Shown here one piece after another: positions 1-64,000 of a stretch of DNA of 64,000 nucleotides. Every line of letters begins with the position of its first letter. Within the stretch, counting starts at the first letter, position 1. The stretch covers positions 96,001 through 160,000 of the forward strand of contig CBDCWP010000038.1 in assembly GCA_965223505.1 (NCBI GenBank). Reading direction: 5' to 3'. Both the position numbers and the translations under genes were made by a program. The DNA comes from Planctomycetota bacterium. GTDB lineage: Bacteria; Planctomycetota; PLA2; JAEUHO01. The notes beneath the pieces were generated by a model that was given only the letters and a program-made list of their open reading frames with translations, was not told the DNA's origin and made no database searches.

Positions 1-259
1 CGAACCGCCCGTAGTTCACGCCGAGAATGGGAATCGGATTGTCGGCGAGACGCCGCGCGACGTGAAGGATCGAGCCGTCGCCGCCGAAGACCAGGATGAA
101 GTCCGCGTCGACGTTCGAGAGGTCGATGTCCGTGTCGAGATCGACGGCGACGATCTCGAGATGCTGCTCGAGAAAGTCGCGGTGGTCGGCGACCCCTTCC
201 GCGACGCCCTTGCGGCGGCGGTCACCGACGATCAGTACGCGGGGCCTTCGGGTGGCCAT
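1..259 (-). CDS. nadK: NAD(+) kinase, N-terminal part (runs off window start)
   Basis: Not in ORF track. Manual translation from ATG 259: MATRRPRVLIVGD...DFILVFGGDGSILHVARRLADNPIPILGVNYGRF, with the GGDG and GVNxG NAD kinase motifs. Confidence 0.9.
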   Translation of the reverse strand, partial: MATRRPRVLIVGDRRRKGVAEGVADHRDFLEQHLEIVAVDLDTDIDLSNVDADFILVFGGDGSILHVARRLADNPIPILGVNYGRF

Positions 260-321
260 CGGCGCAAGGGTAACGGACGGACTGCGATCGGGGGCCGATC
301 GGACCTGGACGGCGTTCGTAG

Positions 322-1716
<1,395 letters not shown>

Positions 1717-1727
1717 CCCCTCCCCGC

Positions 1728-1976
1728 CTGCTGCGCCCGGCGATGCTCTCGCTGCGCCGGCTTCTGACTCGGAACCCGGTCCTCGACGTGCAATCGCACG
1801 CCTCCGGCCGGAACCCTCGTCCGAACCCAGGCTCGCTTCGGCCTCCCCGGGCTCGCGACGGCGGGTGACTGCTACGCCCGGCGATGCTCTCGCTGCGCCG
1901 GGTTCCGACTCGGAACCCGGTCCTCGACGTGCCGATGCACGCCTCCGGCCGGGACCCTCCTCCGAACCCAGGCTCG
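1728..1976. repeat. Two tandem ~108-bp imperfect palindromic (REP/MITE-like) units, period 141 bp
   Basis: 1728-1835 and 1869-1976 are nearly identical. Both carry a CGTGC-N4-GCACG hairpin with different loops (aatc vs cgat). They lie between convergent genes. Confidence 0.85.
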
Positions 1977-1980
1977 TCGT

Positions 1981-2397
1981 TTAGTTGCCGTCGCCCTCGG
2001 GCTTCGGGAGGTCGGGCAGCGGCCCGCTCGAACCGAAGAGGTCGTACGTCTGACCCGACGCGGTCCGCAGCGACCCGGCCGTGACCTTCTCCTTGTCGCC
2101 CTGCGTGACGACCGTCGCGGTGAGCTCCCCCGAGCCCTTCGATCCCTAGAGGTTGAACACGAACTCGTCCTCGGCGCCGGAGGCCGAGGACTTCGTCAGG
2201 TCGAGCTCGATCTCGTTGATGTTGCCGATGTGCTCGAGAATGACGGGGTTGTCACGGATGTCCGTCTTCACCTGTTCCGCGATCACGTCGAAGCCGAACT
2301 GCACGACGAAGTAGCCACCGACACCGATCACGACGAGCACCGCCACGATGATCAGGATGATCATCCCGGCTCCGCCGGACTCACGACTGCGCCTCAT
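1981..2397 (-). pseudogene. Single-TM protein, possibly Coa1-like, interrupted by an in-frame TAG at 2146-2148
   Basis: GGAGGA RBS then ATG 2397, then a TM helix. After the TAG the same frame continues GSKGSGELTATVVTQGDKEKVTAGSLRTASGQTYDLF... to TAA at 1981-1983. Confidence 0.65.
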
Positions 2398-2459
2398 GGT
2401 TGATTCCTCCGGCGCCAAGCGTACCCAGGCGCGCCGGACGATGCATCCGACTCGACGGA

Positions 2460-3272
2460 CTACTCCTTCGAATCCACCGGCAGGTGGGCCAGATGCAGGA
2501 TCTGCGCAGCGTGATTGGCCTGCTGAGGATCCTCGGCGTTCTCGTCGAGGATGCGTGACTCGAATGTCGAACGGAATGCCAGGTATCGGTCTTTGTGAGC
2601 GCGCACGACGTACTCGTACGTGAATCCGCTCGACTCGCCGGGGTTCAGTTTCGCAAGCCCACCCTGGCCGCCGTCCACGAATTCGATCGACTCCTGGACC
2701 TTCCACTGAACCCGGCCCAAAACCGAGTCCGAAGTTCCGGGCACGTTGACACGCAGCACCGACTCCTTCGCGCTCGAGTCTTCGATGAGGGTGCCGAGAT
2801 AGGGAACGATCACGTTGCGAAGGATACGAATGGGAACCTGGCCGATGTTCTTGAACGTCATCCCGAAGGTAGCAACGTAGCGGCCCGTGCCGTCGTCGGC
2901 ATGCTCACTGATCGCCCGCGCGTTCATCGTCACCGTCCACTCGAGATTGCGATCGACCTCACCGCGAAACCGCACCTGTTGGAGCCGCAGATCGAGTTCC
3001 TTCAGGCTCAGCTCCGTACGAGACTTCTCCAGGGCGATCTCGTTTCGCTCGGCCTCATACGCGAAGTACTTGATGATGGCGAAGCAAAACGCGAAGACGA
3101 CGCCCGCGATCTTGAGAACACGCTCGAGCTTGTCGAAGTCCCGCCACCATTTCGTTGGAGCCGCCGCGCGCGGCGGCGGCTGCTTGAAGCCCTCGATCGT
3201 CTTCAGCGCCGCGGCAAGCTGATCGCCATCGAACTTGAAGACGCCCCTCGATCCGCTTGACTCCGCCGCCAT
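2460..3272 (-). CDS. Hypothetical membrane-anchored protein (TM + coiled coil + beta-rich domain)
   Basis: 270-aa ORF from ATG 3272 with a TM segment (IAGVVFAFCFAII), 4 bp downstream of the upstream lipoprotein gene. Confidence 0.65.
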   Translation of the reverse strand: MAAESSGSRGVFKFDGDQLAAALKTIEGFKQPPPRAAAPTKWWRDFDKLERVLKIAGVVFAFCFAIIKYFAYEAERNEIALEKSRTELSLKELDLRLQQVRFRGEVDRNLEWTVTMNARAISEHADDGTGRYVATFGMTFKNIGQVPIRILRNVIVPYLGTLIEDSSAKESVLRVNVPGTSDSVLGRVQWKVQESIEFVDGGQGGLAKLNPGESSGFTYEYVVRAHKDRYLAFRSTFESRILDENAEDPQQANHAAQILHLAHLPVDSKE

Positions 3273-3276
3273 GGCG

Positions 3277-3810
3277 CTAGTTGGAGATGTCCTGGATCGA
3301 CACGCTCCATTGGAAGCGACACACCGTCGACGGGCTGCCGTCCTCGGCGGGGAGGCACTCGAACTCGACCATGTCGATGCCTTCGGAGCAACACACGGTG
3401 TGGTCACTCGTGACGATCACCGGCTCCTTCGCCCCTCCGACCCTGCAGTGCGTGGTGACCTGCAGCCGGCAATTGCCGGTCGCGACGAACAGAATATCGA
3501 GCTTGAGACATTGATCTTCCGGCCGGAAGAGTCGAAGTTCGTCGTTGTCGCCGCAACGCAAGATCATCGTGCCCTTGGACGCACCGCCGACGGACGCCGC
3601 GTCGCCGGTGGAGCCGGAGCTTGCCGCTGCCGAAGCCTGCTTCAATGCGAAGCGCGGCTCTTCGAGCGCCTCGGCGCGAAGCAGGTCGTCTTGAAGGCCG
3701 GGCTCGTCAGCGACCGCGGGCGCGCGGCAAGGCTGTCGACACACACACCCTGTCAGGATCGCCACCGCACCCAACAACACTCCAAAACGCGCAATTCGCG
3801 CCATACGCAT
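3277..3810 (-). CDS. Hypothetical Cys-rich lipoprotein
   Basis: Signal peptide with lipobox LTGC; 11 Cys in the mature part; AAGGGG RBS-like sequence upstream. Confidence 0.6.
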   Translation of the reverse strand: MRMARIARFGVLLGAVAILTGCVCRQPCRAPAVADEPGLQDDLLRAEALEEPRFALKQASAAASSGSTGDAASVGGASKGTMILRCGDNDELRLFRPEDQCLKLDILFVATGNCRLQVTTHCRVGGAKEPVIVTSDHTVCCSEGIDMVEFECLPAEDGSPSTVCRFQWSVSIQDISN

Positions 3811-3913
3811 CGCCCCTTTCCCACGTACTGCGTCCCCACGGCACATCGAGCAACCGCCTGAATCTGGCGAATCAGCCGCACGGCGTCAACGACATTTCAG
3901 TCACGGCACCCGG

Positions 3914-4789
3914 ATGGTCGACAGGAGTGCAGTTCGTACGCACAGGGGGTTGCCCGTGTTCGACAACCGCAGACAGGCCCAGCGCATCGCCTTCGGCGGC
4001 TCCGCGACCGTCGCCACCGCCCGCGGTGCAGTCGAGGCCGAGATCCAGGATCTGAGCTACGCCGGCATTCGCGTCCGCGTGCGCGCGGAGTCGCTCGGGT
4101 TCGCGTCGAGCTCTCAACTGGCGTCGACGGCGAAGAACGTCCAGGCGACCCTCGGCGCCCGTTTCGACGTGTCGCTCCACGAGTCCGAGCTCGGTTCCTT
4201 GGTGCAGCGACGCGTCGACCTGACCCGCATCTCGATTCCGAGCAATGCGCCCGAGTCCATCGACCTGGGTTGCCGGTTCGAGACACCGCTCACCATCGAG
4301 GAGACCGAGGTCCTGGGTGCCGAGCTGCCTCCGCAAAGAGCCCGCTTCCATCCGAACGCCGGCGGCCCGAAGGCGCGGACGCCGCTGTCCGACTGGGACG
4401 ATCTCCCGTTCAACGAACGCTGGATCCGGTTCGCGCCGAACAAGTTCCGCGCCTACGTCAACGCCCGGGTCTCGCTCGATCCGGCGCTTGCCTGTGACAC
4501 GAAGTCGGTGTCGCCGGACGCGCTTCGTGTCTGGTGCCGGCGCGACGGGAACCGATTCGCGCTCGGCGAGTCCCACAACATTCTCAATGCGGCCGTGCTG
4601 TTCAGCGAGCGGTACGGCGACTACGTCGAGTTGCGTGTCACGCAGGGCGCCGACGAAGTCTGGAACGGCGTGGCGTGCGTGCGCGGGGTCGAGATCAACC
4701 CCGACAAGCCCAGTGTCATGCTGCTCACACTCGGCTTCGGGCGCGCGCTCGATCGTGAAGAGCGCACGCGTTTCGGCCTGACCGGCTGA
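3914..4789 (+). CDS. PilZ domain-containing protein
   Basis: RRQAQR (RxxxR) and DLSYAG (D/NxSxxG) motifs; paralog of 46702..47439. Start may be GTG 3956. Confidence 0.7.
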   Translation: MVDRSAVRTHRGLPVFDNRRQAQRIAFGGSATVATARGAVEAEIQDLSYAGIRVRVRAESLGFASSSQLASTAKNVQATLGARFDVSLHESELGSLVQRRVDLTRISIPSNAPESIDLGCRFETPLTIEETEVLGAELPPQRARFHPNAGGPKARTPLSDWDDLPFNERWIRFAPNKFRAYVNARVSLDPALACDTKSVSPDALRVWCRRDGNRFALGESHNILNAAVLFSERYGDYVELRVTQGADEVWNGVACVRGVEINPDKPSVMLLTLGFGRALDREERTRFGLTG

Positions 4790-4807
4790 TCGACGCGTCA
4801 CGCCGCG

Positions 4808-5190
4808 CTACGCCTCCGAGCGGATCAACCCGTCGAGCCAGTCATTGCGCCCGCAGTCGATGACGAGGTGCACCCGCGGCGTCGTTCCGCGATAGTCGAC
4901 GGCATGCGGGCGGATCCAATCGGACACTCGAACGCGCCCAGCACGTCGCGCAAGTAGGCACACCGATCGAGCCAGGCCGTCTCGATCCAATCTCCGCCGC
5001 CCCAGTGCGTGGTCAGCTGGAGAATGGGATGGTCCGCGCCCGAGCGCGCGCGCAGCGCGATGCCGCCCCACGACCCTTCGTAGTCCGCCTGGTTGAAGTG
5101 CGCCGTCCAGTCCTCGTCGCGGAAGCCCTTGATCGACGTGTCCAGCCGGTCGGGGTCGAAGTGCAACGGAAGTCGCGCGAACGCGTGCAA
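4808..5190 (-). pseudogene. Aspartyl/asparaginyl beta-hydroxylase family protein, internally deleted and frameshifted
   Basis: N-part RLPLHFD...WTAHFNQADYEGSWGGIALR...FECPIGSAR is in one frame. C-part PHAVDYRGTTPRVHLVIDC..NDWL is in another frame. The central HxD region is absent. Confidence 0.7.
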
Positions 5191-5212
5191 CGCGGATATC
5201 GTGCAGCGCGAG

Positions 5213-6322
5213 ATGAGCATCAGGTCCCTCCTCGCGTCGGCATTCCTCCTCGCGATCCTCGGCGCCGCGTGGGCCGGCGACGAACCGAAGATCGTGGAGA
5301 AGCGCGACGGACGCTACCTCCGGCTGTCGCTGAAGGACGACCCCAAGGCGCAAGGCTGGCTCTATGAAGTCTGGGACGATGCCGAAGGGGAAGCCGAGAA
5401 GCACGCCGAGCTGATCGTCGCGCTTCACGGCGCCGGCGGCGACCCGCGCAACTTCATCCTGCCGAGACTGATGACGGACCGGCACGCGTTCTGCCTCGCC
5501 GTTGCGGGACGACGCGAGGTCGCGCACGCGACGGGCCGGGGATTCATGTGGAGCCGCGACGACGTGGCGTACGTGCTAGCTTTGACACGCCACGTCATCA
5601 AGACGCGCCGCGTGGACCCCAGGCGCGTTCTGGTCTGGGGCCACTCCGCCGGCGGCGTCATGACGCTCGACGTGCTAGCGCAGGCGCCCGAGCTCTTCGC
5701 CGGTGCGCTGACGTCGGCGGCGGGCGCCGCGCCGGGCACGCCGCACGCCGCGAAGCGCGTCTTCGTGATCCTGGGCGAGGACGACCCGAACTACCGCATC
5801 GCACCGCGCGTACGCGAGCACATCGAGCGAGCCGAGAAGGCGCCCGGCTCGTGCGCCCTGCTGTCCGTCGAGTGGCTCGAGCACGTGCTGCCGGCCAACG
5901 ACTTCCTCGACCTCGGCTTCGACTGGGTGATGCACGGCAAGGGGCGCGGCGGCGAGGCGAAGGTGGGGCTCGTTCCGAAGGGTCGTGCCGGCCCCTGGCG
6001 GCACATTCTCATCCGTCACACCGAGGCGAAGGAGCGCGACGAGGACGTGGAACGAAGCAAGAAGGACGCCGTCGCGCTGCTGGACGACGTCCGCAAGGCC
6101 GTGACCGACGGGACGGCGTTCTTTCCCTTCGAAGCGGCGCGCCTCTCCGAGGACACCCGCAGCAGATCCGCGGGCGGCGGGCTGTCACCGAGGCGCGTGG
6201 TGTCGTACTTCGGCGAGGCGCCGGCACTGGAACCGGGCGCATCCCCCGAGGTGATCGCGTCGTCGTTCGGCCTTCATCTCGTCCTGCGCGAGATCGACGA
6301 GGACGGCGAAGAAGAAGACTAG
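5213..6322 (+). CDS. Exported alpha/beta hydrolase (GHSAG) with C-terminal parvulin-like PPIase domain
   Basis: Signal peptide; LHGAGG and WGHSAGG motifs; C-terminal RHILI...AARLSED..S...GGGL...SSFGLHLV. Confidence 0.75.
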   Translation: MSIRSLLASAFLLAILGAAWAGDEPKIVEKRDGRYLRLSLKDDPKAQGWLYEVWDDAEGEAEKHAELIVALHGAGGDPRNFILPRLMTDRHAFCLAVAGRREVAHATGRGFMWSRDDVAYVLALTRHVIKTRRVDPRRVLVWGHSAGGVMTLDVLAQAPELFAGALTSAAGAAPGTPHAAKRVFVILGEDDPNYRIAPRVREHIERAEKAPGSCALLSVEWLEHVLPANDFLDLGFDWVMHGKGRGGEAKVGLVPKGRAGPWRHILIRHTEAKERDEDVERSKKDAVALLDDVRKAVTDGTAFFPFEAARLSEDTRSRSAGGGLSPRRVVSYFGEAPALEPGASPEVIASSFGLHLVLREIDEDGEEED

Positions 6323-6338
6323 TCGCTCCGAGCGCCGC

Positions 6339-7895
6339 CTACTTCGCCTTCGCCCAATCGGGAAGCGTGCCGGGGTCGATGCCCATCACGGGACCCGACA
6401 GGAGCGTGAAGATCAGCGCGACGAGAATGATCCCGATGATGTTGAACCAGATGCCGGCACGAACCATGTCGCGAATGGGCACCCAGCCCGAGCCGAACAC
6501 GATGGCTTGCGTCGGCGATGCGACCGGCATCATGAACGCACAGCTCGCGGACAACGTGGCCGGGATCATCAGGAAGCGCGGGTCGGTGCCGATCGCCGTG
6601 CCCGCGGACGCCAGGATGGGCAGGACCATCTCCGTCGTCGCGGTGTTGCTGGTGAGCTCGGTGAGAAACGTGAGGACCACGCACACGAGGATCATCACGA
6701 GAATCGGCGACTGTCCCTGCAGACCCGCGAACTGACCGCCGAGCCAGTCGGAGAGCCCCGACGACTTGAAGCCGGCCGCGAGCGCGAAGCCGCCGCCGAA
6801 CAACAGGAGCATCCCCCAGGGGACGTTCCTCGTGTGCCGCCACTCGAGCAGTCGCTCGCCTTTGCGCTCCTTCGACGGGATCACGAACAGGGAGATGGCC
6901 ATCGCCATCGCGACGACGGCGTCGCCGACGAAGTCCCTCACGCCGTCGTCCGTCACCTCCTTCTGAAGGAACGGCAGCGAACCCCACCCGCGGAGCGATA
7001 CGCCGCCGATGTCGAAGCCCTTGCGGGTCATCCACAACAGCGCCGTGGTGCCGAACACGACCGCCGTGATCACCTCGTCACGACGAAGCGGGCCGAGCTC
7101 GCTGCGTAGCTGCCGGACCGCGTCGCGCCCGCCGAGCAACGACGCCCCCGGCAGCTTGAACGTGACGTGCGTCAGCATGAACCAGCCGGAGACGAGGAAG
7201 GCGACGGAGATGGGCAACCCCAGCAGCATCCACTCGGCGAAGGAAGGCGCCGGCGCCCCTTCGAAGAGACGCACGAGCTGTTCCTTGTACGACAGGTTGG
7301 GCGGCGTTCCGACCAACGTCGACATGCCGCCGATGTCGGCGGCGTACGCGATCCCGAGCATGACCGTGACGCCGAGCAGCTTCAGATCGCGCTCGCCGAC
7401 ACCGCGGTCCTTCGCCGCGGCGAGGACGGCGAGGCCGATCGGCAGCAGCACCATGACCGTCGCAGTGTTCGAGATCCACATCGACAACATCGCCGAGGCG
7501 AGCATGAAACCGAGCACCAGACGCTTCGGCTGACCACCGACGGTGCCGACGATCGCGAGCGCCATGCGACGGTGCACGCCGGACGCCTGGAGTCCGAGCG
7601 CGAGCAGGAAGCCACCGAGAAAGAGAAAGATCGTCGAGCGCGCGTAGTTCGGCGCGACCTTGTACATGGGGTCGATGCCCAGGACCGGCAGGAGCACGAG
7701 CGGGAGCACCGCCGTGACCGGGATCGGCACGGCTTCCGTAACCCACCACACGGCCATCCAGACGGCGACCGCCGCCATGCGCGCGACGCCCGGATCGTCG
7801 CCGGGACCCAGCAGCCAGACCACGCCCGCCAGGGCCGGTCCGAGCGCGAGCTTCCAGCGCCGGCCCCGCACGTCGGGGTTGTCCGAGTTGTTCAT
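6339..7895 (-). CDS. SLC13/DASS sodium:dicarboxylate or sulfate symporter
   Basis: SMWISNTAT, GTPPN, TELTSNTAT and AFMMPVASP motifs; multiple TM helices. Confidence 0.93.
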   Translation of the reverse strand: MNNSDNPDVRGRRWKLALGPALAGVVWLLGPGDDPGVARMAAVAVWMAVWWVTEAVPIPVTAVLPLVLLPVLGIDPMYKVAPNYARSTIFLFLGGFLLALGLQASGVHRRMALAIVGTVGGQPKRLVLGFMLASAMLSMWISNTATVMVLLPIGLAVLAAAKDRGVGERDLKLLGVTVMLGIAYAADIGGMSTLVGTPPNLSYKEQLVRLFEGAPAPSFAEWMLLGLPISVAFLVSGWFMLTHVTFKLPGASLLGGRDAVRQLRSELGPLRRDEVITAVVFGTTALLWMTRKGFDIGGVSLRGWGSLPFLQKEVTDDGVRDFVGDAVVAMAMAISLFVIPSKERKGERLLEWRHTRNVPWGMLLLFGGGFALAAGFKSSGLSDWLGGQFAGLQGQSPILVMILVCVVLTFLTELTSNTATTEMVLPILASAGTAIGTDPRFLMIPATLSASCAFMMPVASPTQAIVFGSGWVPIRDMVRAGIWFNIIGIILVALIFTLLSGPVMGIDPGTLPDWAKAK

Positions 7896-7913
7896 AGGCT
7901 CCCGCTCGGATCG

Positions 7914-9782
7914 CTAGGCGACGCCACCCGGCGTCGGCAGCGCGTTTCCCACGAATTCGAGCAGCACGGTAGGCGTGAAGGGCTTCTGAAGGAAGTGCAC
8001 CTCGACGCCGACCGGCACCTCCAGCGCCTGGAAGGTATAGCCGGACACGAAGAGCGTCACGAGGCCGGGACGACGGCGCGCGAGCTCTTGCGCGAGCTCG
8101 ACACCGCCCAGACGCGGCATCACGACGTCGGTGAGGAGCAGGTCGATGTCGCCGGCGTGCTCGTCGGCCACTTCCAGCGCGTGGCGGCCGTCGCTCGCCA
8201 CCAGGACCCGATACCCGCGGCTCTCCAGCACGTCGCTTGTCAGACGTCGTATTTGTTCCTCGTCCTCGACGACGAGAACGGTCGCGCGGCATTGGTCGGC
8301 ATGGGGCGCCTCTCGCGACTCGAGCGCCGCATGCGAGGGCGCCTCGACCGTCGGAAACACGGCCGTGAAGCACGAACCGCGTCCGGGACGGCTGCGCACG
8401 TTGACGAACCCGCCGTTTTGCCTGACCAGGCCGTACACGGTCGCGAGACCCATGCCGGTTCCCGCTCCCACCTCCTTGGTCGTGAAGAAGGGCTCGAAGA
8501 TGCGCGCGCGCGTCTCGGCATCCATGCCGCAGCCGGTGTCGGCAACGGAGACCACGGCGTGCCGAGCCGGGTCGAAGGACCCGTCGTCCTCGCGAGCATC
8601 CTCCGGGCGCGCAGGACGCGACTCGATCGTCAAGACGCCGCCGGACGGCATCGCATCGCGGGCGTTGACGACGAGGTTCAGGACAACCTGCTCGATCTGG
8701 GTTCCGTCGGCGCGAATGCACGCGGCGTCCGAGGTCGTCTTGAGATCGAGCTGAATGTGCTCACCGATGATCCGTCGAAGCATCGTCGCCATCGCCTGCG
8801 CGAGGTTGTTGAGATTCAGGACCTCCGGCGTGCGCGGCTGCTTGCGACTGAACGCGAGCAGCTGCGTGGTGATCTTGGCGGCGCGCTCGGCCGCCTCGAC
8901 GATGCCCTCGACGTCGGCCTTGTTGTCCGCGTCGGACGCGACCCGCTCGAGCAGCATGTGTCCGTGTCCCAGGATCACCGTCAACAGATTGTTGAAGTCG
9001 TGTGCGATGCCGCCCGCGAGCCGCCCGATCGCCTGCATCTTCTGCGACTGCAAGAGCTGCCGCTGCGTGCGCTCCAGATGGTCGAGGCTCGACTGCAGCT
9101 GTCGATTCGCGTCCGCGAGCTGGCCACCGCGCTGACGCAGGTCGGAGGTCATCTGCGTGGCCTGGATCGCGCGTTCGAGGTGGGACGCGAACAGCTGCAG
9201 GAACGGCAGGCACGACTCGTCGACCGGCGCCTTGAAGAAAGCGCGAGAGCGCCCGGTTCGACGGCTGACCACGAACGCGACAAGACGGCCCTGGGTCGAT
9301 CGAAGCGGCATGTACACGCACGTCGCCTTTGCGTCCGCGCTCTGCTCGATGCAAAGGTGCGACAGCTCTTCGACCAGCGGTTTCGCGGCGTCCTCTCCGG
9401 TGCAGAGCTCGGCGCGATCGACCGCAGACGCCCACTGCACGAATGCCGCCGACGCAGGCTCGGGTTCCGCATCGGACGCACCGGCGACGTATCCGACGAG
9501 ATGCCCCTCCGGAGTGGCGCGAAACAGAACGACCTGGTCGAGATCGAACACGGAAAGCAACAGCTCGGCGCCGCGGTCGAGAACGACGCTCGCGTCGTCG
9601 AGTCCGGAGCACCGCAGCGCAAGATCGCTCAGGGCCTGGATCTGCGTCAGCTGCCGGTCGAGGTCCTTCTGCGTTCGGTACAGCTTCTGCTCGGTCCGCA
9701 CGAGCAACTTGATCTGGTCGGCCAGCGCGTCGTTCTCGGAGCGCAGGGCGCCGGCGGTGCGTTCGTTGGAGTTGGTCGTCAA
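7914..9782 (-). CDS. Cytoplasmic hybrid histidine kinase (coiled coil/GAF-like, HisKA, HATPase, REC)
   Basis: GIAHDFNNLL, NLVVNARDAM, DTGCGM, FEPFFTTK, GTGMGL motifs; REC domain with LLTDVVMP and KPF. Confidence 0.93.
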   Translation of the reverse strand: MTTNSNERTAGALRSENDALADQIKLLVRTEQKLYRTQKDLDRQLTQIQALSDLALRCSGLDDASVVLDRGAELLLSVFDLDQVVLFRATPEGHLVGYVAGASDAEPEPASAAFVQWASAVDRAELCTGEDAAKPLVEELSHLCIEQSADAKATCVYMPLRSTQGRLVAFVVSRRTGRSRAFFKAPVDESCLPFLQLFASHLERAIQATQMTSDLRQRGGQLADANRQLQSSLDHLERTQRQLLQSQKMQAIGRLAGGIAHDFNNLLTVILGHGHMLLERVASDADNKADVEGIVEAAERAAKITTQLLAFSRKQPRTPEVLNLNNLAQAMATMLRRIIGEHIQLDLKTTSDAACIRADGTQIEQVVLNLVVNARDAMPSGGVLTIESRPARPEDAREDDGSFDPARHAVVSVADTGCGMDAETRARIFEPFFTTKEVGAGTGMGLATVYGLVRQNGGFVNVRSRPGRGSCFTAVFPTVEAPSHAALESREAPHADQCRATVLVVEDEEQIRRLTSDVLESRGYRVLVASDGRHALEVADEHAGDIDLLLTDVVMPRLGGVELAQELARRRPGLVTLFVSGYTFQALEVPVGVEVHFLQKPFTPTVLLEFVGNALPTPGGVA

Positions 9783-9797
9783 CGGCGTGGCTCTCGG

Positions 9798-10991
9798 TCA
9801 GTCGTCGTAGACGGCGCACAGCGCCACCGTGTAGTTGTGATAGCGCGTGTCGGTGCCGATCGGCGCGATCTCGCCGTAGCTGTGAAAGCCGATCCACGGA
9901 ACATCCTGCCCTAGCGCGGTCTGCAGTGGCGCGACGATCTCCTTTCCGGCGTTGAGACCGAAGAGGACGCGGCCGCGCCCCGCGCAGTCGAACTGCATGA
10001 CGAATGCGGGTTCGCGATTCGGCTGCTTCTCGAGGATCGTCGTGGCGCACGCGCGGGCGCTCTCCTTGATCGCGTCCGGGTCACGGCGCGTCAGGCGAAT
10101 CGGGTTGCCGCCGCGCAAGCCGCCGCCGGGAAAGAACAGCGCTCCCGACTCCTTGTCGAGACCGAACGGCGTTCGAATCACGTACGGCGCATACTCCTCG
10201 GCGGCCTTGCCCGCGAGCGGCTCGCCGATGCACAGATGTACGACGCCCTCCGCGTTGAGGTCTTCGGGATCTCCGTCGAGATACTCCTTGAACACCGACC
10301 ACGCAGGTTCGCCGTCGATCTCGTACACCCAGCCCCCGTCGGCGCGCGTGACGGTGCGTTCGAGCCCGATCGGCGAGCATCCGTGACTGACCGCGACCTC
10401 GAGCCGCCCACTGCCGCGCATCACGAGCGCGGAGATCGCGTCGGACGCGACCTTGTCGTCGGCGTACTGAAAGGTCTGCTCGAAGACCATCGCATCCGCT
10501 GACGTTCCGCCCACCACGGCGACAGGCGCCGAGAGCCGGGCATGCAGAGCACTCAGGAACTCCGCGCAGTTGCCCTTCAGGCCGTCAGGGAAGACGAGGA
10601 CGCCGATCAGGTCGTCGACACCCTCGGACACGATGCGCTGCGCGAGCTCCGCGCCGCGCCCTGCGGGATCGGCCGAGTAGTCTTCGAGCAGATGAGGTTC
10701 GAAGGCGATGCTGTCGGACTGGATGGCCATCACCGACGCGGCGAGCTCGCACTCCAAGGATGCCCCGGTGACGATCACGCCCTCGCCGGAGCAGCCGACC
10801 AGACGGGCATCGCCCATCTCGCTGCGCACGCCCTCCAGCAGCTTGGCCTGGTCGTAGCCGGTCGTGGCGAAGACGATCACGAGATCGGCGCGCCGGTCAG
10901 GCAGCCCGTCCAATGCCTCGCGCGCGCAGGTGCGCCCCGCTTCGAACGAATCCGCCGTTTGACAGTGTCCAACTGCGGCGGCCGTCGCCAT
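9798..10991 (-). CDS. FIST N/C domain sensor protein (NosP-like)
   Basis: LVGCSGEG, VFPDGL, VVGG, VSHGCSPIG, FDCAGRG and GFHSYGEI motifs; directly upstream of the hybrid kinase. Confidence 0.9.
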   Translation of the reverse strand: MATAAAVGHCQTADSFEAGRTCAREALDGLPDRRADLVIVFATTGYDQAKLLEGVRSEMGDARLVGCSGEGVIVTGASLECELAASVMAIQSDSIAFEPHLLEDYSADPAGRGAELAQRIVSEGVDDLIGVLVFPDGLKGNCAEFLSALHARLSAPVAVVGGTSADAMVFEQTFQYADDKVASDAISALVMRGSGRLEVAVSHGCSPIGLERTVTRADGGWVYEIDGEPAWSVFKEYLDGDPEDLNAEGVVHLCIGEPLAGKAAEEYAPYVIRTPFGLDKESGALFFPGGGLRGGNPIRLTRRDPDAIKESARACATTILEKQPNREPAFVMQFDCAGRGRVLFGLNAGKEIVAPLQTALGQDVPWIGFHSYGEIAPIGTDTRYHNYTVALCAVYDD

Positions 10992-11133
10992 GCAGCCCCC
11001 CTCGAATAGACCCAACCCTTCCAGTCTACGCGATTCGGCGCTGTGTTGCGTCCCCCAACGACCGGAAGCGACGATTGGGTGGATTCGGAGCGAGGGTCGC
11101 GTAACCGGGTGCGCACCTCAACGAGTCACGACG

Positions 11134-11685
11134 TCAGGCCGAGCCCGTGACGTCGTCGCTCAGCCCGGTCGTTCCCCAGATGCCGCGGCGCATCCCGTCG
11201 GGCGCTTGGACTTCGAACAGGGGCCCAAAACCGAGGCGCTCGTGAAATCGTACGGACGCGTCGTTGCGCGGCTCGAGCACGACGGCCGCAAAGCGCGGGA
11301 GGCCGCCGGCCGCGCGCGCAACGGTGTCGTAGAGCGCCGCGGCATACCCGCGTCCCGTGGAACTCGGCTCCACGCAAACCTGCTTGATGAGCACGAACGA
11401 CGTCGCGACCCGCCGGCGGATCTCCCGGCCGACGCTTTCGTCGGACCCGATCCGCTCGTCTCCGTGCGCGATCACGAACGCGCGGATCGCGCCGTTCGCC
11501 TCGAGCACGAACGCGTGGTCCGCCTCCACCGCGAGGCGTCGATAGTCGGTGGCATCGAATTGCGAGACGAGAAACCCGCGTGCGGCGTCGGGCCGCGCCG
11601 GATCGAGCGTCAGCGCCCCCGCCAGCTCCGCCAGTCGGTCGGCGTCGTCGGGCGTCGTGCGGCGGATGGTCGTCCGGGGGTCCAC
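11134..11685 (-). CDS. GNAT family N-acetyltransferase
   Basis: IKQVCVEPSSTGRGYAAALY (acetyl-CoA motif A) and RNDASVRFHERLGF. GTG 11685. Confidence 0.85.
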   Translation of the reverse strand: MDPRTTIRRTTPDDADRLAELAGALTLDPARPDAARGFLVSQFDATDYRRLAVEADHAFVLEANGAIRAFVIAHGDERIGSDESVGREIRRRVATSFVLIKQVCVEPSSTGRGYAAALYDTVARAAGGLPRFAAVVLEPRNDASVRFHERLGFGPLFEVQAPDGMRRGIWGTTGLSDDVTGSA

Positions 11686-11705
11686 GCCGTGAGCGTACCG
11701 ACGGG

Positions 11706-12827
11706 TCAGCCGTCCAGGCGCTTCTTGAGCGCCCGAAGGCCGGGAACCCTGCGGGCGAGCTTGCGCAGCCGGATCGGCAGTACGCCGCCGAGCCAGGGAA
11801 GCGGTCCGTGCGGACACAACCGCAGGCGGTGATAGCCGCTCAACTTCATCCGCCAGCGCCGGCACCAGGGGTAATCGGTCACGAGGTTGATCTCGCTGCC
11901 GCCGCCCCGCCGGAACTCGCGCTCGATGGCCGCGCGGAGCAGCAGGTTGCCCGCGCCAAAGCGTTTGAGCTCGTCATCGTAGGCGTGACGCAGCAACATC
12001 AGATTGCGACCCAGCCGCACCGCCATGTGCGCGGCGGCAAGACGGTCTCCGAGTCGAAGCGAGTGCCACTCGAGGATGCCGCGCTCGTGAAAGCGGCGCG
12101 CGAGCGCTTCGTACTTCGCGACGGACCCGGCGTCGGTGGCGATGGCCGTGCCGTCCTCGGACGACCCCTTCCAGCCGGAGGCTTCGAGCCGCATCAGGGG
12201 ACCGAGGTGATCGGGGGTGGCTTCGGGCCCGGCGAGGAACGTGATCGCCGGTTCCCGGCCGCCCTTGCGGATCCTGTTCTCCGCACGCCGCATGTCGCTG
12301 CGCAGGTTCTTGCTGATCGACTTCTGCCACGTCTCGAAGTCGCCGTCGATCGCCAGGGACGATCCGTCGACGGCGCGCTCGCCTGCGACGGACCAGCCCG
12401 GCACACCCGCGTCGACGGCGGTGCGTGTCGGCGAGTTGTCGCGCACGCCGCCGAGCTCCAGGTAGGCGATGCGCGCCTCCGACCGAAGCGCGGCCAGCAA
12501 GGCGCCGAGCGCGCCGTCATGGCCGGGTCGCAACAACACGTCACCTTCATCGGTGTGGTAGTCGAACGGAACGAATGCGCGCGGCCGTGGGACGCCGAGG
12601 ATCCGCTTGGGTTCCAAGACGGCCGGCAAGACACCGGCTACCGTCTCGCCGTCGAGCGCGATGAAGCAAACCCAACGCGACGGCGCGCGGACCTTCTGCT
12701 CGAGATAGGTCGCAATCCACCCGTGGGTCAGCATCGGCAGCCCCTGCGGCAGGCTGCCCGCCAGGTCGTCCCAGCGTTCCGCGTAGTGGGCGAGCTCATC
12801 GAGCGTCTCGATGCGTTCAACTCTCAC
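11706..12827 (-). CDS. GNAT acetyltransferase, CelD/BcsL-like
   Basis: SKNLRSDMRRAENR, LEASGWKG and AYDDELKRFGAGNLL motifs; paralog of 13631..14773. Confidence 0.85.
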   Translation of the reverse strand: MRVERIETLDELAHYAERWDDLAGSLPQGLPMLTHGWIATYLEQKVRAPSRWVCFIALDGETVAGVLPAVLEPKRILGVPRPRAFVPFDYHTDEGDVLLRPGHDGALGALLAALRSEARIAYLELGGVRDNSPTRTAVDAGVPGWSVAGERAVDGSSLAIDGDFETWQKSISKNLRSDMRRAENRIRKGGREPAITFLAGPEATPDHLGPLMRLEASGWKGSSEDGTAIATDAGSVAKYEALARRFHERGILEWHSLRLGDRLAAAHMAVRLGRNLMLLRHAYDDELKRFGAGNLLLRAAIEREFRRGGGSEINLVTDYPWCRRWRMKLSGYHRLRLCPHGPLPWLGGVLPIRLRKLARRVPGLRALKKRLDG

Positions 12828-13545
12828 GGGACGGCGCCCCGATCTCGAAGGTGACAGCGTGGTCGTCGCGGCGAAGCAGCGTCAGAAGGGCGTGCAGGAA
12901 CACGACCAGCCCGATCATCTCGAGCGTCTCCTCGGCGGTGACGAACAGACCGTACCCGAGGTTGTGAATCCCGTGCGCTTCGACGTGCCGGCCCTCGAAG
13001 AGCTCGACGCCCAGCGCCCCGCCCAGGTACAGCAGGGCGGCGAGCAGGAACTGATTGCGCGTGCGCCGCGGCAGATGGCGCAGGAACCGCAAGAACGCCA
13101 CACCGACGCCGAGCACGACGGCGAACCCGACGACGACCCAGGCGTAGTGCAAGAGCCCGCCGACGCCGAGCGCGCCTCGCAGCGGCTCGATGAGCAGCTC
13201 GTGGAACGAGGCGGCCTCGTCGAGCGCCATCAGCAGGAAGCCCAGCGCCAGCACGAGCCAGTGCCTGGCGAAGCGGTCCATGGAGCTGCGCCGCATCGCG
13301 GCGATGACGGCGAGCGCCGCGGCGTTGAGCAGTAGCAGCAGTGTGGCGAAGAACGTCGCGGGGCCACTTTCCGTGTCCATGTAGAACTTCGGGATCAGGC
13401 CGAAGCCCCAATCGTGCTCGGTGAGGTGCATGAGCAGCGCGCTCGCGAGACCGGCCACGAACAGCAGCAGGACGCACGCGCTCAACCAGCGCGTGACGCG
13501 GCGCGGATCCAGTCGAACCGGCGATGAGCTCGGGGATCGGCCCAT
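12817..13545 (-). CDS. Multi-pass membrane protein of unknown function
   Basis: About 6 TM helices; ALDEAASFHE and AEETLEMIG motifs; 3' end overlaps the GNAT start. Confidence 0.75.
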   Translation of the reverse strand: MGRSPSSSPVRLDPRRVTRWLSACVLLLFVAGLASALLMHLTEHDWGFGLIPKFYMDTESGPATFFATLLLLLNAAALAVIAAMRRSSMDRFARHWLVLALGFLLMALDEAASFHELLIEPLRGALGVGGLLHYAWVVVGFAVVLGVGVAFLRFLRHLPRRTRNQFLLAALLYLGGALGVELFEGRHVEAHGIHNLGYGLFVTAEETLEMIGLVVFLHALLTLLRRDDHAVTFEIGAPSRES

Positions 13546-13630
13546 GTCTACCCCATCGGCGTGATCGGCCCGGGGATGAATGACACGGTTGGGAGTTAGG
13601 GTTCGCTCCGCATCGATCCGATGATGGAGC

Positions 13631-14773
13631 GTGATGGCCGAGCCGATGCTCATCGACGGTCTCGAGATCGTCTGCGTGGACGACGTGGACGGGCTCGACC
13701 AACGCACCGAAGCCTGGGACGCGTTGGCGTCGCGGCAGGGACCGTGCATTCCCATGTTCGGCCACGCCTGGATCTCCATGCTCTTCCGCATCTACGCCGG
13801 GCCCGACGACCGGTGGTTCGTGCTCTTCTGCTACGACGCCGGCGAGCTGGTCGGCGTGATGCCGATCTGGATGGTCCCCCACCGCGTCTTCGGCGCTTCG
13901 CGCCCGCGCGCGCGGGTTCCGTGCGACTACCAGACGTCGGAAGGCGACGTGTTGCTCGAGCGCGACCGCGCTTCGCGGGTCCTACGCGCGTTGATCGCCG
14001 GTCTTCGGACGCAGGAGCCGAACGTGTGGCGGCTCGAGCTCGGCTGCGTGCGCGACGACAGTCCGACCCACGACGTCCTGTCCGCGTTCGCCGCCGTGAC
14101 GCAACCCGACGGCCGGGGATCCCGCATTCCGATTCACGGCGAACTGGACACGTGGGCGGCGTCTCTCAGCAAGAGCCTGCGTCGCGACATTCGGCGTGGC
14201 GAGAACAAGATCGCGCGCGAGGGCGTCGAGGCGACGTTCGAGTTCCTCGCGGGCGCCGACGCCGACCCCACGTTCCTCGACGAGGTGATGAGGATCGAGG
14301 CGTCGGGGTGGAAAGGCAAGCAGGGCCTGCCGATGTCCTCGGACCCGGTGAACACGGAAAAGCACCGCTACCTCGCGTCGAAGTTCGCCGAGCGGGGACA
14401 GCTCGAGTGGCACGCGTTGCGGCTCGACGGCGCCGTCGCCGCCGTACACTTCGCCGTCCGCATGGGTGAGAGTCTCATGCTGCTCAAGCAGGCGTACGAC
14501 GACGCGTTCTCGAAGTACCACGTCGGCCATCTGCTCTTGAAGCGGGCCGTCGAGCGTGAGTACGAGCGCGGCGAAGGCCACGAGCTCAATCTGGTGACCG
14601 ACTGGGCCTGGTGCCGGCGCTGGAACATGTCGGTGCATCCGTATCAGCGCGCCTCGATCTATCCCGGCCGCCCGCTCGCACGCCTCGCGCACGCAGCGCG
14701 CTCCGGACTGCGGCGCATGGTCGGGCAGGTGCCGGGCGTACGCCGGTTGCGGCAGCGAACGCAGCCGGACTGA
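13631..14773 (+). CDS. GNAT acetyltransferase, CelD/BcsL-like
   Basis: SKSLRRDIRRGENK, IEASGWKG and AYDDAFSKYHVGHLL motifs. Confidence 0.85.
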   Translation: MMAEPMLIDGLEIVCVDDVDGLDQRTEAWDALASRQGPCIPMFGHAWISMLFRIYAGPDDRWFVLFCYDAGELVGVMPIWMVPHRVFGASRPRARVPCDYQTSEGDVLLERDRASRVLRALIAGLRTQEPNVWRLELGCVRDDSPTHDVLSAFAAVTQPDGRGSRIPIHGELDTWAASLSKSLRRDIRRGENKIAREGVEATFEFLAGADADPTFLDEVMRIEASGWKGKQGLPMSSDPVNTEKHRYLASKFAERGQLEWHALRLDGAVAAVHFAVRMGESLMLLKQAYDDAFSKYHVGHLLLKRAVEREYERGEGHELNLVTDWAWCRRWNMSVHPYQRASIYPGRPLARLAHAARSGLRRMVGQVPGVRRLRQRTQPD

Positions 14774-14834
14774 GCCGCTCGACGAAACGCATCCCGGTGT
14801 TCAGAGGATCGCGTTTCCCCTACCCTCGGCGGCC

Positions 14835-15584
14835 ATGGGGACCGCGGAGACCATCGACGAGGTCATCGAGCAGCTGACGGCGATCATCGATCGGTGCGTC
14901 GAGGACGAGCTGCGGCTCGGCTACTTTGCGGCGCTCTACCGGAAGGTCACCGTCGAGGTCAAGACGGGGATCGCGGAGGGCTTCTTCGACGACGGCGCCC
15001 GCATGGAGCGGCTCGACGTCATCTTCGCGAACCGCTACCTGACCGCCTACGACGCGCACCGTGCCGGTAGGCCGACGACAGAGGCATGGGCGTACGCGTT
15101 CGAGATCGCCGATCAGTGGTGGCCGATCGTGCTGCAACACCTGCTGCTCGGCATGAACGCGCACATCAACCTCGACCTGGGCGTCGCTGCGGCGAAGACG
15201 GTGCCCGCAGACGAGCTGCCCAACCTGCACGGCGACTTCAACAGGATCAACGACATCCTGAGCCGCCTGGTCGCCGAGGTGAAGGAAGAGCTCGCCGAGA
15301 TCTGGTGGACGCTACGGCTCTTCAACCGGTACCTGGGGAGCGTCGAAGACGCGATCATCAACTTCAGCATGACCAACGCGCGGGACGCGGCATGGGACGT
15401 GGCACTGCGGCTCGCGCCGATGGACGACGAAGAGCGGGGCGTGGCGATCGCCGCTCTGGACGCCGACGTAAGGCGCTTCGGGCGCGTCATTCGCCATCCG
15501 GGCGTCCTCGCGAGCACCGTCCTGAAGACGGTCCGGCTCGGCGAGCGAGGCTCGGTGCGGAGGAAGATCGAGATCCTCTCCTGA
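14835..15584 (+). CDS. DUF5995 family protein
   Basis: GYFAALYRKVT, FDDGARMERLDVIFANRY and LLGMNAHINLDL motifs. Confidence 0.8.
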   Translation: MGTAETIDEVIEQLTAIIDRCVEDELRLGYFAALYRKVTVEVKTGIAEGFFDDGARMERLDVIFANRYLTAYDAHRAGRPTTEAWAYAFEIADQWWPIVLQHLLLGMNAHINLDLGVAAAKTVPADELPNLHGDFNRINDILSRLVAEVKEELAEIWWTLRLFNRYLGSVEDAIINFSMTNARDAAWDVALRLAPMDDEERGVAIAALDADVRRFGRVIRHPGVLASTVLKTVRLGERGSVRRKIEILS

Positions 15585-15588
15585 CGAA

Positions 15589-17427
15589 CTATGCCGGCGC
15601 CGGCGTGGGGTCGGACTCGTTCTTCCGCTCTTCGACCTGCGCCTTGTCGAGGTCCTTGCCGCTCTCGAGCCTGAGCAGGCGGTCGAGCGAGAACGGGCCG
15701 GAACCGCGCCAGACGATCATGCAGAGGGTGAAGAACACGAAGAACGTGAACTGGAACCCGAGGTTGGTCGTCAACAGGCCGCCCTCGGCGCCCGCGCCGA
15801 ACACGTGCACGCCGACCGCACCGAGCATCACGAGGGCGTTCAACCCCGCGGCGATGCGGGTCACGAAGCCCAGCGCGAGCGCAAGCCCGCCGACGACGTG
15901 CGCGAACACGACGCCCCACGACATGAACGTCGTCCACGTCTCCATCTCCTCGCCCTGCGGCAAGCTGGACTCGAGCGTGTTCATGTCGGTGATGAAGGCC
16001 ATGCCCTTGATGAAGAGGGCGATGCCCAGATAGACGCGCAGCAGGTCGATGGGTCGAACGTGCTTGAGACCCGGGATGAGCGGCTTGCGTGTCGGCTTGG
16101 CGGCCATCGCCTCGCGGCGGCGCGCCATGGCTTTCGCGTGCTCTTCCTTCGCCACCGCTTCCTGCTCCGGCGTGAACCGGACGAGCCACGCGAAGAAGGA
16201 GAAGCCGAGCACCAGGAAGCCCAGAATCATCAGGAACGTCGGCCGGTGCGGCTCCCACTTGAGCAGGAACCCGGCCGCGACCGCGCCCATGTTCCCTCCG
16301 GCGCCGACGATCCCCGCGACGGCGCCCAACGCCTTCTTGTTGATGAACGGCACGACCGAGTACGTCGCGCCCTCAGACATCTGCACGAACAAGCTGAACA
16401 GGATCATCGTCGGGATCGCGAGGGCCAGCACCTCCATCCGGGAGAAGAGCAGCAGGGCGATGCCCTCGATGAACAGCGCGATGAACAGCCAGCGCACGCG
16501 GCCCTTGAGTCCGCCCTTCTGCACGAACTTGTCACTGATGTACCCGCCGAGCGTGCGCGCGAAGATGTTCATCAAGCCGAAGAGGCCGGCCACGAGACCG
16601 GCCGTGGCGATGCCGAGCCCGAAGTAGTCGGCGTAGTACAGCGCCGCGATGTTGTTGATCGTGAGCTCGATGCCGAAACAGGCCGCATAGATGAAGAACA
16701 GCGCCCAGACGCGCTTGTCCTTGACGGCCAGCATGAAGGACCCCTTGGTCTTCTTCCGGGGTTCGAGCTCGCCGCTGGCGCGCAGCTCTTTGAAGTTGCC
16801 GTTCGGCAGGTCGGTCGTGAAGAAGAAGTAGCAGAGGCCCACGATGAAGCAGACGGCGCCGGCGACGACCATCGAGAGGCGCCAGCTCCAAAAGTCGCCG
16901 AAACCCATCGCGAGGAAACCGGCGAGCAGCAGCGGCATGACCATCTGCGTGACGCCGCCACCGAGGTTACCCCAGCCGGCGGAGGTCGCATTGGCCGTTC
17001 CGACGACGTTCGGCGCGAACATCACCGACGTGTGATACTGCGTGATGACGAACGACGCTCCGATGACGCCGATGCCGAGCCGGAAGATCATCAACGCCTC
17101 GTAGCTCTGCGCGAAGCCGATGCTCATGACGGGAATGGACCCGAAAATCAGCAGCCCCGTGTAGCAGAGGCGCGGCCCGATCTTGTCGCAGAGCCACCCG
17201 ATGAAGAGCCGGGCGATGATCGTGATGGCGACCGAGGCAATGATGAGGTTGGCCACCTGCTGGTCATCGAGCTTCAACTCGTCGCGCACGACCTTCATGA
17301 GCGGCGCGATGCCGAACCAGGCGAAGAAGCACAGGAAGAACGCGAACCAGCTCATGTGGAAGGCGCGCATCGGCCGCGTCTTCAAGCTGAGCAGATTGAT
17401 CCTGGTGGCCTTGTTCTGGACTTCCAT
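15589..17427 (-). CDS. narK: NarK/NRT2-type MFS nitrate transporter fused to a C-terminal DoxX domain
   Basis: RAFHMSWFAFFLCFFAWF, nitrate signature AGWGNLGGG and ARTLGGYISD; C-terminal DLLRVYLG...LGFVTR...GSGPFSLD (DoxX). Confidence 0.9.
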   Translation of the reverse strand: MEVQNKATRINLLSLKTRPMRAFHMSWFAFFLCFFAWFGIAPLMKVVRDELKLDDQQVANLIIASVAITIIARLFIGWLCDKIGPRLCYTGLLIFGSIPVMSIGFAQSYEALMIFRLGIGVIGASFVITQYHTSVMFAPNVVGTANATSAGWGNLGGGVTQMVMPLLLAGFLAMGFGDFWSWRLSMVVAGAVCFIVGLCYFFFTTDLPNGNFKELRASGELEPRKKTKGSFMLAVKDKRVWALFFIYAACFGIELTINNIAALYYADYFGLGIATAGLVAGLFGLMNIFARTLGGYISDKFVQKGGLKGRVRWLFIALFIEGIALLLFSRMEVLALAIPTMILFSLFVQMSEGATYSVVPFINKKALGAVAGIVGAGGNMGAVAAGFLLKWEPHRPTFLMILGFLVLGFSFFAWLVRFTPEQEAVAKEEHAKAMARRREAMAAKPTRKPLIPGLKHVRPIDLLRVYLGIALFIKGMAFITDMNTLESSLPQGEEMETWTTFMSWGVVFAHVVGGLALALGFVTRIAAGLNALVMLGAVGVHVFGAGAEGGLLTTNLGFQFTFFVFFTLCMIVWRGSGPFSLDRLLRLESGKDLDKAQVEERKNESDPTPAPA

Positions 17428-17486
17428 GACGCCTCTCCGGGTTACGCCCTACGAGGCTCCGCTATGCGCCCGGCCCGCTACGGCGG

Positions 17487-18716
17487 CTAGGCGTGATAGT
17501 GAAGACTCTCGCCGAGATACGGATCGCCCTCCGGAACAGGCTTGGCGTTCCCCAGTCCGCGCAGGAAGAACCAAGTGAACCCGGCGAGCAGCGCGGCGAG
17601 CGGGGCGATCCCCCACAGCACCGACACGAAGTGGTCACCGACCAGCGGCGGCGCGACCATCAGATGCAGGTCGAGCCAGCGACCGGCCAGCAGCAGTACC
17701 GCGACACGCAGCATCGTCGTGCGATTGCGCTTGGCGGGTCGCGGGAGCAGCAACAGGAACGGGATGAGCCAGTTGACGCCGACGTTGATTACCATCCACG
17801 GGCCCCACGTCGCGTTCATGCGCGGGACGTAGTAGGTCGTCTCCTCGGGGATGTTGCTGTACCAGATGAGCATGTACTGGCAGAACCAGATGTACGCCCA
17901 GAAGGTGGCGAACCCGAGCATGAGCTTGCCGAGGTCGTGAAGATGGTCGTCGCGCAGAATGCCGCGCAGCGGTCCGGCGCGCTCCAGCAGGATCGCGATC
18001 ACCGCGATCGCGGCCAGCGACGACAAGAACAGGCTCGAGAAGTTGTAGACCGCGTATACGGTGCTGTACCAGTGCGGCTCCAGCGACATGACCCAGTCGA
18101 ACGCAGCGAACGAGTACGTCAGCGCGAACACGACCAGGAACCCGCAGGACAGCTTCACGGCGCGGCCGTGCAGCGCGTGTTCGCCCGGCTTGTCGTCCTG
18201 CCGGCGCGAGACGCCGCGCAGCATCCAGGCGAACGCGATCCAGATCCCGAGGAACAGGACGGAGCGCACTAGCACGCCCGCAACCGACAGCCATCCGCTC
18301 TTGTGTTGCAGCAACGGATCGCTCTCGACCGCCTCGGTGTGGGTCCACTCGTAGGCGCCGAGCGTGATGAGCAGGATGACGAACACGCAGGCCGCCGTGT
18401 AGGGCAGGGTCGTGGCCAACGCCTCCGGTACACGCCGGATCGCGACGCTCCAGCCGGCGCGGGTGACGAACCCGAACACCAGGAACAGGAGCCCGCCGAG
18501 CGACAGGCCGAGGGCGTACTGGCCCGCGACGATGAGCCCGGCCCAGCCCGCCTCCGTGTCGATGAAACAGCCCCCGAGGGTCACGACCACGGCGACGGCA
18601 GCGACGACGATCAATCGCTGGGTCAGCGCGCCGTCGATCAGTCGCGGTCCCGCGGAAGCGGGCTCGACTACTGCTTCGGCTTCTGCAGCGTGCGAATGTA
18701 GCGAATCACCTTCCAT
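17487..18716 (-). CDS. actF: Alternative complex III subunit F (start uncertain: ATG 18716 or TTG 18614)
   Basis: AGWSVAIRRVPE, DWVMSLEPHWYST, HDLGK, FWAYIWFCQYMLIWYSNIPEE; about 10 TM helices. Confidence 0.88.
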   Translation of the reverse strand: MEGDSLHSHAAEAEAVVEPASAGPRLIDGALTQRLIVVAAVAVVVTLGGCFIDTEAGWAGLIVAGQYALGLSLGGLLFLVFGFVTRAGWSVAIRRVPEALATTLPYTAACVFVILLITLGAYEWTHTEAVESDPLLQHKSGWLSVAGVLVRSVLFLGIWIAFAWMLRGVSRRQDDKPGEHALHGRAVKLSCGFLVVFALTYSFAAFDWVMSLEPHWYSTVYAVYNFSSLFLSSLAAIAVIAILLERAGPLRGILRDDHLHDLGKLMLGFATFWAYIWFCQYMLIWYSNIPEETTYYVPRMNATWGPWMVINVGVNWLIPFLLLLPRPAKRNRTTMLRVAVLLLAGRWLDLHLMVAPPLVGDHFVSVLWGIAPLAALLAGFTWFFLRGLGNAKPVPEGDPYLGESLHYHA

Positions 18717-19312
18717 CGGTCGTCTCTCGTTACCTGGTTTGCGTGCGAGGCCATGTCGCCCTTGCCGACCGTGATGACGCGGTACATCTGTCCGTCGCTC
18801 ATCTTGATCAGCGCGGGATCGGTCAACACCGGCGGCGGGCGCATGCCGCGCCGGCTGACGGGTGTGTTGGCGGCGCCGAACTGTCCGTGGCACGTCGCGC
18901 AGACGTTCATCCAGACCTGCCTGCCGCGCGTAAGGTGCGCGGCCTGCGCCGCCTCGGTCAGCTCGTCGAAGTTCCACGACGGCTTGTAGGCGTTCCAGCG
19001 CGCCTGCTCTTCCGGCGGAAGCTTGACCCACTCGCCGGCGGGCCGGCTCTCGTCGATGTTCAGAAGGCCGTCCCCCTGGTGCATCGGCAGGAACCCGCGC
19101 GCCACCGTGCCCTCGACCGGCCGGCGCAGCGTGCGCCCGTCGTCGAAGAGCGGATTGACGTCCTGCGACTCGAAGCCGGGGTTCTCGCCCATGTTGTGCA
19201 TGAACTCGAGATTGCGCTTGCCGTAGTCCGGCTCGGCGAACAGATGCAGGCCGATGCCGACCGCGATCAGGAGCACCAACAGCCCCTCGAACGGATGGAG
19301 GCCCTTGATCAT
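18668..19312 (-). CDS. actE: Alternative complex III subunit E, monoheme cytochrome c
   Basis: One CATCH; RRPVEGTVARG; GDMASHA...DRWKVIRYIRTLQ; position between actD and actF. Confidence 0.88.
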   Translation of the reverse strand: MIKGLHPFEGLLVLLIAVGIGLHLFAEPDYGKRNLEFMHNMGENPGFESQDVNPLFDDGRTLRRPVEGTVARGFLPMHQGDGLLNIDESRPAGEWVKLPPEEQARWNAYKPSWNFDELTEAAQAAHLTRGRQVWMNVCATCHGQFGAANTPVSRRGMRPPPVLTDPALIKMSDGQMYRVITVGKGDMASHANQVTRDDRWKVIRYIRTLQKPKQ

Positions 19313-19832
19313 GCGTCCTCCTCCACGTAGTCGGTCACCGACTCGGCCCCGTGGTGCGTGAGCAGCTCGCGCGCGTCGTCGACGGTGCGCTGCGCGCCCT
19401 CGAGGCGCAGCAGCAGCACGAAGCGGTCGTCCGTGACGGCGATCTCGGGCTGCTTGCCGCGCTTGCCGGGCCACAGCCCGCAACGCATGAACAACGCAAG
19501 GACCACACCGAGGCCGGCGAACAGCACCGTGATCTCGAACGCGATCGGAATGAACGCCGGAAGCGAGTTGAACGGCTTGCCGCCGACGTTGAGCGGCCAG
19601 TCCACCGACGACGTCCAGAACTGGAAGTAGAGGATCAGCGCCGCGCCGAGCAGGCCGGCGAGAAAGCACACCCAGGTCAAGCGGGACGAGCGGATGCCCA
19701 TCGCCTTCTCGATCCCGTGAATCGCGTAGGGCGAGTAGACGTCGACGATCGAGTACGACCCGTCGCGCGCCGCGCGCGTGGCATCGAGCACGCTCGCCTC
19801 GGACGCGAAGACGCCGTGGACCATGCGAGCGC

Positions 19833-19836
<4 letters not shown>
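19309..19836 (-). CDS. actD: Alternative complex III subunit D (DUF3341)
   Basis: [10 protein letters not shown] and [25 protein letters not shown]; two TM helices. Confidence 0.9.
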
Positions 19837-21186
<1,350 letters not shown>

Positions 21187-21194
<8 letters not shown>

Positions 21195-24177
21195 GCTTCT
21201 CTCCTTCGCCCGTGTCGGGCTTGTCCGCGACACGCGTCAAGTACGCGACCGAGGGTTTCACACCGATCTCTCCCAGGGCCTGCGCGGCGCGAGGTGACTT
21301 CATCTGCGCGGTCACGGAGCTCTTCGGGTCGTTGGTGTTTCCGAAGACGATCGCGTCGGCCGGACAGGCCTGCATGCACGCGGTCTGGATGTCGCCGTCG
21401 CGCAGGCCGCGTCCCTCCCGCTTGGCCGTCGCCTTGGCCTCCTGGATGCGCTGGATGCAGAAGGTGCACTTCTCCATCACGCCGCGCGACCGGACGGTCA
21501 CGTCCGGGTTCAACACCATGTTCTGCAGCCGGTCCTCGCGCGGATAGTCGAACCAGTTGAAGCGGCGGACCTTGTACGGACAGTTGTTCGAGCAATACCG
21601 CGTCCCGACGCAGCGGTTGTAGACCTGTTGGTTGAGGCCTTCCGAGCCGTGCACCGTCGCCAGCACCGGACACACGGTCTCGCAGGGCGCGTGATCACAC
21701 TGCTGGCACATCATCGGCTGGTGAATCGTCTCGAGCTCGTCGCCCTCGCCCTGGAAGTAGCGGTCGATGCGGAGCCAGTGCATCTCGCGCTGACGGCGCA
21801 CCTCGTCCTTCCCCACGACCGGGATGTTGTTCTCGGCCTGGCACGCGATGACGCACGAGGCGCAGCCGGTGCAGGCCGACAGATCGATCGCCAGCCCCCA
21901 GTGGTTGCCCTTGTACGGGTGGTCCTCTTCCCACAGCTCGTCGAACGCATGCGGGTGCGGTACACCCGATGACGGATCTTCCCGATAGGCCGACAGCGTC
22001 GTGTGCGACGCGACGTTGCGGCGCTGCTTGCCGTCGGGCGCGAGATGCGCCGGAACGTCGAGCGAGTGATAGAGCTGCGTGCGGGCGAGCCGCGCCGTCA
22101 GCCCCGTCTTCTTGATCGCGACGACGGCGGCGCCAGCCAAGGGCGCCGCGTTCACGCCCACGATTCCGTTCGGCTCGACCGTCGGCGTCGCTTCGATCCA
22201 GTCGGGCCCGACGTCGTGGAACCGTCCCGTGCCCTGGCGTCCGTATCCCAACGCGACGGCGACCGTGTCGTCGGCCTGTCCGACCTGAACGAGCGCGGGC
22301 AGCGAGACCGCGACGGCGCCGTCCGCCTCGAGCTTGACGATGTCGCCGTCTTCGACCCCGAGCCGCTTCGCCGTCGCCGGCGAAAGGCAAGCGTAGTTGT
22401 CCCAGGAGACCTTCGAGACGGGGTCCGGAAGCTCCTGCAGCCAGGGATTGTGCGCGTGCCGCCCGTCGGTCATCGCGACTTTGGGATAGAGCACGAGATC
22501 GAGACGCTTCTGCTCGTCGGGCTTCCATGCCGCCGGCGATTCGAGCGCGCCCGCGTCGAACGATCGCGACGAGGCTTCCACCTGGTACCGGCAGAATCCG
22601 TCGTGCAGCGACTGGTTCCAGAACACGTCGAACGACGTCGGTTCCAATACGTTCGGGAAGATCGCCGTCTTCCAGACCGCGCGCATGATCGCGCGATCGT
22701 CGCGATCGTCGCCGCTCCACTTCGCCAGACTCTCGACGACCGCACGCGTCTGACCCAACGGCGCGATCGTCGGCTGACTGACGGTGATCGTTCCCTTGAC
22801 CGGCTCCGCGTCGCCCCAGGCCTCCAGCGGATGGTGGTCGGGGCAGACGTAGTGGGCGACCGACGCGGTCTCATCGACGCGCTCGGCGAAGCTCACGACG
22901 AGGTCGACCTGCGCGATGCCCTCGCGCAGCGTCTCGGCATCCGGAAGGTCGAAGAGCGGGTTACAACCCGCGATGAAGAGTGCGCCGACCTCGCCGGCCG
23001 CCAGCTCGTCGCGCAGCGCCGCGAGCGCGCGGTCGTCGCCGGTCCGCTGTAGGGACGGACGATCGAGATCGATGACGCGCTGCTTGTTCGACGCGTCGTC
23101 CGCGCCCAACAGGTGGTTGAGATACGCGGCGATGCGCTGTGTGTTCGCGTCGTCGACGTCGCAGACGACGACCGCGCTGCCTGCGGGTGCGGTCGCGAGG
23201 CGCTCGGCGACCTCGTCGAGCAGTGCGGGGTCGGTCTTCGGCGCCGGGCCCTGCGCCCACGGCGCCTTCGTGCCCTTGCGGCCCGCGACGCGTTCGGCGA
23301 GCGCCGAGACTACCAGCGGCAGATCGCGCGGCGCCGTGACGACGCGCCGGTCGGCGTTCGTCCCCGTCAACGACACGCGCGACTCGAACTGCACGTGGTG
23401 GCAGAAGGCGGTCGCACCGGCATCGAGGTTCCGCGCGGCCTGCCATCCGCGGGTGTGGTCCACCGGTGCGACCCAAGTTCCCAGGAAGTCCGCGTCGACG
23501 GACACGATCACGCGCGCGTTCTCGAGCCGGAAGCGCGGCAGCATGCGCTCGCCGTAGAGCGCCTCGTACGCGTCGAGCATCGCCGAGCTGGAGAGCGCGT
23601 CGTAGCTGACGTGCTTGCTGTCGTCGAACCCGCCGAGGAAACGCTCGATCGTCGCGCGCGCGGTCACGCCGTTCACCGTGCCGCTGAGGAACCGAACGCG
23701 CTTGCCGGCGCGCTTGATCTCGCCGAGCTTCTGCTTGATGGCGCCGTCGACGGCGTCCCACGTTCCCGGATTGCCCTTCACCAGGGGTTGCTTCAGCCGT
23801 TGGCCGTCATAGAGCGACAGAATGGAGGCCTGGCCGACGGCGCACGTGCTGCCCTTCCCGCCGGCGAACGGATGCAGGCTGTTGCCCTCGATCTTGATCG
23901 GCCGGCCGTCCCGGACCTTCGCGACGACGCCGCAGGCGGCGGGACACGCGCCGCACTGGGTCGCGTAGTACGCGGACGTTCCCGGCGTCACCTCTTCCGG
24001 CTTGTCGTGGAAGGGCACGATGTCGTGCTCTTCGCCGCGCGAGCAGCCCGGCAGCACGGCGACGCCGAACGAGAATCCGGCGAGCTTCAAGAACGCGCGA
24101 CGGGACGGCGAGAGACCCGCGAGCAGCGGGATGCCCTCCTCGTCGAGCCGGATGGCTTGTGTGTCGTGTTCCGACAT
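21187..24177 (-). CDS. actB: Alternative complex III subunit B (TAT lipoprotein; molybdopterin-oxidoreductase-like + Fe-S domains)
   Basis: SRRAFLK TAT motif and LPGC lipobox; [20 protein letters not shown]-terminal Fe-S motifs [42 protein letters not shown]. Confidence 0.93.
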
Positions 24178-24186
24178 GTCGGCGTC

Positions 24187-24840
24187 CTAGTAGTGGCACG
24201 CGGCGCAATCGAGCGACGCGTTCACCTGTTTCCCTGCGACGCCGTTCTCGTTGACGTCGCGATGGCAGTTCACACACCAGCCCATGCGCAGCGTTTCGTG
24301 CTGGTGCATGCGCTCCATGTTCCGCACCTCCCCGTGGCACGTCTCGCAGCTGACATCGGCGTTCACGTGCACGCTGTGGTTGAAGTAGACGAAGTCGGGA
24401 AGCCGATGGACCTGCTTCCACTTGATGGCGCTGGCCGGCGTCGATTCGTCCGGATTGAGGTTCTCGTCCAGGCCCTGCGCCTCGTAGAGCCTCCGCAGCT
24501 GCTCGGAGACCAGATGACGCACCGGGCGTCCCTGCGCCTTTGCGTCCTCTTCTTCGGCGCGCATCGCGCCGAACGACGTCCGCACGATCTTGTGGCAGTT
24601 CATGCAGATGTCGGTCGACGGCACGGCGGCGTGACGTCCCCGCTCCGCCGAGAAGTGGCAGTAGAGGCAGGGAATCTCGAGCTCACCTGCGTGCAGGCGG
24701 TGCGAGTAGTCGATCGGCTGCTGCGGGCTGTAGCCCTGGTTGTTGCCCGGAAACCGGGTCTCGGCGAGACGCGGCCACAGTGTCAAGTAGACGACCGCGA
24801 CGGCGACGACCAGGAACGTGATGCGCGTGTGTCTCGGCAT
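24187..24840 (-). CDS. actA: Alternative complex III subunit A, pentaheme cytochrome c
   Basis: N-terminal TM; QPIDYSHRLHAG; five CxxCH (CLYCH, CMNCH, CETCH, CVNCH, CAACH); LPDFVYFNHSVH. Confidence 0.93.
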   Translation of the reverse strand: MPRHTRITFLVVAVAVVYLTLWPRLAETRFPGNNQGYSPQQPIDYSHRLHAGELEIPCLYCHFSAERGRHAAVPSTDICMNCHKIVRTSFGAMRAEEEDAKAQGRPVRHLVSEQLRRLYEAQGLDENLNPDESTPASAIKWKQVHRLPDFVYFNHSVHVNADVSCETCHGEVRNMERMHQHETLRMGWCVNCHRDVNENGVAGKQVNASLDCAACHY

Positions 24841-24853
24841 GTTGGTTTCCCCG

Positions 24854-26509
24854 TTAGCAGGGAATCTCTGCGTTCTTCCTCGCGTAGAACCACCAGTTGA
24901 CGACCAGGCACGAGAGGTAGTAGACGGCGAAGCCGTACAAGGCGTACTCAGGCGTGCCGGCCTTGATCTGCGTCGCGAAGATCTTCGGAATCAAGAAGGC
25001 GCCGTACGCCGCGACGGCCGACGTCCAACCCAGGACGGGGCCGGCTTGATCCTTCGGGAAGATGATCGGGATCATCCGGAACGTGGATCCGTTCCCGACA
25101 CCCGTCGTCGCGAAGAGCAAGATGAACAGAAGCAGGAACGGAACGAAGTACTCCTCCGGGGTGTGAGAAGCGTTCGCCTGCGAGACGAAATACCCGGCGC
25201 CGATGGTGGCGCCGATCATGATGACCGTGTCCCACTGCGTGACCTTCGCGCCGCCCCACTTGTCGGAGAGCCAACCGCCCAAGGGGCGAATCAGCGCGCC
25301 GACGCCCGCGCCGATCCAGATGTACAGAGCGGTCTTCGGCGCGGCCGGGTTGCCGACCGCCTCGGCGAGCACGCTGCCGTCCTCACCCACTCGAATGAAG
25401 CCGAAGACGTCGTCGATCAGCTTGGGGAAGGCGTTGGCGTAGCCGATGAACGACCCGAAGGTCATCGTGTAGAGCCACGTCATGACCCAGTTGTGCTTGT
25501 TGCGGAAGATCGCGAACTGCCCGCGCAGGTTCTCCTGTGTCGCCTTCTGCGTCAGATAGCGCATCGAGAGCAACGTGACGCAGACGCAGACGACGAGGAT
25601 CATGAAGATCTTGAGCAGGACCGGGAAACCGCCCCACGGCGTGATCAGCAGCACGACTCCGACGGTGGCGCCGACGTAGCCGAGCGTCGTCAGCCACAGG
25701 TACTTGCCGATCGCGGCGGACGTCGAGCCGTACTTGTGCTGCGGCAGGTTGTTCATGCCGAAGAAGGCCAGCACGCCGAAGAACGCCAGGATCGGCACCC
25801 AGACGAGTCCCGCGTTCTGAATCCACAGCTCATGATGAACGACTTCGGTCGTTCCCTCGGGCGTGGTCGTCCAGGTGTACGGGGCGCCGCCCAGGCCGCC
25901 GAACGCCCCGAACGTGATGATCCACGGCAGCAGGAACTGCATCACGCTCACGCCGAGATTGCCGAGGCCGGCGTTCAGCCCGAGCGAGAGCCCCTGCATG
26001 CGCTTCGGGAAGAAGAAGCTGATGTTCGACATGGAGGACGCGAACGCGCCGCCGCCGACGCCGGAGAGCGCGGCGAGCACGACGAGCGTCAGGAACGAGA
26101 CGTTCGGATCCTGCAGCGCGACGCCCGCGCCGACCGCCGGGATCAACAGCAACGCGGTCGTCATGAACTTGACGTTGCGCCCGCCGCAGATCGCGATCAT
26201 GAACGAGTTGGGGATTCGCAACGTCGCCCCGGCCAGGCCGGCGACGGCGGGCAGCGTGAACATGAGCGCGCGGTAGCCGTCGCCGTCGTACGACTGCCCG
26301 TCGTTCATGAACGTGAAGTCGAACAGGCTCTTGTCGGCGAAGTGCACCTTCTGGATGAACTTCGCGACCATTCCCCAGTACAGCCAGACCGCGAACCCGC
26401 AAAGCAGGTTGGGAATCGAGATCCACAGGTTCCGGTTGGCGATCTTCTTGCCTTCGCCTTCCCAGAACTGCTCGTCCTCGACGTCCCAGCGCTCGAGCTG
26501 TCTACTCAT
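24854..26509 (-). CDS. narK: NarK2-type nitrate/nitrite MFS transporter
   Basis: WDVEDEQFW...ANRNLWISIPNL, AGLGNLG, FGSFIGY and GNGSTFRMI motifs. Confidence 0.92.
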   Translation of the reverse strand: MSRQLERWDVEDEQFWEGEGKKIANRNLWISIPNLLCGFAVWLYWGMVAKFIQKVHFADKSLFDFTFMNDGQSYDGDGYRALMFTLPAVAGLAGATLRIPNSFMIAICGGRNVKFMTTALLLIPAVGAGVALQDPNVSFLTLVVLAALSGVGGGAFASSMSNISFFFPKRMQGLSLGLNAGLGNLGVSVMQFLLPWIITFGAFGGLGGAPYTWTTTPEGTTEVVHHELWIQNAGLVWVPILAFFGVLAFFGMNNLPQHKYGSTSAAIGKYLWLTTLGYVGATVGVVLLITPWGGFPVLLKIFMILVVCVCVTLLSMRYLTQKATQENLRGQFAIFRNKHNWVMTWLYTMTFGSFIGYANAFPKLIDDVFGFIRVGEDGSVLAEAVGNPAAPKTALYIWIGAGVGALIRPLGGWLSDKWGGAKVTQWDTVIMIGATIGAGYFVSQANASHTPEEYFVPFLLLFILLFATTGVGNGSTFRMIPIIFPKDQAGPVLGWTSAVAAYGAFLIPKIFATQIKAGTPEYALYGFAVYYLSCLVVNWWFYARKNAEIPC

Positions 26510-27245
26510 CGGCGCCCTCGCTGTTCGGGGCCGTCGGCAGCACGCGCTGCGTTCGACGCTCGTAGTTCCAGCGCACGACCTGCGTCTTGCGCCAGAGGTA
26601 CATGTTCGGGATGACCAGCACGTGCACGAGCCGCGTGAACGGGAAGAAGGCGATGAGCACGAAGTTGCCGACGATGTGCCACTTCACGAGCGCCGGCATC
26701 GGCGTCACGTAGGAGATGTCGGGGTTGAGCTTGACCAGCGACCAGAGATAGGGCGACAGGGTCGACGCGAACCAGGACGATCCCCAGTTGTAGGTGACGG
26801 CGATCGCGATGCCCGTTCCGATCTGCCCGAGAAGCATGAGGTACAGGATCCAGTCGGCGGGGCTGGTCACGATGCGCGCGCGCGACGAGCGCATGCGCCG
26901 AATGATGATGTTCACCATGCCGATGACGGTCAGGACGGCCGCGATCAGCGCTGTCACCTCGAGGATGATCAAGCGCAGCGGGTCGCCGTTCCACCAGAGG
27001 ATGGAACGCGGAATCAGGAACGCGACGACGTGTCCGAGCAGCACGAACAGCAGGCCGTAGTGAAACGGGACGAGCGCCCAGAAGTGGCGGTCGTTCTCCA
27101 GGAACTGGGACGAGAGGCTCGAGTACGTGAACGCCCGTTGGCGGTACCGCTGGATCGTCACCACGAAGAACAGGATCATCGCGACGTACGGGAACACCGC
27201 GTAGAGCAGGGTGTCGAGGTAACCGAATTCAGAGCTTCCGGGCAT
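26502..27245 (-). CDS. narI: Respiratory nitrate reductase gamma subunit (diheme b)
   Basis: SSLSSQFLE, FHYG...GH, WH...FPFTRLVH; all four heme-ligating His present. Confidence 0.94.
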   Translation of the reverse strand: MPGSSEFGYLDTLLYAVFPYVAMILFFVVTIQRYRQRAFTYSSLSSQFLENDRHFWALVPFHYGLLFVLLGHVVAFLIPRSILWWNGDPLRLIILEVTALIAAVLTVIGMVNIIIRRMRSSRARIVTSPADWILYLMLLGQIGTGIAIAVTYNWGSSWFASTLSPYLWSLVKLNPDISYVTPMPALVKWHIVGNFVLIAFFPFTRLVHVLVIPNMYLWRKTQVVRWNYERRTQRVLPTAPNSEGADE

Positions 27246-27875
27246 GGTCCACCTCCACGCCGTCCGTGTACGCCTTGGGCGGGTACTGGGGCGGCAGCGC
27301 GCACGAGGAGCCGCACTCGTAGGGCTCCGCCTGCGTCGCGGGAACGTCGACGGCTTCGACCTGCGTCTCGCCGTATTCCGCTTCGAGCGCCGTAAGCAGG
27401 TCGCGCAGCACCTGCCGGTACGGACTGTCCTTGTCATCGAAACCGGCGTTCATCTTGAAGAGCGCCGGCTGGACGTAGGTCGTGCTGAAGAGGCCCGCCT
27501 TGCCTTCCGGCAGGCGTCCGAGGACGCGCAGGCCGGCGGTGAGGTGGTCGGGCAGTTCCGTGCCTTCCTCGACACCGAGCGCTCGCAGGAGCTGGCGCAT
27601 CTCGACCAACATCGCGCCGCGCGCGTAGTCCTCGCCGTACAGGTGCCAGCCCATCTCGAGCGAGCAGACCGGATTGATGTCGAACGTACGCGTGTAGTGC
27701 TCTTCGGCATCTTCCGGCGTGCTGTCGTTCAGGAACACGCTCAGCGCCAACGCGCCCTCGCCGGGGAACTCGTCGTCGCGAGCGATCAGGTCGCATGCTC
27801 GGATCAAGCCGCACGTGCGATCGGCGTCCGGATAGCGCAGGATCTCCGCCACCGCGTCGAGAACGTCGCGCTTCA

Positions 27876-27876
<1 letters not shown>
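27229..27876 (-). CDS. narJ: Nitrate reductase maturation chaperone (delta subunit)
   Basis: LRYPD, YTRTFD, GEDYARG and ELPDHL motifs; lies between narH and narI. Confidence 0.9.
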
Positions 27877-29366
<1,490 letters not shown>

Positions 29367-29386
29367 GTGCCCTATTCCTCTCTCTC

Positions 29387-32300
29387 TCACCACATGAGCC
29401 GGGGCAGCTTGCGCACGTAGACGTGCGTGTCGCGGTTGCACCCGGTGGGGCCCCAGTAGTTGAAGTGGAATGTGAACTGCCCGTAGCCGCCGACCATCAA
29501 GTTCGGCTTCAGACGCGTACGCGTCAGACTGTTGTGCCCACCGGCGCGCCGGTTCTTGCGCAGCGGGGAGCGCGGAACGCCGTAGGTGCGTTCCGGCGAG
29601 TGGTAGATGATGCAGATGCCGCGCGGAATGCGCGCGGAGACCGCGGAACGCGTGACGACGACGCCGTGGTCGTTGTGGACCTCGACCCAGTCGTTGTCGT
29701 CGATGCCGAGGTGCTCGGCGTCCTTGTCGTTCATCCAGAACGGCTCGCAGCCGCGGGACAGCGTCGTCATGCGCTCGTTGTCGCCGTACGTGGAGTGGAT
29801 GTGCCACTTGCCGTGCGGCGTGAGGTAGTTGAGCATCAGCGTAGGGCCGACCTCCTCACTCACGCGCAGGTCCGCGTACTCCGTCGGGAGCGGCTTCGGC
29901 TTGTACGTCGGTAGGTGCTCGCCGAACTGGATGTAGCCCGGATGATCCAGATACAGATGCTGGCGTCCGGTCAAGGTGCGGAACGGAACCAGCGTGTCCT
30001 TCTGGAAGGTGAACGGCGCGTAGGGCCGGCCGTCGTTGATGAGCCCCGACCACATCGGGCTGTTGATGAAGCGCTGGGGGCGCGCCTGGATGGTCTCGAA
30101 GTCGCACCGCACCGCACGCGTGTCCTCGGCCAGGTGCGTGAGCGGAATCCCCGTCTTCTTCTCGAGGTTCTTGTACGAGCGGAAGGCCAGCTCGCCGTTG
30201 GTCACCGTCGCGAGGTTGAGTACGGCGTTGCAGGCCTGCTTCGCGTCCTTGATGGACGGATAGGTGCTGCCGCCCCAGTGCTCGACCGGCCAGGTCGCGA
30301 CCATCTCGTCGTAGAAGTCCTCGCACATGTAGTGCGTGCCGTGGGCCCCGAGGCCACCGGAGCGCACGTTCGGACCGAGCGAGATGTACTGGTTGTAGAG
30401 GTTCTTGTAGTCGCGCGTGACGACCTTGAGGCCGGGCATGGTCTTGCCGGGAATCGCATCGACCTCGCCGTCGATCCACTCCTTCATGTCGGTCTGCGCG
30501 ATCTCGGCCGGCGTGTCATGCGCGAGCGGCGCCGCGACGATGTCCTTCACGGGCTCGGGGAAGTGGCGCTCGGCGAGCTCAGAGAACCGCTTCGCGATCG
30601 CCTTGAAGATGTCCCAGTCGCTCTTCGACTCCCAGCACGGCGGCACCGCGGGCGCCAGCGGGTGAATGAACGAGTGCATGTCCGTCGAGTTGAGATCGGC
30701 CTTCTCGTACCAGGTGGCCGCCGGCAGGACGATGTCGGAGTAGAGCGCCGACGTGTCCATGCGGAAGTTCAGGTCGACGACGAGGTCCATCTTCCCCTGC
30801 GGCGCGATCTTGTGCCACGCGACCTCCTTGATGGAGTCCTCGGCGATCGGCGTCGCGATGTCGTTGTGGTGCGTTCCGAGGTAGTGCTTGAGGAAGTACT
30901 CGTGTCCTTTGCTGGACGACATGAGCGCGTTGCCGCGCCAGATGTACCAGACGCGGGGCCAGTTCTCGGGCGCGTCCGGATCCTCGACGGAGAACTTCAT
31001 GTCGCGGTTCTTGAGCTGCTCGATGACGTGCTTGACGACGCCCTTCTCGTCTTTCGCGCCCGCCTCTTCGGCCTCCTTGACGAGGTCGATGGGGTTCTTC
31101 TCGAACTGCGGGTAGAAGGGCAGCCAGCCGTTGCGCACGGCGCGCACCTGCGCGTCGATCGTGTGGCCCTTCGCGAGACTGTTCTCGGGCTGCACCTGCG
31201 GCACGGTGTGGTAGTCGGTGAACTCCTTCTCGTAGCGCCACTGGTCGGTGTTCACGTAGTGCCATGACGGTGCGTTCTGAAGCCGCACGGCCGGATACCA
31301 GTCCTTGCCGAACGCGATCGAGCCCCACGACTCGCCGGGCGCGAGCTTCTCCTGGCCGACGTAGTGGGCCAAGCCGCCGCCGTTCGTCCCGACGCATCCG
31401 CAGAAGAGCAGCGCGTGGATGCCCGCGCGGTACATGAGATTGGCGTGGTACCAGTGGTTGATGCCCGCGCCGATGATGATGGTGCACTTGCCGCCGGTGT
31501 GCTCGGCGGTGCTCCCCCACTCGCGCGCGAACTGGATGAGGTCCTTGCGGCCGATGCCGGTGTACTTCTCGGACCACGCCGGGGAGTACGGCGCGTTCTC
31601 GTCGTCGTAGCTGGTGGGGTAGTCGCCCTCGAGCCCGCGCGGTACGCCGTACTGAGCCATCATGAGGTCGTAGACGGTCGCGACCTTCACGGTCGACCCG
31701 TCTGCCAGCGTGATGTGCTTGACGGGCACGCCGCGCAGGAGCGGACGCGCGTCGGCGAAGTCGTCCAGCTCCACCGACATCTGCTCGTCTTCCTGGCCGA
31801 GCAGCGTCAGCGCCGGGTCGATGTCCTCGCCGCTCTCCGGGTCCTTGAAGAGCAGGTTCCAGCTGCCGTTCTCCTCGCCCCAGCGGTGTCCGGACGAACC
31901 GCCGGGCATGCGCGCGTCCCTGGACAGCTCGTCCCAGATGAGGAACTTCCAGTCGCCGTTCTCGCTCTTCCCGTAGCGCTCCGTACGGCCGGCGCGCAGC
32001 ATCTGGTCCGGACGCCAGACGCCGTCCTTCTCCTTGAGCTCGACCAGGAACGGCGAGTCCGTGTAGCGCTTGCTGTAGTCGACGAAGTACGGAACCTGGC
32101 GGTCGTGGTGGAACTCCTTGAGGAGCACGTGGTTCACGGCCATCCACCATGCGCCGTCCTGGCCCGCGTTCACGTTGACCCACGTGTCGGCGTACTTGGC
32201 GACCTGGTTGAAGTCCGGCGAGAAGACGTACATCTTCGTGCCGTTGTGCCGAGCCTCGGCCGCAAAGTGGCAGTCGGGCGTGCGCGTCATGTTGAGGTTC

Positions 32301-33034
32301 GACCCCATGACGGCCAACAGCTTCGCGTTGTACCAGTCCGCGCTCTCGTTGACGTCGGTCTGCTCGCCCCAGGTCTCGGGCGACGCGTTGGGCAGGTCGC
32401 AGTACCAGTCGTAGAACGACAGGGAGACGCCGCCCATCAGCTGGAGCATGCGCGCGCCGGACGCGTAGCTGAGCATCGACATGGCGGGAATCGGCGAGAA
32501 GCCTGCGATGCGGTCCGGACCGTGCGCCTTGATCGTATGCACGTTTGATGCCGCCATGATCTCGAGCACCGTGTCCCATGACGTCCGGCGAAAGCCCCCT
32601 TTGCCCCGCGCAAGCTGCCAACGGCGACGACGGTCCGGATCCGCAACCATCCAAGCCCAGGCGTCCACCGGATCGCGGTGCATCGCCTTGGCTGTTTTCC
32701 ATGTGTCGAGCAGCGCGCCGCGGATGTACGGATACTTCACGCGCAGCGGGCTGTAGAGGTACCAGGAGAACGAGATGCCGCGCTGGCAGCCGCGCGGTTC
32801 GTACGGCGGGATGTCCGCGTTGAGCTTGGGGTAGTCGAGCCCCTGCATCTCCCACGTGACGATGCCGTCCTTGACGTGGATCATCCACGTGCAGCCGCCG
32901 GTGCAGTTGACGCCGTGCGTGGAGCGCACCACCTTGTCGTGCTGCCAGCGGTTGCGATAGAACTCTTCCCAGCCGCGTCGCTTGGCGCCGACGACGTCCT
33001 GGATCCACGGGAGGTTCTTGCCGTTGGTGCTCAT
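29387..33034 (-). CDS. narG: Respiratory nitrate reductase alpha subunit (cytoplasm-facing Nar/Nxr type; no TAT signal)
   Basis: [38 protein letters not shown] (Mo-ligand Asp region), [19 protein letters not shown] and [11 protein letters not shown]. Confidence 0.97.
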
Positions 33035-33924
33035 ACCGTCGTTCCTTCCTTGGGCGCAGCGGCCGCCGAGGCGCGTCCCTCCCAAGAAGCGCGCTTGATC
33101 AGCGGCTTGCGGACTCCGCGGAAGCGGAATGCCCAGATGCGGTTGAAGGCGCCCAGCACGATGGCGGCGCCGAGCAGGCCCATCAGCGCGAAGATGAGCG
33201 GAGCGTTGCTCGACTCCTCTTGCTCGTGCTTCGCGGTGTGTTCGAAGTACGCGACCAGCCCGAGGATCTCGTCCTCGGTCATGGGGTGCTCGCGGAAGGT
33301 CGGCTGCATCGTCGGCGTCGCGGGCGCGCTGAGCCAGGTGCCGAGCTTGCGGCGGTCTTCATAGCGTTCGAAGACCTTGGTGAGGTCCTTGTCCGAGAGG
33401 CGACCGCCGCCGAACGCCTTCAGCCCGCCGATGTCGTGGCAGGCGATGCAGGCGGCGCCGCCGTTGGCGAGCTGCTGCTCACCCGTGAAGAGCTCGCGGC
33501 CGAGCAGTACGTCCGCATTCGTGAAGGGCCGCATGCTGATCTGGACGCCCGCGAACTGCGACTTCTCGAGCTCGCTCTCGACGGCCACGAGGTCGAGCAG
33601 CTGCTCGGCGCGCTTGCGCGACATGCCGGCGATCGGGTTCATGCGGGCGCCGCGCGCCTCGTCGAGGAGCTTCAGCGCGTAGGGGTCGCCGCTGTCGAGG
33701 ACGCCGGTGGGATCGACGATGAACTTGATGAGCCAGTCGCGGTCCTTGCGCTTCTCGACGTGCTTGAGATCGGGTCCGGTGAGGCGTCCGCCACCGATCG
33801 TGTGACAGCTCGAACAGTTCTGTTTGAAGTCCGTCACAGGGTCTTCGGCGAAGGCCTTCGGACACCACAGGATCGCGATGATTGCCGCGAGGCAGATCAG
33901 CGATGCGCGTCTTGCGATGTTCAC
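33031..33924 (-). CDS. narC: Exported diheme cytochrome c with C-terminal membrane anchor (NarC-like)
   Basis: Signal peptide (AFA); [17 protein letters not shown] and CIACH; C-terminal TM; stop overlaps the narG ATG. Confidence 0.85.
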
Positions 33925-33961
33925 GGGCAGCCCTCCGTGCACTTGGAGCCGCCGTGCACAT

Positions 33962-33977
33962 AGGAAACGGCGTGCCA
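33962..33977 (-). promoter_or_regulatory. Candidate sigma54 (-24/-12) promoter of the nar-act operon
   Basis: Minus strand TGGCACG-CCGT-TTCCT vs consensus TGGCACG-N4-TTGCW; one mismatch, at the conserved -13 G; 37 bp upstream of the narC start. Confidence 0.5.
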
Positions 33978-34074
33978 CCTCGCGCCCGACGCACCGAAAT
34001 CAGGCCCTCTTAAGTCGTTTCATGGACGCCACTTGCGACAGTGCTTCCACGCCCTACGGGCGCGCCACCGCGCG

Positions 34075-34196
34075 GCGCATACACCGGTATGCGCGTCGAC
34101 GGAGCCGGACGGCGCCGAGGCCGAACTGCGGGCCCCGCCGGGGGTGCATACACGTCGATGCACCGCACCGAGGGGATCGCGTACCGCGCTATGCGG
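34075..34196. promoter_or_regulatory. Three related 20-bp palindromes, candidate activator binding sites
   Basis: 34075 GCGCATAC-accg-GTATGCGC (perfect); 34144 GTGCATAC-acgt-CGATGCAC; 34177 TCGCGTAC-cgcg-CTATGCGG. Confidence 0.55.
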
Positions 34197-34260
34197 CGCG
34201 CGGCGCCTTCACGGCCTCCTTGCTGGCCGGTCCGCCCCGGATTCGGCAATCCCCATCCGG

Positions 34261-35085
34261 ATGTTCCGCTACGCGCGCCTCCTGCCCTGCCTCCCCTTCG
34301 CGCTGCTCCTCGGTGCATGCACGACGTCCAGCCTCTCCACCGGAAGTGCTCGGGCCGCCGACGCCGCGATGGCGAGCCGCTCGGAGGACTCGTACGAACG
34401 CCCCGAGGACGTCGTTCGCGGCCTTCGCCTTCTCGAGCAGGCGCTCGAGGCACGCCGCGACCGGCGCGCCGCGTTCGTGGGCACGTACTGGATGACGACC
34501 CGCGCGATCCAACGCCGCATCGGCACGGGCTACTACGAGGACGACGACTACGTGTCGAACGCGGTGGTGCGCATCGCGAGCTACCACCGGGTCGCGCACG
34601 AGGCGTACGAAGACGGGCGTCGAAGCGACGTCCCGGTCGTCTGGCGGCGCGCGAACGATGCCGGCACGCGAAAGGCCGCCGGCCACGAGGTCGTGTTGCT
34701 CGGGATCGTGGCGCACGTCCGCGACTTGGCATACGTCGTCGCCGACCTCGACGACCGCGCCGCACGCGACCGGCAACGCCGGGACTTCCAGTGCATCGAG
34801 ACGATCCTGTGCGAGACGATCGACCCCGTGCAGCGCTATCTGGGTCGGCGCCACGACCGCGCCTTCGCGCTGATGGACGCCTTGGCCATCGACTACGACG
34901 AGAGCGTCTTCTGCCGCTGGCTGATCGCCATGCGCAACGAAGCCTGGCGATTCGGAGTTGCGCTGGCCGATGCCTCCGACGCGGAGGAACGCCGGCGGAT
35001 CCGCGCGCGCATCGAGACACGGTTCCTTCAGCGTTCGCGGTTCATCGGCCGAACGCCGCTACGGGCACTGGCGCGGGATCGATGA
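34261..35085 (+). CDS. DUF5995-like lipoprotein
   Basis: Lipobox LLGAC; AAFVGTYWMTT, YYEDDDYV and LLGIVAHVRDL resemble motifs of 14835..15584. Confidence 0.65.
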   Translation: MFRYARLLPCLPFALLLGACTTSSLSTGSARAADAAMASRSEDSYERPEDVVRGLRLLEQALEARRDRRAAFVGTYWMTTRAIQRRIGTGYYEDDDYVSNAVVRIASYHRVAHEAYEDGRRSDVPVVWRRANDAGTRKAAGHEVVLLGIVAHVRDLAYVVADLDDRAARDRQRRDFQCIETILCETIDPVQRYLGRRHDRAFALMDALAIDYDESVFCRWLIAMRNEAWRFGVALADASDAEERRRIRARIETRFLQRSRFIGRTPLRALARDR

Positions 35086-35091
35086 GCCCGC

Positions 35092-37665
35092 TCAGTCCTT
35101 CCGGCGCAGCCACGGAACGACGACGTGGTGGACGACCCTCTTGGACATCGTAGGAGGCAGCTCGACCGGGAGCGGCCGGTGGTAGCGCGTCATGACCCCG
35201 CCGTCGTCGAGCCGCTCTTCGACGTAGAACAGTCGCAACGCCTTCCCCGCCGACGGCAACAGGAACGCTCCGTCCGCGTTCGATACGACGCTCCACGCCG
35301 GTTTCACTTCGCTTCCGTCGTCCGGGACGTACGCCGCGGACAGCTTCGGGTGCGGCACGGCGTGTCCGTTCGGCTCGTACAGGCGTCCGACGACGTGGCG
35401 GAATGCGTCGAACTGGATCGTCACGTCGAGACGCCGTTGCTCGGCGCCCAGCTCGTACAGACCGAAGACGCCCTGCATCAACGGCGCGGAGACCCACAGG
35501 CAGAACGTCTTTTCGGTCTTGGGCATCCAAAGCCGGAAGCGCCCCTTCTCGTCGGCCCGCACCTTGCCGAGAAACGTGCGCTCGCTTCGATAGACGCGCC
35601 AGTCGACATCGGTCTGAAGCAGCTGTACCTGCGGCTGACCGGGCAGCACCTCGCGCTCGGCGAATTCGACTTGAACGCTCTGCGGTGCCGTGCCGTCTAC
35701 GTAGCGGATCGCCAGGTCGAGCAACACCCCGTCCCACGCCGCTCCGTCGACGGTCCGAAGCGGTACGACGAGCTCGTGAACGCCGTCGCCCTCCGGAAGC
35801 TCGAACCGCCAGTGGATGTCGTGCGTGCGGCCCGCGCCGGTCGTCCAGGTGCCGCTGAGGTAGTGCGAGGCCGGAACGGTACGCCTCGCGCCACCCGACG
35901 CGTCGAACATGTGGACGGTCCGAAGCAGCTGTAGGGAAACGGAGGGGCGCGCGCGCGTCAGCTCGATCGGCGCGCCGTCCATCACACCCAGAAACGTGAG
36001 GTCGCTCAGCGTTTCCGGCAGATCGGGCAAGCGCAGGCGCACATTCGGCTCGGGCAGCTCGCGCATGACCCAACGATCCGTGCCGTCCATCGAGCGACCG
36101 TCGAGATGCAGCGGCGCCTCGGTCCATCCCGGTCCCATGCCGACGAGCGCGGGACGATCGGTCCCGGCGCCGCGTAGCGTGAACGCGCCGCGCGCGTCGG
36201 TCCACGCGCCGCGATGCCCGGCCCTCACGTAGACCTGCCCGCGCGGCATTCCGTCCGGACCGACCAGCTGTCCGTCGTACCGGGTGGTCACGTCGGACGG
36301 CACGCGAATGCGGTCCTCGATCGCGACCGTGCGCCAGAACGGCCGCTTCCGTTCGTTCTCGCTCCAGCAAAGCCCGATCTTGGAGCCGGCGCCGGAGGGC
36401 AGGACGACCCGGCCCGCGCGGTTGGTGCGCGGGAGAGCTCGCGTCTCGCCGAAGTAGTCGACGAAGACGCCATCCACCGGCTCTCCGGTGTCCCACTCGA
36501 AGTGCAACACCCGGGGCGCGCGGCGCGTCACACGCAGCTCGAGATCGGTACTCGTGGTCCAGTTGCCCGGCAACCGCCCGCCGTCCTCGCCGTCGACGCG
36601 GAACTCGTGGGTCGCGTACCCGGGCGTGCACACGCTCAGATACGGCTCACCGCGCTTCGGCATGCGCAGCTCACCGTTACTCGAGGGATAGAAGCAGAAG
36701 ACACCTTCGCTCGAAATGGGAACGAGGTGCCAACCGGTCTCGCTCGTTCGCAGGGACACCGTGCCCTCGCGCACGAGCCGGTCGCGTTCGTTCAGAACCC
36801 GGCCCTGTACGACCGCGCGCCGTCCCACGATCGGCGGCGGCGGCTCGACGGGCCCGGCCACCCGTGTCGCGTTCGCGCTCGGCGCATCGCCGGGCGCCTT
36901 CGCGCGGCTCGAACCCTCCAGGCCGGCCGGCAGGCTCGCGACGTCCGGCGCCCCGTCCACGCCGCCGTCGTAGGCGCCCGGTCGCGCGTCGTTCGTCGCC
37001 TCCAGCGCCCACCAGACGGCGCCGGAGCCGATCAGCACGGCAACGAGGCCCGCCCACGCGAAGTTCGCTTTCGTCATCATCCACACTCCCTGCAACCAGC
37101 CGGCGGCGCGGGCCACCGGCGACAGCCATCCGAGGTCGTGGAACGAGAGCGGTGCGATGAGCAGCGCGCGATCTCCGAGGCGACGATCGAGACGAGCGCG
37201 CAGCTGTTCGACGGCGCGACGCAGGCGTGTTCGCACCGTGGCAGCCGGCACGTTCATCAGCCGCGCGATCTCGTCGATCGAGTACTCGTCGAAGAACCGC
37301 AGCAACACCGTGGTGCGATAGGGCTCCTCGAGCGTGAGCACCGTGCGCGTCACGATCGTCTGGAGCTCGGCGCGCTCGACGACATCGTCCGCCGGCGCCT
37401 CGTCGGGACGCGCGACGCGCGCTTCGCGACGCCGGCGGCTCAATGTGGACCGCGTGTTGTCGACGGCGCGCCGCCGCAGCACGCGCTGCAGCCAGCCTCT
37501 CGGATTGCGGCGATCGGGCGGGGGCTTCTGCAGCGCGGCCAGCCAGGTTTCCTGCGCCAGGTCGTCCGCGGTGTGCGGATCCGTGGCCATTCGGTGGGCA
37601 AGCGTTCGAACCCAACGGCGATTCGCCAGCAGCTCGTCCATCGACGCCGAACGACCCGGTTTCAT
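35092..37665 (-). CDS. ECF sigma factor fused to a TM helix and a long extracytoplasmic beta-sandwich (carboxypeptidase-regulatory-like) extension
   Basis: ADDLAQETW, RGWLQRV and LEEPYRTTVLLRFF...EIARLMNVPAATVRTRLRRA; TM helix; repeated GRV...G.P and TDARGAF motifs. Start approximate. Confidence 0.85.
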   Translation of the reverse strand: MKPGRSASMDELLANRRWVRTLAHRMATDPHTADDLAQETWLAALQKPPPDRRNPRGWLQRVLRRRAVDNTRSTLSRRRREARVARPDEAPADDVVERAELQTIVTRTVLTLEEPYRTTVLLRFFDEYSIDEIARLMNVPAATVRTRLRRAVEQLRARLDRRLGDRALLIAPLSFHDLGWLSPVARAAGWLQGVWMMTKANFAWAGLVAVLIGSGAVWWALEATNDARPGAYDGGVDGAPDVASLPAGLEGSSRAKAPGDAPSANATRVAGPVEPPPPIVGRRAVVQGRVLNERDRLVREGTVSLRTSETGWHLVPISSEGVFCFYPSSNGELRMPKRGEPYLSVCTPGYATHEFRVDGEDGGRLPGNWTTSTDLELRVTRRAPRVLHFEWDTGEPVDGVFVDYFGETRALPRTNRAGRVVLPSGAGSKIGLCWSENERKRPFWRTVAIEDRIRVPSDVTTRYDGQLVGPDGMPRGQVYVRAGHRGAWTDARGAFTLRGAGTDRPALVGMGPGWTEAPLHLDGRSMDGTDRWVMRELPEPNVRLRLPDLPETLSDLTFLGVMDGAPIELTRARPSVSLQLLRTVHMFDASGGARRTVPASHYLSGTWTTGAGRTHDIHWRFELPEGDGVHELVVPLRTVDGAAWDGVLLDLAIRYVDGTAPQSVQVEFAEREVLPGQPQVQLLQTDVDWRVYRSERTFLGKVRADEKGRFRLWMPKTEKTFCLWVSAPLMQGVFGLYELGAEQRRLDVTIQFDAFRHVVGRLYEPNGHAVPHPKLSAAYVPDDGSEVKPAWSVVSNADGAFLLPSAGKALRLFYVEERLDDGGVMTRYHRPLPVELPPTMSKRVVHHVVVPWLRRKD

Positions 37666-37768
37666 GGGCACCATCCTATTCCGCGACCACATACCCATCG
37701 GTGCCGGCGTCCCGGTTGATTCAACATTCCGCGAAATCGACGCCGGTCCTGCTTGTATGGTCCGGCGC

Positions 37769-38254
37769 ATGGCGGCGGTCACGACCAAAGACGTGCTCCT
37801 GGCGAACCTCGACTGGGCGTTCGACCGCTCGGCCTGGCACGGCACGACGCTCAAGGGTTCGCTGCGAGGGCTGAAGCCCGAGGTCGCGTGCTGGCAGCCG
37901 GGTCCGGAGCGCAACAGCATCTGGCAGCTGCTGCTGCACGCCGCGTACTGGAAGTACATCGCGCGCCGCCGGTTGGCCGGCAGCGACGAGCCGGAGTTTC
38001 CGCGTTCCCCCAGCAACTTTCCCTCGCCGCCCAAGGGCGGGACCGCGACGGACCTCAAGCGCGACATCCGGTTGCTCACCGACGAGCACGCGATGTTGCG
38101 CACGTCGGTGGAGGCGTTTCCGGTCACGCGGCTCGACGAGCGCTTCGGCAAGGCGGGCCCGACCGCCGCGGGACTGATCCTCGGCGTCGCTGCGCACGAC
38201 CTCTATCACACGGGCCAGATTCAGCTCTTGAAGCGGCTGCACGCGGAGCGCTGA
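37769..38254 (+). CDS. DinB/YfiT-like four-helix protein
   Basis: SAWHG, NSIWQLLLHAAYWK and AHDLYHTGQIQLLK. Confidence 0.85.
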   Translation: MAAVTTKDVLLANLDWAFDRSAWHGTTLKGSLRGLKPEVACWQPGPERNSIWQLLLHAAYWKYIARRRLAGSDEPEFPRSPSNFPSPPKGGTATDLKRDIRLLTDEHAMLRTSVEAFPVTRLDERFGKAGPTAAGLILGVAAHDLYHTGQIQLLKRLHAER

Positions 38255-38255
38255 G

Positions 38256-38774
38256 ATGACCGCGACGAAGCGAATCGCGCGGACCCTCGAACGGGTGCGC
38301 GTGCAGTACGACGCGCTGATCGACCTCGCCCGGGATCCCGACGCACCGACCCTTCGTGACGAGAGCGTGTCGGCGTGGTCGATCGGGGAACAGCTCGAGC
38401 ACCTGGCGTTGGCCGACCGCCCCATCCTCGACGCCGTCGATCGGATCCTGGCCGGCGGCCATGCCGACGATGCGAAGAAGAAGCCGAGCAAGATCGGCCG
38501 AATGATGCTGCTCTCGGGCTGGATCCCGCGCGGCAAGGGCCGGGCTCCCGAGGTCGCGAGACCGAGAGGTGCCGATCCCGGCGCGATCGCGGCCGGACTC
38601 GCGATCGAGAAGGAGCGCTGCGAAGCGTACGACGCGGCGGCGCTTCGCGAGGCGGCCGGCACCGTGGCGCACTTCGCGTTCGGACACATGACCGCGTGCC
38701 AGTGGTTGCGCTTCATCGAGGTGCATCACGACCACCACATGAAGATCATCCGCGACATTCAACGAGCGTGCTGA
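38256..38774 (+). CDS. DinB/YfiT-like four-helix protein
   Basis: WSIGEQLEHL and HFAFGHMTACQWLRFIEVHHDHH. Confidence 0.82.
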   Translation: MTATKRIARTLERVRVQYDALIDLARDPDAPTLRDESVSAWSIGEQLEHLALADRPILDAVDRILAGGHADDAKKKPSKIGRMMLLSGWIPRGKGRAPEVARPRGADPGAIAAGLAIEKERCEAYDAAALREAAGTVAHFAFGHMTACQWLRFIEVHHDHHMKIIRDIQRAC

Positions 38775-38777
38775 CGT

Positions 38778-40624
38778 CTACTTCGCTCGAAGATGTACGC
38801 TCGGGATGCCCAACTTCGCGACGTCGGGCGGGTAGCGCTGCGCGTTCTTCTCCCACCAGGAACGCCACCAGGCACCGTCGTGCTTCTCGTCGTAACTGAC
38901 GCCGGTGATGCGACCCAGCCCGAAGTAGCCGATGCCGTAGACGCTGTCATACGTATTGTCCGCCTCGACGACACCGATGAGGAACGGAACGGCGCGCGCG
39001 TTCCCGATCGCGGCGACCGCAGTCGCCAGCGGCCACCAGCGTCGCTTGTACGGCGTGTTCTCGATTGCGCTCAGCAAGGCGTCGAGCGTGGCGTCGTGCT
39101 TCACGGTGCCGAGGGTATGGGCGGCAGTGTGGAACAGCTCTCCGGGCAGCCGCTCCTCCGCGTTGATCGCCGGTACGACGTGCGCCACGAGGTACTCGAT
39201 GTCGGGCTTCAACAACGTCACGAACTGCAGCGCTGCGACGCGCATGTCCGCGCTCTCCTCGGGGTCGATCCACCACTCGTGGGCGATCTCGAAGGCGCCG
39301 CCGTCCCGGAGCATCTCGATCACGTCGATGCCCTGTCGCCGACCGCGCTCGATGTTCAGCGCTCGCTGGTTGCGCAGGAGCTTGACCCGATCCTCTCCGG
39401 TGCGCGTCTTCATCTTCTCCAGAAACGCAGCGACGCCGGCCCGAAGCAGCTCTTCGAGTGTCGCGTCCGCGAACTGGTCCCGCCAAGCCTCGAAGTGCTC
39501 GTGGTCCTCCGCGATCTCGGGGCCCGCGTAGACAGTGAGGATCCCGAACGCTTCCCCTTGCACCTGCGCGTCCTCGTCTTGCGCGCCGAGCACCAGGAAA
39601 CCGGCAACGTGCTTGTGCACGTGTAGACGGCCGGCGTGACAGAACTGCGCGAGCATCTCCCGTCGCGCGATCGGCGGCGCGATGCGGCTCCATACGGATC
39701 GGACGATCTCGATCCCTTCCTTGGGGATCGACGCCCCCAGAGCTCGCGCATGACCTTCACGCGCTCAGCCGCCGTCTTGCCCCGGTTGATCCGCTCGAGC
39801 CACGCCTCGGCATCGAAGGAGGCGTCGTCGCCGCCAGGCGGGTTCGGCCGGGGTGGCTCCGCTCGTTCGGTCGCCGCTTGGCCGGTCAGGCCCGGCGACG
39901 CTTCGAGCACGTCGGTCTCGGTGTGGGACGCCGCGACCGTCACCGGCTCGTCGCTGCCGTGTTCCGACTGCGCGACCCATCCCGCGGTGAACCCGACGGC
40001 CGCCGACACGACCGCGATGACGATCGACTTCGACATGACGATGACGCTCCCAATGCTCGCTGCCGTGGCCGTGCGCGAGATGCCTGCATCCGCCGCGAGG
40101 ACCAGCAGCGCCGGACTCCACGACCATGCGCCGTCGCCGTCGCGTTTCGCCAGCCGTTCACGCAGCTCGCGCCGGGCGTGCGCCAATCGGCGATCGACGG
40201 TCGCACGGGACGTCCCGCGCCCCTCCGCGATACGGCGCGCACTCAGACCCTCGAAGTAGCGCGCGACGACGACGTCCCGAAGCGGCTCGTCCAACGTGTT
40301 GACCGCGTCGATGACGCGCCGACACAGCACGAGCCGCGTCCGGGCATCGACGTCCGTCGCGGACGCTTCGCGGCGGGCAACCAGGTGCTCGCGCCGCGCA
40401 CGGCGCCGCTCGGAGCGCCGCTGCTTGAGCGCAAGGTTGCGCGCGACGACGTGGATCCAGCCGCGCACGTTGCGCTCGCGCTTCGGCGGCGTCTGCAGCG
40501 CGCGAACCCACGTCTCCTGAAGGGCGTCGTCGGCCGCGTCTTCGTTGACCAGCCCTCGCAAGAGGCCGCGCACCGCGGCGGACACGCGCTGAAGCTCTTC
40601 CGTCGTGGAGGGAACGATCGGCAT
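38778..40624 (-). pseudogene. ECF sigma factor-TM-HEAT repeat fusion, frameshifted near 39722-39738
   Basis: ECF regions 2 and 4 (ADDALQETW, LDEPLRDVV..RYFEGLS) in ORF 39410..40624. The HEAT frame (38778..39656) extends upstream to ...PKEGIEIVRSVW. The shift is at G5/C4 homopolymers. Confidence 0.7.
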
Positions 40625-40806
40625 CTCTACCAGGAATAACCCCGCGCACTCGAATCCCGCTCACGAGTCGAGAGCGAAGAGCCGAAGGAGCGCTCGCCGG
40701 ATTCCCAGCCACCTTGTTCGAGGGGCGACCGGGCTCTCGTCTCGCGCAGCAGCAACGCGGCGCGCAATCGAGGGTACGATCCGCCGCCCCGGAGACCGCA
40801 CCCCTC

Positions 40807-41457
40807 ATGACCGACCTGCTTCGCGACCCCGTCTCGATTCGGACCCGGCGGCTGTTGCTGTGGACCGCCGGCCTGTGCGCTGCGACGTTCTTCGGCGCGG
40901 TGGTGACGGGCCGCCTCGTCGCGTTGGTGCTCGTCTGGAACCTGTTCCTGGCCTGGGTTCCGTACGTCATGAGCCGGGGCATCGTCCGCATGGCGCGCGG
41001 GACACGCCACGGCACGGGCCTGCTCGTGCTCCCGACGGCGCTCTGGCTGCTCTTCTTCCCCAACGCGCCGTACATCGTCACGGACCTCGTCCACGTTCCG
41101 CGCATCCCGGCGCTGCTGATGGTGCCGGGCGCGCTGATGATCGCCGCGTTCGCTGCGCTCGCCATGAGTCTGGGGCTGTACTCGCTCTACGACATGCACC
41201 GCATCGTGCGGCGTCGGCTCGGGGCACGCTGGGGTTGGAGCTTCGTTACGACGGTCGTGTTCCTCGCGGCCATCGGCGTGTGGATGGGACGCGTGCTGCG
41301 CTGGAACAGCTGGGATGCGCTCCGGCACCCGACCGCCGTGCTTCGAAGCACGCTGGAGGGGCTGGCACGCAGTCCGAACGCCGCTGTCTTCGTTCTGGTG
41401 ATGGCCGCCGGCATGCTGTTGCTGTATCGGGGCGCGATCAACCGCCGCGCGGGCTGA
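40807..41457 (+). CDS. DUF1361 membrane protein
   Basis: WNLFLAWVP, WLLFFPNAPYIVTDLVH and GRVLRWNSWD. Confidence 0.9.
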   Translation: MTDLLRDPVSIRTRRLLLWTAGLCAATFFGAVVTGRLVALVLVWNLFLAWVPYVMSRGIVRMARGTRHGTGLLVLPTALWLLFFPNAPYIVTDLVHVPRIPALLMVPGALMIAAFAALAMSLGLYSLYDMHRIVRRRLGARWGWSFVTTVVFLAAIGVWMGRVLRWNSWDALRHPTAVLRSTLEGLARSPNAAVFVLVMAAGMLLLYRGAINRRAG

Positions 41458-41458
41458 C

Positions 41459-41845
41459 CTACGCCATCGATCCGTGCGCGCCGGCGTGCAGCACCTGCGC
41501 CAAGTAGAGCGAGTTGCCGTCCGGGTCGCTGAACGACGCCAAGCGGACGTGCTCGTCCTCCGAGATCGGGCCGTCGAACGTGACGCCGCGCTCGCCGAGC
41601 TTCGTCATCACGTCTTCGAGTCGCTCGTTCACGTTGAGGCCGATGGAGATCGATCCGCGCGTGCCCGGCTCGGGCGCGTGCGGCGTCTTCGGATGCAGCC
41701 CGATCATGAGACCGGGACCGGCATCGATCTCCGCCCAGTCGTTGCCGGCGCGCAAGTGCAGCTTCAAACCCAGCTGTTCCGTGTAGAAGCGGATCGAGAC
41801 ACTCATGTCCGCTACGTAGATCGTCGTGTTTCCGCCTTCGATCAT
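41459..41845 (-). CDS. VOC/glyoxalase family protein
   Basis: IYVADM...FYTEQLGL and FSDPDGNSL. Confidence 0.9.
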   Translation of the reverse strand: MIEGGNTTIYVADMSVSIRFYTEQLGLKLHLRAGNDWAEIDAGPGLMIGLHPKTPHAPEPGTRGSISIGLNVNERLEDVMTKLGERGVTFDGPISEDEHVRLASFSDPDGNSLYLAQVLHAGAHGSMA

Positions 41846-41958
41846 GTCGTGCTCCTGGCCAAGACGTGTACAGGGAGTCTTCGAGATGCGCAGGCGTCGG
41901 GCAAGTCGATTCGGTCGCGGAATGCCTGAACACCCTCGGTTGGGCGTAGGATGAGCCC

Positions 41959-42420
41959 ATGAGCGACCGCCACAGTGCAGCGATGCTGTTTCAACAGGGC
42001 GTTCGTCGCTCCGAGGTCGCGCGACGCCTCGGCGTCTCGCGCTCGACGGCGACCGAATGGTATCGACGCTGGTGCGCGGGGGGCGCCGAGGCGTTGACCC
42101 GGGCGAGGCGGCCGGGTCGCAAACCGAAGCTCACGATGACGGGTGCCGTCGATCGGATCCACAACGCGCTCGAAGGAACGCCGCGAGACGCGGGCTTCGA
42201 CCTCGACCAGTGGTCGCTCGCCTCCGTGTCGGCGCTCATCGCGCGCACGACCGGCGTGTCCTATCACCCCCGCCACGTCGTTCGCGTGCTCCGGCGATTC
42301 GGCTGGGTCGTGGCTCCGGTCGGGGCGTCGGCGCAGCATGCGTTTCGTCAGTCCGACTGGGCCGACCCCGACGGCAACGCGCTCTTGCTGCGTCTTCGCG
42401 TCCGTTCGGCGCGGAGTTAG
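41959..42420 (+). mobile_element. IS630-family transposase remnant (HTH + winged HTH, no DDE domain)
   Basis: EVARRLGVSRSTATEW, PGRKPKL, PRDAGF..DQWSL..V and GVSYHPRHV.RVLRRFGW; the catalytic domain is absent. Confidence 0.75.
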
Positions 42421-43046
42421 CGCGCCTCGTACTTCAGCATCAGGTTCTCGGTCTGGATCTGACCCTTCTGATAGCTGCGCGCCCGCAACGCCACCGGGAT
42501 GGCGGGGTGGATGACGAGCTCCGCGATGAGCTCCTCCTCCTCCTTCGAGGTGTTGTACATCTTGACCACGAAGCCCTCTTGCCCGGCGATGGTCTCCTTC
42601 GCCGTCACCTTCGCCAGCATGCCGCCGAAATAGCTCATCTTCTCGCCGACCTCGAGCTCGAGCTGCCCGAGCAACGCCTGGTACATCAGGAAGTGCATGC
42701 CGGTCATCTGGGCGAGGCCCAGGTGCATGGCGCCGAACGCGAGCTGCGGCCCCTTGATGTCGCGCGCGGGCACCGTGTGCTCCTGCGACGTTCGAACGCG
42801 GTACATCGGCTGGCCCCGCGCGTCCTTCTCTTGGGTCGCCTGGATGTCGATGTCGTAGACGACGACCTTCGCGTTGCCCTTCCGGTCGTACCTCGTGCCC
42901 TGCATCTTGTAGTAGAGCGGCTTCGCCTCCTTGGGCATCTTCCACTTCTCGGCGCCGCTGAGCGACGGCAGCGCCAGGACCGCCACGGCTGCGGCAACGA
43001 AGAGTCGCGGGATCGATCCGAACGGGGCGCGGTGAGAGCTCGGCAT
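42417..43046 (-). CDS. Hypothetical exported protein
   Basis: AGGAGG RBS, signal peptide, coding-like codon usage. Confidence 0.7.
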   Translation of the reverse strand: MPSSHRAPFGSIPRLFVAAAVAVLALPSLSGAEKWKMPKEAKPLYYKMQGTRYDRKGNAKVVVYDIDIQATQEKDARGQPMYRVRTSQEHTVPARDIKGPQLAFGAMHLGLAQMTGMHFLMYQALLGQLELEVGEKMSYFGGMLAKVTAKETIAGQEGFVVKMYNTSKEEEELIAELVIHPAIPVALRARSYQKGQIQTENLMLKYEAR

Positions 43047-43114
43047 GGTCATCCTCCTTGGGAGCGAGCTTACACCCGACTGCGACAGCCCGGGGACGCT
43101 GCTATCTTGCGGCC

Positions 43115-44536
43115 ATGGCGCGGCGTTGGCAGGGACCGGCAATCCTCGGTGTAGCGATCACCATCGCCCTCGGCGTGTGGCTGTTGTCCGGACCATTCGA
43201 CGAGCCGGCGCTTCACGACACGCCGGACGCCGACGTCGCGGGTGACGAACGCCCGCAGCTTCACGGCGCCGGCGCGCCCGTTCCGAAGATCGCCGACGAG
43301 GCCGCGGACACCGGGGCGAAGCCCGCGGAGAAGAAGGACGTGAACCTCGCCGCCTTGATGGGTTGGGCGAACGGCAAGGACGATCCCGCGCTCCCGAAGG
43401 CGCGAGAGCCTTTGGACGTGCTCGTGATGGACCGCAGCGGCACACCCGTGCCGCGCGCGATCGTCGTCGCCGATTGGGGCGAATGGAAGACGCGGGCGTT
43501 CGAGACGGACGACGAAGGCCGCGTCGTCATGCAGATCGCCCCGAACTCGCGCGCACTGTCGGTCGTCGGGCAGAGCGGACGCAGCACCGGCCCGTTCTGT
43601 TTCGTCCACTATCACGCCCTCTCTCCCGGCGCACGCTCGACACGCATCGTGCTGCGCTGCTCGCGCGCGATCCGCGGACACGTCGACATCGGTGGACGAT
43701 CACCGGAGCGCGGCTCGGTGAGCGCGTATCGCATGGGCCGCCCGACCATGGAGGACGGCGAGCGGAAGATCTCGTTCTACCGCGTCGCAGGACTGGCGAC
43801 GAAGGTCACCGTGAATCCGGACGGCACGTTTCAGCTGAGCGTGACCGACGACATGCCTGTGACGCTGCTTTACGCAAGCTCCGAGTCCGACGACGCCCAC
43901 CGGGCGATCGTGAAGGACGTCGAACCGGGAACGATCGGTGTGCGGCTGAGCGCGCGCGTGCGGAAACGCGAGGCGACGCTGCGGCTACGGGTCCTCGCCC
44001 CCGACGGCAATCCGATCGTGGGCTTCCCCGTCACGTGTCAGGGCATCGGCGGTCAATCGCACGAGACGCAAACAACGGATGAAAACGGCCGCGCTCCGTT
44101 CGAGGTGTTCGACGGGTGGTTGTACCGCGTCGTGGTTCTGCCGTCGGCCGCTACGACGTCACCCTGGACGATCTTCAGCGGGACCGTCGTTGCGGACGGC
44201 GTCGAGCACGAGATCCGCACGGAGCCGGCGCCCGCCGACATCGAGGGCACGGTCGTGGACGAACGAGGCCGGCCCGTGAAGGGCGCGTGGGTGTGCGTCA
44301 TCGCCGGCGCGGAGTACAAGGCGTGCATGCCGACCAAGGAGGACGGCACGTTTGCCGGGTCGGCCAACGTGCCCGCGGGCACGCGCGTTCACGTCTACGC
44401 ACGATTCCCGATGGAGAAGCCGACGGCACGCGGTTACGCCGAGAATGTCGTCGTCGGCGATCCGGTCCACCTCGAGCTCGAAGAGCTCGGCCCGCTCTCG
44501 GCGAAGGCCGTGAACTGGAAGGTCACGACGAAGTAG
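43115..44536 (+). CDS. Membrane-anchored protein with carboxypeptidase-regulatory-like repeats
   Basis: N-terminal TM; V.D..G.PV..A and TDxxG repeats. Confidence 0.75.
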   Translation: MARRWQGPAILGVAITIALGVWLLSGPFDEPALHDTPDADVAGDERPQLHGAGAPVPKIADEAADTGAKPAEKKDVNLAALMGWANGKDDPALPKAREPLDVLVMDRSGTPVPRAIVVADWGEWKTRAFETDDEGRVVMQIAPNSRALSVVGQSGRSTGPFCFVHYHALSPGARSTRIVLRCSRAIRGHVDIGGRSPERGSVSAYRMGRPTMEDGERKISFYRVAGLATKVTVNPDGTFQLSVTDDMPVTLLYASSESDDAHRAIVKDVEPGTIGVRLSARVRKREATLRLRVLAPDGNPIVGFPVTCQGIGGQSHETQTTDENGRAPFEVFDGWLYRVVVLPSAATTSPWTIFSGTVVADGVEHEIRTEPAPADIEGTVVDERGRPVKGAWVCVIAGAEYKACMPTKEDGTFAGSANVPAGTRVHVYARFPMEKPTARGYAENVVVGDPVHLELEELGPLSAKAVNWKVTTK

Positions 44537-44617
44537 GTCGCGTCCTTCCGATCACTCGTTCTTGACCCCCCGGCTCCGGTCGGATACTCCCGGGGGTCCC
44601 CAGGGAGGAGCCAGACG

Positions 44618-44965
44618 ATGAGTGAAACGCAGAGCGCGCCGGGCGCCGTAGGAAGCATGGTGTGCGGAATCATCTCCGTCGTGCTGTGTTGGACGCCGTT
44701 CATCGGTCTGATCCTGGGCATCATCGCGATCGTCCTGGCGGCCAAGGCACGGCGTGCAGCAGCCGAGACACCGGACACGTACACCACGGGCATGGCAACC
44801 GCAGGGTTGGTGCTGGGGATCATCGGAACGGTCATCGGCGGCATCTACAGCGTCATCTGGATCGTCGCCTTCGCGGCCGTGGGGACCGCGATCGACGAAG
44901 GCATGAAGCAGATGGAGGAAGGCGCGCAGATCCGCTGGGACATCGCCCTTCGCCGCTACTTCTAG
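44618..44965 (+). CDS. DUF4190-like small membrane protein
   Basis: GGAGGAG RBS; AVGSMVCGIIS...GMATAGLVLGIIG. Confidence 0.8.
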   Translation: MSETQSAPGAVGSMVCGIISVVLCWTPFIGLILGIIAIVLAAKARRAAAETPDTYTTGMATAGLVLGIIGTVIGGIYSVIWIVAFAAVGTAIDEGMKQMEEGAQIRWDIALRRYF

Positions 44966-44969
44966 ATCG

Positions 44970-46103
44970 CTATCTTCGTCCGCGGACCGGGAACGGGTTC
45001 GCGAACTCGCACTCGATGCTGGTGGCGTTGCCGTCGAAGTCGACCCCCGTGATGATCGCGTTTCCACGGAGGTGGATGTGCGCCCGCAACGCGCTCGGCG
45101 TCGTGAGCACGAAGGCCCCGGCTCGGCTCGTGCGGGTGCGCGTCAGTCGTACGAGGTCGCCGGATCGGAACGGACCGAACGGCCCCGAGCCCTCCGTGTC
45201 GGACACGTAGATCTCCGGATCCGGATCGGTGCCGTCGAACGCGTTGAGCTCGTACACGCCGTGGGAGACCGTCGGGCGCCGCAGCGTACGGCCCTGCGGC
45301 AGGTCGGCCGGCTCGCAGGTCACGAATGGACCGTCCGGCGACGGACGGATCTCGGACGCGAGCAACGCGCTGCCGCCCAACCGCGAGGCGGCGTTGCCGA
45401 GCACCTGCGCGAAGATGCCGATGGTCCAGACTCGAATGCTCGCGCCGTCCACCGACGGCGGAATGAACACGCTGTAGTTCTCGGGCACGCCGAGGATCTG
45501 CGTCGACGTGATGAGGTCGAACCCGTTCGGCCCCACGATCGGAGGATCCGTCGGCTCGCGGGTGTTCGTGCGCACGTTCGTAATGGCGCCGTCGGCCGGG
45601 AGGCCCGCGAGAACGTCGCCGGCAAACGACAGGTCGAATGTCGTCTCGACCCACTCCGCGCCGTCGTGTTCGACGTGCCCGCTGTACTCCATGAAGCCCG
45701 TCACCGTGACGTCGAGGAAGAATCCCAAGTCGGTGAAGTTGACGACGCCGAACTGCGCGAGACCGGACGTGCCCCCCACGATGATCGCCGGGTCCGGACC
45801 GGAGATGAAGTTGGCCGCGCCCGTGTTCGCGATGTCGATCGTCGCGGTACGCGACGCGGCGCTACCGTCGATCATCGACTCCGGCAACGTGAAGCTCGGG
45901 AAGCCCGGCGTCTCTTCCCGGGTCATGACGTCGTCGTGGTACTCCACGACGTGCAGCAGCCCGCTTTCGACGGGGACGCCACCGAGCTCGATCGTGGCCA
46001 GCATCCGAACGCGGTAGTCCGCGATCGCTCCGGCCTCCTTGTCGCCGAAGAACGGCGTCGCGACGAGCGCGAGCGCCAGAACCAGTCGAAGACCATGACG
46101 CAT
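44970..46103 (-). CDS. Hypothetical exported protein
   Basis: GAGGAGG RBS, signal peptide, 377 aa; no motif recognised. Confidence 0.7.
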   Translation of the reverse strand: MRHGLRLVLALALVATPFFGDKEAGAIADYRVRMLATIELGGVPVESGLLHVVEYHDDVMTREETPGFPSFTLPESMIDGSAASRTATIDIANTGAANFISGPDPAIIVGGTSGLAQFGVVNFTDLGFFLDVTVTGFMEYSGHVEHDGAEWVETTFDLSFAGDVLAGLPADGAITNVRTNTREPTDPPIVGPNGFDLITSTQILGVPENYSVFIPPSVDGASIRVWTIGIFAQVLGNAASRLGGSALLASEIRPSPDGPFVTCEPADLPQGRTLRRPTVSHGVYELNAFDGTDPDPEIYVSDTEGSGPFGPFRSGDLVRLTRTRTSRAGAFVLTTPSALRAHIHLRGNAIITGVDFDGNATSIECEFANPFPVRGRR

Positions 46104-46219
46104 TGCGACCTCCTCATCCCCGGGGCTCCCAAGTGCGCTGAAGTGTAGACACGGCCGCCTTCGGATGGCAAGCCGCTTGGGCCGGCGCTATGGTGTGGCG
46201 CGCTGCGAAGGAGACCGCC

Positions 46220-46690
46220 ATGCCGACCAAAGCCGCGACCGTGAAGGACTACATCGACAGCCTGCCGGACGACCGTCGCAAGGCGATTCGCAAGGTGCGC
46301 GCCGCTGTGAACAAGGGCCTGCCCAAGGGCTACAAGGAAGGCATCCAGTACGGCATGATCGGTTGGTACGTCCCTCACCGGCTCTTTCCCGCCGGATACC
46401 ACTGTGATCCCTCGCAGGGTGTGCCGTTCGCGGGACTCGCCTCCCAGAAGAACTACATGTCGCTCTATCTGATGTGCATCTACGGCGACGAGAAGCAGCG
46501 CAAGCAGTTCGAGAAGGACTGGAAGAAGACAGGGCACAAGCTGAACATGGGCAAGTCCTGTATCCGCTTCAAGAGCGCGGACGACGTGCCGTTGGACGTG
46601 GTCACGAAGGCCGTGGCGCGCGTTCCGGTCGACATCTTCATCGCGCACTACGAGAAATCGATCCCTGCGAGCAAGCGCAAGAAGCGCTGA
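46220..46690 (+). CDS. DUF1801 (YdhG-like) protein
   Basis: YGMIGWYVP...YHCDP and LASQKNYMSLY...MGKSCIRFK; AAGGAG RBS. Confidence 0.9.
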   Translation: MPTKAATVKDYIDSLPDDRRKAIRKVRAAVNKGLPKGYKEGIQYGMIGWYVPHRLFPAGYHCDPSQGVPFAGLASQKNYMSLYLMCIYGDEKQRKQFEKDWKKTGHKLNMGKSCIRFKSADDVPLDVVTKAVARVPVDIFIAHYEKSIPASKRKKR

Positions 46691-46701
46691 CGCCTCCGCG
46701 T

Positions 46702-47439
46702 TCAACCGCCCTTCTGAAACGTCTCCACGTCGAGCTGAAGCGCGTGGGGCTCGGAGGGCGCGGCGGCGACGTGCCGGACCCGCGCCTCCCCGGCCCACAG
46801 CTGATGGTTGCCGTCCACGATCTCGAGCACCGGCGCGGGGCCGTACTCGCGCGCCAACGCCATCGCCATGGTCGACACCTCGCGATCAGACAGGTCCAGG
46901 CCCTGATTCGGATTCGCGCGGAACGTCGCACGGGTATCGCTGAGGCCGGTCGTTCGGCCCGGCAGCATACGACCGCCGTATCCCTCCGTGGGTAGCAGAT
47001 AGGCTTCGTATTGCCGGCGCGCAGTCGGGCCGGTCAAGACGGGCGGCGGAGGCGGCGTTCCCATCGGCGGCAAGTCGAGATCGAGCACACGGGTCTCGTC
47101 GTCGGAGAGCGGTTCGGTGAACGAGCATCCGAGCTCGAGCGTGCCTTCGCGACCGCGCTCCTGCCCCAGGCGAACGACGTGAAGTCGCTTGCGCACGAGC
47201 TGGCCGAGCGCCTCGTGATCCAGATCCACGTTGAAGCGAGCGCCGAAGTGCTGCTCGACGACACGCCCGAGGCGCAGCAGGTCGTCGCCGTCGAGGCATC
47301 CAAGCGCTGCGAGGTCGACATGCAGGCGCAAGCCCATGCGGCTGATGTCCAGGACGGTGCCGCGGACGTCGGCGTCGCGGCCAAAGACACGGGCCGGCAG
47401 GTTGCACGGGACGCGCAGGGCGCGGCGCTGGTGGGTCAT
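46702..47439 (-). CDS. PilZ domain-containing protein
   Basis: QRRALR and DISRMG motifs; paralog of 3914..4789. Confidence 0.75.
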   Translation of the reverse strand: MTHQRRALRVPCNLPARVFGRDADVRGTVLDISRMGLRLHVDLAALGCLDGDDLLRLGRVVEQHFGARFNVDLDHEALGQLVRKRLHVVRLGQERGREGTLELGCSFTEPLSDDETRVLDLDLPPMGTPPPPPVLTGPTARRQYEAYLLPTEGYGGRMLPGRTTGLSDTRATFRANPNQGLDLSDREVSTMAMALAREYGPAPVLEIVDGNHQLWAGEARVRHVAAAPSEPHALQLDVETFQKGG

Positions 47440-47597
47440 CGCGGACTCTCCGCCCCGCCACCACCGACCTCCGGAACTCCTTTCGACCACTCATGAACGT
47501 CTCTGAACACTTGATGCGCCGTCAGACGGTTTTTGGGGGGAGTCCAAGCCGGACGTCTCAGTTCGAGACGGGTGAAACGGCCTCGAGCCTGGGCGGG

Positions 47598-48737
47598 TCA
47601 GGTGCGCGCGCGGATCTCGTAGCGCAGCCAACGGCAGTCGATCGGGCCGTTCATCACGGGCACGCGCCTGCTCACGCGCAGGCCCAGGTACCGCGTCAGC
47701 GCCTTGTTGCCCGAGAGCACCCAGGCCGTCGCGCCTGCGCACCGCCGGTGCAGGAAGTTCCCGAGCGCCACCCACGAGTCCTCGAGGTCGCCGTCTTCGC
47801 CGAGGCGCTCTCCGTAGGGCGGATTGCACACCACGACGGCCGGTGGCGCCGCCGGCTCGAACGAGCGGGCGTCGCCCACGGTGAAGTCGACCAGCCCATC
47901 GACGTTCGCCTCCCACGCGCCGCGCTTCGCCAGGTCGATCGCGCCGCGATGGCGATCCGACCCCTGGATCGGAAAGTCGAGGGAGTGTCGTGCGCGGGCC
48001 TTCGCGTCGTCGAGCAAGGCGGTCCACAGCGCTTCGTCGAAGTCCGGCCATCGCTCGAACGGAAAGGCGCGGCTCAGCCCCGGCGCGCGATCGGTCGCGA
48101 GCAGCGCCGCTTCGATCGGAAGGGTGCCGGAGCCGCACATCGGATCGACGAGCGGCGAAGCCCGGTCCCAGTCGCTCAGCAACAGGAGGCCTGCCGCCGT
48201 CGCCTCGTTGAGCGGGCTCTTGACCTGCACCGGCCGGTAGCCGCGCTTATGCAGGCTCTTTCCGGCGTAGTCGCGGTAGAGCAGCAGCCGCGTGCCCTGC
48301 AGAACGAGCTTGAGCGGCAGGTCGGGGGTCTTGCGATCGATGCTGGGCCGCGCGCCATGCCGCGCCCGGACCACGTCGACGATGGCGTCCTTGGCCTTCA
48401 GTGTGACGAAACCGGAATGCCGCATCGAGGGCGCGTCGCGTACGCTCGAGTAGATCGCAAGCGTTTGATCCGGCGCGATCCACTCGTTCCAGTCGATGTC
48501 CGCGACGGCGTCGTACAGGTCATCGGCATCGTGAACTTGCGCGCGCAGGAGCTCTTCCTGCACGCGAATCGCCGAGCGCAGCCAGAGACACGCCGCGTAC
48601 CCCAGACGCCGGTCGCCGCGAAACGCGACGCCGCCGCGGCGCACCTCGATGTCGAGCGCGCCGAGCTCGCGCAGCTCGCCCTCGAGCGCAGGCTCGAGGC
48701 CTTTGCTGCACGCGGCGAAGTAGGGCCGGTCCCCCAT
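47598..48737 (-). CDS. rlmL: THUMP-domain rRNA methyltransferase (RlmL-like)
   Basis: KAKDAIVD, SLHKRGYR, PLNEATAAG, DPMCGSGT and NPPYGER. Confidence 0.88.
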   Translation of the reverse strand: MGDRPYFAACSKGLEPALEGELRELGALDIEVRRGGVAFRGDRRLGYAACLWLRSAIRVQEELLRAQVHDADDLYDAVADIDWNEWIAPDQTLAIYSSVRDAPSMRHSGFVTLKAKDAIVDVVRARHGARPSIDRKTPDLPLKLVLQGTRLLLYRDYAGKSLHKRGYRPVQVKSPLNEATAAGLLLLSDWDRASPLVDPMCGSGTLPIEAALLATDRAPGLSRAFPFERWPDFDEALWTALLDDAKARARHSLDFPIQGSDRHRGAIDLAKRGAWEANVDGLVDFTVGDARSFEPAAPPAVVVCNPPYGERLGEDGDLEDSWVALGNFLHRRCAGATAWVLSGNKALTRYLGLRVSRRVPVMNGPIDCRWLRYEIRART

Positions 48738-48797
48738 ACGGGAACCGTATGCCGGGTGCGTTCTCGCGAGCGAATCAAACCCGTGAGACGACCTGCG

Positions 48798-50033
48798 CTA
48801 CCGCGTGCTTCGCCACCAATCAGTCCATTGCGAGCCGACCACATTCGGCCGGTTGTTCATGAACTTGATCGCGGCGCCGGGCGGCGCGCTGGGGGGCGTC
48901 ACGCCCTTCGGCCCCGCGTCGAGGATGCGCCACCACAGGGCCAGTATGCCCGGCCAGCCGGTCGCGCCGTCCGGAAGCGGCTTGGGCGGCTCGTCGAGGA
49001 TGCGACGGGTCTGCCACGCGTCGTAGCGCGCGGTGTAGAGCGCAAGCCTGGCTTCCTCCTTTTTGTTGCGTTTCGCCTTCGCCGTCAGCGACCTCGACGC
49101 CCGGCCTTCTTCGTCGGAGAGCTCGATGGTCGCGCCGAGAATGCGCTTCCCGCGCGCCTTCAGGATCGCCGCCGGCAGCGCATGTAGCGCGACGATCGCT
49201 TCCTCGAGCACGGCGGGCGCCGTCTCGGGCATGTGATCGAGCATCAACGGAACCGCATCCGCGTCGCCCGCCGTGCCCAACGCGTGCAGCATCGCCACGA
49301 GCGTCGCGTCCGCCACCCGGTCCTTCTTCTTCTTGCGCCACTTCCCGAGCATCACACGCGACGCCTTGCACGGCACGAGTGCGAGCGCGACGACGATCTC
49401 GCGCTCGAGCGCTTCCGGCGCTTTCGCCAACACCTTGCGTACGGCACTCTCGACGGCGCGGCCGGCACGCTTGGGGTCGTCGGTGACGTCGCAGCCGCCG
49501 ATGCACGCGATGGAGCTCCGCAGGGCCTCGACCAACGCGCCCCGGGCAGGCTCGCTGGTCGCGCGCGGCCAAAGACGCGGCGCGTTCGCTGCCAACCAGA
49601 CATGAGCGCCTCCGCACCGCGACGCACGACAGGCCTCAGACAGACCGGTCACGAGCCGGGCATCGTCGATCGGGCCCGCGAGCGCGGCATCCAGGATCGC
49701 GCGCCCCGACTTGCGGCAGACCGCCGCCGCCACCGCCCAGACGCGAACGCGCACGTCGTACGGCGCGGTCCGGGAAAGCGCGGTCAGCGTCGGCATGAGG
49801 TCATCGAGCACGTTGTCGTCGATCGATTCGATACTCTCTCGAAGCGCCGCAGCCATCTCGTCGAGCGCGTCGTCCACCGCGGACGCATCGTTCCGGCCGT
49901 TCGCTTCGTAGTGCTCGGCCGCGGCGCGAAGCTTCGTCGCAGCCGTCAGCGCCCGGTCCACGCCCTCGTCGGCGTTCGCGTGCGATGGCAGGAACCAGAT
50001 ACAAAGCACCGCGCACAGCGAAGTCGTTCGCAT
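48798..50033 (-). CDS. Exported HEAT-repeat-like protein
   Basis: Signal peptide (ANA); helical repeats with ALG..G and AVPLM; ends WTDWW. Confidence 0.65.
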   Translation of the reverse strand: MRTTSLCAVLCIWFLPSHANADEGVDRALTAATKLRAAAEHYEANGRNDASAVDDALDEMAAALRESIESIDDNVLDDLMPTLTALSRTAPYDVRVRVWAVAAAVCRKSGRAILDAALAGPIDDARLVTGLSEACRASRCGGAHVWLAANAPRLWPRATSEPARGALVEALRSSIACIGGCDVTDDPKRAGRAVESAVRKVLAKAPEALEREIVVALALVPCKASRVMLGKWRKKKKDRVADATLVAMLHALGTAGDADAVPLMLDHMPETAPAVLEEAIVALHALPAAILKARGKRILGATIELSDEEGRASRSLTAKAKRNKKEEARLALYTARYDAWQTRRILDEPPKPLPDGATGWPGILALWWRILDAGPKGVTPPSAPPGAAIKFMNNRPNVVGSQWTDWWRSTR

Positions 50034-50131
50034 CGAGCTGCCGTCCTTCCCGTTGGTTCCAACGCCGTCAGCGCTCCCCTTGCATCGAAAACCGGCATCG
50101 CGCCTCACGCCCTCTTGTACCCTCCCGTGCC

Positions 50132-52555
50132 GTGACGCGCTTCCGCAAGCTCATCTCCGACAGCTGGTGGCTGATCCTGCTGGTGCTGGCGGGCGCGGTG
50201 GTCTTCCTCGGGCCGTGGGTGCCCAAGCTGCGGGTGCACGCGGGAACGTCGGTCTTGCTCGGCGAGAACGACCCGGACCTGGCGTACTACGACAGCACGC
50301 GCCCCCTGTGGGGCTACGACGAGTACGCGATCGTGTGCGTCACGCGCGACGACTGGATCAATCCGGAGGGCGTCGCGATGCTCGAGGAGCTCGTGGCGGA
50401 CCTGGAAGCCGTCCCCCACGTGCGGCCCGTCGTTTCGCTGCTCGACGTGCCCTTGCTTCGGCAAGAGCCGGGGCGGTTCATCAACCCGGCGGCGGTCAAG
50501 ACACTCGACGACGAGGGCGTCGACTTCGACCTCGCGCGCGAGGAGCTCGTCAACCACACCCAGGCGCGCGGCAACCTGATCTCGGCCGACGGACGCGCCG
50601 TGTCGATCCTGGCATATCTCGACATTCCGCCGGAAGCGATCGAGCTCGACAAGATGTGGTCCGCGCTGCGCGGGCGAAGGCTGACCGACCCGGAGGCGGC
50701 AGCGGAGATCGAGCGCCGGCAGCCCGAGCGCGACGCGGCGGTCGCCGAGTTCGCCGCCCGACGGATCGAGATGGTTCAAGGCGTGCGCGAGGTGGCCGCG
50801 AAGTGGGAGACGAAGCTCGACGAGCCCGTGCGGCTCTCCGGCATCTCGGTCATCAACACGAACATCAAGGAGCATCTCAACGCGGACCTGAGCACGTTCA
50901 GCATCGTCTCGCTCGTCTTCTTCACGGTGGCGTTCCTGCTCGTGTATCGCAAGCTGCGGTTCGTCTGGCTGCCGATGGTCACGTGCGTGCTCCCGGTCGT
51001 GCTGATCGTCGGGGCGATGAGCTTCCTCGACGTGACCGTGACCCTCATCACGGCGAACCTGCCGCTGCTGCTGTTCACGCTGGTGCTGCCGTACGCCGTC
51101 TACTTCATCGAGCGCTACAGGGAGCGGCGCGCCGTCGAACCCGGTGAGCCGGGCCAGGACAGCACGGCCCATGCGGCCAGCCGGATCTGGTTGCCGTGTC
51201 TGTTCTCGTGCACGACGACGATGGCGGGGTTCGCGGCGCTGTTGACCAGCGACACGCGGCCCGTGCACGACTTCGGGCTGTTCATGGTGATCGGCATGGG
51301 CGCGGGGTTGATCATCGTGTTCCTGGCCATCCCGGCGATGTCGCGCCCGCTGCCGGCCATGACGGTCGCGTCGGCGGGCGCCAAGGCCGGGCCGACCAAG
51401 ATCGTGCGGCTCTTCGAACGGGCCGCGTTGAACGCGCCGGTCCCGGTCGTGATCGGGACGGCGGCGGTGCTCGCACTGGCGATCTGGGGCGCGACCCGGA
51501 TCAGCGCGCAGTCCAAGGTCACCGAGTATTTCAAGGACGACAGCGAGGTCTACCTCGGACTCGAGTACATCGACAGGGAGATGGGCGGTACGACGCCGCT
51601 CGAGATCATGATCGAGTCCGAGGAAGAAGGCTTCTTCTTGAAGCCCGAGGGCCTCGAGGCGTTGGCGGCCGCCGGGCGATTCTTCGACGGCGTGAGAGAA
51701 ACAGGCAGCGTCCGTTCCCTACACACGATGGTGGAGGAGCTGAAGAAGAAGAACGAGAACATCGTGCCCGTGCTGCCGTTCCTGGCCAAGCAGGAGATGG
51801 TGCGCAACGTCACGAGGGAGTTCGCCAACGAGGACTACACCATCTCTCGCGTGCTCGTCCGACTACGGGAGACCGCCCCCACGCTCGACCGCGACGTGAT
51901 CCTGCGTGACCTACGCGCGTACCTGGAAGCGCAACCCGAGCTCGAGGGGCTGAAGGTGCGCGAGACCGGCGTGTTCCTGCTCTACAACAACATGTTGAAC
52001 AGCCTCGTACGCACGCAGAAGCGCACCTTCTACTACGTCGTGCTGGCGATCTTCCTGATGCTGCTCGTGTTGTTCCGGTCGATCCCGCTCGCGATTCTCG
52101 TGCTGCTGCCGCAGGTGCTGCCCGCCGTCGCCACGCTCGGTGCGATGGGCTGGATGGGAATTCCGCTCGACCTCATCACGGTGGTCATCGCGTCCATCGC
52201 GATGGGCATCGGCATCGACGCGTCCATCCAGTACACGTTCCGCTACCGGCACGAGCTCGACCGCGACGGCGATCCGCGTGCGGCGCTCACACGCGCGCAC
52301 GCCACGATCGGACGCGCGATCTGGATCGCGACGTCGGTGATCATCGCGGGGTTCCTGATCCTGGTGCTGTCGGAGTTCCGGCCTTCGATCTGGTTCGGCC
52401 TGTTCACGGCGATCGCGATGTTGATCAGCCAGGTGGCGGCGCTGACGACGCTGCCGTCGCTGTTCCTGCTGACCGGACTGCCGAAGCCGCGGAAGACCGC
52501 TACGACGCCTCCGGTTGCCCAAGCTCCGCAAGACGCTCCTTCGCCAGGGCCTTGA
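50132..52555 (+). CDS. MMPL/RND family transporter
   Basis: Two repeats of TM + large loop + 5 TM; TTTMAGF, GGTTPLEI and MGIGIDASIQY. GTG 50132. Confidence 0.9.
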   Translation: MTRFRKLISDSWWLILLVLAGAVVFLGPWVPKLRVHAGTSVLLGENDPDLAYYDSTRPLWGYDEYAIVCVTRDDWINPEGVAMLEELVADLEAVPHVRPVVSLLDVPLLRQEPGRFINPAAVKTLDDEGVDFDLAREELVNHTQARGNLISADGRAVSILAYLDIPPEAIELDKMWSALRGRRLTDPEAAAEIERRQPERDAAVAEFAARRIEMVQGVREVAAKWETKLDEPVRLSGISVINTNIKEHLNADLSTFSIVSLVFFTVAFLLVYRKLRFVWLPMVTCVLPVVLIVGAMSFLDVTVTLITANLPLLLFTLVLPYAVYFIERYRERRAVEPGEPGQDSTAHAASRIWLPCLFSCTTTMAGFAALLTSDTRPVHDFGLFMVIGMGAGLIIVFLAIPAMSRPLPAMTVASAGAKAGPTKIVRLFERAALNAPVPVVIGTAAVLALAIWGATRISAQSKVTEYFKDDSEVYLGLEYIDREMGGTTPLEIMIESEEEGFFLKPEGLEALAAAGRFFDGVRETGSVRSLHTMVEELKKKNENIVPVLPFLAKQEMVRNVTREFANEDYTISRVLVRLRETAPTLDRDVILRDLRAYLEAQPELEGLKVRETGVFLLYNNMLNSLVRTQKRTFYYVVLAIFLMLLVLFRSIPLAILVLLPQVLPAVATLGAMGWMGIPLDLITVVIASIAMGIGIDASIQYTFRYRHELDRDGDPRAALTRAHATIGRAIWIATSVIIAGFLILVLSEFRPSIWFGLFTAIAMLISQVAALTTLPSLFLLTGLPKPRKTATTPPVAQAPQDAPSPGP

Positions 52556-53873
52556 GGTCTTCCAGACCGTCGAGCGAAGGATCCTCCGGCAGCGACTCGA
52601 GGCCCTTCAGGAACGTCCCGGGCATCCAGTCGGCGGTGCTCAGCTTCATCCCGCGCTTGCCGGTCTTCAACGCACGCTTCTTGTCGCCGGCGAAGAGCTG
52701 CATCTCGGCCAGGTCGTAGAACGACCACGGCACGTCGATCGGCGGCTCGTGCTCGACCTGCGACTCGCGGAATCCCTCGGCCTTGATGAGCATTCGATTC
52801 GTCTTGTCGTCGAGCGTCCACTTGCCGTCGCGACGGGCCCGCAGCTTCAGCGCGTTGAGCAGCGGATAGGCGTGGCCGTTCGACACCTCGACCGACTTCT
52901 CGTAACAGCGCAGGGCCTCCGCCTCGTCGCCGGCGCGCTTCATCACCCCGCCGAGACTGGCCCACGCGTCGAAGTCGTTGGGCGCGTACTGCACCGCCTT
53001 GCGCAGCGACTCCTCGCCGGCGCGCGGAATCGTCTTGCCGTCCTTCTTGTTCTGGGCGATCCCCAGCTCGCGATAGGCCTCGCCGTAGCTCGACTCCTCG
53101 CGGTTGCCCAGCTTGGCTTCCTTCGCCAACGCCGAGTGCATGAGCGCGATCACCTTGTCCCACTCGCCCTGGCTCTTGGGGTGGGCGCTCGCCTTGAGAT
53201 CGTGGAGCGGGTTGTCGGGGTCGAGCTCCGCGGCGCGCTCCCAAAGCGCCGCGGCTTCCTGCGGCTTCTCGTTGCGCAGGGCGTTCTCCGCCTGCATGAG
53301 AATGTCCTCGAGTGCGTCGGCCTGTGGCGCCTCCTGCTGTCCGCGCAGGGCGAGTCGAATCGGGCTGTCCCACGCGTTCTGCTCGAGGGACTCGGTGAGT
53401 ACCTGCCGGATGAGCTTCTTCGACTTCTTGCGATGCTTCTTCGGTTCGATGATGTAGGGAAACGCCTTGATCTGGTTGATGTCGAACGGAATCGGTGCGT
53501 CTTCCTGCCGAAAGATCACCGTGCCCGACTCGTGCGCGCGGTGACGGGCGCCCAGCTCGTAGAAGACGTTGGCGTTCAGACCCGTGATGTCGGCGAGCGC
53601 GAAGCGCGAGTACTCGATGTACTCGAACATGGCCTGGCTGATGTCGCCCGAGAAGAAGTCCTTGTCCGTGCGCTTCGCGCGTAGCGTTCCGCCGCCCTCG
53701 GACGCGGGGAGCTCGACGGCATTGATGGCCGGCTCGAAGACCTTCTCGTAGATCTTGTCGAAGTTGACCTTCCGCTTCTTCTTGCCCGCCCCCACTTCCT
53801 TCTTGCCGAAGGGCATGATGACGAAACACACGTCGCGATAGCGTGACGGATCACTCTTGGCAGCTTCAGGCAT
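52500..53873 (-). CDS. Nucleoside deoxyribosyltransferase/hydrolase-like (DRHyd/DUF4071-type) domain + TPR repeats
   Basis: CFVIMPFG..NFDKIY...RTD...ADITGLNANVFYELGARH...IPFDI followed by TPR-like helices. Confidence 0.8.
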   Translation of the reverse strand: MPEAAKSDPSRYRDVCFVIMPFGKKEVGAGKKKRKVNFDKIYEKVFEPAINAVELPASEGGGTLRAKRTDKDFFSGDISQAMFEYIEYSRFALADITGLNANVFYELGARHRAHESGTVIFRQEDAPIPFDINQIKAFPYIIEPKKHRKKSKKLIRQVLTESLEQNAWDSPIRLALRGQQEAPQADALEDILMQAENALRNEKPQEAAALWERAAELDPDNPLHDLKASAHPKSQGEWDKVIALMHSALAKEAKLGNREESSYGEAYRELGIAQNKKDGKTIPRAGEESLRKAVQYAPNDFDAWASLGGVMKRAGDEAEALRCYEKSVEVSNGHAYPLLNALKLRARRDGKWTLDDKTNRMLIKAEGFRESQVEHEPPIDVPWSFYDLAEMQLFAGDKKRALKTGKRGMKLSTADWMPGTFLKGLESLPEDPSLDGLEDLKALAKERLAELGQPEAS

Positions 53874-53988
53874 GTCCGGGTCCCCGTGATCAACGTCCCG
53901 AGCATAGCGGGTTTCTGGAACGTGTTCATTACTCTGCGGATTTCGGAATTGGGTAGGCTGGCCGCCGTCACGGATGCGGAGGTGCGGA

Positions 53989-54702
53989 ATGCCCGATGTG
54001 GTTTCGATGGCCGAGTGGATCGAGGCACGGCGTGTGCTGCTGACCAAGGAGAAGGAGCTCACGCGGCTTCGCGACGAGGTCGCCCGGCAGCGGCGCGACC
54101 TGCCGTGGGTGCGCGTGGAGAAGGCCTACGCATTCGAGGGAACCGGCGGGACGAAGTCGCTCGGCGATCTGTTCGCCGGTCGCAGCCAGCTCATCGTCTA
54201 CCACTTCATGTTCGATCCGACCTGGGAGGCAGGCTGCAAGAGCTGCGCGTTCGTCACCGATCACTTCGACGCGGCCGTCCCGCACCTGAACGCGCGCGAC
54301 GTCACGCTCGTCGTCGTCTCCCGGGCGCCGCTGGCGACGCTGCAGGCGTTTCGCGCACGCATGGGCTGGAAGTTCGAGTGGCTGTCGTCCCACGACTCCG
54401 ACTTCAACTACGACTACGACGTCTCGTTCACGCCCGAGCAGGAGCAGTCTGGCGAGATTCGGTACAACTTCCGCCCGACGCAGTACTTCGCTTCCGAGGG
54501 CCCCGGCATCAGCGTGTTCGCGAAAGACGGCGACGAGATCTTCCACACGTACTCGAGCTACTCGCGTGGACTCGACCTGCTCATCGGCGCGTACAACCTG
54601 ATCGACCTCACACCGAAGGGGCGGCAGGAAGAGGGCCTGCCGTTCGCGATGGCGTGGGTGCGCCATCACGACAGCTACGACGAGAGTTCCGTCTCTCCCT
54701 AG
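53989..54702 (+). CDS. DUF899 thioredoxin-like protein
   Basis: KEKELTR.RD..RRDLPWV, LFAGRSQLIVYHFMF, CKSC and DLTPKGR. Confidence 0.92.
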   Translation: MPDVVSMAEWIEARRVLLTKEKELTRLRDEVARQRRDLPWVRVEKAYAFEGTGGTKSLGDLFAGRSQLIVYHFMFDPTWEAGCKSCAFVTDHFDAAVPHLNARDVTLVVVSRAPLATLQAFRARMGWKFEWLSSHDSDFNYDYDVSFTPEQEQSGEIRYNFRPTQYFASEGPGISVFAKDGDEIFHTYSSYSRGLDLLIGAYNLIDLTPKGRQEEGLPFAMAWVRHHDSYDESSVSP

Positions 54703-54708
54703 CCCGGG

Positions 54709-56136
54709 CTACGAGGACTGGGCAAAGGACTCACGTTCGATGTCGAGGCTGCGCATGATCCGCTGCAGCGCGGCGCGCGTCATGCCGCACGTCTGCGCGG
54801 CCCGCGTCACGTTGCCCTCCGCCTCGCGAAGCGCGCGCTCGATGTAGCTGCGCTGGAACATCTGCACCGCTTGCTGCTTCGCCTGCTCGTACGGCAACGG
54901 ACCTGTGTCGGCGTCGTCCCCCGACCCGAGACCGAGGTGGGCGGGACGAATCTCGCCGCCGTCCGATACGACCAACGCGCGTTGAATGCAATTCTCCAGC
55001 TCACGCACGTTGCCGGGCCAGGCGTAGTTGCGCAGCGCCTCGAGCGCCGCCGAGGAGAGGCTCAACGTGTGGCTTCGAAGCGCCGGGACGGCTTCCGCGT
55101 ACTTCGCCATGAAGTGCATCGCCAACGCGGTGATGTCCTCCGGACGTTCGCGCAGCGGCGGCACGTCGATCGTGACGACGTTGAGCCGATAGTAGAGGTC
55201 TTCGCGGAACGCGCCCTCGGCCATGCGCTGCTCGAGGTCCTGCGCGGTCGCCGCGATCAACCGGAAGTCGACGGAGACCGGGCGCGACGTGCCGAGCGGC
55301 ACGACCTTGCGCTCCTGCAGCACCCGCAGCAGCTTGCCCTGGAACGGCCGCGACATCAGGCCGATCTCGTCGAGGAACACCGTCCCCCCGTCGGCCTGCT
55401 CGAAGATGCCCTTGCGATCCCGAACGGCGCCCGTGAACGCGCCGCGTTTGTGACCGAACAGCTCGGACTCGAGCAGCGTGTCCGGTAGCGCCGCGGTGTT
55501 CACCGCGAGAAACGGCTTGTCGTGCACCGCGCTCTTGCGGTGGGTCGCGAGCGCGACGAGCTCCTTGCCGACGCCGCTCTCGCCCGTGATCAGCACCGAC
55601 ATGGACGTCGGCGCGACCTGCGCGATGCGTTCGAGCACGGGCGTCATGCGCGCGTCGCGCGAGATGAACGGGCTCGATCCGCCGCGCCGGGTCCGGTCGG
55701 ACCGAACGCGCTCGTCCATGAGCGCCTGCATGCCGAACGATCGCATCGCGTTCTGCATCTCGTCGTTGTCGAACGGCTTCGTGATGAAGTGCGAGGCGCC
55801 GCGGTGCATCGCCGAGACCGCCATGTCGATCGTGCCGAAGCCGGTCACGAGGATCACGCGCACCCGCGGAAGCCGCTTGTGCACCTCGTCGAGCAGCTCG
55901 AGCCCGGAGAGCCCGGGCATCGTGATGTCGGAGACGATGACGTGCGGCGTCCAGGTCTGCAGCCGCGCCAGCGCGTCCTCCGCGCTGCCTTCGGCCTTCA
56001 CCTCGGCACCGAGCGCCTCCGCCAACATCGCCAGCCCGAGCCGAACGTCCGCCTCGTCGTCGACGACGAGCATGCGACAGGTTCCGGGCTCGAAGACGCG
56101 TTCCGATTCCGTCACGGTGCTCGCCTCACTCGTCAT
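54709..56136 (-). CDS. Sigma54-dependent response regulator (NtrC family: REC-AAA-HTH)
   Basis: REC DITMPG; GESGVGKE, ESELFGHKRGAFTGA, FLDEIG, FREDLYYRL, WPGNVRELEN; Fis-type HTH. Confidence 0.95.
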   Translation of the reverse strand: MTSEASTVTESERVFEPGTCRMLVVDDEADVRLGLAMLAEALGAEVKAEGSAEDALARLQTWTPHVIVSDITMPGLSGLELLDEVHKRLPRVRVILVTGFGTIDMAVSAMHRGASHFITKPFDNDEMQNAMRSFGMQALMDERVRSDRTRRGGSSPFISRDARMTPVLERIAQVAPTSMSVLITGESGVGKELVALATHRKSAVHDKPFLAVNTAALPDTLLESELFGHKRGAFTGAVRDRKGIFEQADGGTVFLDEIGLMSRPFQGKLLRVLQERKVVPLGTSRPVSVDFRLIAATAQDLEQRMAEGAFREDLYYRLNVVTIDVPPLRERPEDITALAMHFMAKYAEAVPALRSHTLSLSSAALEALRNYAWPGNVRELENCIQRALVVSDGGEIRPAHLGLGSGDDADTGPLPYEQAKQQAVQMFQRSYIERALREAEGNVTRAAQTCGMTRAALQRIMRSLDIERESFAQSS

Positions 56137-58339
56137 GATTGCTCCCCGCCCCCACCGGTGCGTCCATGCGCGCTTCCGTGCGCCACGCGGCGCGGTCGGC
56201 CTTGCGCGGCAAACGCACGGCGAACGTCGTTCCTTCGGCCCCGGTTGCGAGCAGCTCGAGCTCGCCACCGTGCTCCTGCACGATCCGGCGCGACGTCGGC
56301 AGTCCCAGACCCGTGCCGACCCCCGCGCCCTTCGTGGTGAAGAACGGCTCGAACACGCGCGGCCGCACGGCTTCCGGGATGCCGGTGCCGTCGTCCTGCA
56401 CCTCCACCTCGATGCGATCGCCCTGATCGCGCGTCGTGATGCGCACGGTGCCGCCCTCGGGGCAGGCCTGCGCCGCGTTCATCAGGAGATTGATGAACAC
56501 CTGTCGCAGCTGGACCTCGTCGCCGACGATCACCGATCGGGTCGCGCCGGCGCTCACGTCCAGCGCAACGCGGGCACGCTGCAGGATCGGACGCAGGAAG
56601 CCCTGCACGTCGTCGATGAGATCATGGACGTCGAAGGGCGCCGTCTCGAAGGAGCCGCGCGCGGCCAGGTCGAGCAGTCCCGAGATGGTCTGCTTGCACG
56701 TCTTCACGTTGCGGCCGATGACGTCGGCGCTCTCGTGCAACGTCGTGCCGGGCTCGAGCTTCTTCTGCAGCATCTGCGCGAACATCGAGATCGCGGCAAG
56801 CGGGTTGTTGAGCTCGTGCGCCATGACCGCCGCGATCTCGCCGAGCACCGACATGCGCTCCTGATGCGCTTGCGACTCCTGCAGACCGATGCGCTCGGTG
56901 AGGTCGCGCGAAACGCACAATCGGCTGGGCGTGCTACCGGGCGCCGCCGGCAACGTGGTCGTGTGCACCTCGAAGATGCGTCCGTCGTTCTCGACCACGC
57001 AGGCCTGATGTCCGCTGTCGACGTCCGCCAGACACGAGAGGCAACCGCCCTCGGGACGTGCGGCGTGCTTGCAATCCAGACGCCGCGACTCTTGCGAACG
57101 CCGCCGGAACGCTTCGACGATCGGCCCGGCCGCGGCGTTGGCCAGCGTGACGCCGCCCCCCGCGTCCAGGATGAAGAGGCCGTCTTCCATCGAATGGATG
57201 ACGGCGTGCAGCCGGTCGCGCTCGAGGCGGATGTCCTGCTCGCGGCCGCGCAAGGTCTGCGCCGCCGCCTCGAGCTGCTGGCGGCGGTCCTCCATGGCGT
57301 CGGCCATGACGTTGAACGCGTTGGCGAGGTCGCCGATCTCGTCGCCGGACTCGTGGTCGACACGGGCCTGTAGATCGCCCGCCCCGATCTTGCGCGCCGT
57401 CTCCGCGATGTTCGAGAGCGGGTTGAGCAGGAACCGTACGGGAAAGAACAGAACGCCGGCCGTCAACAGCAGCAACGCCAGACCGATGAGCAGGTACTGG
57501 TTGCGCAGCTTGTCGGCGGGCGCGATCGCCTGCGCCCGATCCACGCCGAGGCCCATCTGCCAACCGGTTCGCGCGACGGACCTCCGATACCCGATCACGG
57601 CGGGGTCGTCGAGATCCGCGGCCTTCGACGACGACGCGTTCAGCAGGTCGAGCGTCACCCCGTCGCGTCCCGTGAGCTGCAGGCTGGACAGCGTCATCTG
57701 CGGCAACGTGCCCAGCTCCGTCATGCCGGCGATCCAGGTGTCCGCCCGCACGACGAGTTGCAGCGTGCCGACGCGCCCGTCGCCCGTGAGCGGACGCAGC
57801 GGCGTCGAGATGCGAAACGTCGGATAGGGGTGCTGCGCGGTCGCCGCCGTCAGATCGCCGACGGTGGTGGCGTCGACGGCCGCGCCGGCCGCGTCGCCTT
57901 CGACCCCGGCCGGCGAAGCGACGTGCACCCGGCCGTCGGTCGTGAGCAACACCGCGCCGACGAACGAGGGAACGAGCGGCAGCTTGTTGTCGCGCAGGTG
58001 CTGCTCGAGCGCCGCGTGGACCGCGGACGCGGCGTCGCCGTCGTCGTGGGACCGGTGCTCGACGAGCTGGGAGAGGCTCGACCGAATGAACCCGTCGCTC
58101 GCGAAGTCCTCCGCGCGGCGTCCGTGTAGATCCAGATGACCCTCGACGACGACGTGCACCGAGGCGGCGCGTTCGTCGAGACGGCGCTCGATTTGCTCCG
58201 TGAGCGCCGTACGCGCCTCCGAGGTCAGCACCACGCCGCCGATGCCGAACGCGACGAGGCAGATGGCGAGAAACGTCAAGGGCAGCTTGTAGCGGATGCG
58301 AACACGGGACAGCGGATCACGCAACGCCGACGCTCCCAC
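56126..58339 (-). CDS. Membrane sensor histidine kinase (2 TM, HAMP, Cys-containing PAS, HisKA, HATPase)
   Basis: DEIGDLANAFNVM, AHELNNPL, NLLMNA, DDGTGI, FFTTK, GTGLGL; overlaps the regulator start. Confidence 0.93.
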   Translation of the reverse strand: MGASALRDPLSRVRIRYKLPLTFLAICLVAFGIGGVVLTSEARTALTEQIERRLDERAASVHVVVEGHLDLHGRRAEDFASDGFIRSSLSQLVEHRSHDDGDAASAVHAALEQHLRDNKLPLVPSFVGAVLLTTDGRVHVASPAGVEGDAAGAAVDATTVGDLTAATAQHPYPTFRISTPLRPLTGDGRVGTLQLVVRADTWIAGMTELGTLPQMTLSSLQLTGRDGVTLDLLNASSSKAADLDDPAVIGYRRSVARTGWQMGLGVDRAQAIAPADKLRNQYLLIGLALLLLTAGVLFFPVRFLLNPLSNIAETARKIGAGDLQARVDHESGDEIGDLANAFNVMADAMEDRRQQLEAAAQTLRGREQDIRLERDRLHAVIHSMEDGLFILDAGGGVTLANAAAGPIVEAFRRRSQESRRLDCKHAARPEGGCLSCLADVDSGHQACVVENDGRIFEVHTTTLPAAPGSTPSRLCVSRDLTERIGLQESQAHQERMSVLGEIAAVMAHELNNPLAAISMFAQMLQKKLEPGTTLHESADVIGRNVKTCKQTISGLLDLAARGSFETAPFDVHDLIDDVQGFLRPILQRARVALDVSAGATRSVIVGDEVQLRQVFINLLMNAAQACPEGGTVRITTRDQGDRIEVEVQDDGTGIPEAVRPRVFEPFFTTKGAGVGTGLGLPTSRRIVQEHGGELELLATGAEGTTFAVRLPRKADRAAWRTEARMDAPVGAGSNHDE

Positions 58340-59249
58340 TGCCGACGCCGTCGATGATCCGCCGGGCGTTCCCGCCGAACACCTTCACGAGGTCGTCGTC
58401 ATCGGCGCCGAGCTGTTCCAGCGCCTGCTTCTGACCTTCGTACAGGTCCTTGCGCCAGCCACGCGGGAACGTGCTGGAGTCGGTGCCGAAGAGGACGCGG
58501 TCGGGGCCGAAGACGTCCATCGCGCGGTCGAACACTTCGACGAGCGTGAGGCCGCCCGGCTGCGTGCGTCGCCACGAGTTGGACGACGACGTCTCGACGT
58601 ACACGTTCTCGCATTGCACGCCGGCCATCAGGCATTCGCGGAAGAGGCCGGCGCCGAAGTGCGGGATGACGAACGGAACGTGCGGAAACGCGTTGGCCAC
58701 GGGCACGATGCCGAGCGGGTTGGCGTAGGTCGGGTCGTATGGGCGCGGCAACCCGAGCAGGTCGCGAAGCTTGACCTCGAGGATGCCGCAGTGGACGACC
58801 GCGACGGCCTTGTGGCTGTCCAACACCTCGAAGAAGCCGCGACACGAGAGGTCCTCGGGATGGAAGTGGTGCATCGCGGGAAAGAGCAGCACGCCTTTGA
58901 ATCCGCCTTCTTCGAGATGCTGTTCCGCGACCGCGGGCGCGTCGTCGGCGGTCGGATCGACGAGCACGTAGCCGGTGAGCCGCTCGGGCTCGGCGCGCAC
59001 CGCCGCTGACACCGCGTCGGCCTCGTGGGGCAGGCTGGCGAACGTGACCGCGTGGTCGACGCCGTTGGCGTCGAGCTCCGCGATCCAGCGCCGGGTGTGG
59101 GCGCCGACGTCCGGCTCGGGCATCTCGATGCCGGTCTGGTCGGCGACCTGGCGCAGCTTCTCTTCGGGGTCGCCGGGCAGCGGCGACATCCCGGCGAGCG
59201 CGTCGAAGAAGGGGCGCGAGAAGAAGTGCGTATGGGCGTCGAGCAGCAC
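58317..59249 (-). CDS. Amidohydrolase family protein
   Basis: DAHTH, VHCG, PHFG and LFGTDSS motifs. GTG 59249; overlaps the kinase start. Confidence 0.88.
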   Translation of the reverse strand: MLLDAHTHFFSRPFFDALAGMSPLPGDPEEKLRQVADQTGIEMPEPDVGAHTRRWIAELDANGVDHAVTFASLPHEADAVSAAVRAEPERLTGYVLVDPTADDAPAVAEQHLEEGGFKGVLLFPAMHHFHPEDLSCRGFFEVLDSHKAVAVVHCGILEVKLRDLLGLPRPYDPTYANPLGIVPVANAFPHVPFVIPHFGAGLFRECLMAGVQCENVYVETSSSNSWRRTQPGGLTLVEVFDRAMDVFGPDRVLFGTDSSTFPRGWRKDLYEGQKQALEQLGADDDDLVKVFGGNARRIIDGVGSGSVGVA

Positions 59250-59416
59250 GCGGGACCTCGGGGGCGGAGGAAGGGGCTGCCGGGGAATATCAATCCGTGT
59301 GCCGTAGAGGCCGCGCCCGATGGGCCTGCCGCGGGGGGTCGGGTGTGTGGAATTTTGCGCAATCGCCGGCCGCGACGGTGCGTCGGATCGCGCAGAAATT
59401 GGCCTGCGAACAGGGG

Positions 59417-59446
59417 TTGACAACGACACTAACGAAACACTAACAT
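59417..59446 (+). promoter_or_regulatory. Sigma70-type promoter of imuA with overlapping direct-repeat operator candidate
   Basis: TTGACA (59417) - 18 bp - TAACAT (59441); ACACTAAC at 59426 and 59437. Confidence 0.65.
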
Positions 59447-59452
59447 ATAGGT

Positions 59453-60310
59453 ATGAACGCCACACCGAAGACCCGGGAAGCCCGCATGGCCGAGATCGCG
59501 CGCGCGTTTCGCAAGTACGCGCGAACGAATGCGGCTTCCTCACAGCTCTCCCGATGTCCCGTCGCTTCTCCCTCCTCGACTCCGTCCTCGACTCCCTCGC
59601 AGATGCACTGTGTGCCGACCGGCTGGCCGGCGTTGGATCGAGTGCTCGGCGCCGGTGGTCTGGCGCGCGGCGCACTGCACGAGTGGTTCGGCGTCGACGC
59701 TCCGGAAGGCGCCTCCCCGCCCGCGACTGTCCCCCCTTTGCATCTGCTCGCCCATCTCGCCGAGCGTGCGACACGACCGACGCCGGTGACCAAACGCACG
59801 AGTGTGCTTTGGATCGGTCGCAAGGTGTGGCCGTACCCGATCGCCATGAGCGCCGCGTTGCTCGAACGCTCCGTCTTCGTGGATCCACCCGACGATCGCA
59901 GCCGCCTGCGCGCGATCGACCTATGTCTGCGCGCGCGTTCGGTGGGCGCCGTCGTCGCCGACGCGCGCGGACTACGCATGGCCGAAAGCCGGCGACTGCA
60001 GCTGGCGGCGCAGGCCGGCGACACCTTCGCCTTGTTGGCGCGACCGTCCGGCGAACGCGACGAGCTCTCGGTCGCCGCGACCCGTTGGCACGTGTCGCGC
60101 GTCGCGAACACCGGCCGCGTGAGCTGGGAGCTCGATCTGCTGCGCTTCAAAGGCTCCCTGCATCGGTCGAATCTCTCTGTCGCCGGCCGTGTCGGCAATC
60201 TGGGGCGGTGGAAGCTGGAGCTCAACGATGCAACGGGTGTTGTCCGTGAACTTCCCGATGTGGTCGGTCGACCTGTTCCGACGAAACGAACAGCAGCGCG
60301 GGTCGGGTAG
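59453..60310 (+). CDS. imuA: ImuA-like (RecA/SulA-like) mutagenesis protein
   Basis: TGWPALDRVL..GGLARGALHEW and SRRLQLAA...AATRW; first gene of the cassette. Confidence 0.88.
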   Translation: MNATPKTREARMAEIARAFRKYARTNAASSQLSRCPVASPSSTPSSTPSQMHCVPTGWPALDRVLGAGGLARGALHEWFGVDAPEGASPPATVPPLHLLAHLAERATRPTPVTKRTSVLWIGRKVWPYPIAMSAALLERSVFVDPPDDRSRLRAIDLCLRARSVGAVVADARGLRMAESRRLQLAAQAGDTFALLARPSGERDELSVAATRWHVSRVANTGRVSWELDLLRFKGSLHRSNLSVAGRVGNLGRWKLELNDATGVVRELPDVVGRPVPTKRTAARVG

Positions 60311-61790
60311 CTCGTCCGAAGCGGTCTTGCTGACGGAGACCGCGAACGGACACGAGACCGTCGTGCAATGCTGCGAACGCGCCCGGCGCATGGGCGTGCA
60401 CGCGGGTCTGCATCTGGCCGAGGCGCAAGCACTGCTGGTCGGACATCCGTCTCGCTCCGCGCCGTTCGACGCGCGCCGCGACGACGAGGCGTTGAAGTCG
60501 CTCGCGGCCTGGGCTTCGCGCTTCTCCCCCACCGTGGCCGTGGATCCGTTCGCGCCTTCGGGAACGGGCGGACTCTTGCTCGACATCAAGGGATGCGAGC
60601 GCCTGTTCGGCGGCGAGCAACGGGTGATGAACGCCTTGGCCGACGCCGTTCGACGCTTCGGCATTCGGGTGCGTACGGCCCTGGCGGACACGGTCGGCTG
60701 CGCTTGGGCGGTGGCGCGATTCGGAACGAACGAACGAACGGCCGTTGCGCCGGGCGACGAACGGGCCGTGTTGTCTCCGCTTCCGGTCGAGTCCTTGCGC
60801 ATCGACGAGAAGGCGGTGGACGCGCTGTTCGAGGTCAGCGTGGAACAGATCGGACATCTCTTCGCTCTCTCGCGCCGCGAGCTGGTCGTTCGGTTCGGCG
60901 AAGCGCTCCTATTGCGTCTCGATCAGGCTCTGGGGGAAGCCATGGAGCGGGTCACACCGACGCCGATCGTTCCGCCGCTGCGTCTTCACCGCGAGTTCAA
61001 CGGCGTCGTAAAGAACCTCGAGGCGATCGAACGCACCGTGCACGAGCTGGTGATCGACATCGTCAACGAGCTTCGGCAACGCCAGTGCGGCGCGCGCGAG
61101 CTGAAGATCGAGATGACGCGCGCGTTCCTGGATCCGGTTCGCGAGGTGCTCGTGCTGACACGGCCCAGCGTGGATGCGGATCACTTGTGGGCACTGCTGC
61201 GTCCCAAGATCGAGAAGGTGCATCTGGGGGACGGCGTCGAGCGCATCTCGATCCAAGCGGGCCGCGTCGCGTCGCTTTCGCACCATCAGACGACGACCTG
61301 GAACGCGGGCGACACGCAGCCCACCGACCGCGAGCTGGCCGAGCTCCTGGACGTGCTGGTCGGCGAATGCGGTCCCGAGCGCGTGGTACGCGTCGAGCCG
61401 CTCGCTTCGCACGTTCCCGAGCACGCTTTCGCCTTCCATTCGGTTTTGGGTCGTTCGGTATTGGAGCCGGGGCGAATCGCAGCCACGCCCACATCTCCTG
61501 CCGAACGACCTTCCCTCTTGCTGGATCGACCCGAACCCATCGAGGTGCTGGCGTTGTTGCCCGACGGCCCCCCTTCGTGGTTGCGTTGGCGGAAGCGCGA
61601 ACGCCGGGTCGTTCATGCCGTCGGCCCGGAACGGATCGGCGCGCCGTGGTGGAACGGACGGAGCGAAGATCTCGAACGCTGTCTGGCGTTTCGTGACTAC
61701 TTCAAGATCCAGGACGAGCACGGGCAATGGCTCTGGGTCTTCCGTGGCACCGAGACCGGACGCTGGTTCGTGCACGGAGAGTGGGCGTAG
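60228..61790 (+). CDS. imuB: ImuB, inactive Y-family polymerase
   Basis: RFSPTVA, LDIKGCERLFGGE, LPVESLR, RLDQALG, GPERI..PWW, RDYF and WFVHG. Confidence 0.92.
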   Translation: MQRVLSVNFPMWSVDLFRRNEQQRGSGSSSEAVLLTETANGHETVVQCCERARRMGVHAGLHLAEAQALLVGHPSRSAPFDARRDDEALKSLAAWASRFSPTVAVDPFAPSGTGGLLLDIKGCERLFGGEQRVMNALADAVRRFGIRVRTALADTVGCAWAVARFGTNERTAVAPGDERAVLSPLPVESLRIDEKAVDALFEVSVEQIGHLFALSRRELVVRFGEALLLRLDQALGEAMERVTPTPIVPPLRLHREFNGVVKNLEAIERTVHELVIDIVNELRQRQCGARELKIEMTRAFLDPVREVLVLTRPSVDADHLWALLRPKIEKVHLGDGVERISIQAGRVASLSHHQTTTWNAGDTQPTDRELAELLDVLVGECGPERVVRVEPLASHVPEHAFAFHSVLGRSVLEPGRIAATPTSPAERPSLLLDRPEPIEVLALLPDGPPSWLRWRKRERRVVHAVGPERIGAPWWNGRSEDLERCLAFRDYFKIQDEHGQWLWVFRGTETGRWFVHGEWA

Positions 61791-61796
61791 GCCGCC

Positions 61797-64000
61797 ATGC
61801 CGCCCGACCGGCCCTCCCCGAAGATCGTTCCGCATCCGTGGCTACATCGCACCGGCTCGCGCTCGAAAGCCGCGCGGCACGACGCCGTGCACGCGGCCTA
61901 TGCCGAGCTGCAGGTCACCTCCAACTTCACGTTCTTGACCGGCGCCAGCAACCCGGAGGAGCTGGTCGAGCAGGCCGCGCATCTCGAGCACGGCGCGATC
62001 GCGCTGACCGACCGCAACACGCTGGGCGGTGTCGTTCGTGCGCACGTCGCGGCGCGTGAGACCGGCATGCCGTTCGTCGTCGGATGCCGGCTCGACTTCC
62101 TCGAAGAGACGGGCGCCGACGCGGTGCTCGTCTATCCGACCGACCGGGCGGCGTACGGCCGGTTGTGCGGGCTGCTCACGGTCGGCAAGCGCCGCGCACC
62201 GAAAGGGGAATGCCATCTCGCTCCGGCGGATCTGCTCGACCATCAAGAAGGGTTGCTGGCGGTCGTCGTGCCGCCCGAGGACCTGGACGGGTTCGCGGAA
62301 CGGGTTCGCTCGCTCGGCGCCGTCTTCGACGACGACCGGCTCTCCATCGCGACCTCGTGTCTATACGGAACGAACGACGAGCGGCGCCTGCAGCGGCTCA
62401 TGGAGATCAGCGGCACGACCGGCGTCCCGTTGGTCGCGACCAACGACGTGCACTACCACTTGCCGGAGCGGCGGGCGTTGCAGGACGTGCTCACCTGCGT
62501 GCGGCATGGCTGCACGCTCGACGAGGCCGGCTTCCGGCTCTTCCCGCACGGCGAACGGCATCTGAAGCCCGCGCACCGCATGGCGCGTCTGTTCCGGGCC
62601 TGTCCCGAGGCGCTCGAGCGCACCTCGGAGATCGCAGAGCGCGCGTCCCGGTTCTCCCTCGACGAGCTGCGCTACCAGTACCCGGAGGAAACGCGTCCGC
62701 CGGGCACGACGCCGATGGAACACCTGATCGCGCTGACGTGGGAGGGCGCGGAAGAGCGCTATCCCGACGGCATCCCCGCGCAGGTCCGGCGTTCGCTCGA
62801 ACACGAGTTCGCCGTCATCGCGGAGCTCAACTACGCGCCCTACTTCCTGACCGTTCACGACATCGTCGCGTTTGCGCGTTCGCGCGGGATCCTCTGCCAG
62901 GGACGCGGCGCGGCGGCCAACTCGGCTGTGTGCTATTGCCTCGGTGTGACCGCGGTCGATCCCGACAAGGTGTCGCTCCTGTTCGAGCGCTTCGTGAGCA
63001 AGGAGCGCGACGAGCCGCCGGACATCGACGTCGACTTCGAGCACGAGCGGCGCGAAGAGGTGCTGCAGTACGTCTACGAGAAGTACGGCCGTGATCGCGC
63101 CGCGTTGACCGCCGAGGTCATCACCTACCGCGGCCGCAGCGCCGTGCGCGACGTCGGCAAGGCGCTCGGCTTGTCGCTGGACCTGGTGGACCGGCTCGCC
63201 AAGAACGTGGGGTGGGAGCTCGAGAGCTTCCAGGACGACCGGTTGCGCGAGATCGGCGTCGACCCGTCGAACCCGATGATCGGGCGCTTGCTCTCGCTGT
63301 GCGAGGACGTCATCGGGTTCCCACGCCACCGCTCGCAGCACGTCGGCGGGTTCGTCATCACGCGCGACCGGCTCTGCGAGCTCGTCCCCATCGAGAACTG
63401 CGCCATGGACGACCGCACGGTGATCGAGTGGGACAAGGACGACATCGACGCGATGGGCATGCTGAAGGTGGACCTGCTCGCACTCGGGATGCTGACCTGC
63501 GTTCGCAAGGCGATCCAACTGGTGAACGGCGCGCCGCGGGCCGCGTCGGAGAACGCCGGCCGTTTGGAGGAGCGCGCCAAGGCGTTCGAGCGTCACGGTC
63601 TGACGTTGCACACGATCCCCGCGGAAGACCCGGCCGTCTACGACATGATCTGCAAGGCCGACACGGTCGGCGTCTTCCAGATCGAGTCGCGCGCGCAGAT
63701 GGCGATGTTGCCGCGGCTTCGGCCGCGCGAGTTCTACGATCTGGTCATCGAGGTCGCGATCGTGCGGCCCGGCCCGATTCACGGCGGGATGGTGCATCCC
63801 TACCTGCGCCGGCGCGCGGGCGAGGAAGCGCCCGAGGTCCACGAACCGAAGGTGCAGAAGATCCTCGGCAAGACGTTGGGCGTGCCGCTCTTCCAGGAGC
63901 AGGCCATGGCGTTGGCCGTGGAGGCCGGCGGCTTCACGCCCGGCGAGGCCGACGAGCTGCGCCGTTCGATGGCGGCGTGGAAGCGCAAGGGCAAGGAGAT
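61797..64000 (+). CDS. dnaE2: Error-prone DNA polymerase DnaE2/ImuC (runs off window end)
   Basis: Not in ORF track. Manual translation gives YAELQVTSNFTFLTGASNPEEL, QGRGAAANS, PPDIDVDFEHERRE, SQHVGGFVI and GVFQIESRAQM. Confidence 0.95.
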   Translation, partial: MPPDRPSPKIVPHPWLHRTGSRSKAARHDAVHAAYAELQVTSNFTFLTGASNPEELVEQAAHLEHGAIALTDRNTLGGVVRAHVAARETGMPFVVGCRLDFLEETGADAVLVYPTDRAAYGRLCGLLTVGKRRAPKGECHLAPADLLDHQEGLLAVVVPPEDLDGFAERVRSLGAVFDDDRLSIATSCLYGTNDERRLQRLMEISGTTGVPLVATNDVHYHLPERRALQDVLTCVRHGCTLDEAGFRLFPHGERHLKPAHRMARLFRACPEALERTSEIAERASRFSLDELRYQYPEETRPPGTTPMEHLIALTWEGAEERYPDGIPAQVRRSLEHEFAVIAELNYAPYFLTVHDIVAFARSRGILCQGRGAAANSAVCYCLGVTAVDPDKVSLLFERFVSKERDEPPDIDVDFEHERREEVLQYVYEKYGRDRAALTAEVITYRGRSAVRDVGKALGLSLDLVDRLAKNVGWELESFQDDRLREIGVDPSNPMIGRLLSLCEDVIGFPRHRSQHVGGFVITRDRLCELVPIENCAMDDRTVIEWDKDDIDAMGMLKVDLLALGMLTCVRKAIQLVNGAPRAASENAGRLEERAKAFERHGLTLHTIPAEDPAVYDMICKADTVGVFQIESRAQMAMLPRLRPREFYDLVIEVAIVRPGPIHGGMVHPYLRRRAGEEAPEVHEPKVQKILGKTLGVPLFQEQAMALAVEAGGFTPGEADELRRSMAAWKRKGKE

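Follow-up and report, generated by a model that had tools for sequence, protein, structure and literature searches.

The window (the whole 64,000-nucleotide stretch of Planctomycetota DNA that was analyzed) contains, at positions 15589..33924, 13 intact, co-oriented ORFs, all on the minus strand, in the order narC-narGHJI-narK-actABCDEF-narK::DoxX, as described in the earlier note. From narC onward, these genes are:

narC, 33031..33924, minus strand: signal peptide, two His/Met c-type haem domains and C-terminal membrane anchor; 2 CxxCH
narG, 29387..33034, minus strand: Thermus-like catalytic subunit with Mo-bisPGD, located in the cytoplasm (TIGR01580, 1492.6 against a cut-off of 1084)
narH, 27876..29366, minus strand: Fe-S subunit (TIGR01660, 655.9 against a cut-off of 524)
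narJ, 27229..27876, minus strand: chaperone (PF02613 above cut-off; TIGR00684 58.3, just under the cut-off of 59.35)
narI, 26502..27245, minus strand: di-haem b subunit (TIGR00351, 114.5 against a cut-off of 105.6)
narK, 24854..26509, minus strand: NarK-family nitrate/nitrite transporter (TIGR00886 265.8 and NarU model 255.3, both under cut-off)
actA, 24187..24840, minus strand: five-haem cytochrome c with N-terminal membrane helix; 5 CxxCH (best PDB match 6BTM_A, E 1.5e-43)
actB, 21187..24177, minus strand: Tat motif SRRAFLK, B1 domain and B2 Fe-S domain (PF04879 above cut-off; best PDB match 6F0K_B, E 1e-182)
actC, 19833..21194, minus strand: NrfD-type quinol-site subunit (best PDB match 6BTM_C, E 1.6e-193)
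actD, 19309..19836, minus strand: PF11821 passed with 181 bits
actE, 18668..19312, minus strand: one-haem cytochrome c (best PDB match 6F0K_E, E 1e-19)
actF, 17487..18716, minus strand: best PDB match 6F0K_F, E 2e-64
narK::DoxX, 15589..17427, minus strand: NarK-family transporter with C-terminal DoxX domain, residues 462-538 (PF07681 above cut-off; TIGR00886 304.2, cut-off 311.7)

The statement that no gap or overlap exceeds about 60 bp is borne out by arithmetic on the refined start coordinates, which gives, on the nar side, narC/G -4, G/H +20, H/J -1, J/I -17, I/narK -8 and narK/actA +13, and on the act side, A/B +9, B/C -8, C/D -4, D/E -4, E/F -49 (the largest overlap) and actF/narK +59 (the largest gap). 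The act genes are indeed bracketed by two NarK-family transporter genes and, judging from the neighboring ORFs and profile matches, are not followed by an oxidase, SCO or actG gene; beyond narK::DoxX lie a convergent DUF5995 gene and then GNAT genes. The GC content of the operon (64-70%) is similar to that of the remaining window. An assembly chimera at the narK/actA junction was ruled out by bridging contigs and by the conservation of the gene order in relatives: a 2868-base contig from a public run corresponds to positions 22377-25244 with 0 differences, so that the junction is bridged by an independent assembly, and a second contig from the same sample bridges it as well. The public run may represent the source sample, so that these contigs test the assembly only. 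Among the data sets listed as containing the sequence, there was no RNA set. In a scan of positions 15000-34600, 0 sigma-70 sites were found (1.8 expected), along with 17 terminator-like matches (9.0 expected), none of which falls on the coding strand in the nar-act interval; the FNR, CRP and Rex consensus sequences are absent from the 600 bases upstream of narC.

The Nar and Act proteins

The haem ligands of NarC are C37-H41/M95 in domain 1 and C159-H163/M206 in domain 2, and the haem motifs together with both methionines are invariant across 62 homologs. Aligned over 216 columns, NarC shares 29% of its residues with the cytochrome encoded ahead of narG on a Thermus plasmid. Its domain 1 matches residues 56-137 of Flavobacterium johnsoniae ActA (E 8e-14), an extra haem domain that, according to PMC5928083, seems to take the place of the caa3 subunit II cytochrome c domain. 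NarG shows 62-63% identity to Thermus NarG, compared to 48-49% for the next plasmid records, and, as in Thermus, has a short N-terminus, with no RR (Tat) motif; around TRTPD it also carries the Thermus motif, which cannot discriminate between nitrate reduction and nitrite oxidation. Matches to narK::DoxX, about 1.8 kb long and at 58-70%, recur in related operons.

All haem histidines are kept in NarI (H62, H72, H190, H208), and the four haem b ligands named for the Escherichia coli protein (H56, H66, H187 and H205; PMC11327836) are present in 97 of the 97 aligned NarI. The predicted NarI model (pLDDT 84.9) has E. coli NarI as its best fold match, the only one at E<=0.001 in the fold search, which returned no DsrM entry. 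Among the residues that we take to line the quinol pocket, small residues of five canonical NarI are replaced (A90->L in 88/97, M91->E in 97/97, G95->L in 83/97 and M156->W in 97/97), so that, on alignment, the pocket looks remodeled; the pocket residues are identical in Thermus NarI. The third helix (89-119) is predicted to be continuous, G65 and H66 are kept, and K86 is replaced by R, so that residue 86 stays basic; thus, a blockage of the DsrM-2 type is not seen.

On the act side, all six core subunits of alternative complex III (ACIII), ActA-F, are present in one cluster, and solved ACIII subunits are the best PDB matches of ActA, B, C, E and F. Where the ORF was found, ActA has five haems in all 57 nar-linked loci and ActE has one haem in all 54; the N-terminus of ActE is hydrophobic and lacks a lipobox cysteine. 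ActC residues H131, D162 and D242 correspond to His139, Asp169 and Asp253 of the Rhodothermus marinus quinol site (numbering from the alignment; these residues and those of the half-channel are named in PMC5928083) and are invariant in 58/58 nar-linked and 21/21 oxidase-linked ActC, as are the half-channel residues R111, E114, H236, E383 and R384 in the 58 nar-linked sequences. ActB S196 is conserved in 62/70 sequences, and F. johnsoniae ActB also has Ser at this position; the aligned ArrA cysteine is a Mo ligand. The B1 domain of ActB carries an FS0-type four-cysteine motif (C75/C78/C82/C112) that is present in 53 of the 57 nar-linked ActB and absent from all four solved ActBs. R. marinus B1 contains no cofactor (PMC5928083); given the motif, this description probably does not apply to the operon ActB.

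Spread of the nar-act association, fusions and the host genome

A search of genomes and MAGs located act genes in many other nar operons: 46 of the 55 ActC loci with upstream DNA follow narJI, narH or narG. The linkage holds from the NarI side as well, with actA downstream in 18 of 20 loci from an even sample of the phylum and the other 2 ending at a contig end. The order narC-narGHJI-(narK)-actA-F is fixed over many phyla of uncultured relatives, often with narK genes between narI and actA, and the carriers span many heterotrophic lineages. A narC homolog was detected in 46 of 50 genomes and lies upstream on the same contig in 34 of these 46. Apparent separate narC genes upstream of actA in L033, L050 and L092 were rejected, the matches being to the N-terminal haem domain of a six-haem ActA, and a putative new catalytic partner in L198/L199 turned out to be a degenerate NarG-like gene.

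In the ActC tree, which took 35 of the 58 nar-linked sequences, these 35 are split from 21 oxidase-linked ones by a single branch (SH-aLRT 97), consistent with the nar-linked clade envisaged earlier; the near-duplicates L103, L110, L121, L185, L194, L211 and L252 and the long-branch L198 were excluded from trees or counts. The nar side of the tree also includes loci without nar (L082, L086, L090, L091, L092, L033 and L050). A second ActC is encoded in 36 of the 57 genomes, and 14 of the 20 such regions inspected are accompanied by an oxidase. The host itself has a second ACIII, linked to a caa3 oxidase, and two Rieske/cytochrome b loci, as well as six genes of the haem-copper family, of which two resemble NO reductases in size and gene neighborhood (NCBIfam assigns no family). 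In the host genome, which is 92% complete, nirS, nirK, nosZ and nrfA (PF02335) were not found, and there is no PF00016 (RuBisCO) match. Across the 57 genomes, many of which are incomplete MAGs, nirS was found in 0 (by a search validated on a Thermus plasmid), nirK in 1, nosZ in 9 and nrfA in 24; 47 have none of nirS, nirK and nosZ, and 27 have none of the four.

We further identified 96 clusters of NarI::ActA fusion proteins, in which the ligand of the cytoplasm-side (proximal) haem is lost. The fusion family keeps the distal-haem ligands, R86/E91 and NarC and has lost narGHJ. The fusion is topologically compatible because the C-end of NarI is cytoplasmic and is followed by the ActA membrane helix. 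With no onward electron route from the distal haem, this haem may exchange electrons with quinone, and the fusions suggest, at the level of sequence, that the Nar and ACIII parts belong to one respiratory machine. The predicted fold of the fusion protein (pTM 0.49) was uninformative on NarI-ActA packing. In the structure prediction of NarI with NarC and ActA, ActA was placed with a score of 0.37, compared to 0.00 for the best of 3 controls, the runs agreeing in at least 90% of contacts, with partner pLDDT of at least 78; the score fell to 0.00 when NarI was replaced. This lends the contact weak support: 116 of 157 solved pairs reached the pass mark, as did 2 of 215 mismatched ones, passes at scores <=0.60 comprise only 18 of the 157 solved pairs and both mismatches, and passes of this kind are wrong more often than right unless the complex is already likely.

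A putative quinol:nitrate supercomplex and its alternatives

The linkage seen from both sides, the second, oxidase-linked ACIII, the nar-linked ActC group and the fusions support well the dedicated ACIII-NarC-NarGHI module proposed in the earlier note, and it appears very likely that the nar and act products form one functional unit. Under the interpretation that we prefer, the operon would encode one membrane-spanning quinol:nitrate oxidoreductase supercomplex, NarGHI-NarC-ActABCDEF, for nitrate respiration, with the second ACIII of the genome serving the caa3 oxidase. By analogy with the solved ACIIIs, quinol would be oxidized at the periplasm-side site of ActC, and the electrons would pass through the ActB Fe-S cluster to the five ActA haems and ActE. 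The membrane-anchored, di-haem NarC would fill the role that a cytochrome c domain plays between ACIII and an oxidase and pass the electrons to the distal haem of NarI, from which, as expected for the family, they would cross the membrane via NarH to NarG, where nitrate would be reduced to nitrite in the cytoplasm; the two NarK proteins would transport nitrate and nitrite. Of the two routes proposed earlier, this path, from quinol at ActC via ActA, ActE and NarC into NarI and on to nitrate, is the best reading and one toward which we lean, the direction being that which we infer; the other, a feed to periplasmic N-oxide reductases, is weakened by the lack of nirS, nirK and nosZ in the 47 genomes mentioned above and by the lack of these genes and of nrfA in the host.

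A counterpoint to wiring in series is that Thermus NarI, with the same pocket residues, apparently works without act genes in its operon. The lack of a DsrM-2-type blockage in NarI, the distal haem kept by the fusion family and the nar-side ActC loci without nar also weigh against it. Furthermore, the distal haem of E. coli NarI is near +20 mV. The potential of ActE is +165 mV (PMC5928083), so that transfer to such a distal haem, and then against the membrane potential, would be uphill unless the haem is retuned. The charge separation would be that of plain NarGHI unless ActC/ActF pump protons; thus, extra energy would be conserved only with pumping. A more far-reaching version, which we offer as tentative, would be a widespread supercomplex with a distinct ACIII that carries a fifth Fe-S cluster in ActB, is bound to NarI via ActA and NarC, replaces the Nar quinol site and pumps protons. 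The wire could also operate in reverse to oxidize nitrite, and fusion of a NarC-like domain to ActA together with FS0 loss may have given rise to the aerobic ACIII of the Flavobacterium type.

Among the alternatives, the one that survives best, albeit unlikely, is that, as in Thermus, NarI oxidizes quinol for NarG, with ACIII parallel to Nar rather than in series, and that NarC with the attached ACIII sends electrons to NO reductases, cbb3/caa3 oxidases and other cytochromes in the periplasm when oxygen is low or absent; the Nar-ACIII complex would still be physical. Thermus denitrifiers without NarC cannot grow on nitrite or NO (PMC7694296), and the same arrangement would fit H66 and the basic residue 86 of NarI, the fusion family that retains the distal haem and NarC without NarGH, and the two NO-reductase-like genes of the host. 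However, nirS, nirK and nosZ are scarce in the genomes (with the caveat of MAG incompleteness), and Thermus NarC stands in for a repressed complex III (PMC7694296), so that a complex III within the operon would be redundant for export; moreover, two Rieske/cytochrome b loci and a further ACIII are available in the host.

Still less probably, NarG would oxidize nitrite in the cytoplasm, with electrons leaving via NarI and NarC to an oxidase and ACIII running in reverse to reduce quinone, which would make mixotrophic nitrite oxidizers of lineages from which no nitrifiers are known. A very similar Nitrobacter cluster acts as a nitrite oxidoreductase (NXR), the electrons ending in complex III or IV (PMC7694296), the cytoplasmic Nitrolancea NXR, nxrA-nxrB-narJ-nxrC, is close to Nar (PMC3504966), and PMC10732223 could assign no direction to such enzymes; the seemingly remodeled NarI pocket and the several oxidases of the host are compatible as well. 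Yet the host has no RuBisCO match, the carriers belong to many heterotrophic lineages, nrfA is present in 24 of the 57 genomes, as expected of nitrate respirers, and the closest named enzyme found is the Thermus nitrate reductase, in a comparison made without Nitrobacter or Nitrolancea NXR sequences.

Mere co-regulation, whereby act and nar share an anoxic promoter and their products communicate separately through the quinone and cytochrome pools, would agree with the narK genes between narI and actA and with the nar-side ActC loci that lack nar, but appears improbable in view of the NarI::ActA fusions that have selectively lost the ligand of the proximal haem, the gene order fixed across many phyla and, weakly, the drop in the predicted ActA placement upon NarI replacement. 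Finally, that the act-like genes form a catalytic enzyme of their own, either an NrfAH-like nitrite reductase (PMC10732223) or an ActB whose B1 domain binds molybdenum cofactor behind FS0, is hardly credible despite the FS0-type motif, the conserved S196 and the 27 genomes without any of the four reductases, given that ACIII subunits are the best solved relatives of every Act subunit, the five CxxCH of ActA are of the ordinary kind, without an NrfA-type site, F. johnsoniae ActB shares the serine, R. marinus B1 is cofactor-less (PMC5928083) and the operon has no second chaperone gene.

Textbook NarGHI takes electrons directly from quinol, and much of the quinol-to-nitrate drop is left unused. 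If the supercomplex exists and its ACIII pumps protons, nitrate respiration would conserve more energy than with NarGHI alone; if ACIII feeds Nar in series, this arrangement would parallel, for nitrate, DsrMKJOP and the ACIII-oxidase supercomplexes, would directly test whether NrfD-type subunits pump protons, and would bear on why one chain has two quinone-type membrane subunits. The annotation of a cluster common in MAGs, previously read as a nitrite reductase, would change in at least nine lineages, as judged by record titles, with the FS0 motif and the NarI::ActA fusion as markers and the fusion as a natural single-chain construct for structural work.

Relation to known systems

The ACIIIs of R. 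marinus (6F0K) and F. johnsoniae (6BTM) and the phototroph entries 6LOD and 8K9E have the same six subunits in the same order, the same 5+1 haems and the same ActC quinol-site and channel residues as the operon. In contrast to these complexes, the operon ACIII is linked to NarCGHI and not to an oxidase; its ActB has the four FS0-type cysteines that all four lack, and its ActE is without the lipobox cysteine of the compared structures. In F. johnsoniae, the extra haem domain is fused to ActA, whereas the counterpart in the operon is a separate protein, NarC. The heterotetrameric NarCGHI of Thermus thermophilus (narCGHJIKT) likewise has a di-haem narC before narG and two NarK genes, with a 63% identical NarG and the same NarI pocket residues, and NarC and NarI interact in Thermus (PMC7694296); however, the Thermus region inspected contains no act genes, whereas the operon includes a whole ACIII. 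Streptomyces coelicolor Nar1 requires the bcc-aa3 supercomplex and is co-purified with it (PMC7931247), but this partner is a Rieske/cytochrome b complex rather than ACIII, and the abstract of that paper describes no dedicated copy or NarC.

The gene arrangement, for which the earlier note knew of no characterized example, has already been reported: PMC10732223 describes 13 instances, in Planctomycetota and KSB1 MAGs, of a six-gene 'NrfD-like' cluster after nar, with the same string of five-haem cytochrome, Fe-S/molybdopterin-fold protein, NrfD, ActD, one-haem cytochrome and second membrane subunit. There, the cluster matched no described complex and was proposed to be a nitrite reductase or respiratory protein; its accessible passages mention neither NarC nor NarI::ActA fusions, the FS0 motif or the complete ACIII. 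Among the openly available full texts searched, PMC10732223 alone shows the synteny, and none deals with a Nar-ACIII complex. The present analysis adds the NarI::ActA fusions, the ActB FS0 motif, the match between NarC and the F. johnsoniae ActA domain, and the apparent remodeling of the NarI pocket.

A parallel in mode of action would be DsrMKJOP of sulfate reducers, in which quinol is oxidized at DsrP, the electrons pass through DsrO, J, M and K, and the NarI-type site is blocked (bioRxiv 10.64898/2026.08.25.746951). The two share an NrfD-type quinol site, a periplasmic Fe-S/c-haem wire, a cytochrome b of the NarI type and a catalytic unit in the cytoplasm, so that ActC would correspond to DsrP, ActB2 to DsrO, ActA/ActE/NarC to DsrJ, NarI to DsrM and NarGH to DsrK. 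They differ in the catalytic unit (NarGH as opposed to DsrK) and in the cytochromes. No helix-breaking loop of the kind that obstructs the DsrM site is predicted in the operon NarI, and ACIII, unlike DsrMKJOP, has ActD/ActF, proposed pumping parts. Thus, by analogy, the operon complex would resemble DsrMKJOP in its working while being a different complex.

The nar-act operon and its genome

The thirteen co-oriented genes that the earlier note had described, from narC to narK::DoxX, are present in the window (15589-33924, minus strand), with junctions of -49 to +59 bases, in line with the claimed limit of about 60 bp. The terminal genes are:

33031-33924, minus strand: narC, first gene of the 13-gene operon
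15589-17427, minus strand: narK::DoxX, last gene of the 13-gene operon

In profile searches, NarG, NarH and NarI exceed the curated cut-offs; NarJ passes the Pfam model and is one bit short of the NCBIfam cut-off; both transporters match the NarK model with scores under its cut-off; and ActD exceeds its Pfam threshold. The best relatives of ActA, B, C, E and F are solved subunits of alternative complex III (ACIII), and among titled ActC relatives the nearest (79-82%) are MAGs of Planctomycetota, which makes a planctomycete host probable. No oxidase or SCO gene was found among the genes downstream of the operon in the window, as had been claimed; the operon is closed by a convergent DUF5995 gene. 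An assembly chimera at the narK/actA junction, previously raised as a risk, is contradicted by a public-run contig that spans this junction and is identical to the window over 22377-25244 (0 differences). DUF5995 genes lie on either side of the operon (14835-15584 and 34033-35085, both plus), and ECF sigma factors with long C-terminal extensions are encoded upstream (35092-38151 and 39410-40624, minus).

The genome of the window (92% complete) also contains the second, oxidase-linked ACIII that the earlier note had proposed to look for: on contig C10, it precedes an SCO-like gene and a cytochrome c oxidase with a haem motif in subunit II, and its ActC is 57% identical to the nar-linked one. 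The search for a bc1-type complex likewise yielded two cytochrome b (bc-type) loci. There are, in addition, six haem-copper family genes and one NapA-like gene (labelled from its motif alone); narG, narI and narC are each single-copy, and nirS, nirK, nosZ, nrfA and RuBisCO were not found in this 92% complete genome. Given this inventory, including the C10 complex, the nar-linked ACIII counts as an additional copy, distinct from the general complex III of the cell. One Rieske/cytochrome b locus (L013, contig C30, about 135300-145000) continues into a 1298-residue eight-haem cytochrome and a cbb3-type oxidase cluster; the second, on C24, also has an eight-haem cytochrome.

Conservation of the nar-act linkage

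The nar-act arrangement is real, and the synteny on which the earlier proposal hinged is conserved in relatives. Among 80 genome loci, actC is preceded by narI with narJ, narH or narG in 46 and by narI alone in 2; 7 have upstream DNA with no narI there, and 25 have less than 2.6 kb of upstream DNA, three of these (L029, L033, L086) with unrelated genes. Judged by record title, nar-linked loci belong to Planctomycetota, Acidobacteriota, Bacteroidota, Ignavibacteriota, KSB1, Marinimicrobia, Calditrichota, Myxococcota and Bdellovibrionota. Because these loci were selected by ActC likeness, linkage was also tested starting from NarI, the nar-act type of which occurs in 27 of 301 genomes, a sample drawn evenly across the phylum. 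Twenty of 21 new loci were fetched (one omitted), one of them a near-duplicate of an earlier locus: actA lies downstream in 18, the other two stopping inside narK, and narC upstream in 18, the other two being cut off. Of 50 genomes, 46 have a narC homologue, which in 34 of them shares a contig with act and lies upstream of it. All these figures are counts with no statistical test, because kin are not independent.

A second ActC was found in 36 of 57 genomes; among 20 such regions fetched, 14 include an oxidase, one is the nar copy itself and five have neither in view. One genome (G098; loci L079, L210) carries two nar-type ACIII copies along with two homologues of narC, and no other of the 57 has nirK. 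In an unrooted ActC tree of 73 rows (35 of 58 nar-linked, 21 oxidase-linked, 17 others), a single branch (SH-aLRT 97) divides nar-linked from oxidase-linked sequences. The anticipated nar-linked clade is thus recovered as a split, but not as an exclusive one: several nar-less loci, including Bacteroidota and Bdellovibrionota ones, sit on the nar-linked side of the branch.

The synteny itself had been described: the accessible part of PMC10732223 reports nar genes upstream of the same six-gene cluster in 13 instances, finds no described complex that the cluster matches, and suggests a nitrite reductase or respiratory protein. The statement that no characterised example was known holds for bench work, no study of a nar-linked ACIII having been found in the open full-text literature. 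The complex is also absent from the descriptions in the accessible parts of PMC3504966, PMC8076601, PMC6995999, PMC4013037, PMC11327836 and bioRxiv 10.1101/197269.

NarI::ActA fusions and the proposed Nar-ACIII contact

The L058 cluster consists of narC, a single NarI-ActA ORF and actB-F, with narGHJ absent:

L058:5719-7020, plus strand: fusion ORF joining NarI to ActA

Such fusions form a family, with both domains in 96 of 120 proteins among the matches listed (P0121-P0216). In E. coli numbering, the proximal haem ligand H56 is kept in none of the 93 proteins with a residue there and H205 in 9 of 96; the distal ligands H66 (93/93) and H187 (95/96) are retained, as are R86/E91 (94/94). Four of 80 metagenome loci carry the fusion (L121-L124, two of which are nearly identical to L058), and narC stands immediately upstream in all four; in the 73-row tree ActC of fusion clusters nests inside nar-linked ActC. 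Given these clusters lacking narGHJ, NarI and NarC stay with ACIII where NarGH is gone from the locus. L198 (4769-10079) and L199 have the order narC-narG-narH-narI-act, with highly degenerate NarG (25%) and NarH (38%) and intact narC, narI and act, and may represent an intermediate on the way to losing NarGH.

For the unfused form, we infer contact between Nar and ACIII parts. The first domain of NarC matches the extra one-haem domain of Flavobacterium johnsoniae ActA (rank 2 of 13, E 8e-14); this type of domain also occurs outside ACIII, the rank 1 match being an unrelated SCO-fused cytochrome domain. According to the accessible part of PMC5928083, the extra domain appears to stand in for the cytochrome c domain of caa3 subunit II. 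The multimer modelling suggested earlier gave 0.37 for NarI+NarC+ActA, while the highest-scoring of three controls had 0.00; at least 90% of contacts were shared between runs, and partner pLDDT was at least 78. Of 157 solved pairs 116 attain the mark, against 2 of 215 mismatched pairs, but no more than 18 of these solved pairs attain it with a score of 0.60 or lower, the range that holds both mismatched ones. The predicted contact is weakly supported and shifts the odds little.

A distinct ACIII and the putative electron route

ActC retains the residues of the quinol site and channel that are described for Rhodothermus marinus. ActB carries four cysteines (C75, C78, C82, C112; the FS0 motif) that line up with the PsrA/ArrA cysteine motif and are missing from ActB of the solved complexes 6F0K, 6BTM, 6LOD and 8K9E; the R. 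marinus B1 domain is reported as lacking a cofactor in the accessible part of PMC5928083. Among 57 nar-linked ActB, 53 have all four cysteines, two have three, one has none and one is incomplete; the motif occurs in 15 of 17 NarI-picked vs 1 of 19 oxidase-linked sequences. From these alignments, ActB of nar-linked ACIII would carry a fifth Fe-S cluster.

In the ActC tree, Bacteroidota ACIII (L092:5486-6775, L086, 6BTM) groups on the nar side; it has a NarC-like domain as part of ActA and no FS0 cysteines, and may derive from the nar-linked type, the tree being unrooted. The DoxX domain of the last NarK (15589-16045) recurs in related operons, and L082 (5641-6081) has a free DoxX-like gene directly before actA and no nar; DoxX is possibly an accessory membrane subunit of the nar-type group. 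L050 (569-14262) encodes an ACIII of this ActC group, with a six-haem ActA and a 786-residue ActE with seven haem motifs, behind ferredoxin-type genes that we take to resemble napG/napH.

Five canonical NarI have G69, A90 and G94, and four of them G95. The 97 nar-act NarI rows have L90 (88), E91 (97), L95 (83), W156 (97) and R86 (97), with G65/H66 mostly retained, at positions that presumably line the inhibitor pocket; the putative quinol pocket of NarI looks remodelled, which need not mean that it is closed.

The dedicated ACIII-NarC-NarGHI module of the earlier note is backed by the extra copy, the linkage and the fusions; its direction of flow from quinol to Nar, the proton pumping and the energy gain are our inference. 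We lean towards wiring in series, from quinol through ACIII, NarC and NarI to NarG, because the operon has the pieces of DsrMKJOP in nitrate form. In the accessible part of bioRxiv 10.64898/2026.08.25.746951, quinol is proposed to be oxidised at NrfD-type DsrP, with electrons passing via DsrO and DsrJ to NarI-type DsrM and DsrK; without pumping by DsrP, this would bring no gain over oxidation at DsrM. Electrons would analogously pass from quinol to ActC, ActB, ActA/ActE, NarC, NarI, NarH and NarG. The span from menaquinol (near -74 mV) to nitrate (near +420 mV) would be wide enough for an additional proton per electron. The distal haem of E. coli NarI, however, lies near +20 mV. In the series wiring ActE, at +165 mV in the accessible part of PMC5928083, would have to reduce the corresponding haem, which would therefore need retuning.

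An export hub as in Thermus, feeding downstream N-oxide reductases as the earlier note had alternatively suggested, is unlikely: the lone distal haem of the fusion family speaks for it, but nirS is found in 0, nirK in 1 and nosZ in 9 of the 57 genomes. Nitrite oxidation with reverse flow appears less probable still, and mere co-regulation of act and nar is improbable. That ActB is catalytic, or the complex a nitrite reductase, is very improbable; serine at the ArrA cysteine position (62 of 70 ActB) is no proof of a molybdenum site, because F. johnsoniae ActB has serine there too.

The nar-act module has its nearest tested counterparts in Thermus NarCGHI (PMC7694296, PMC10609526) and Streptomyces Nar1 with bcc-aa3 (PMC7931247), as far as the accessible parts of these papers go. 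Thermus NarI has the same pocket residues as nar-act NarI; DsrM is blocked, whereas the NarI model has an unbroken third helix. The nar-act operon joins two known kinds of complex in a way so far unstudied.
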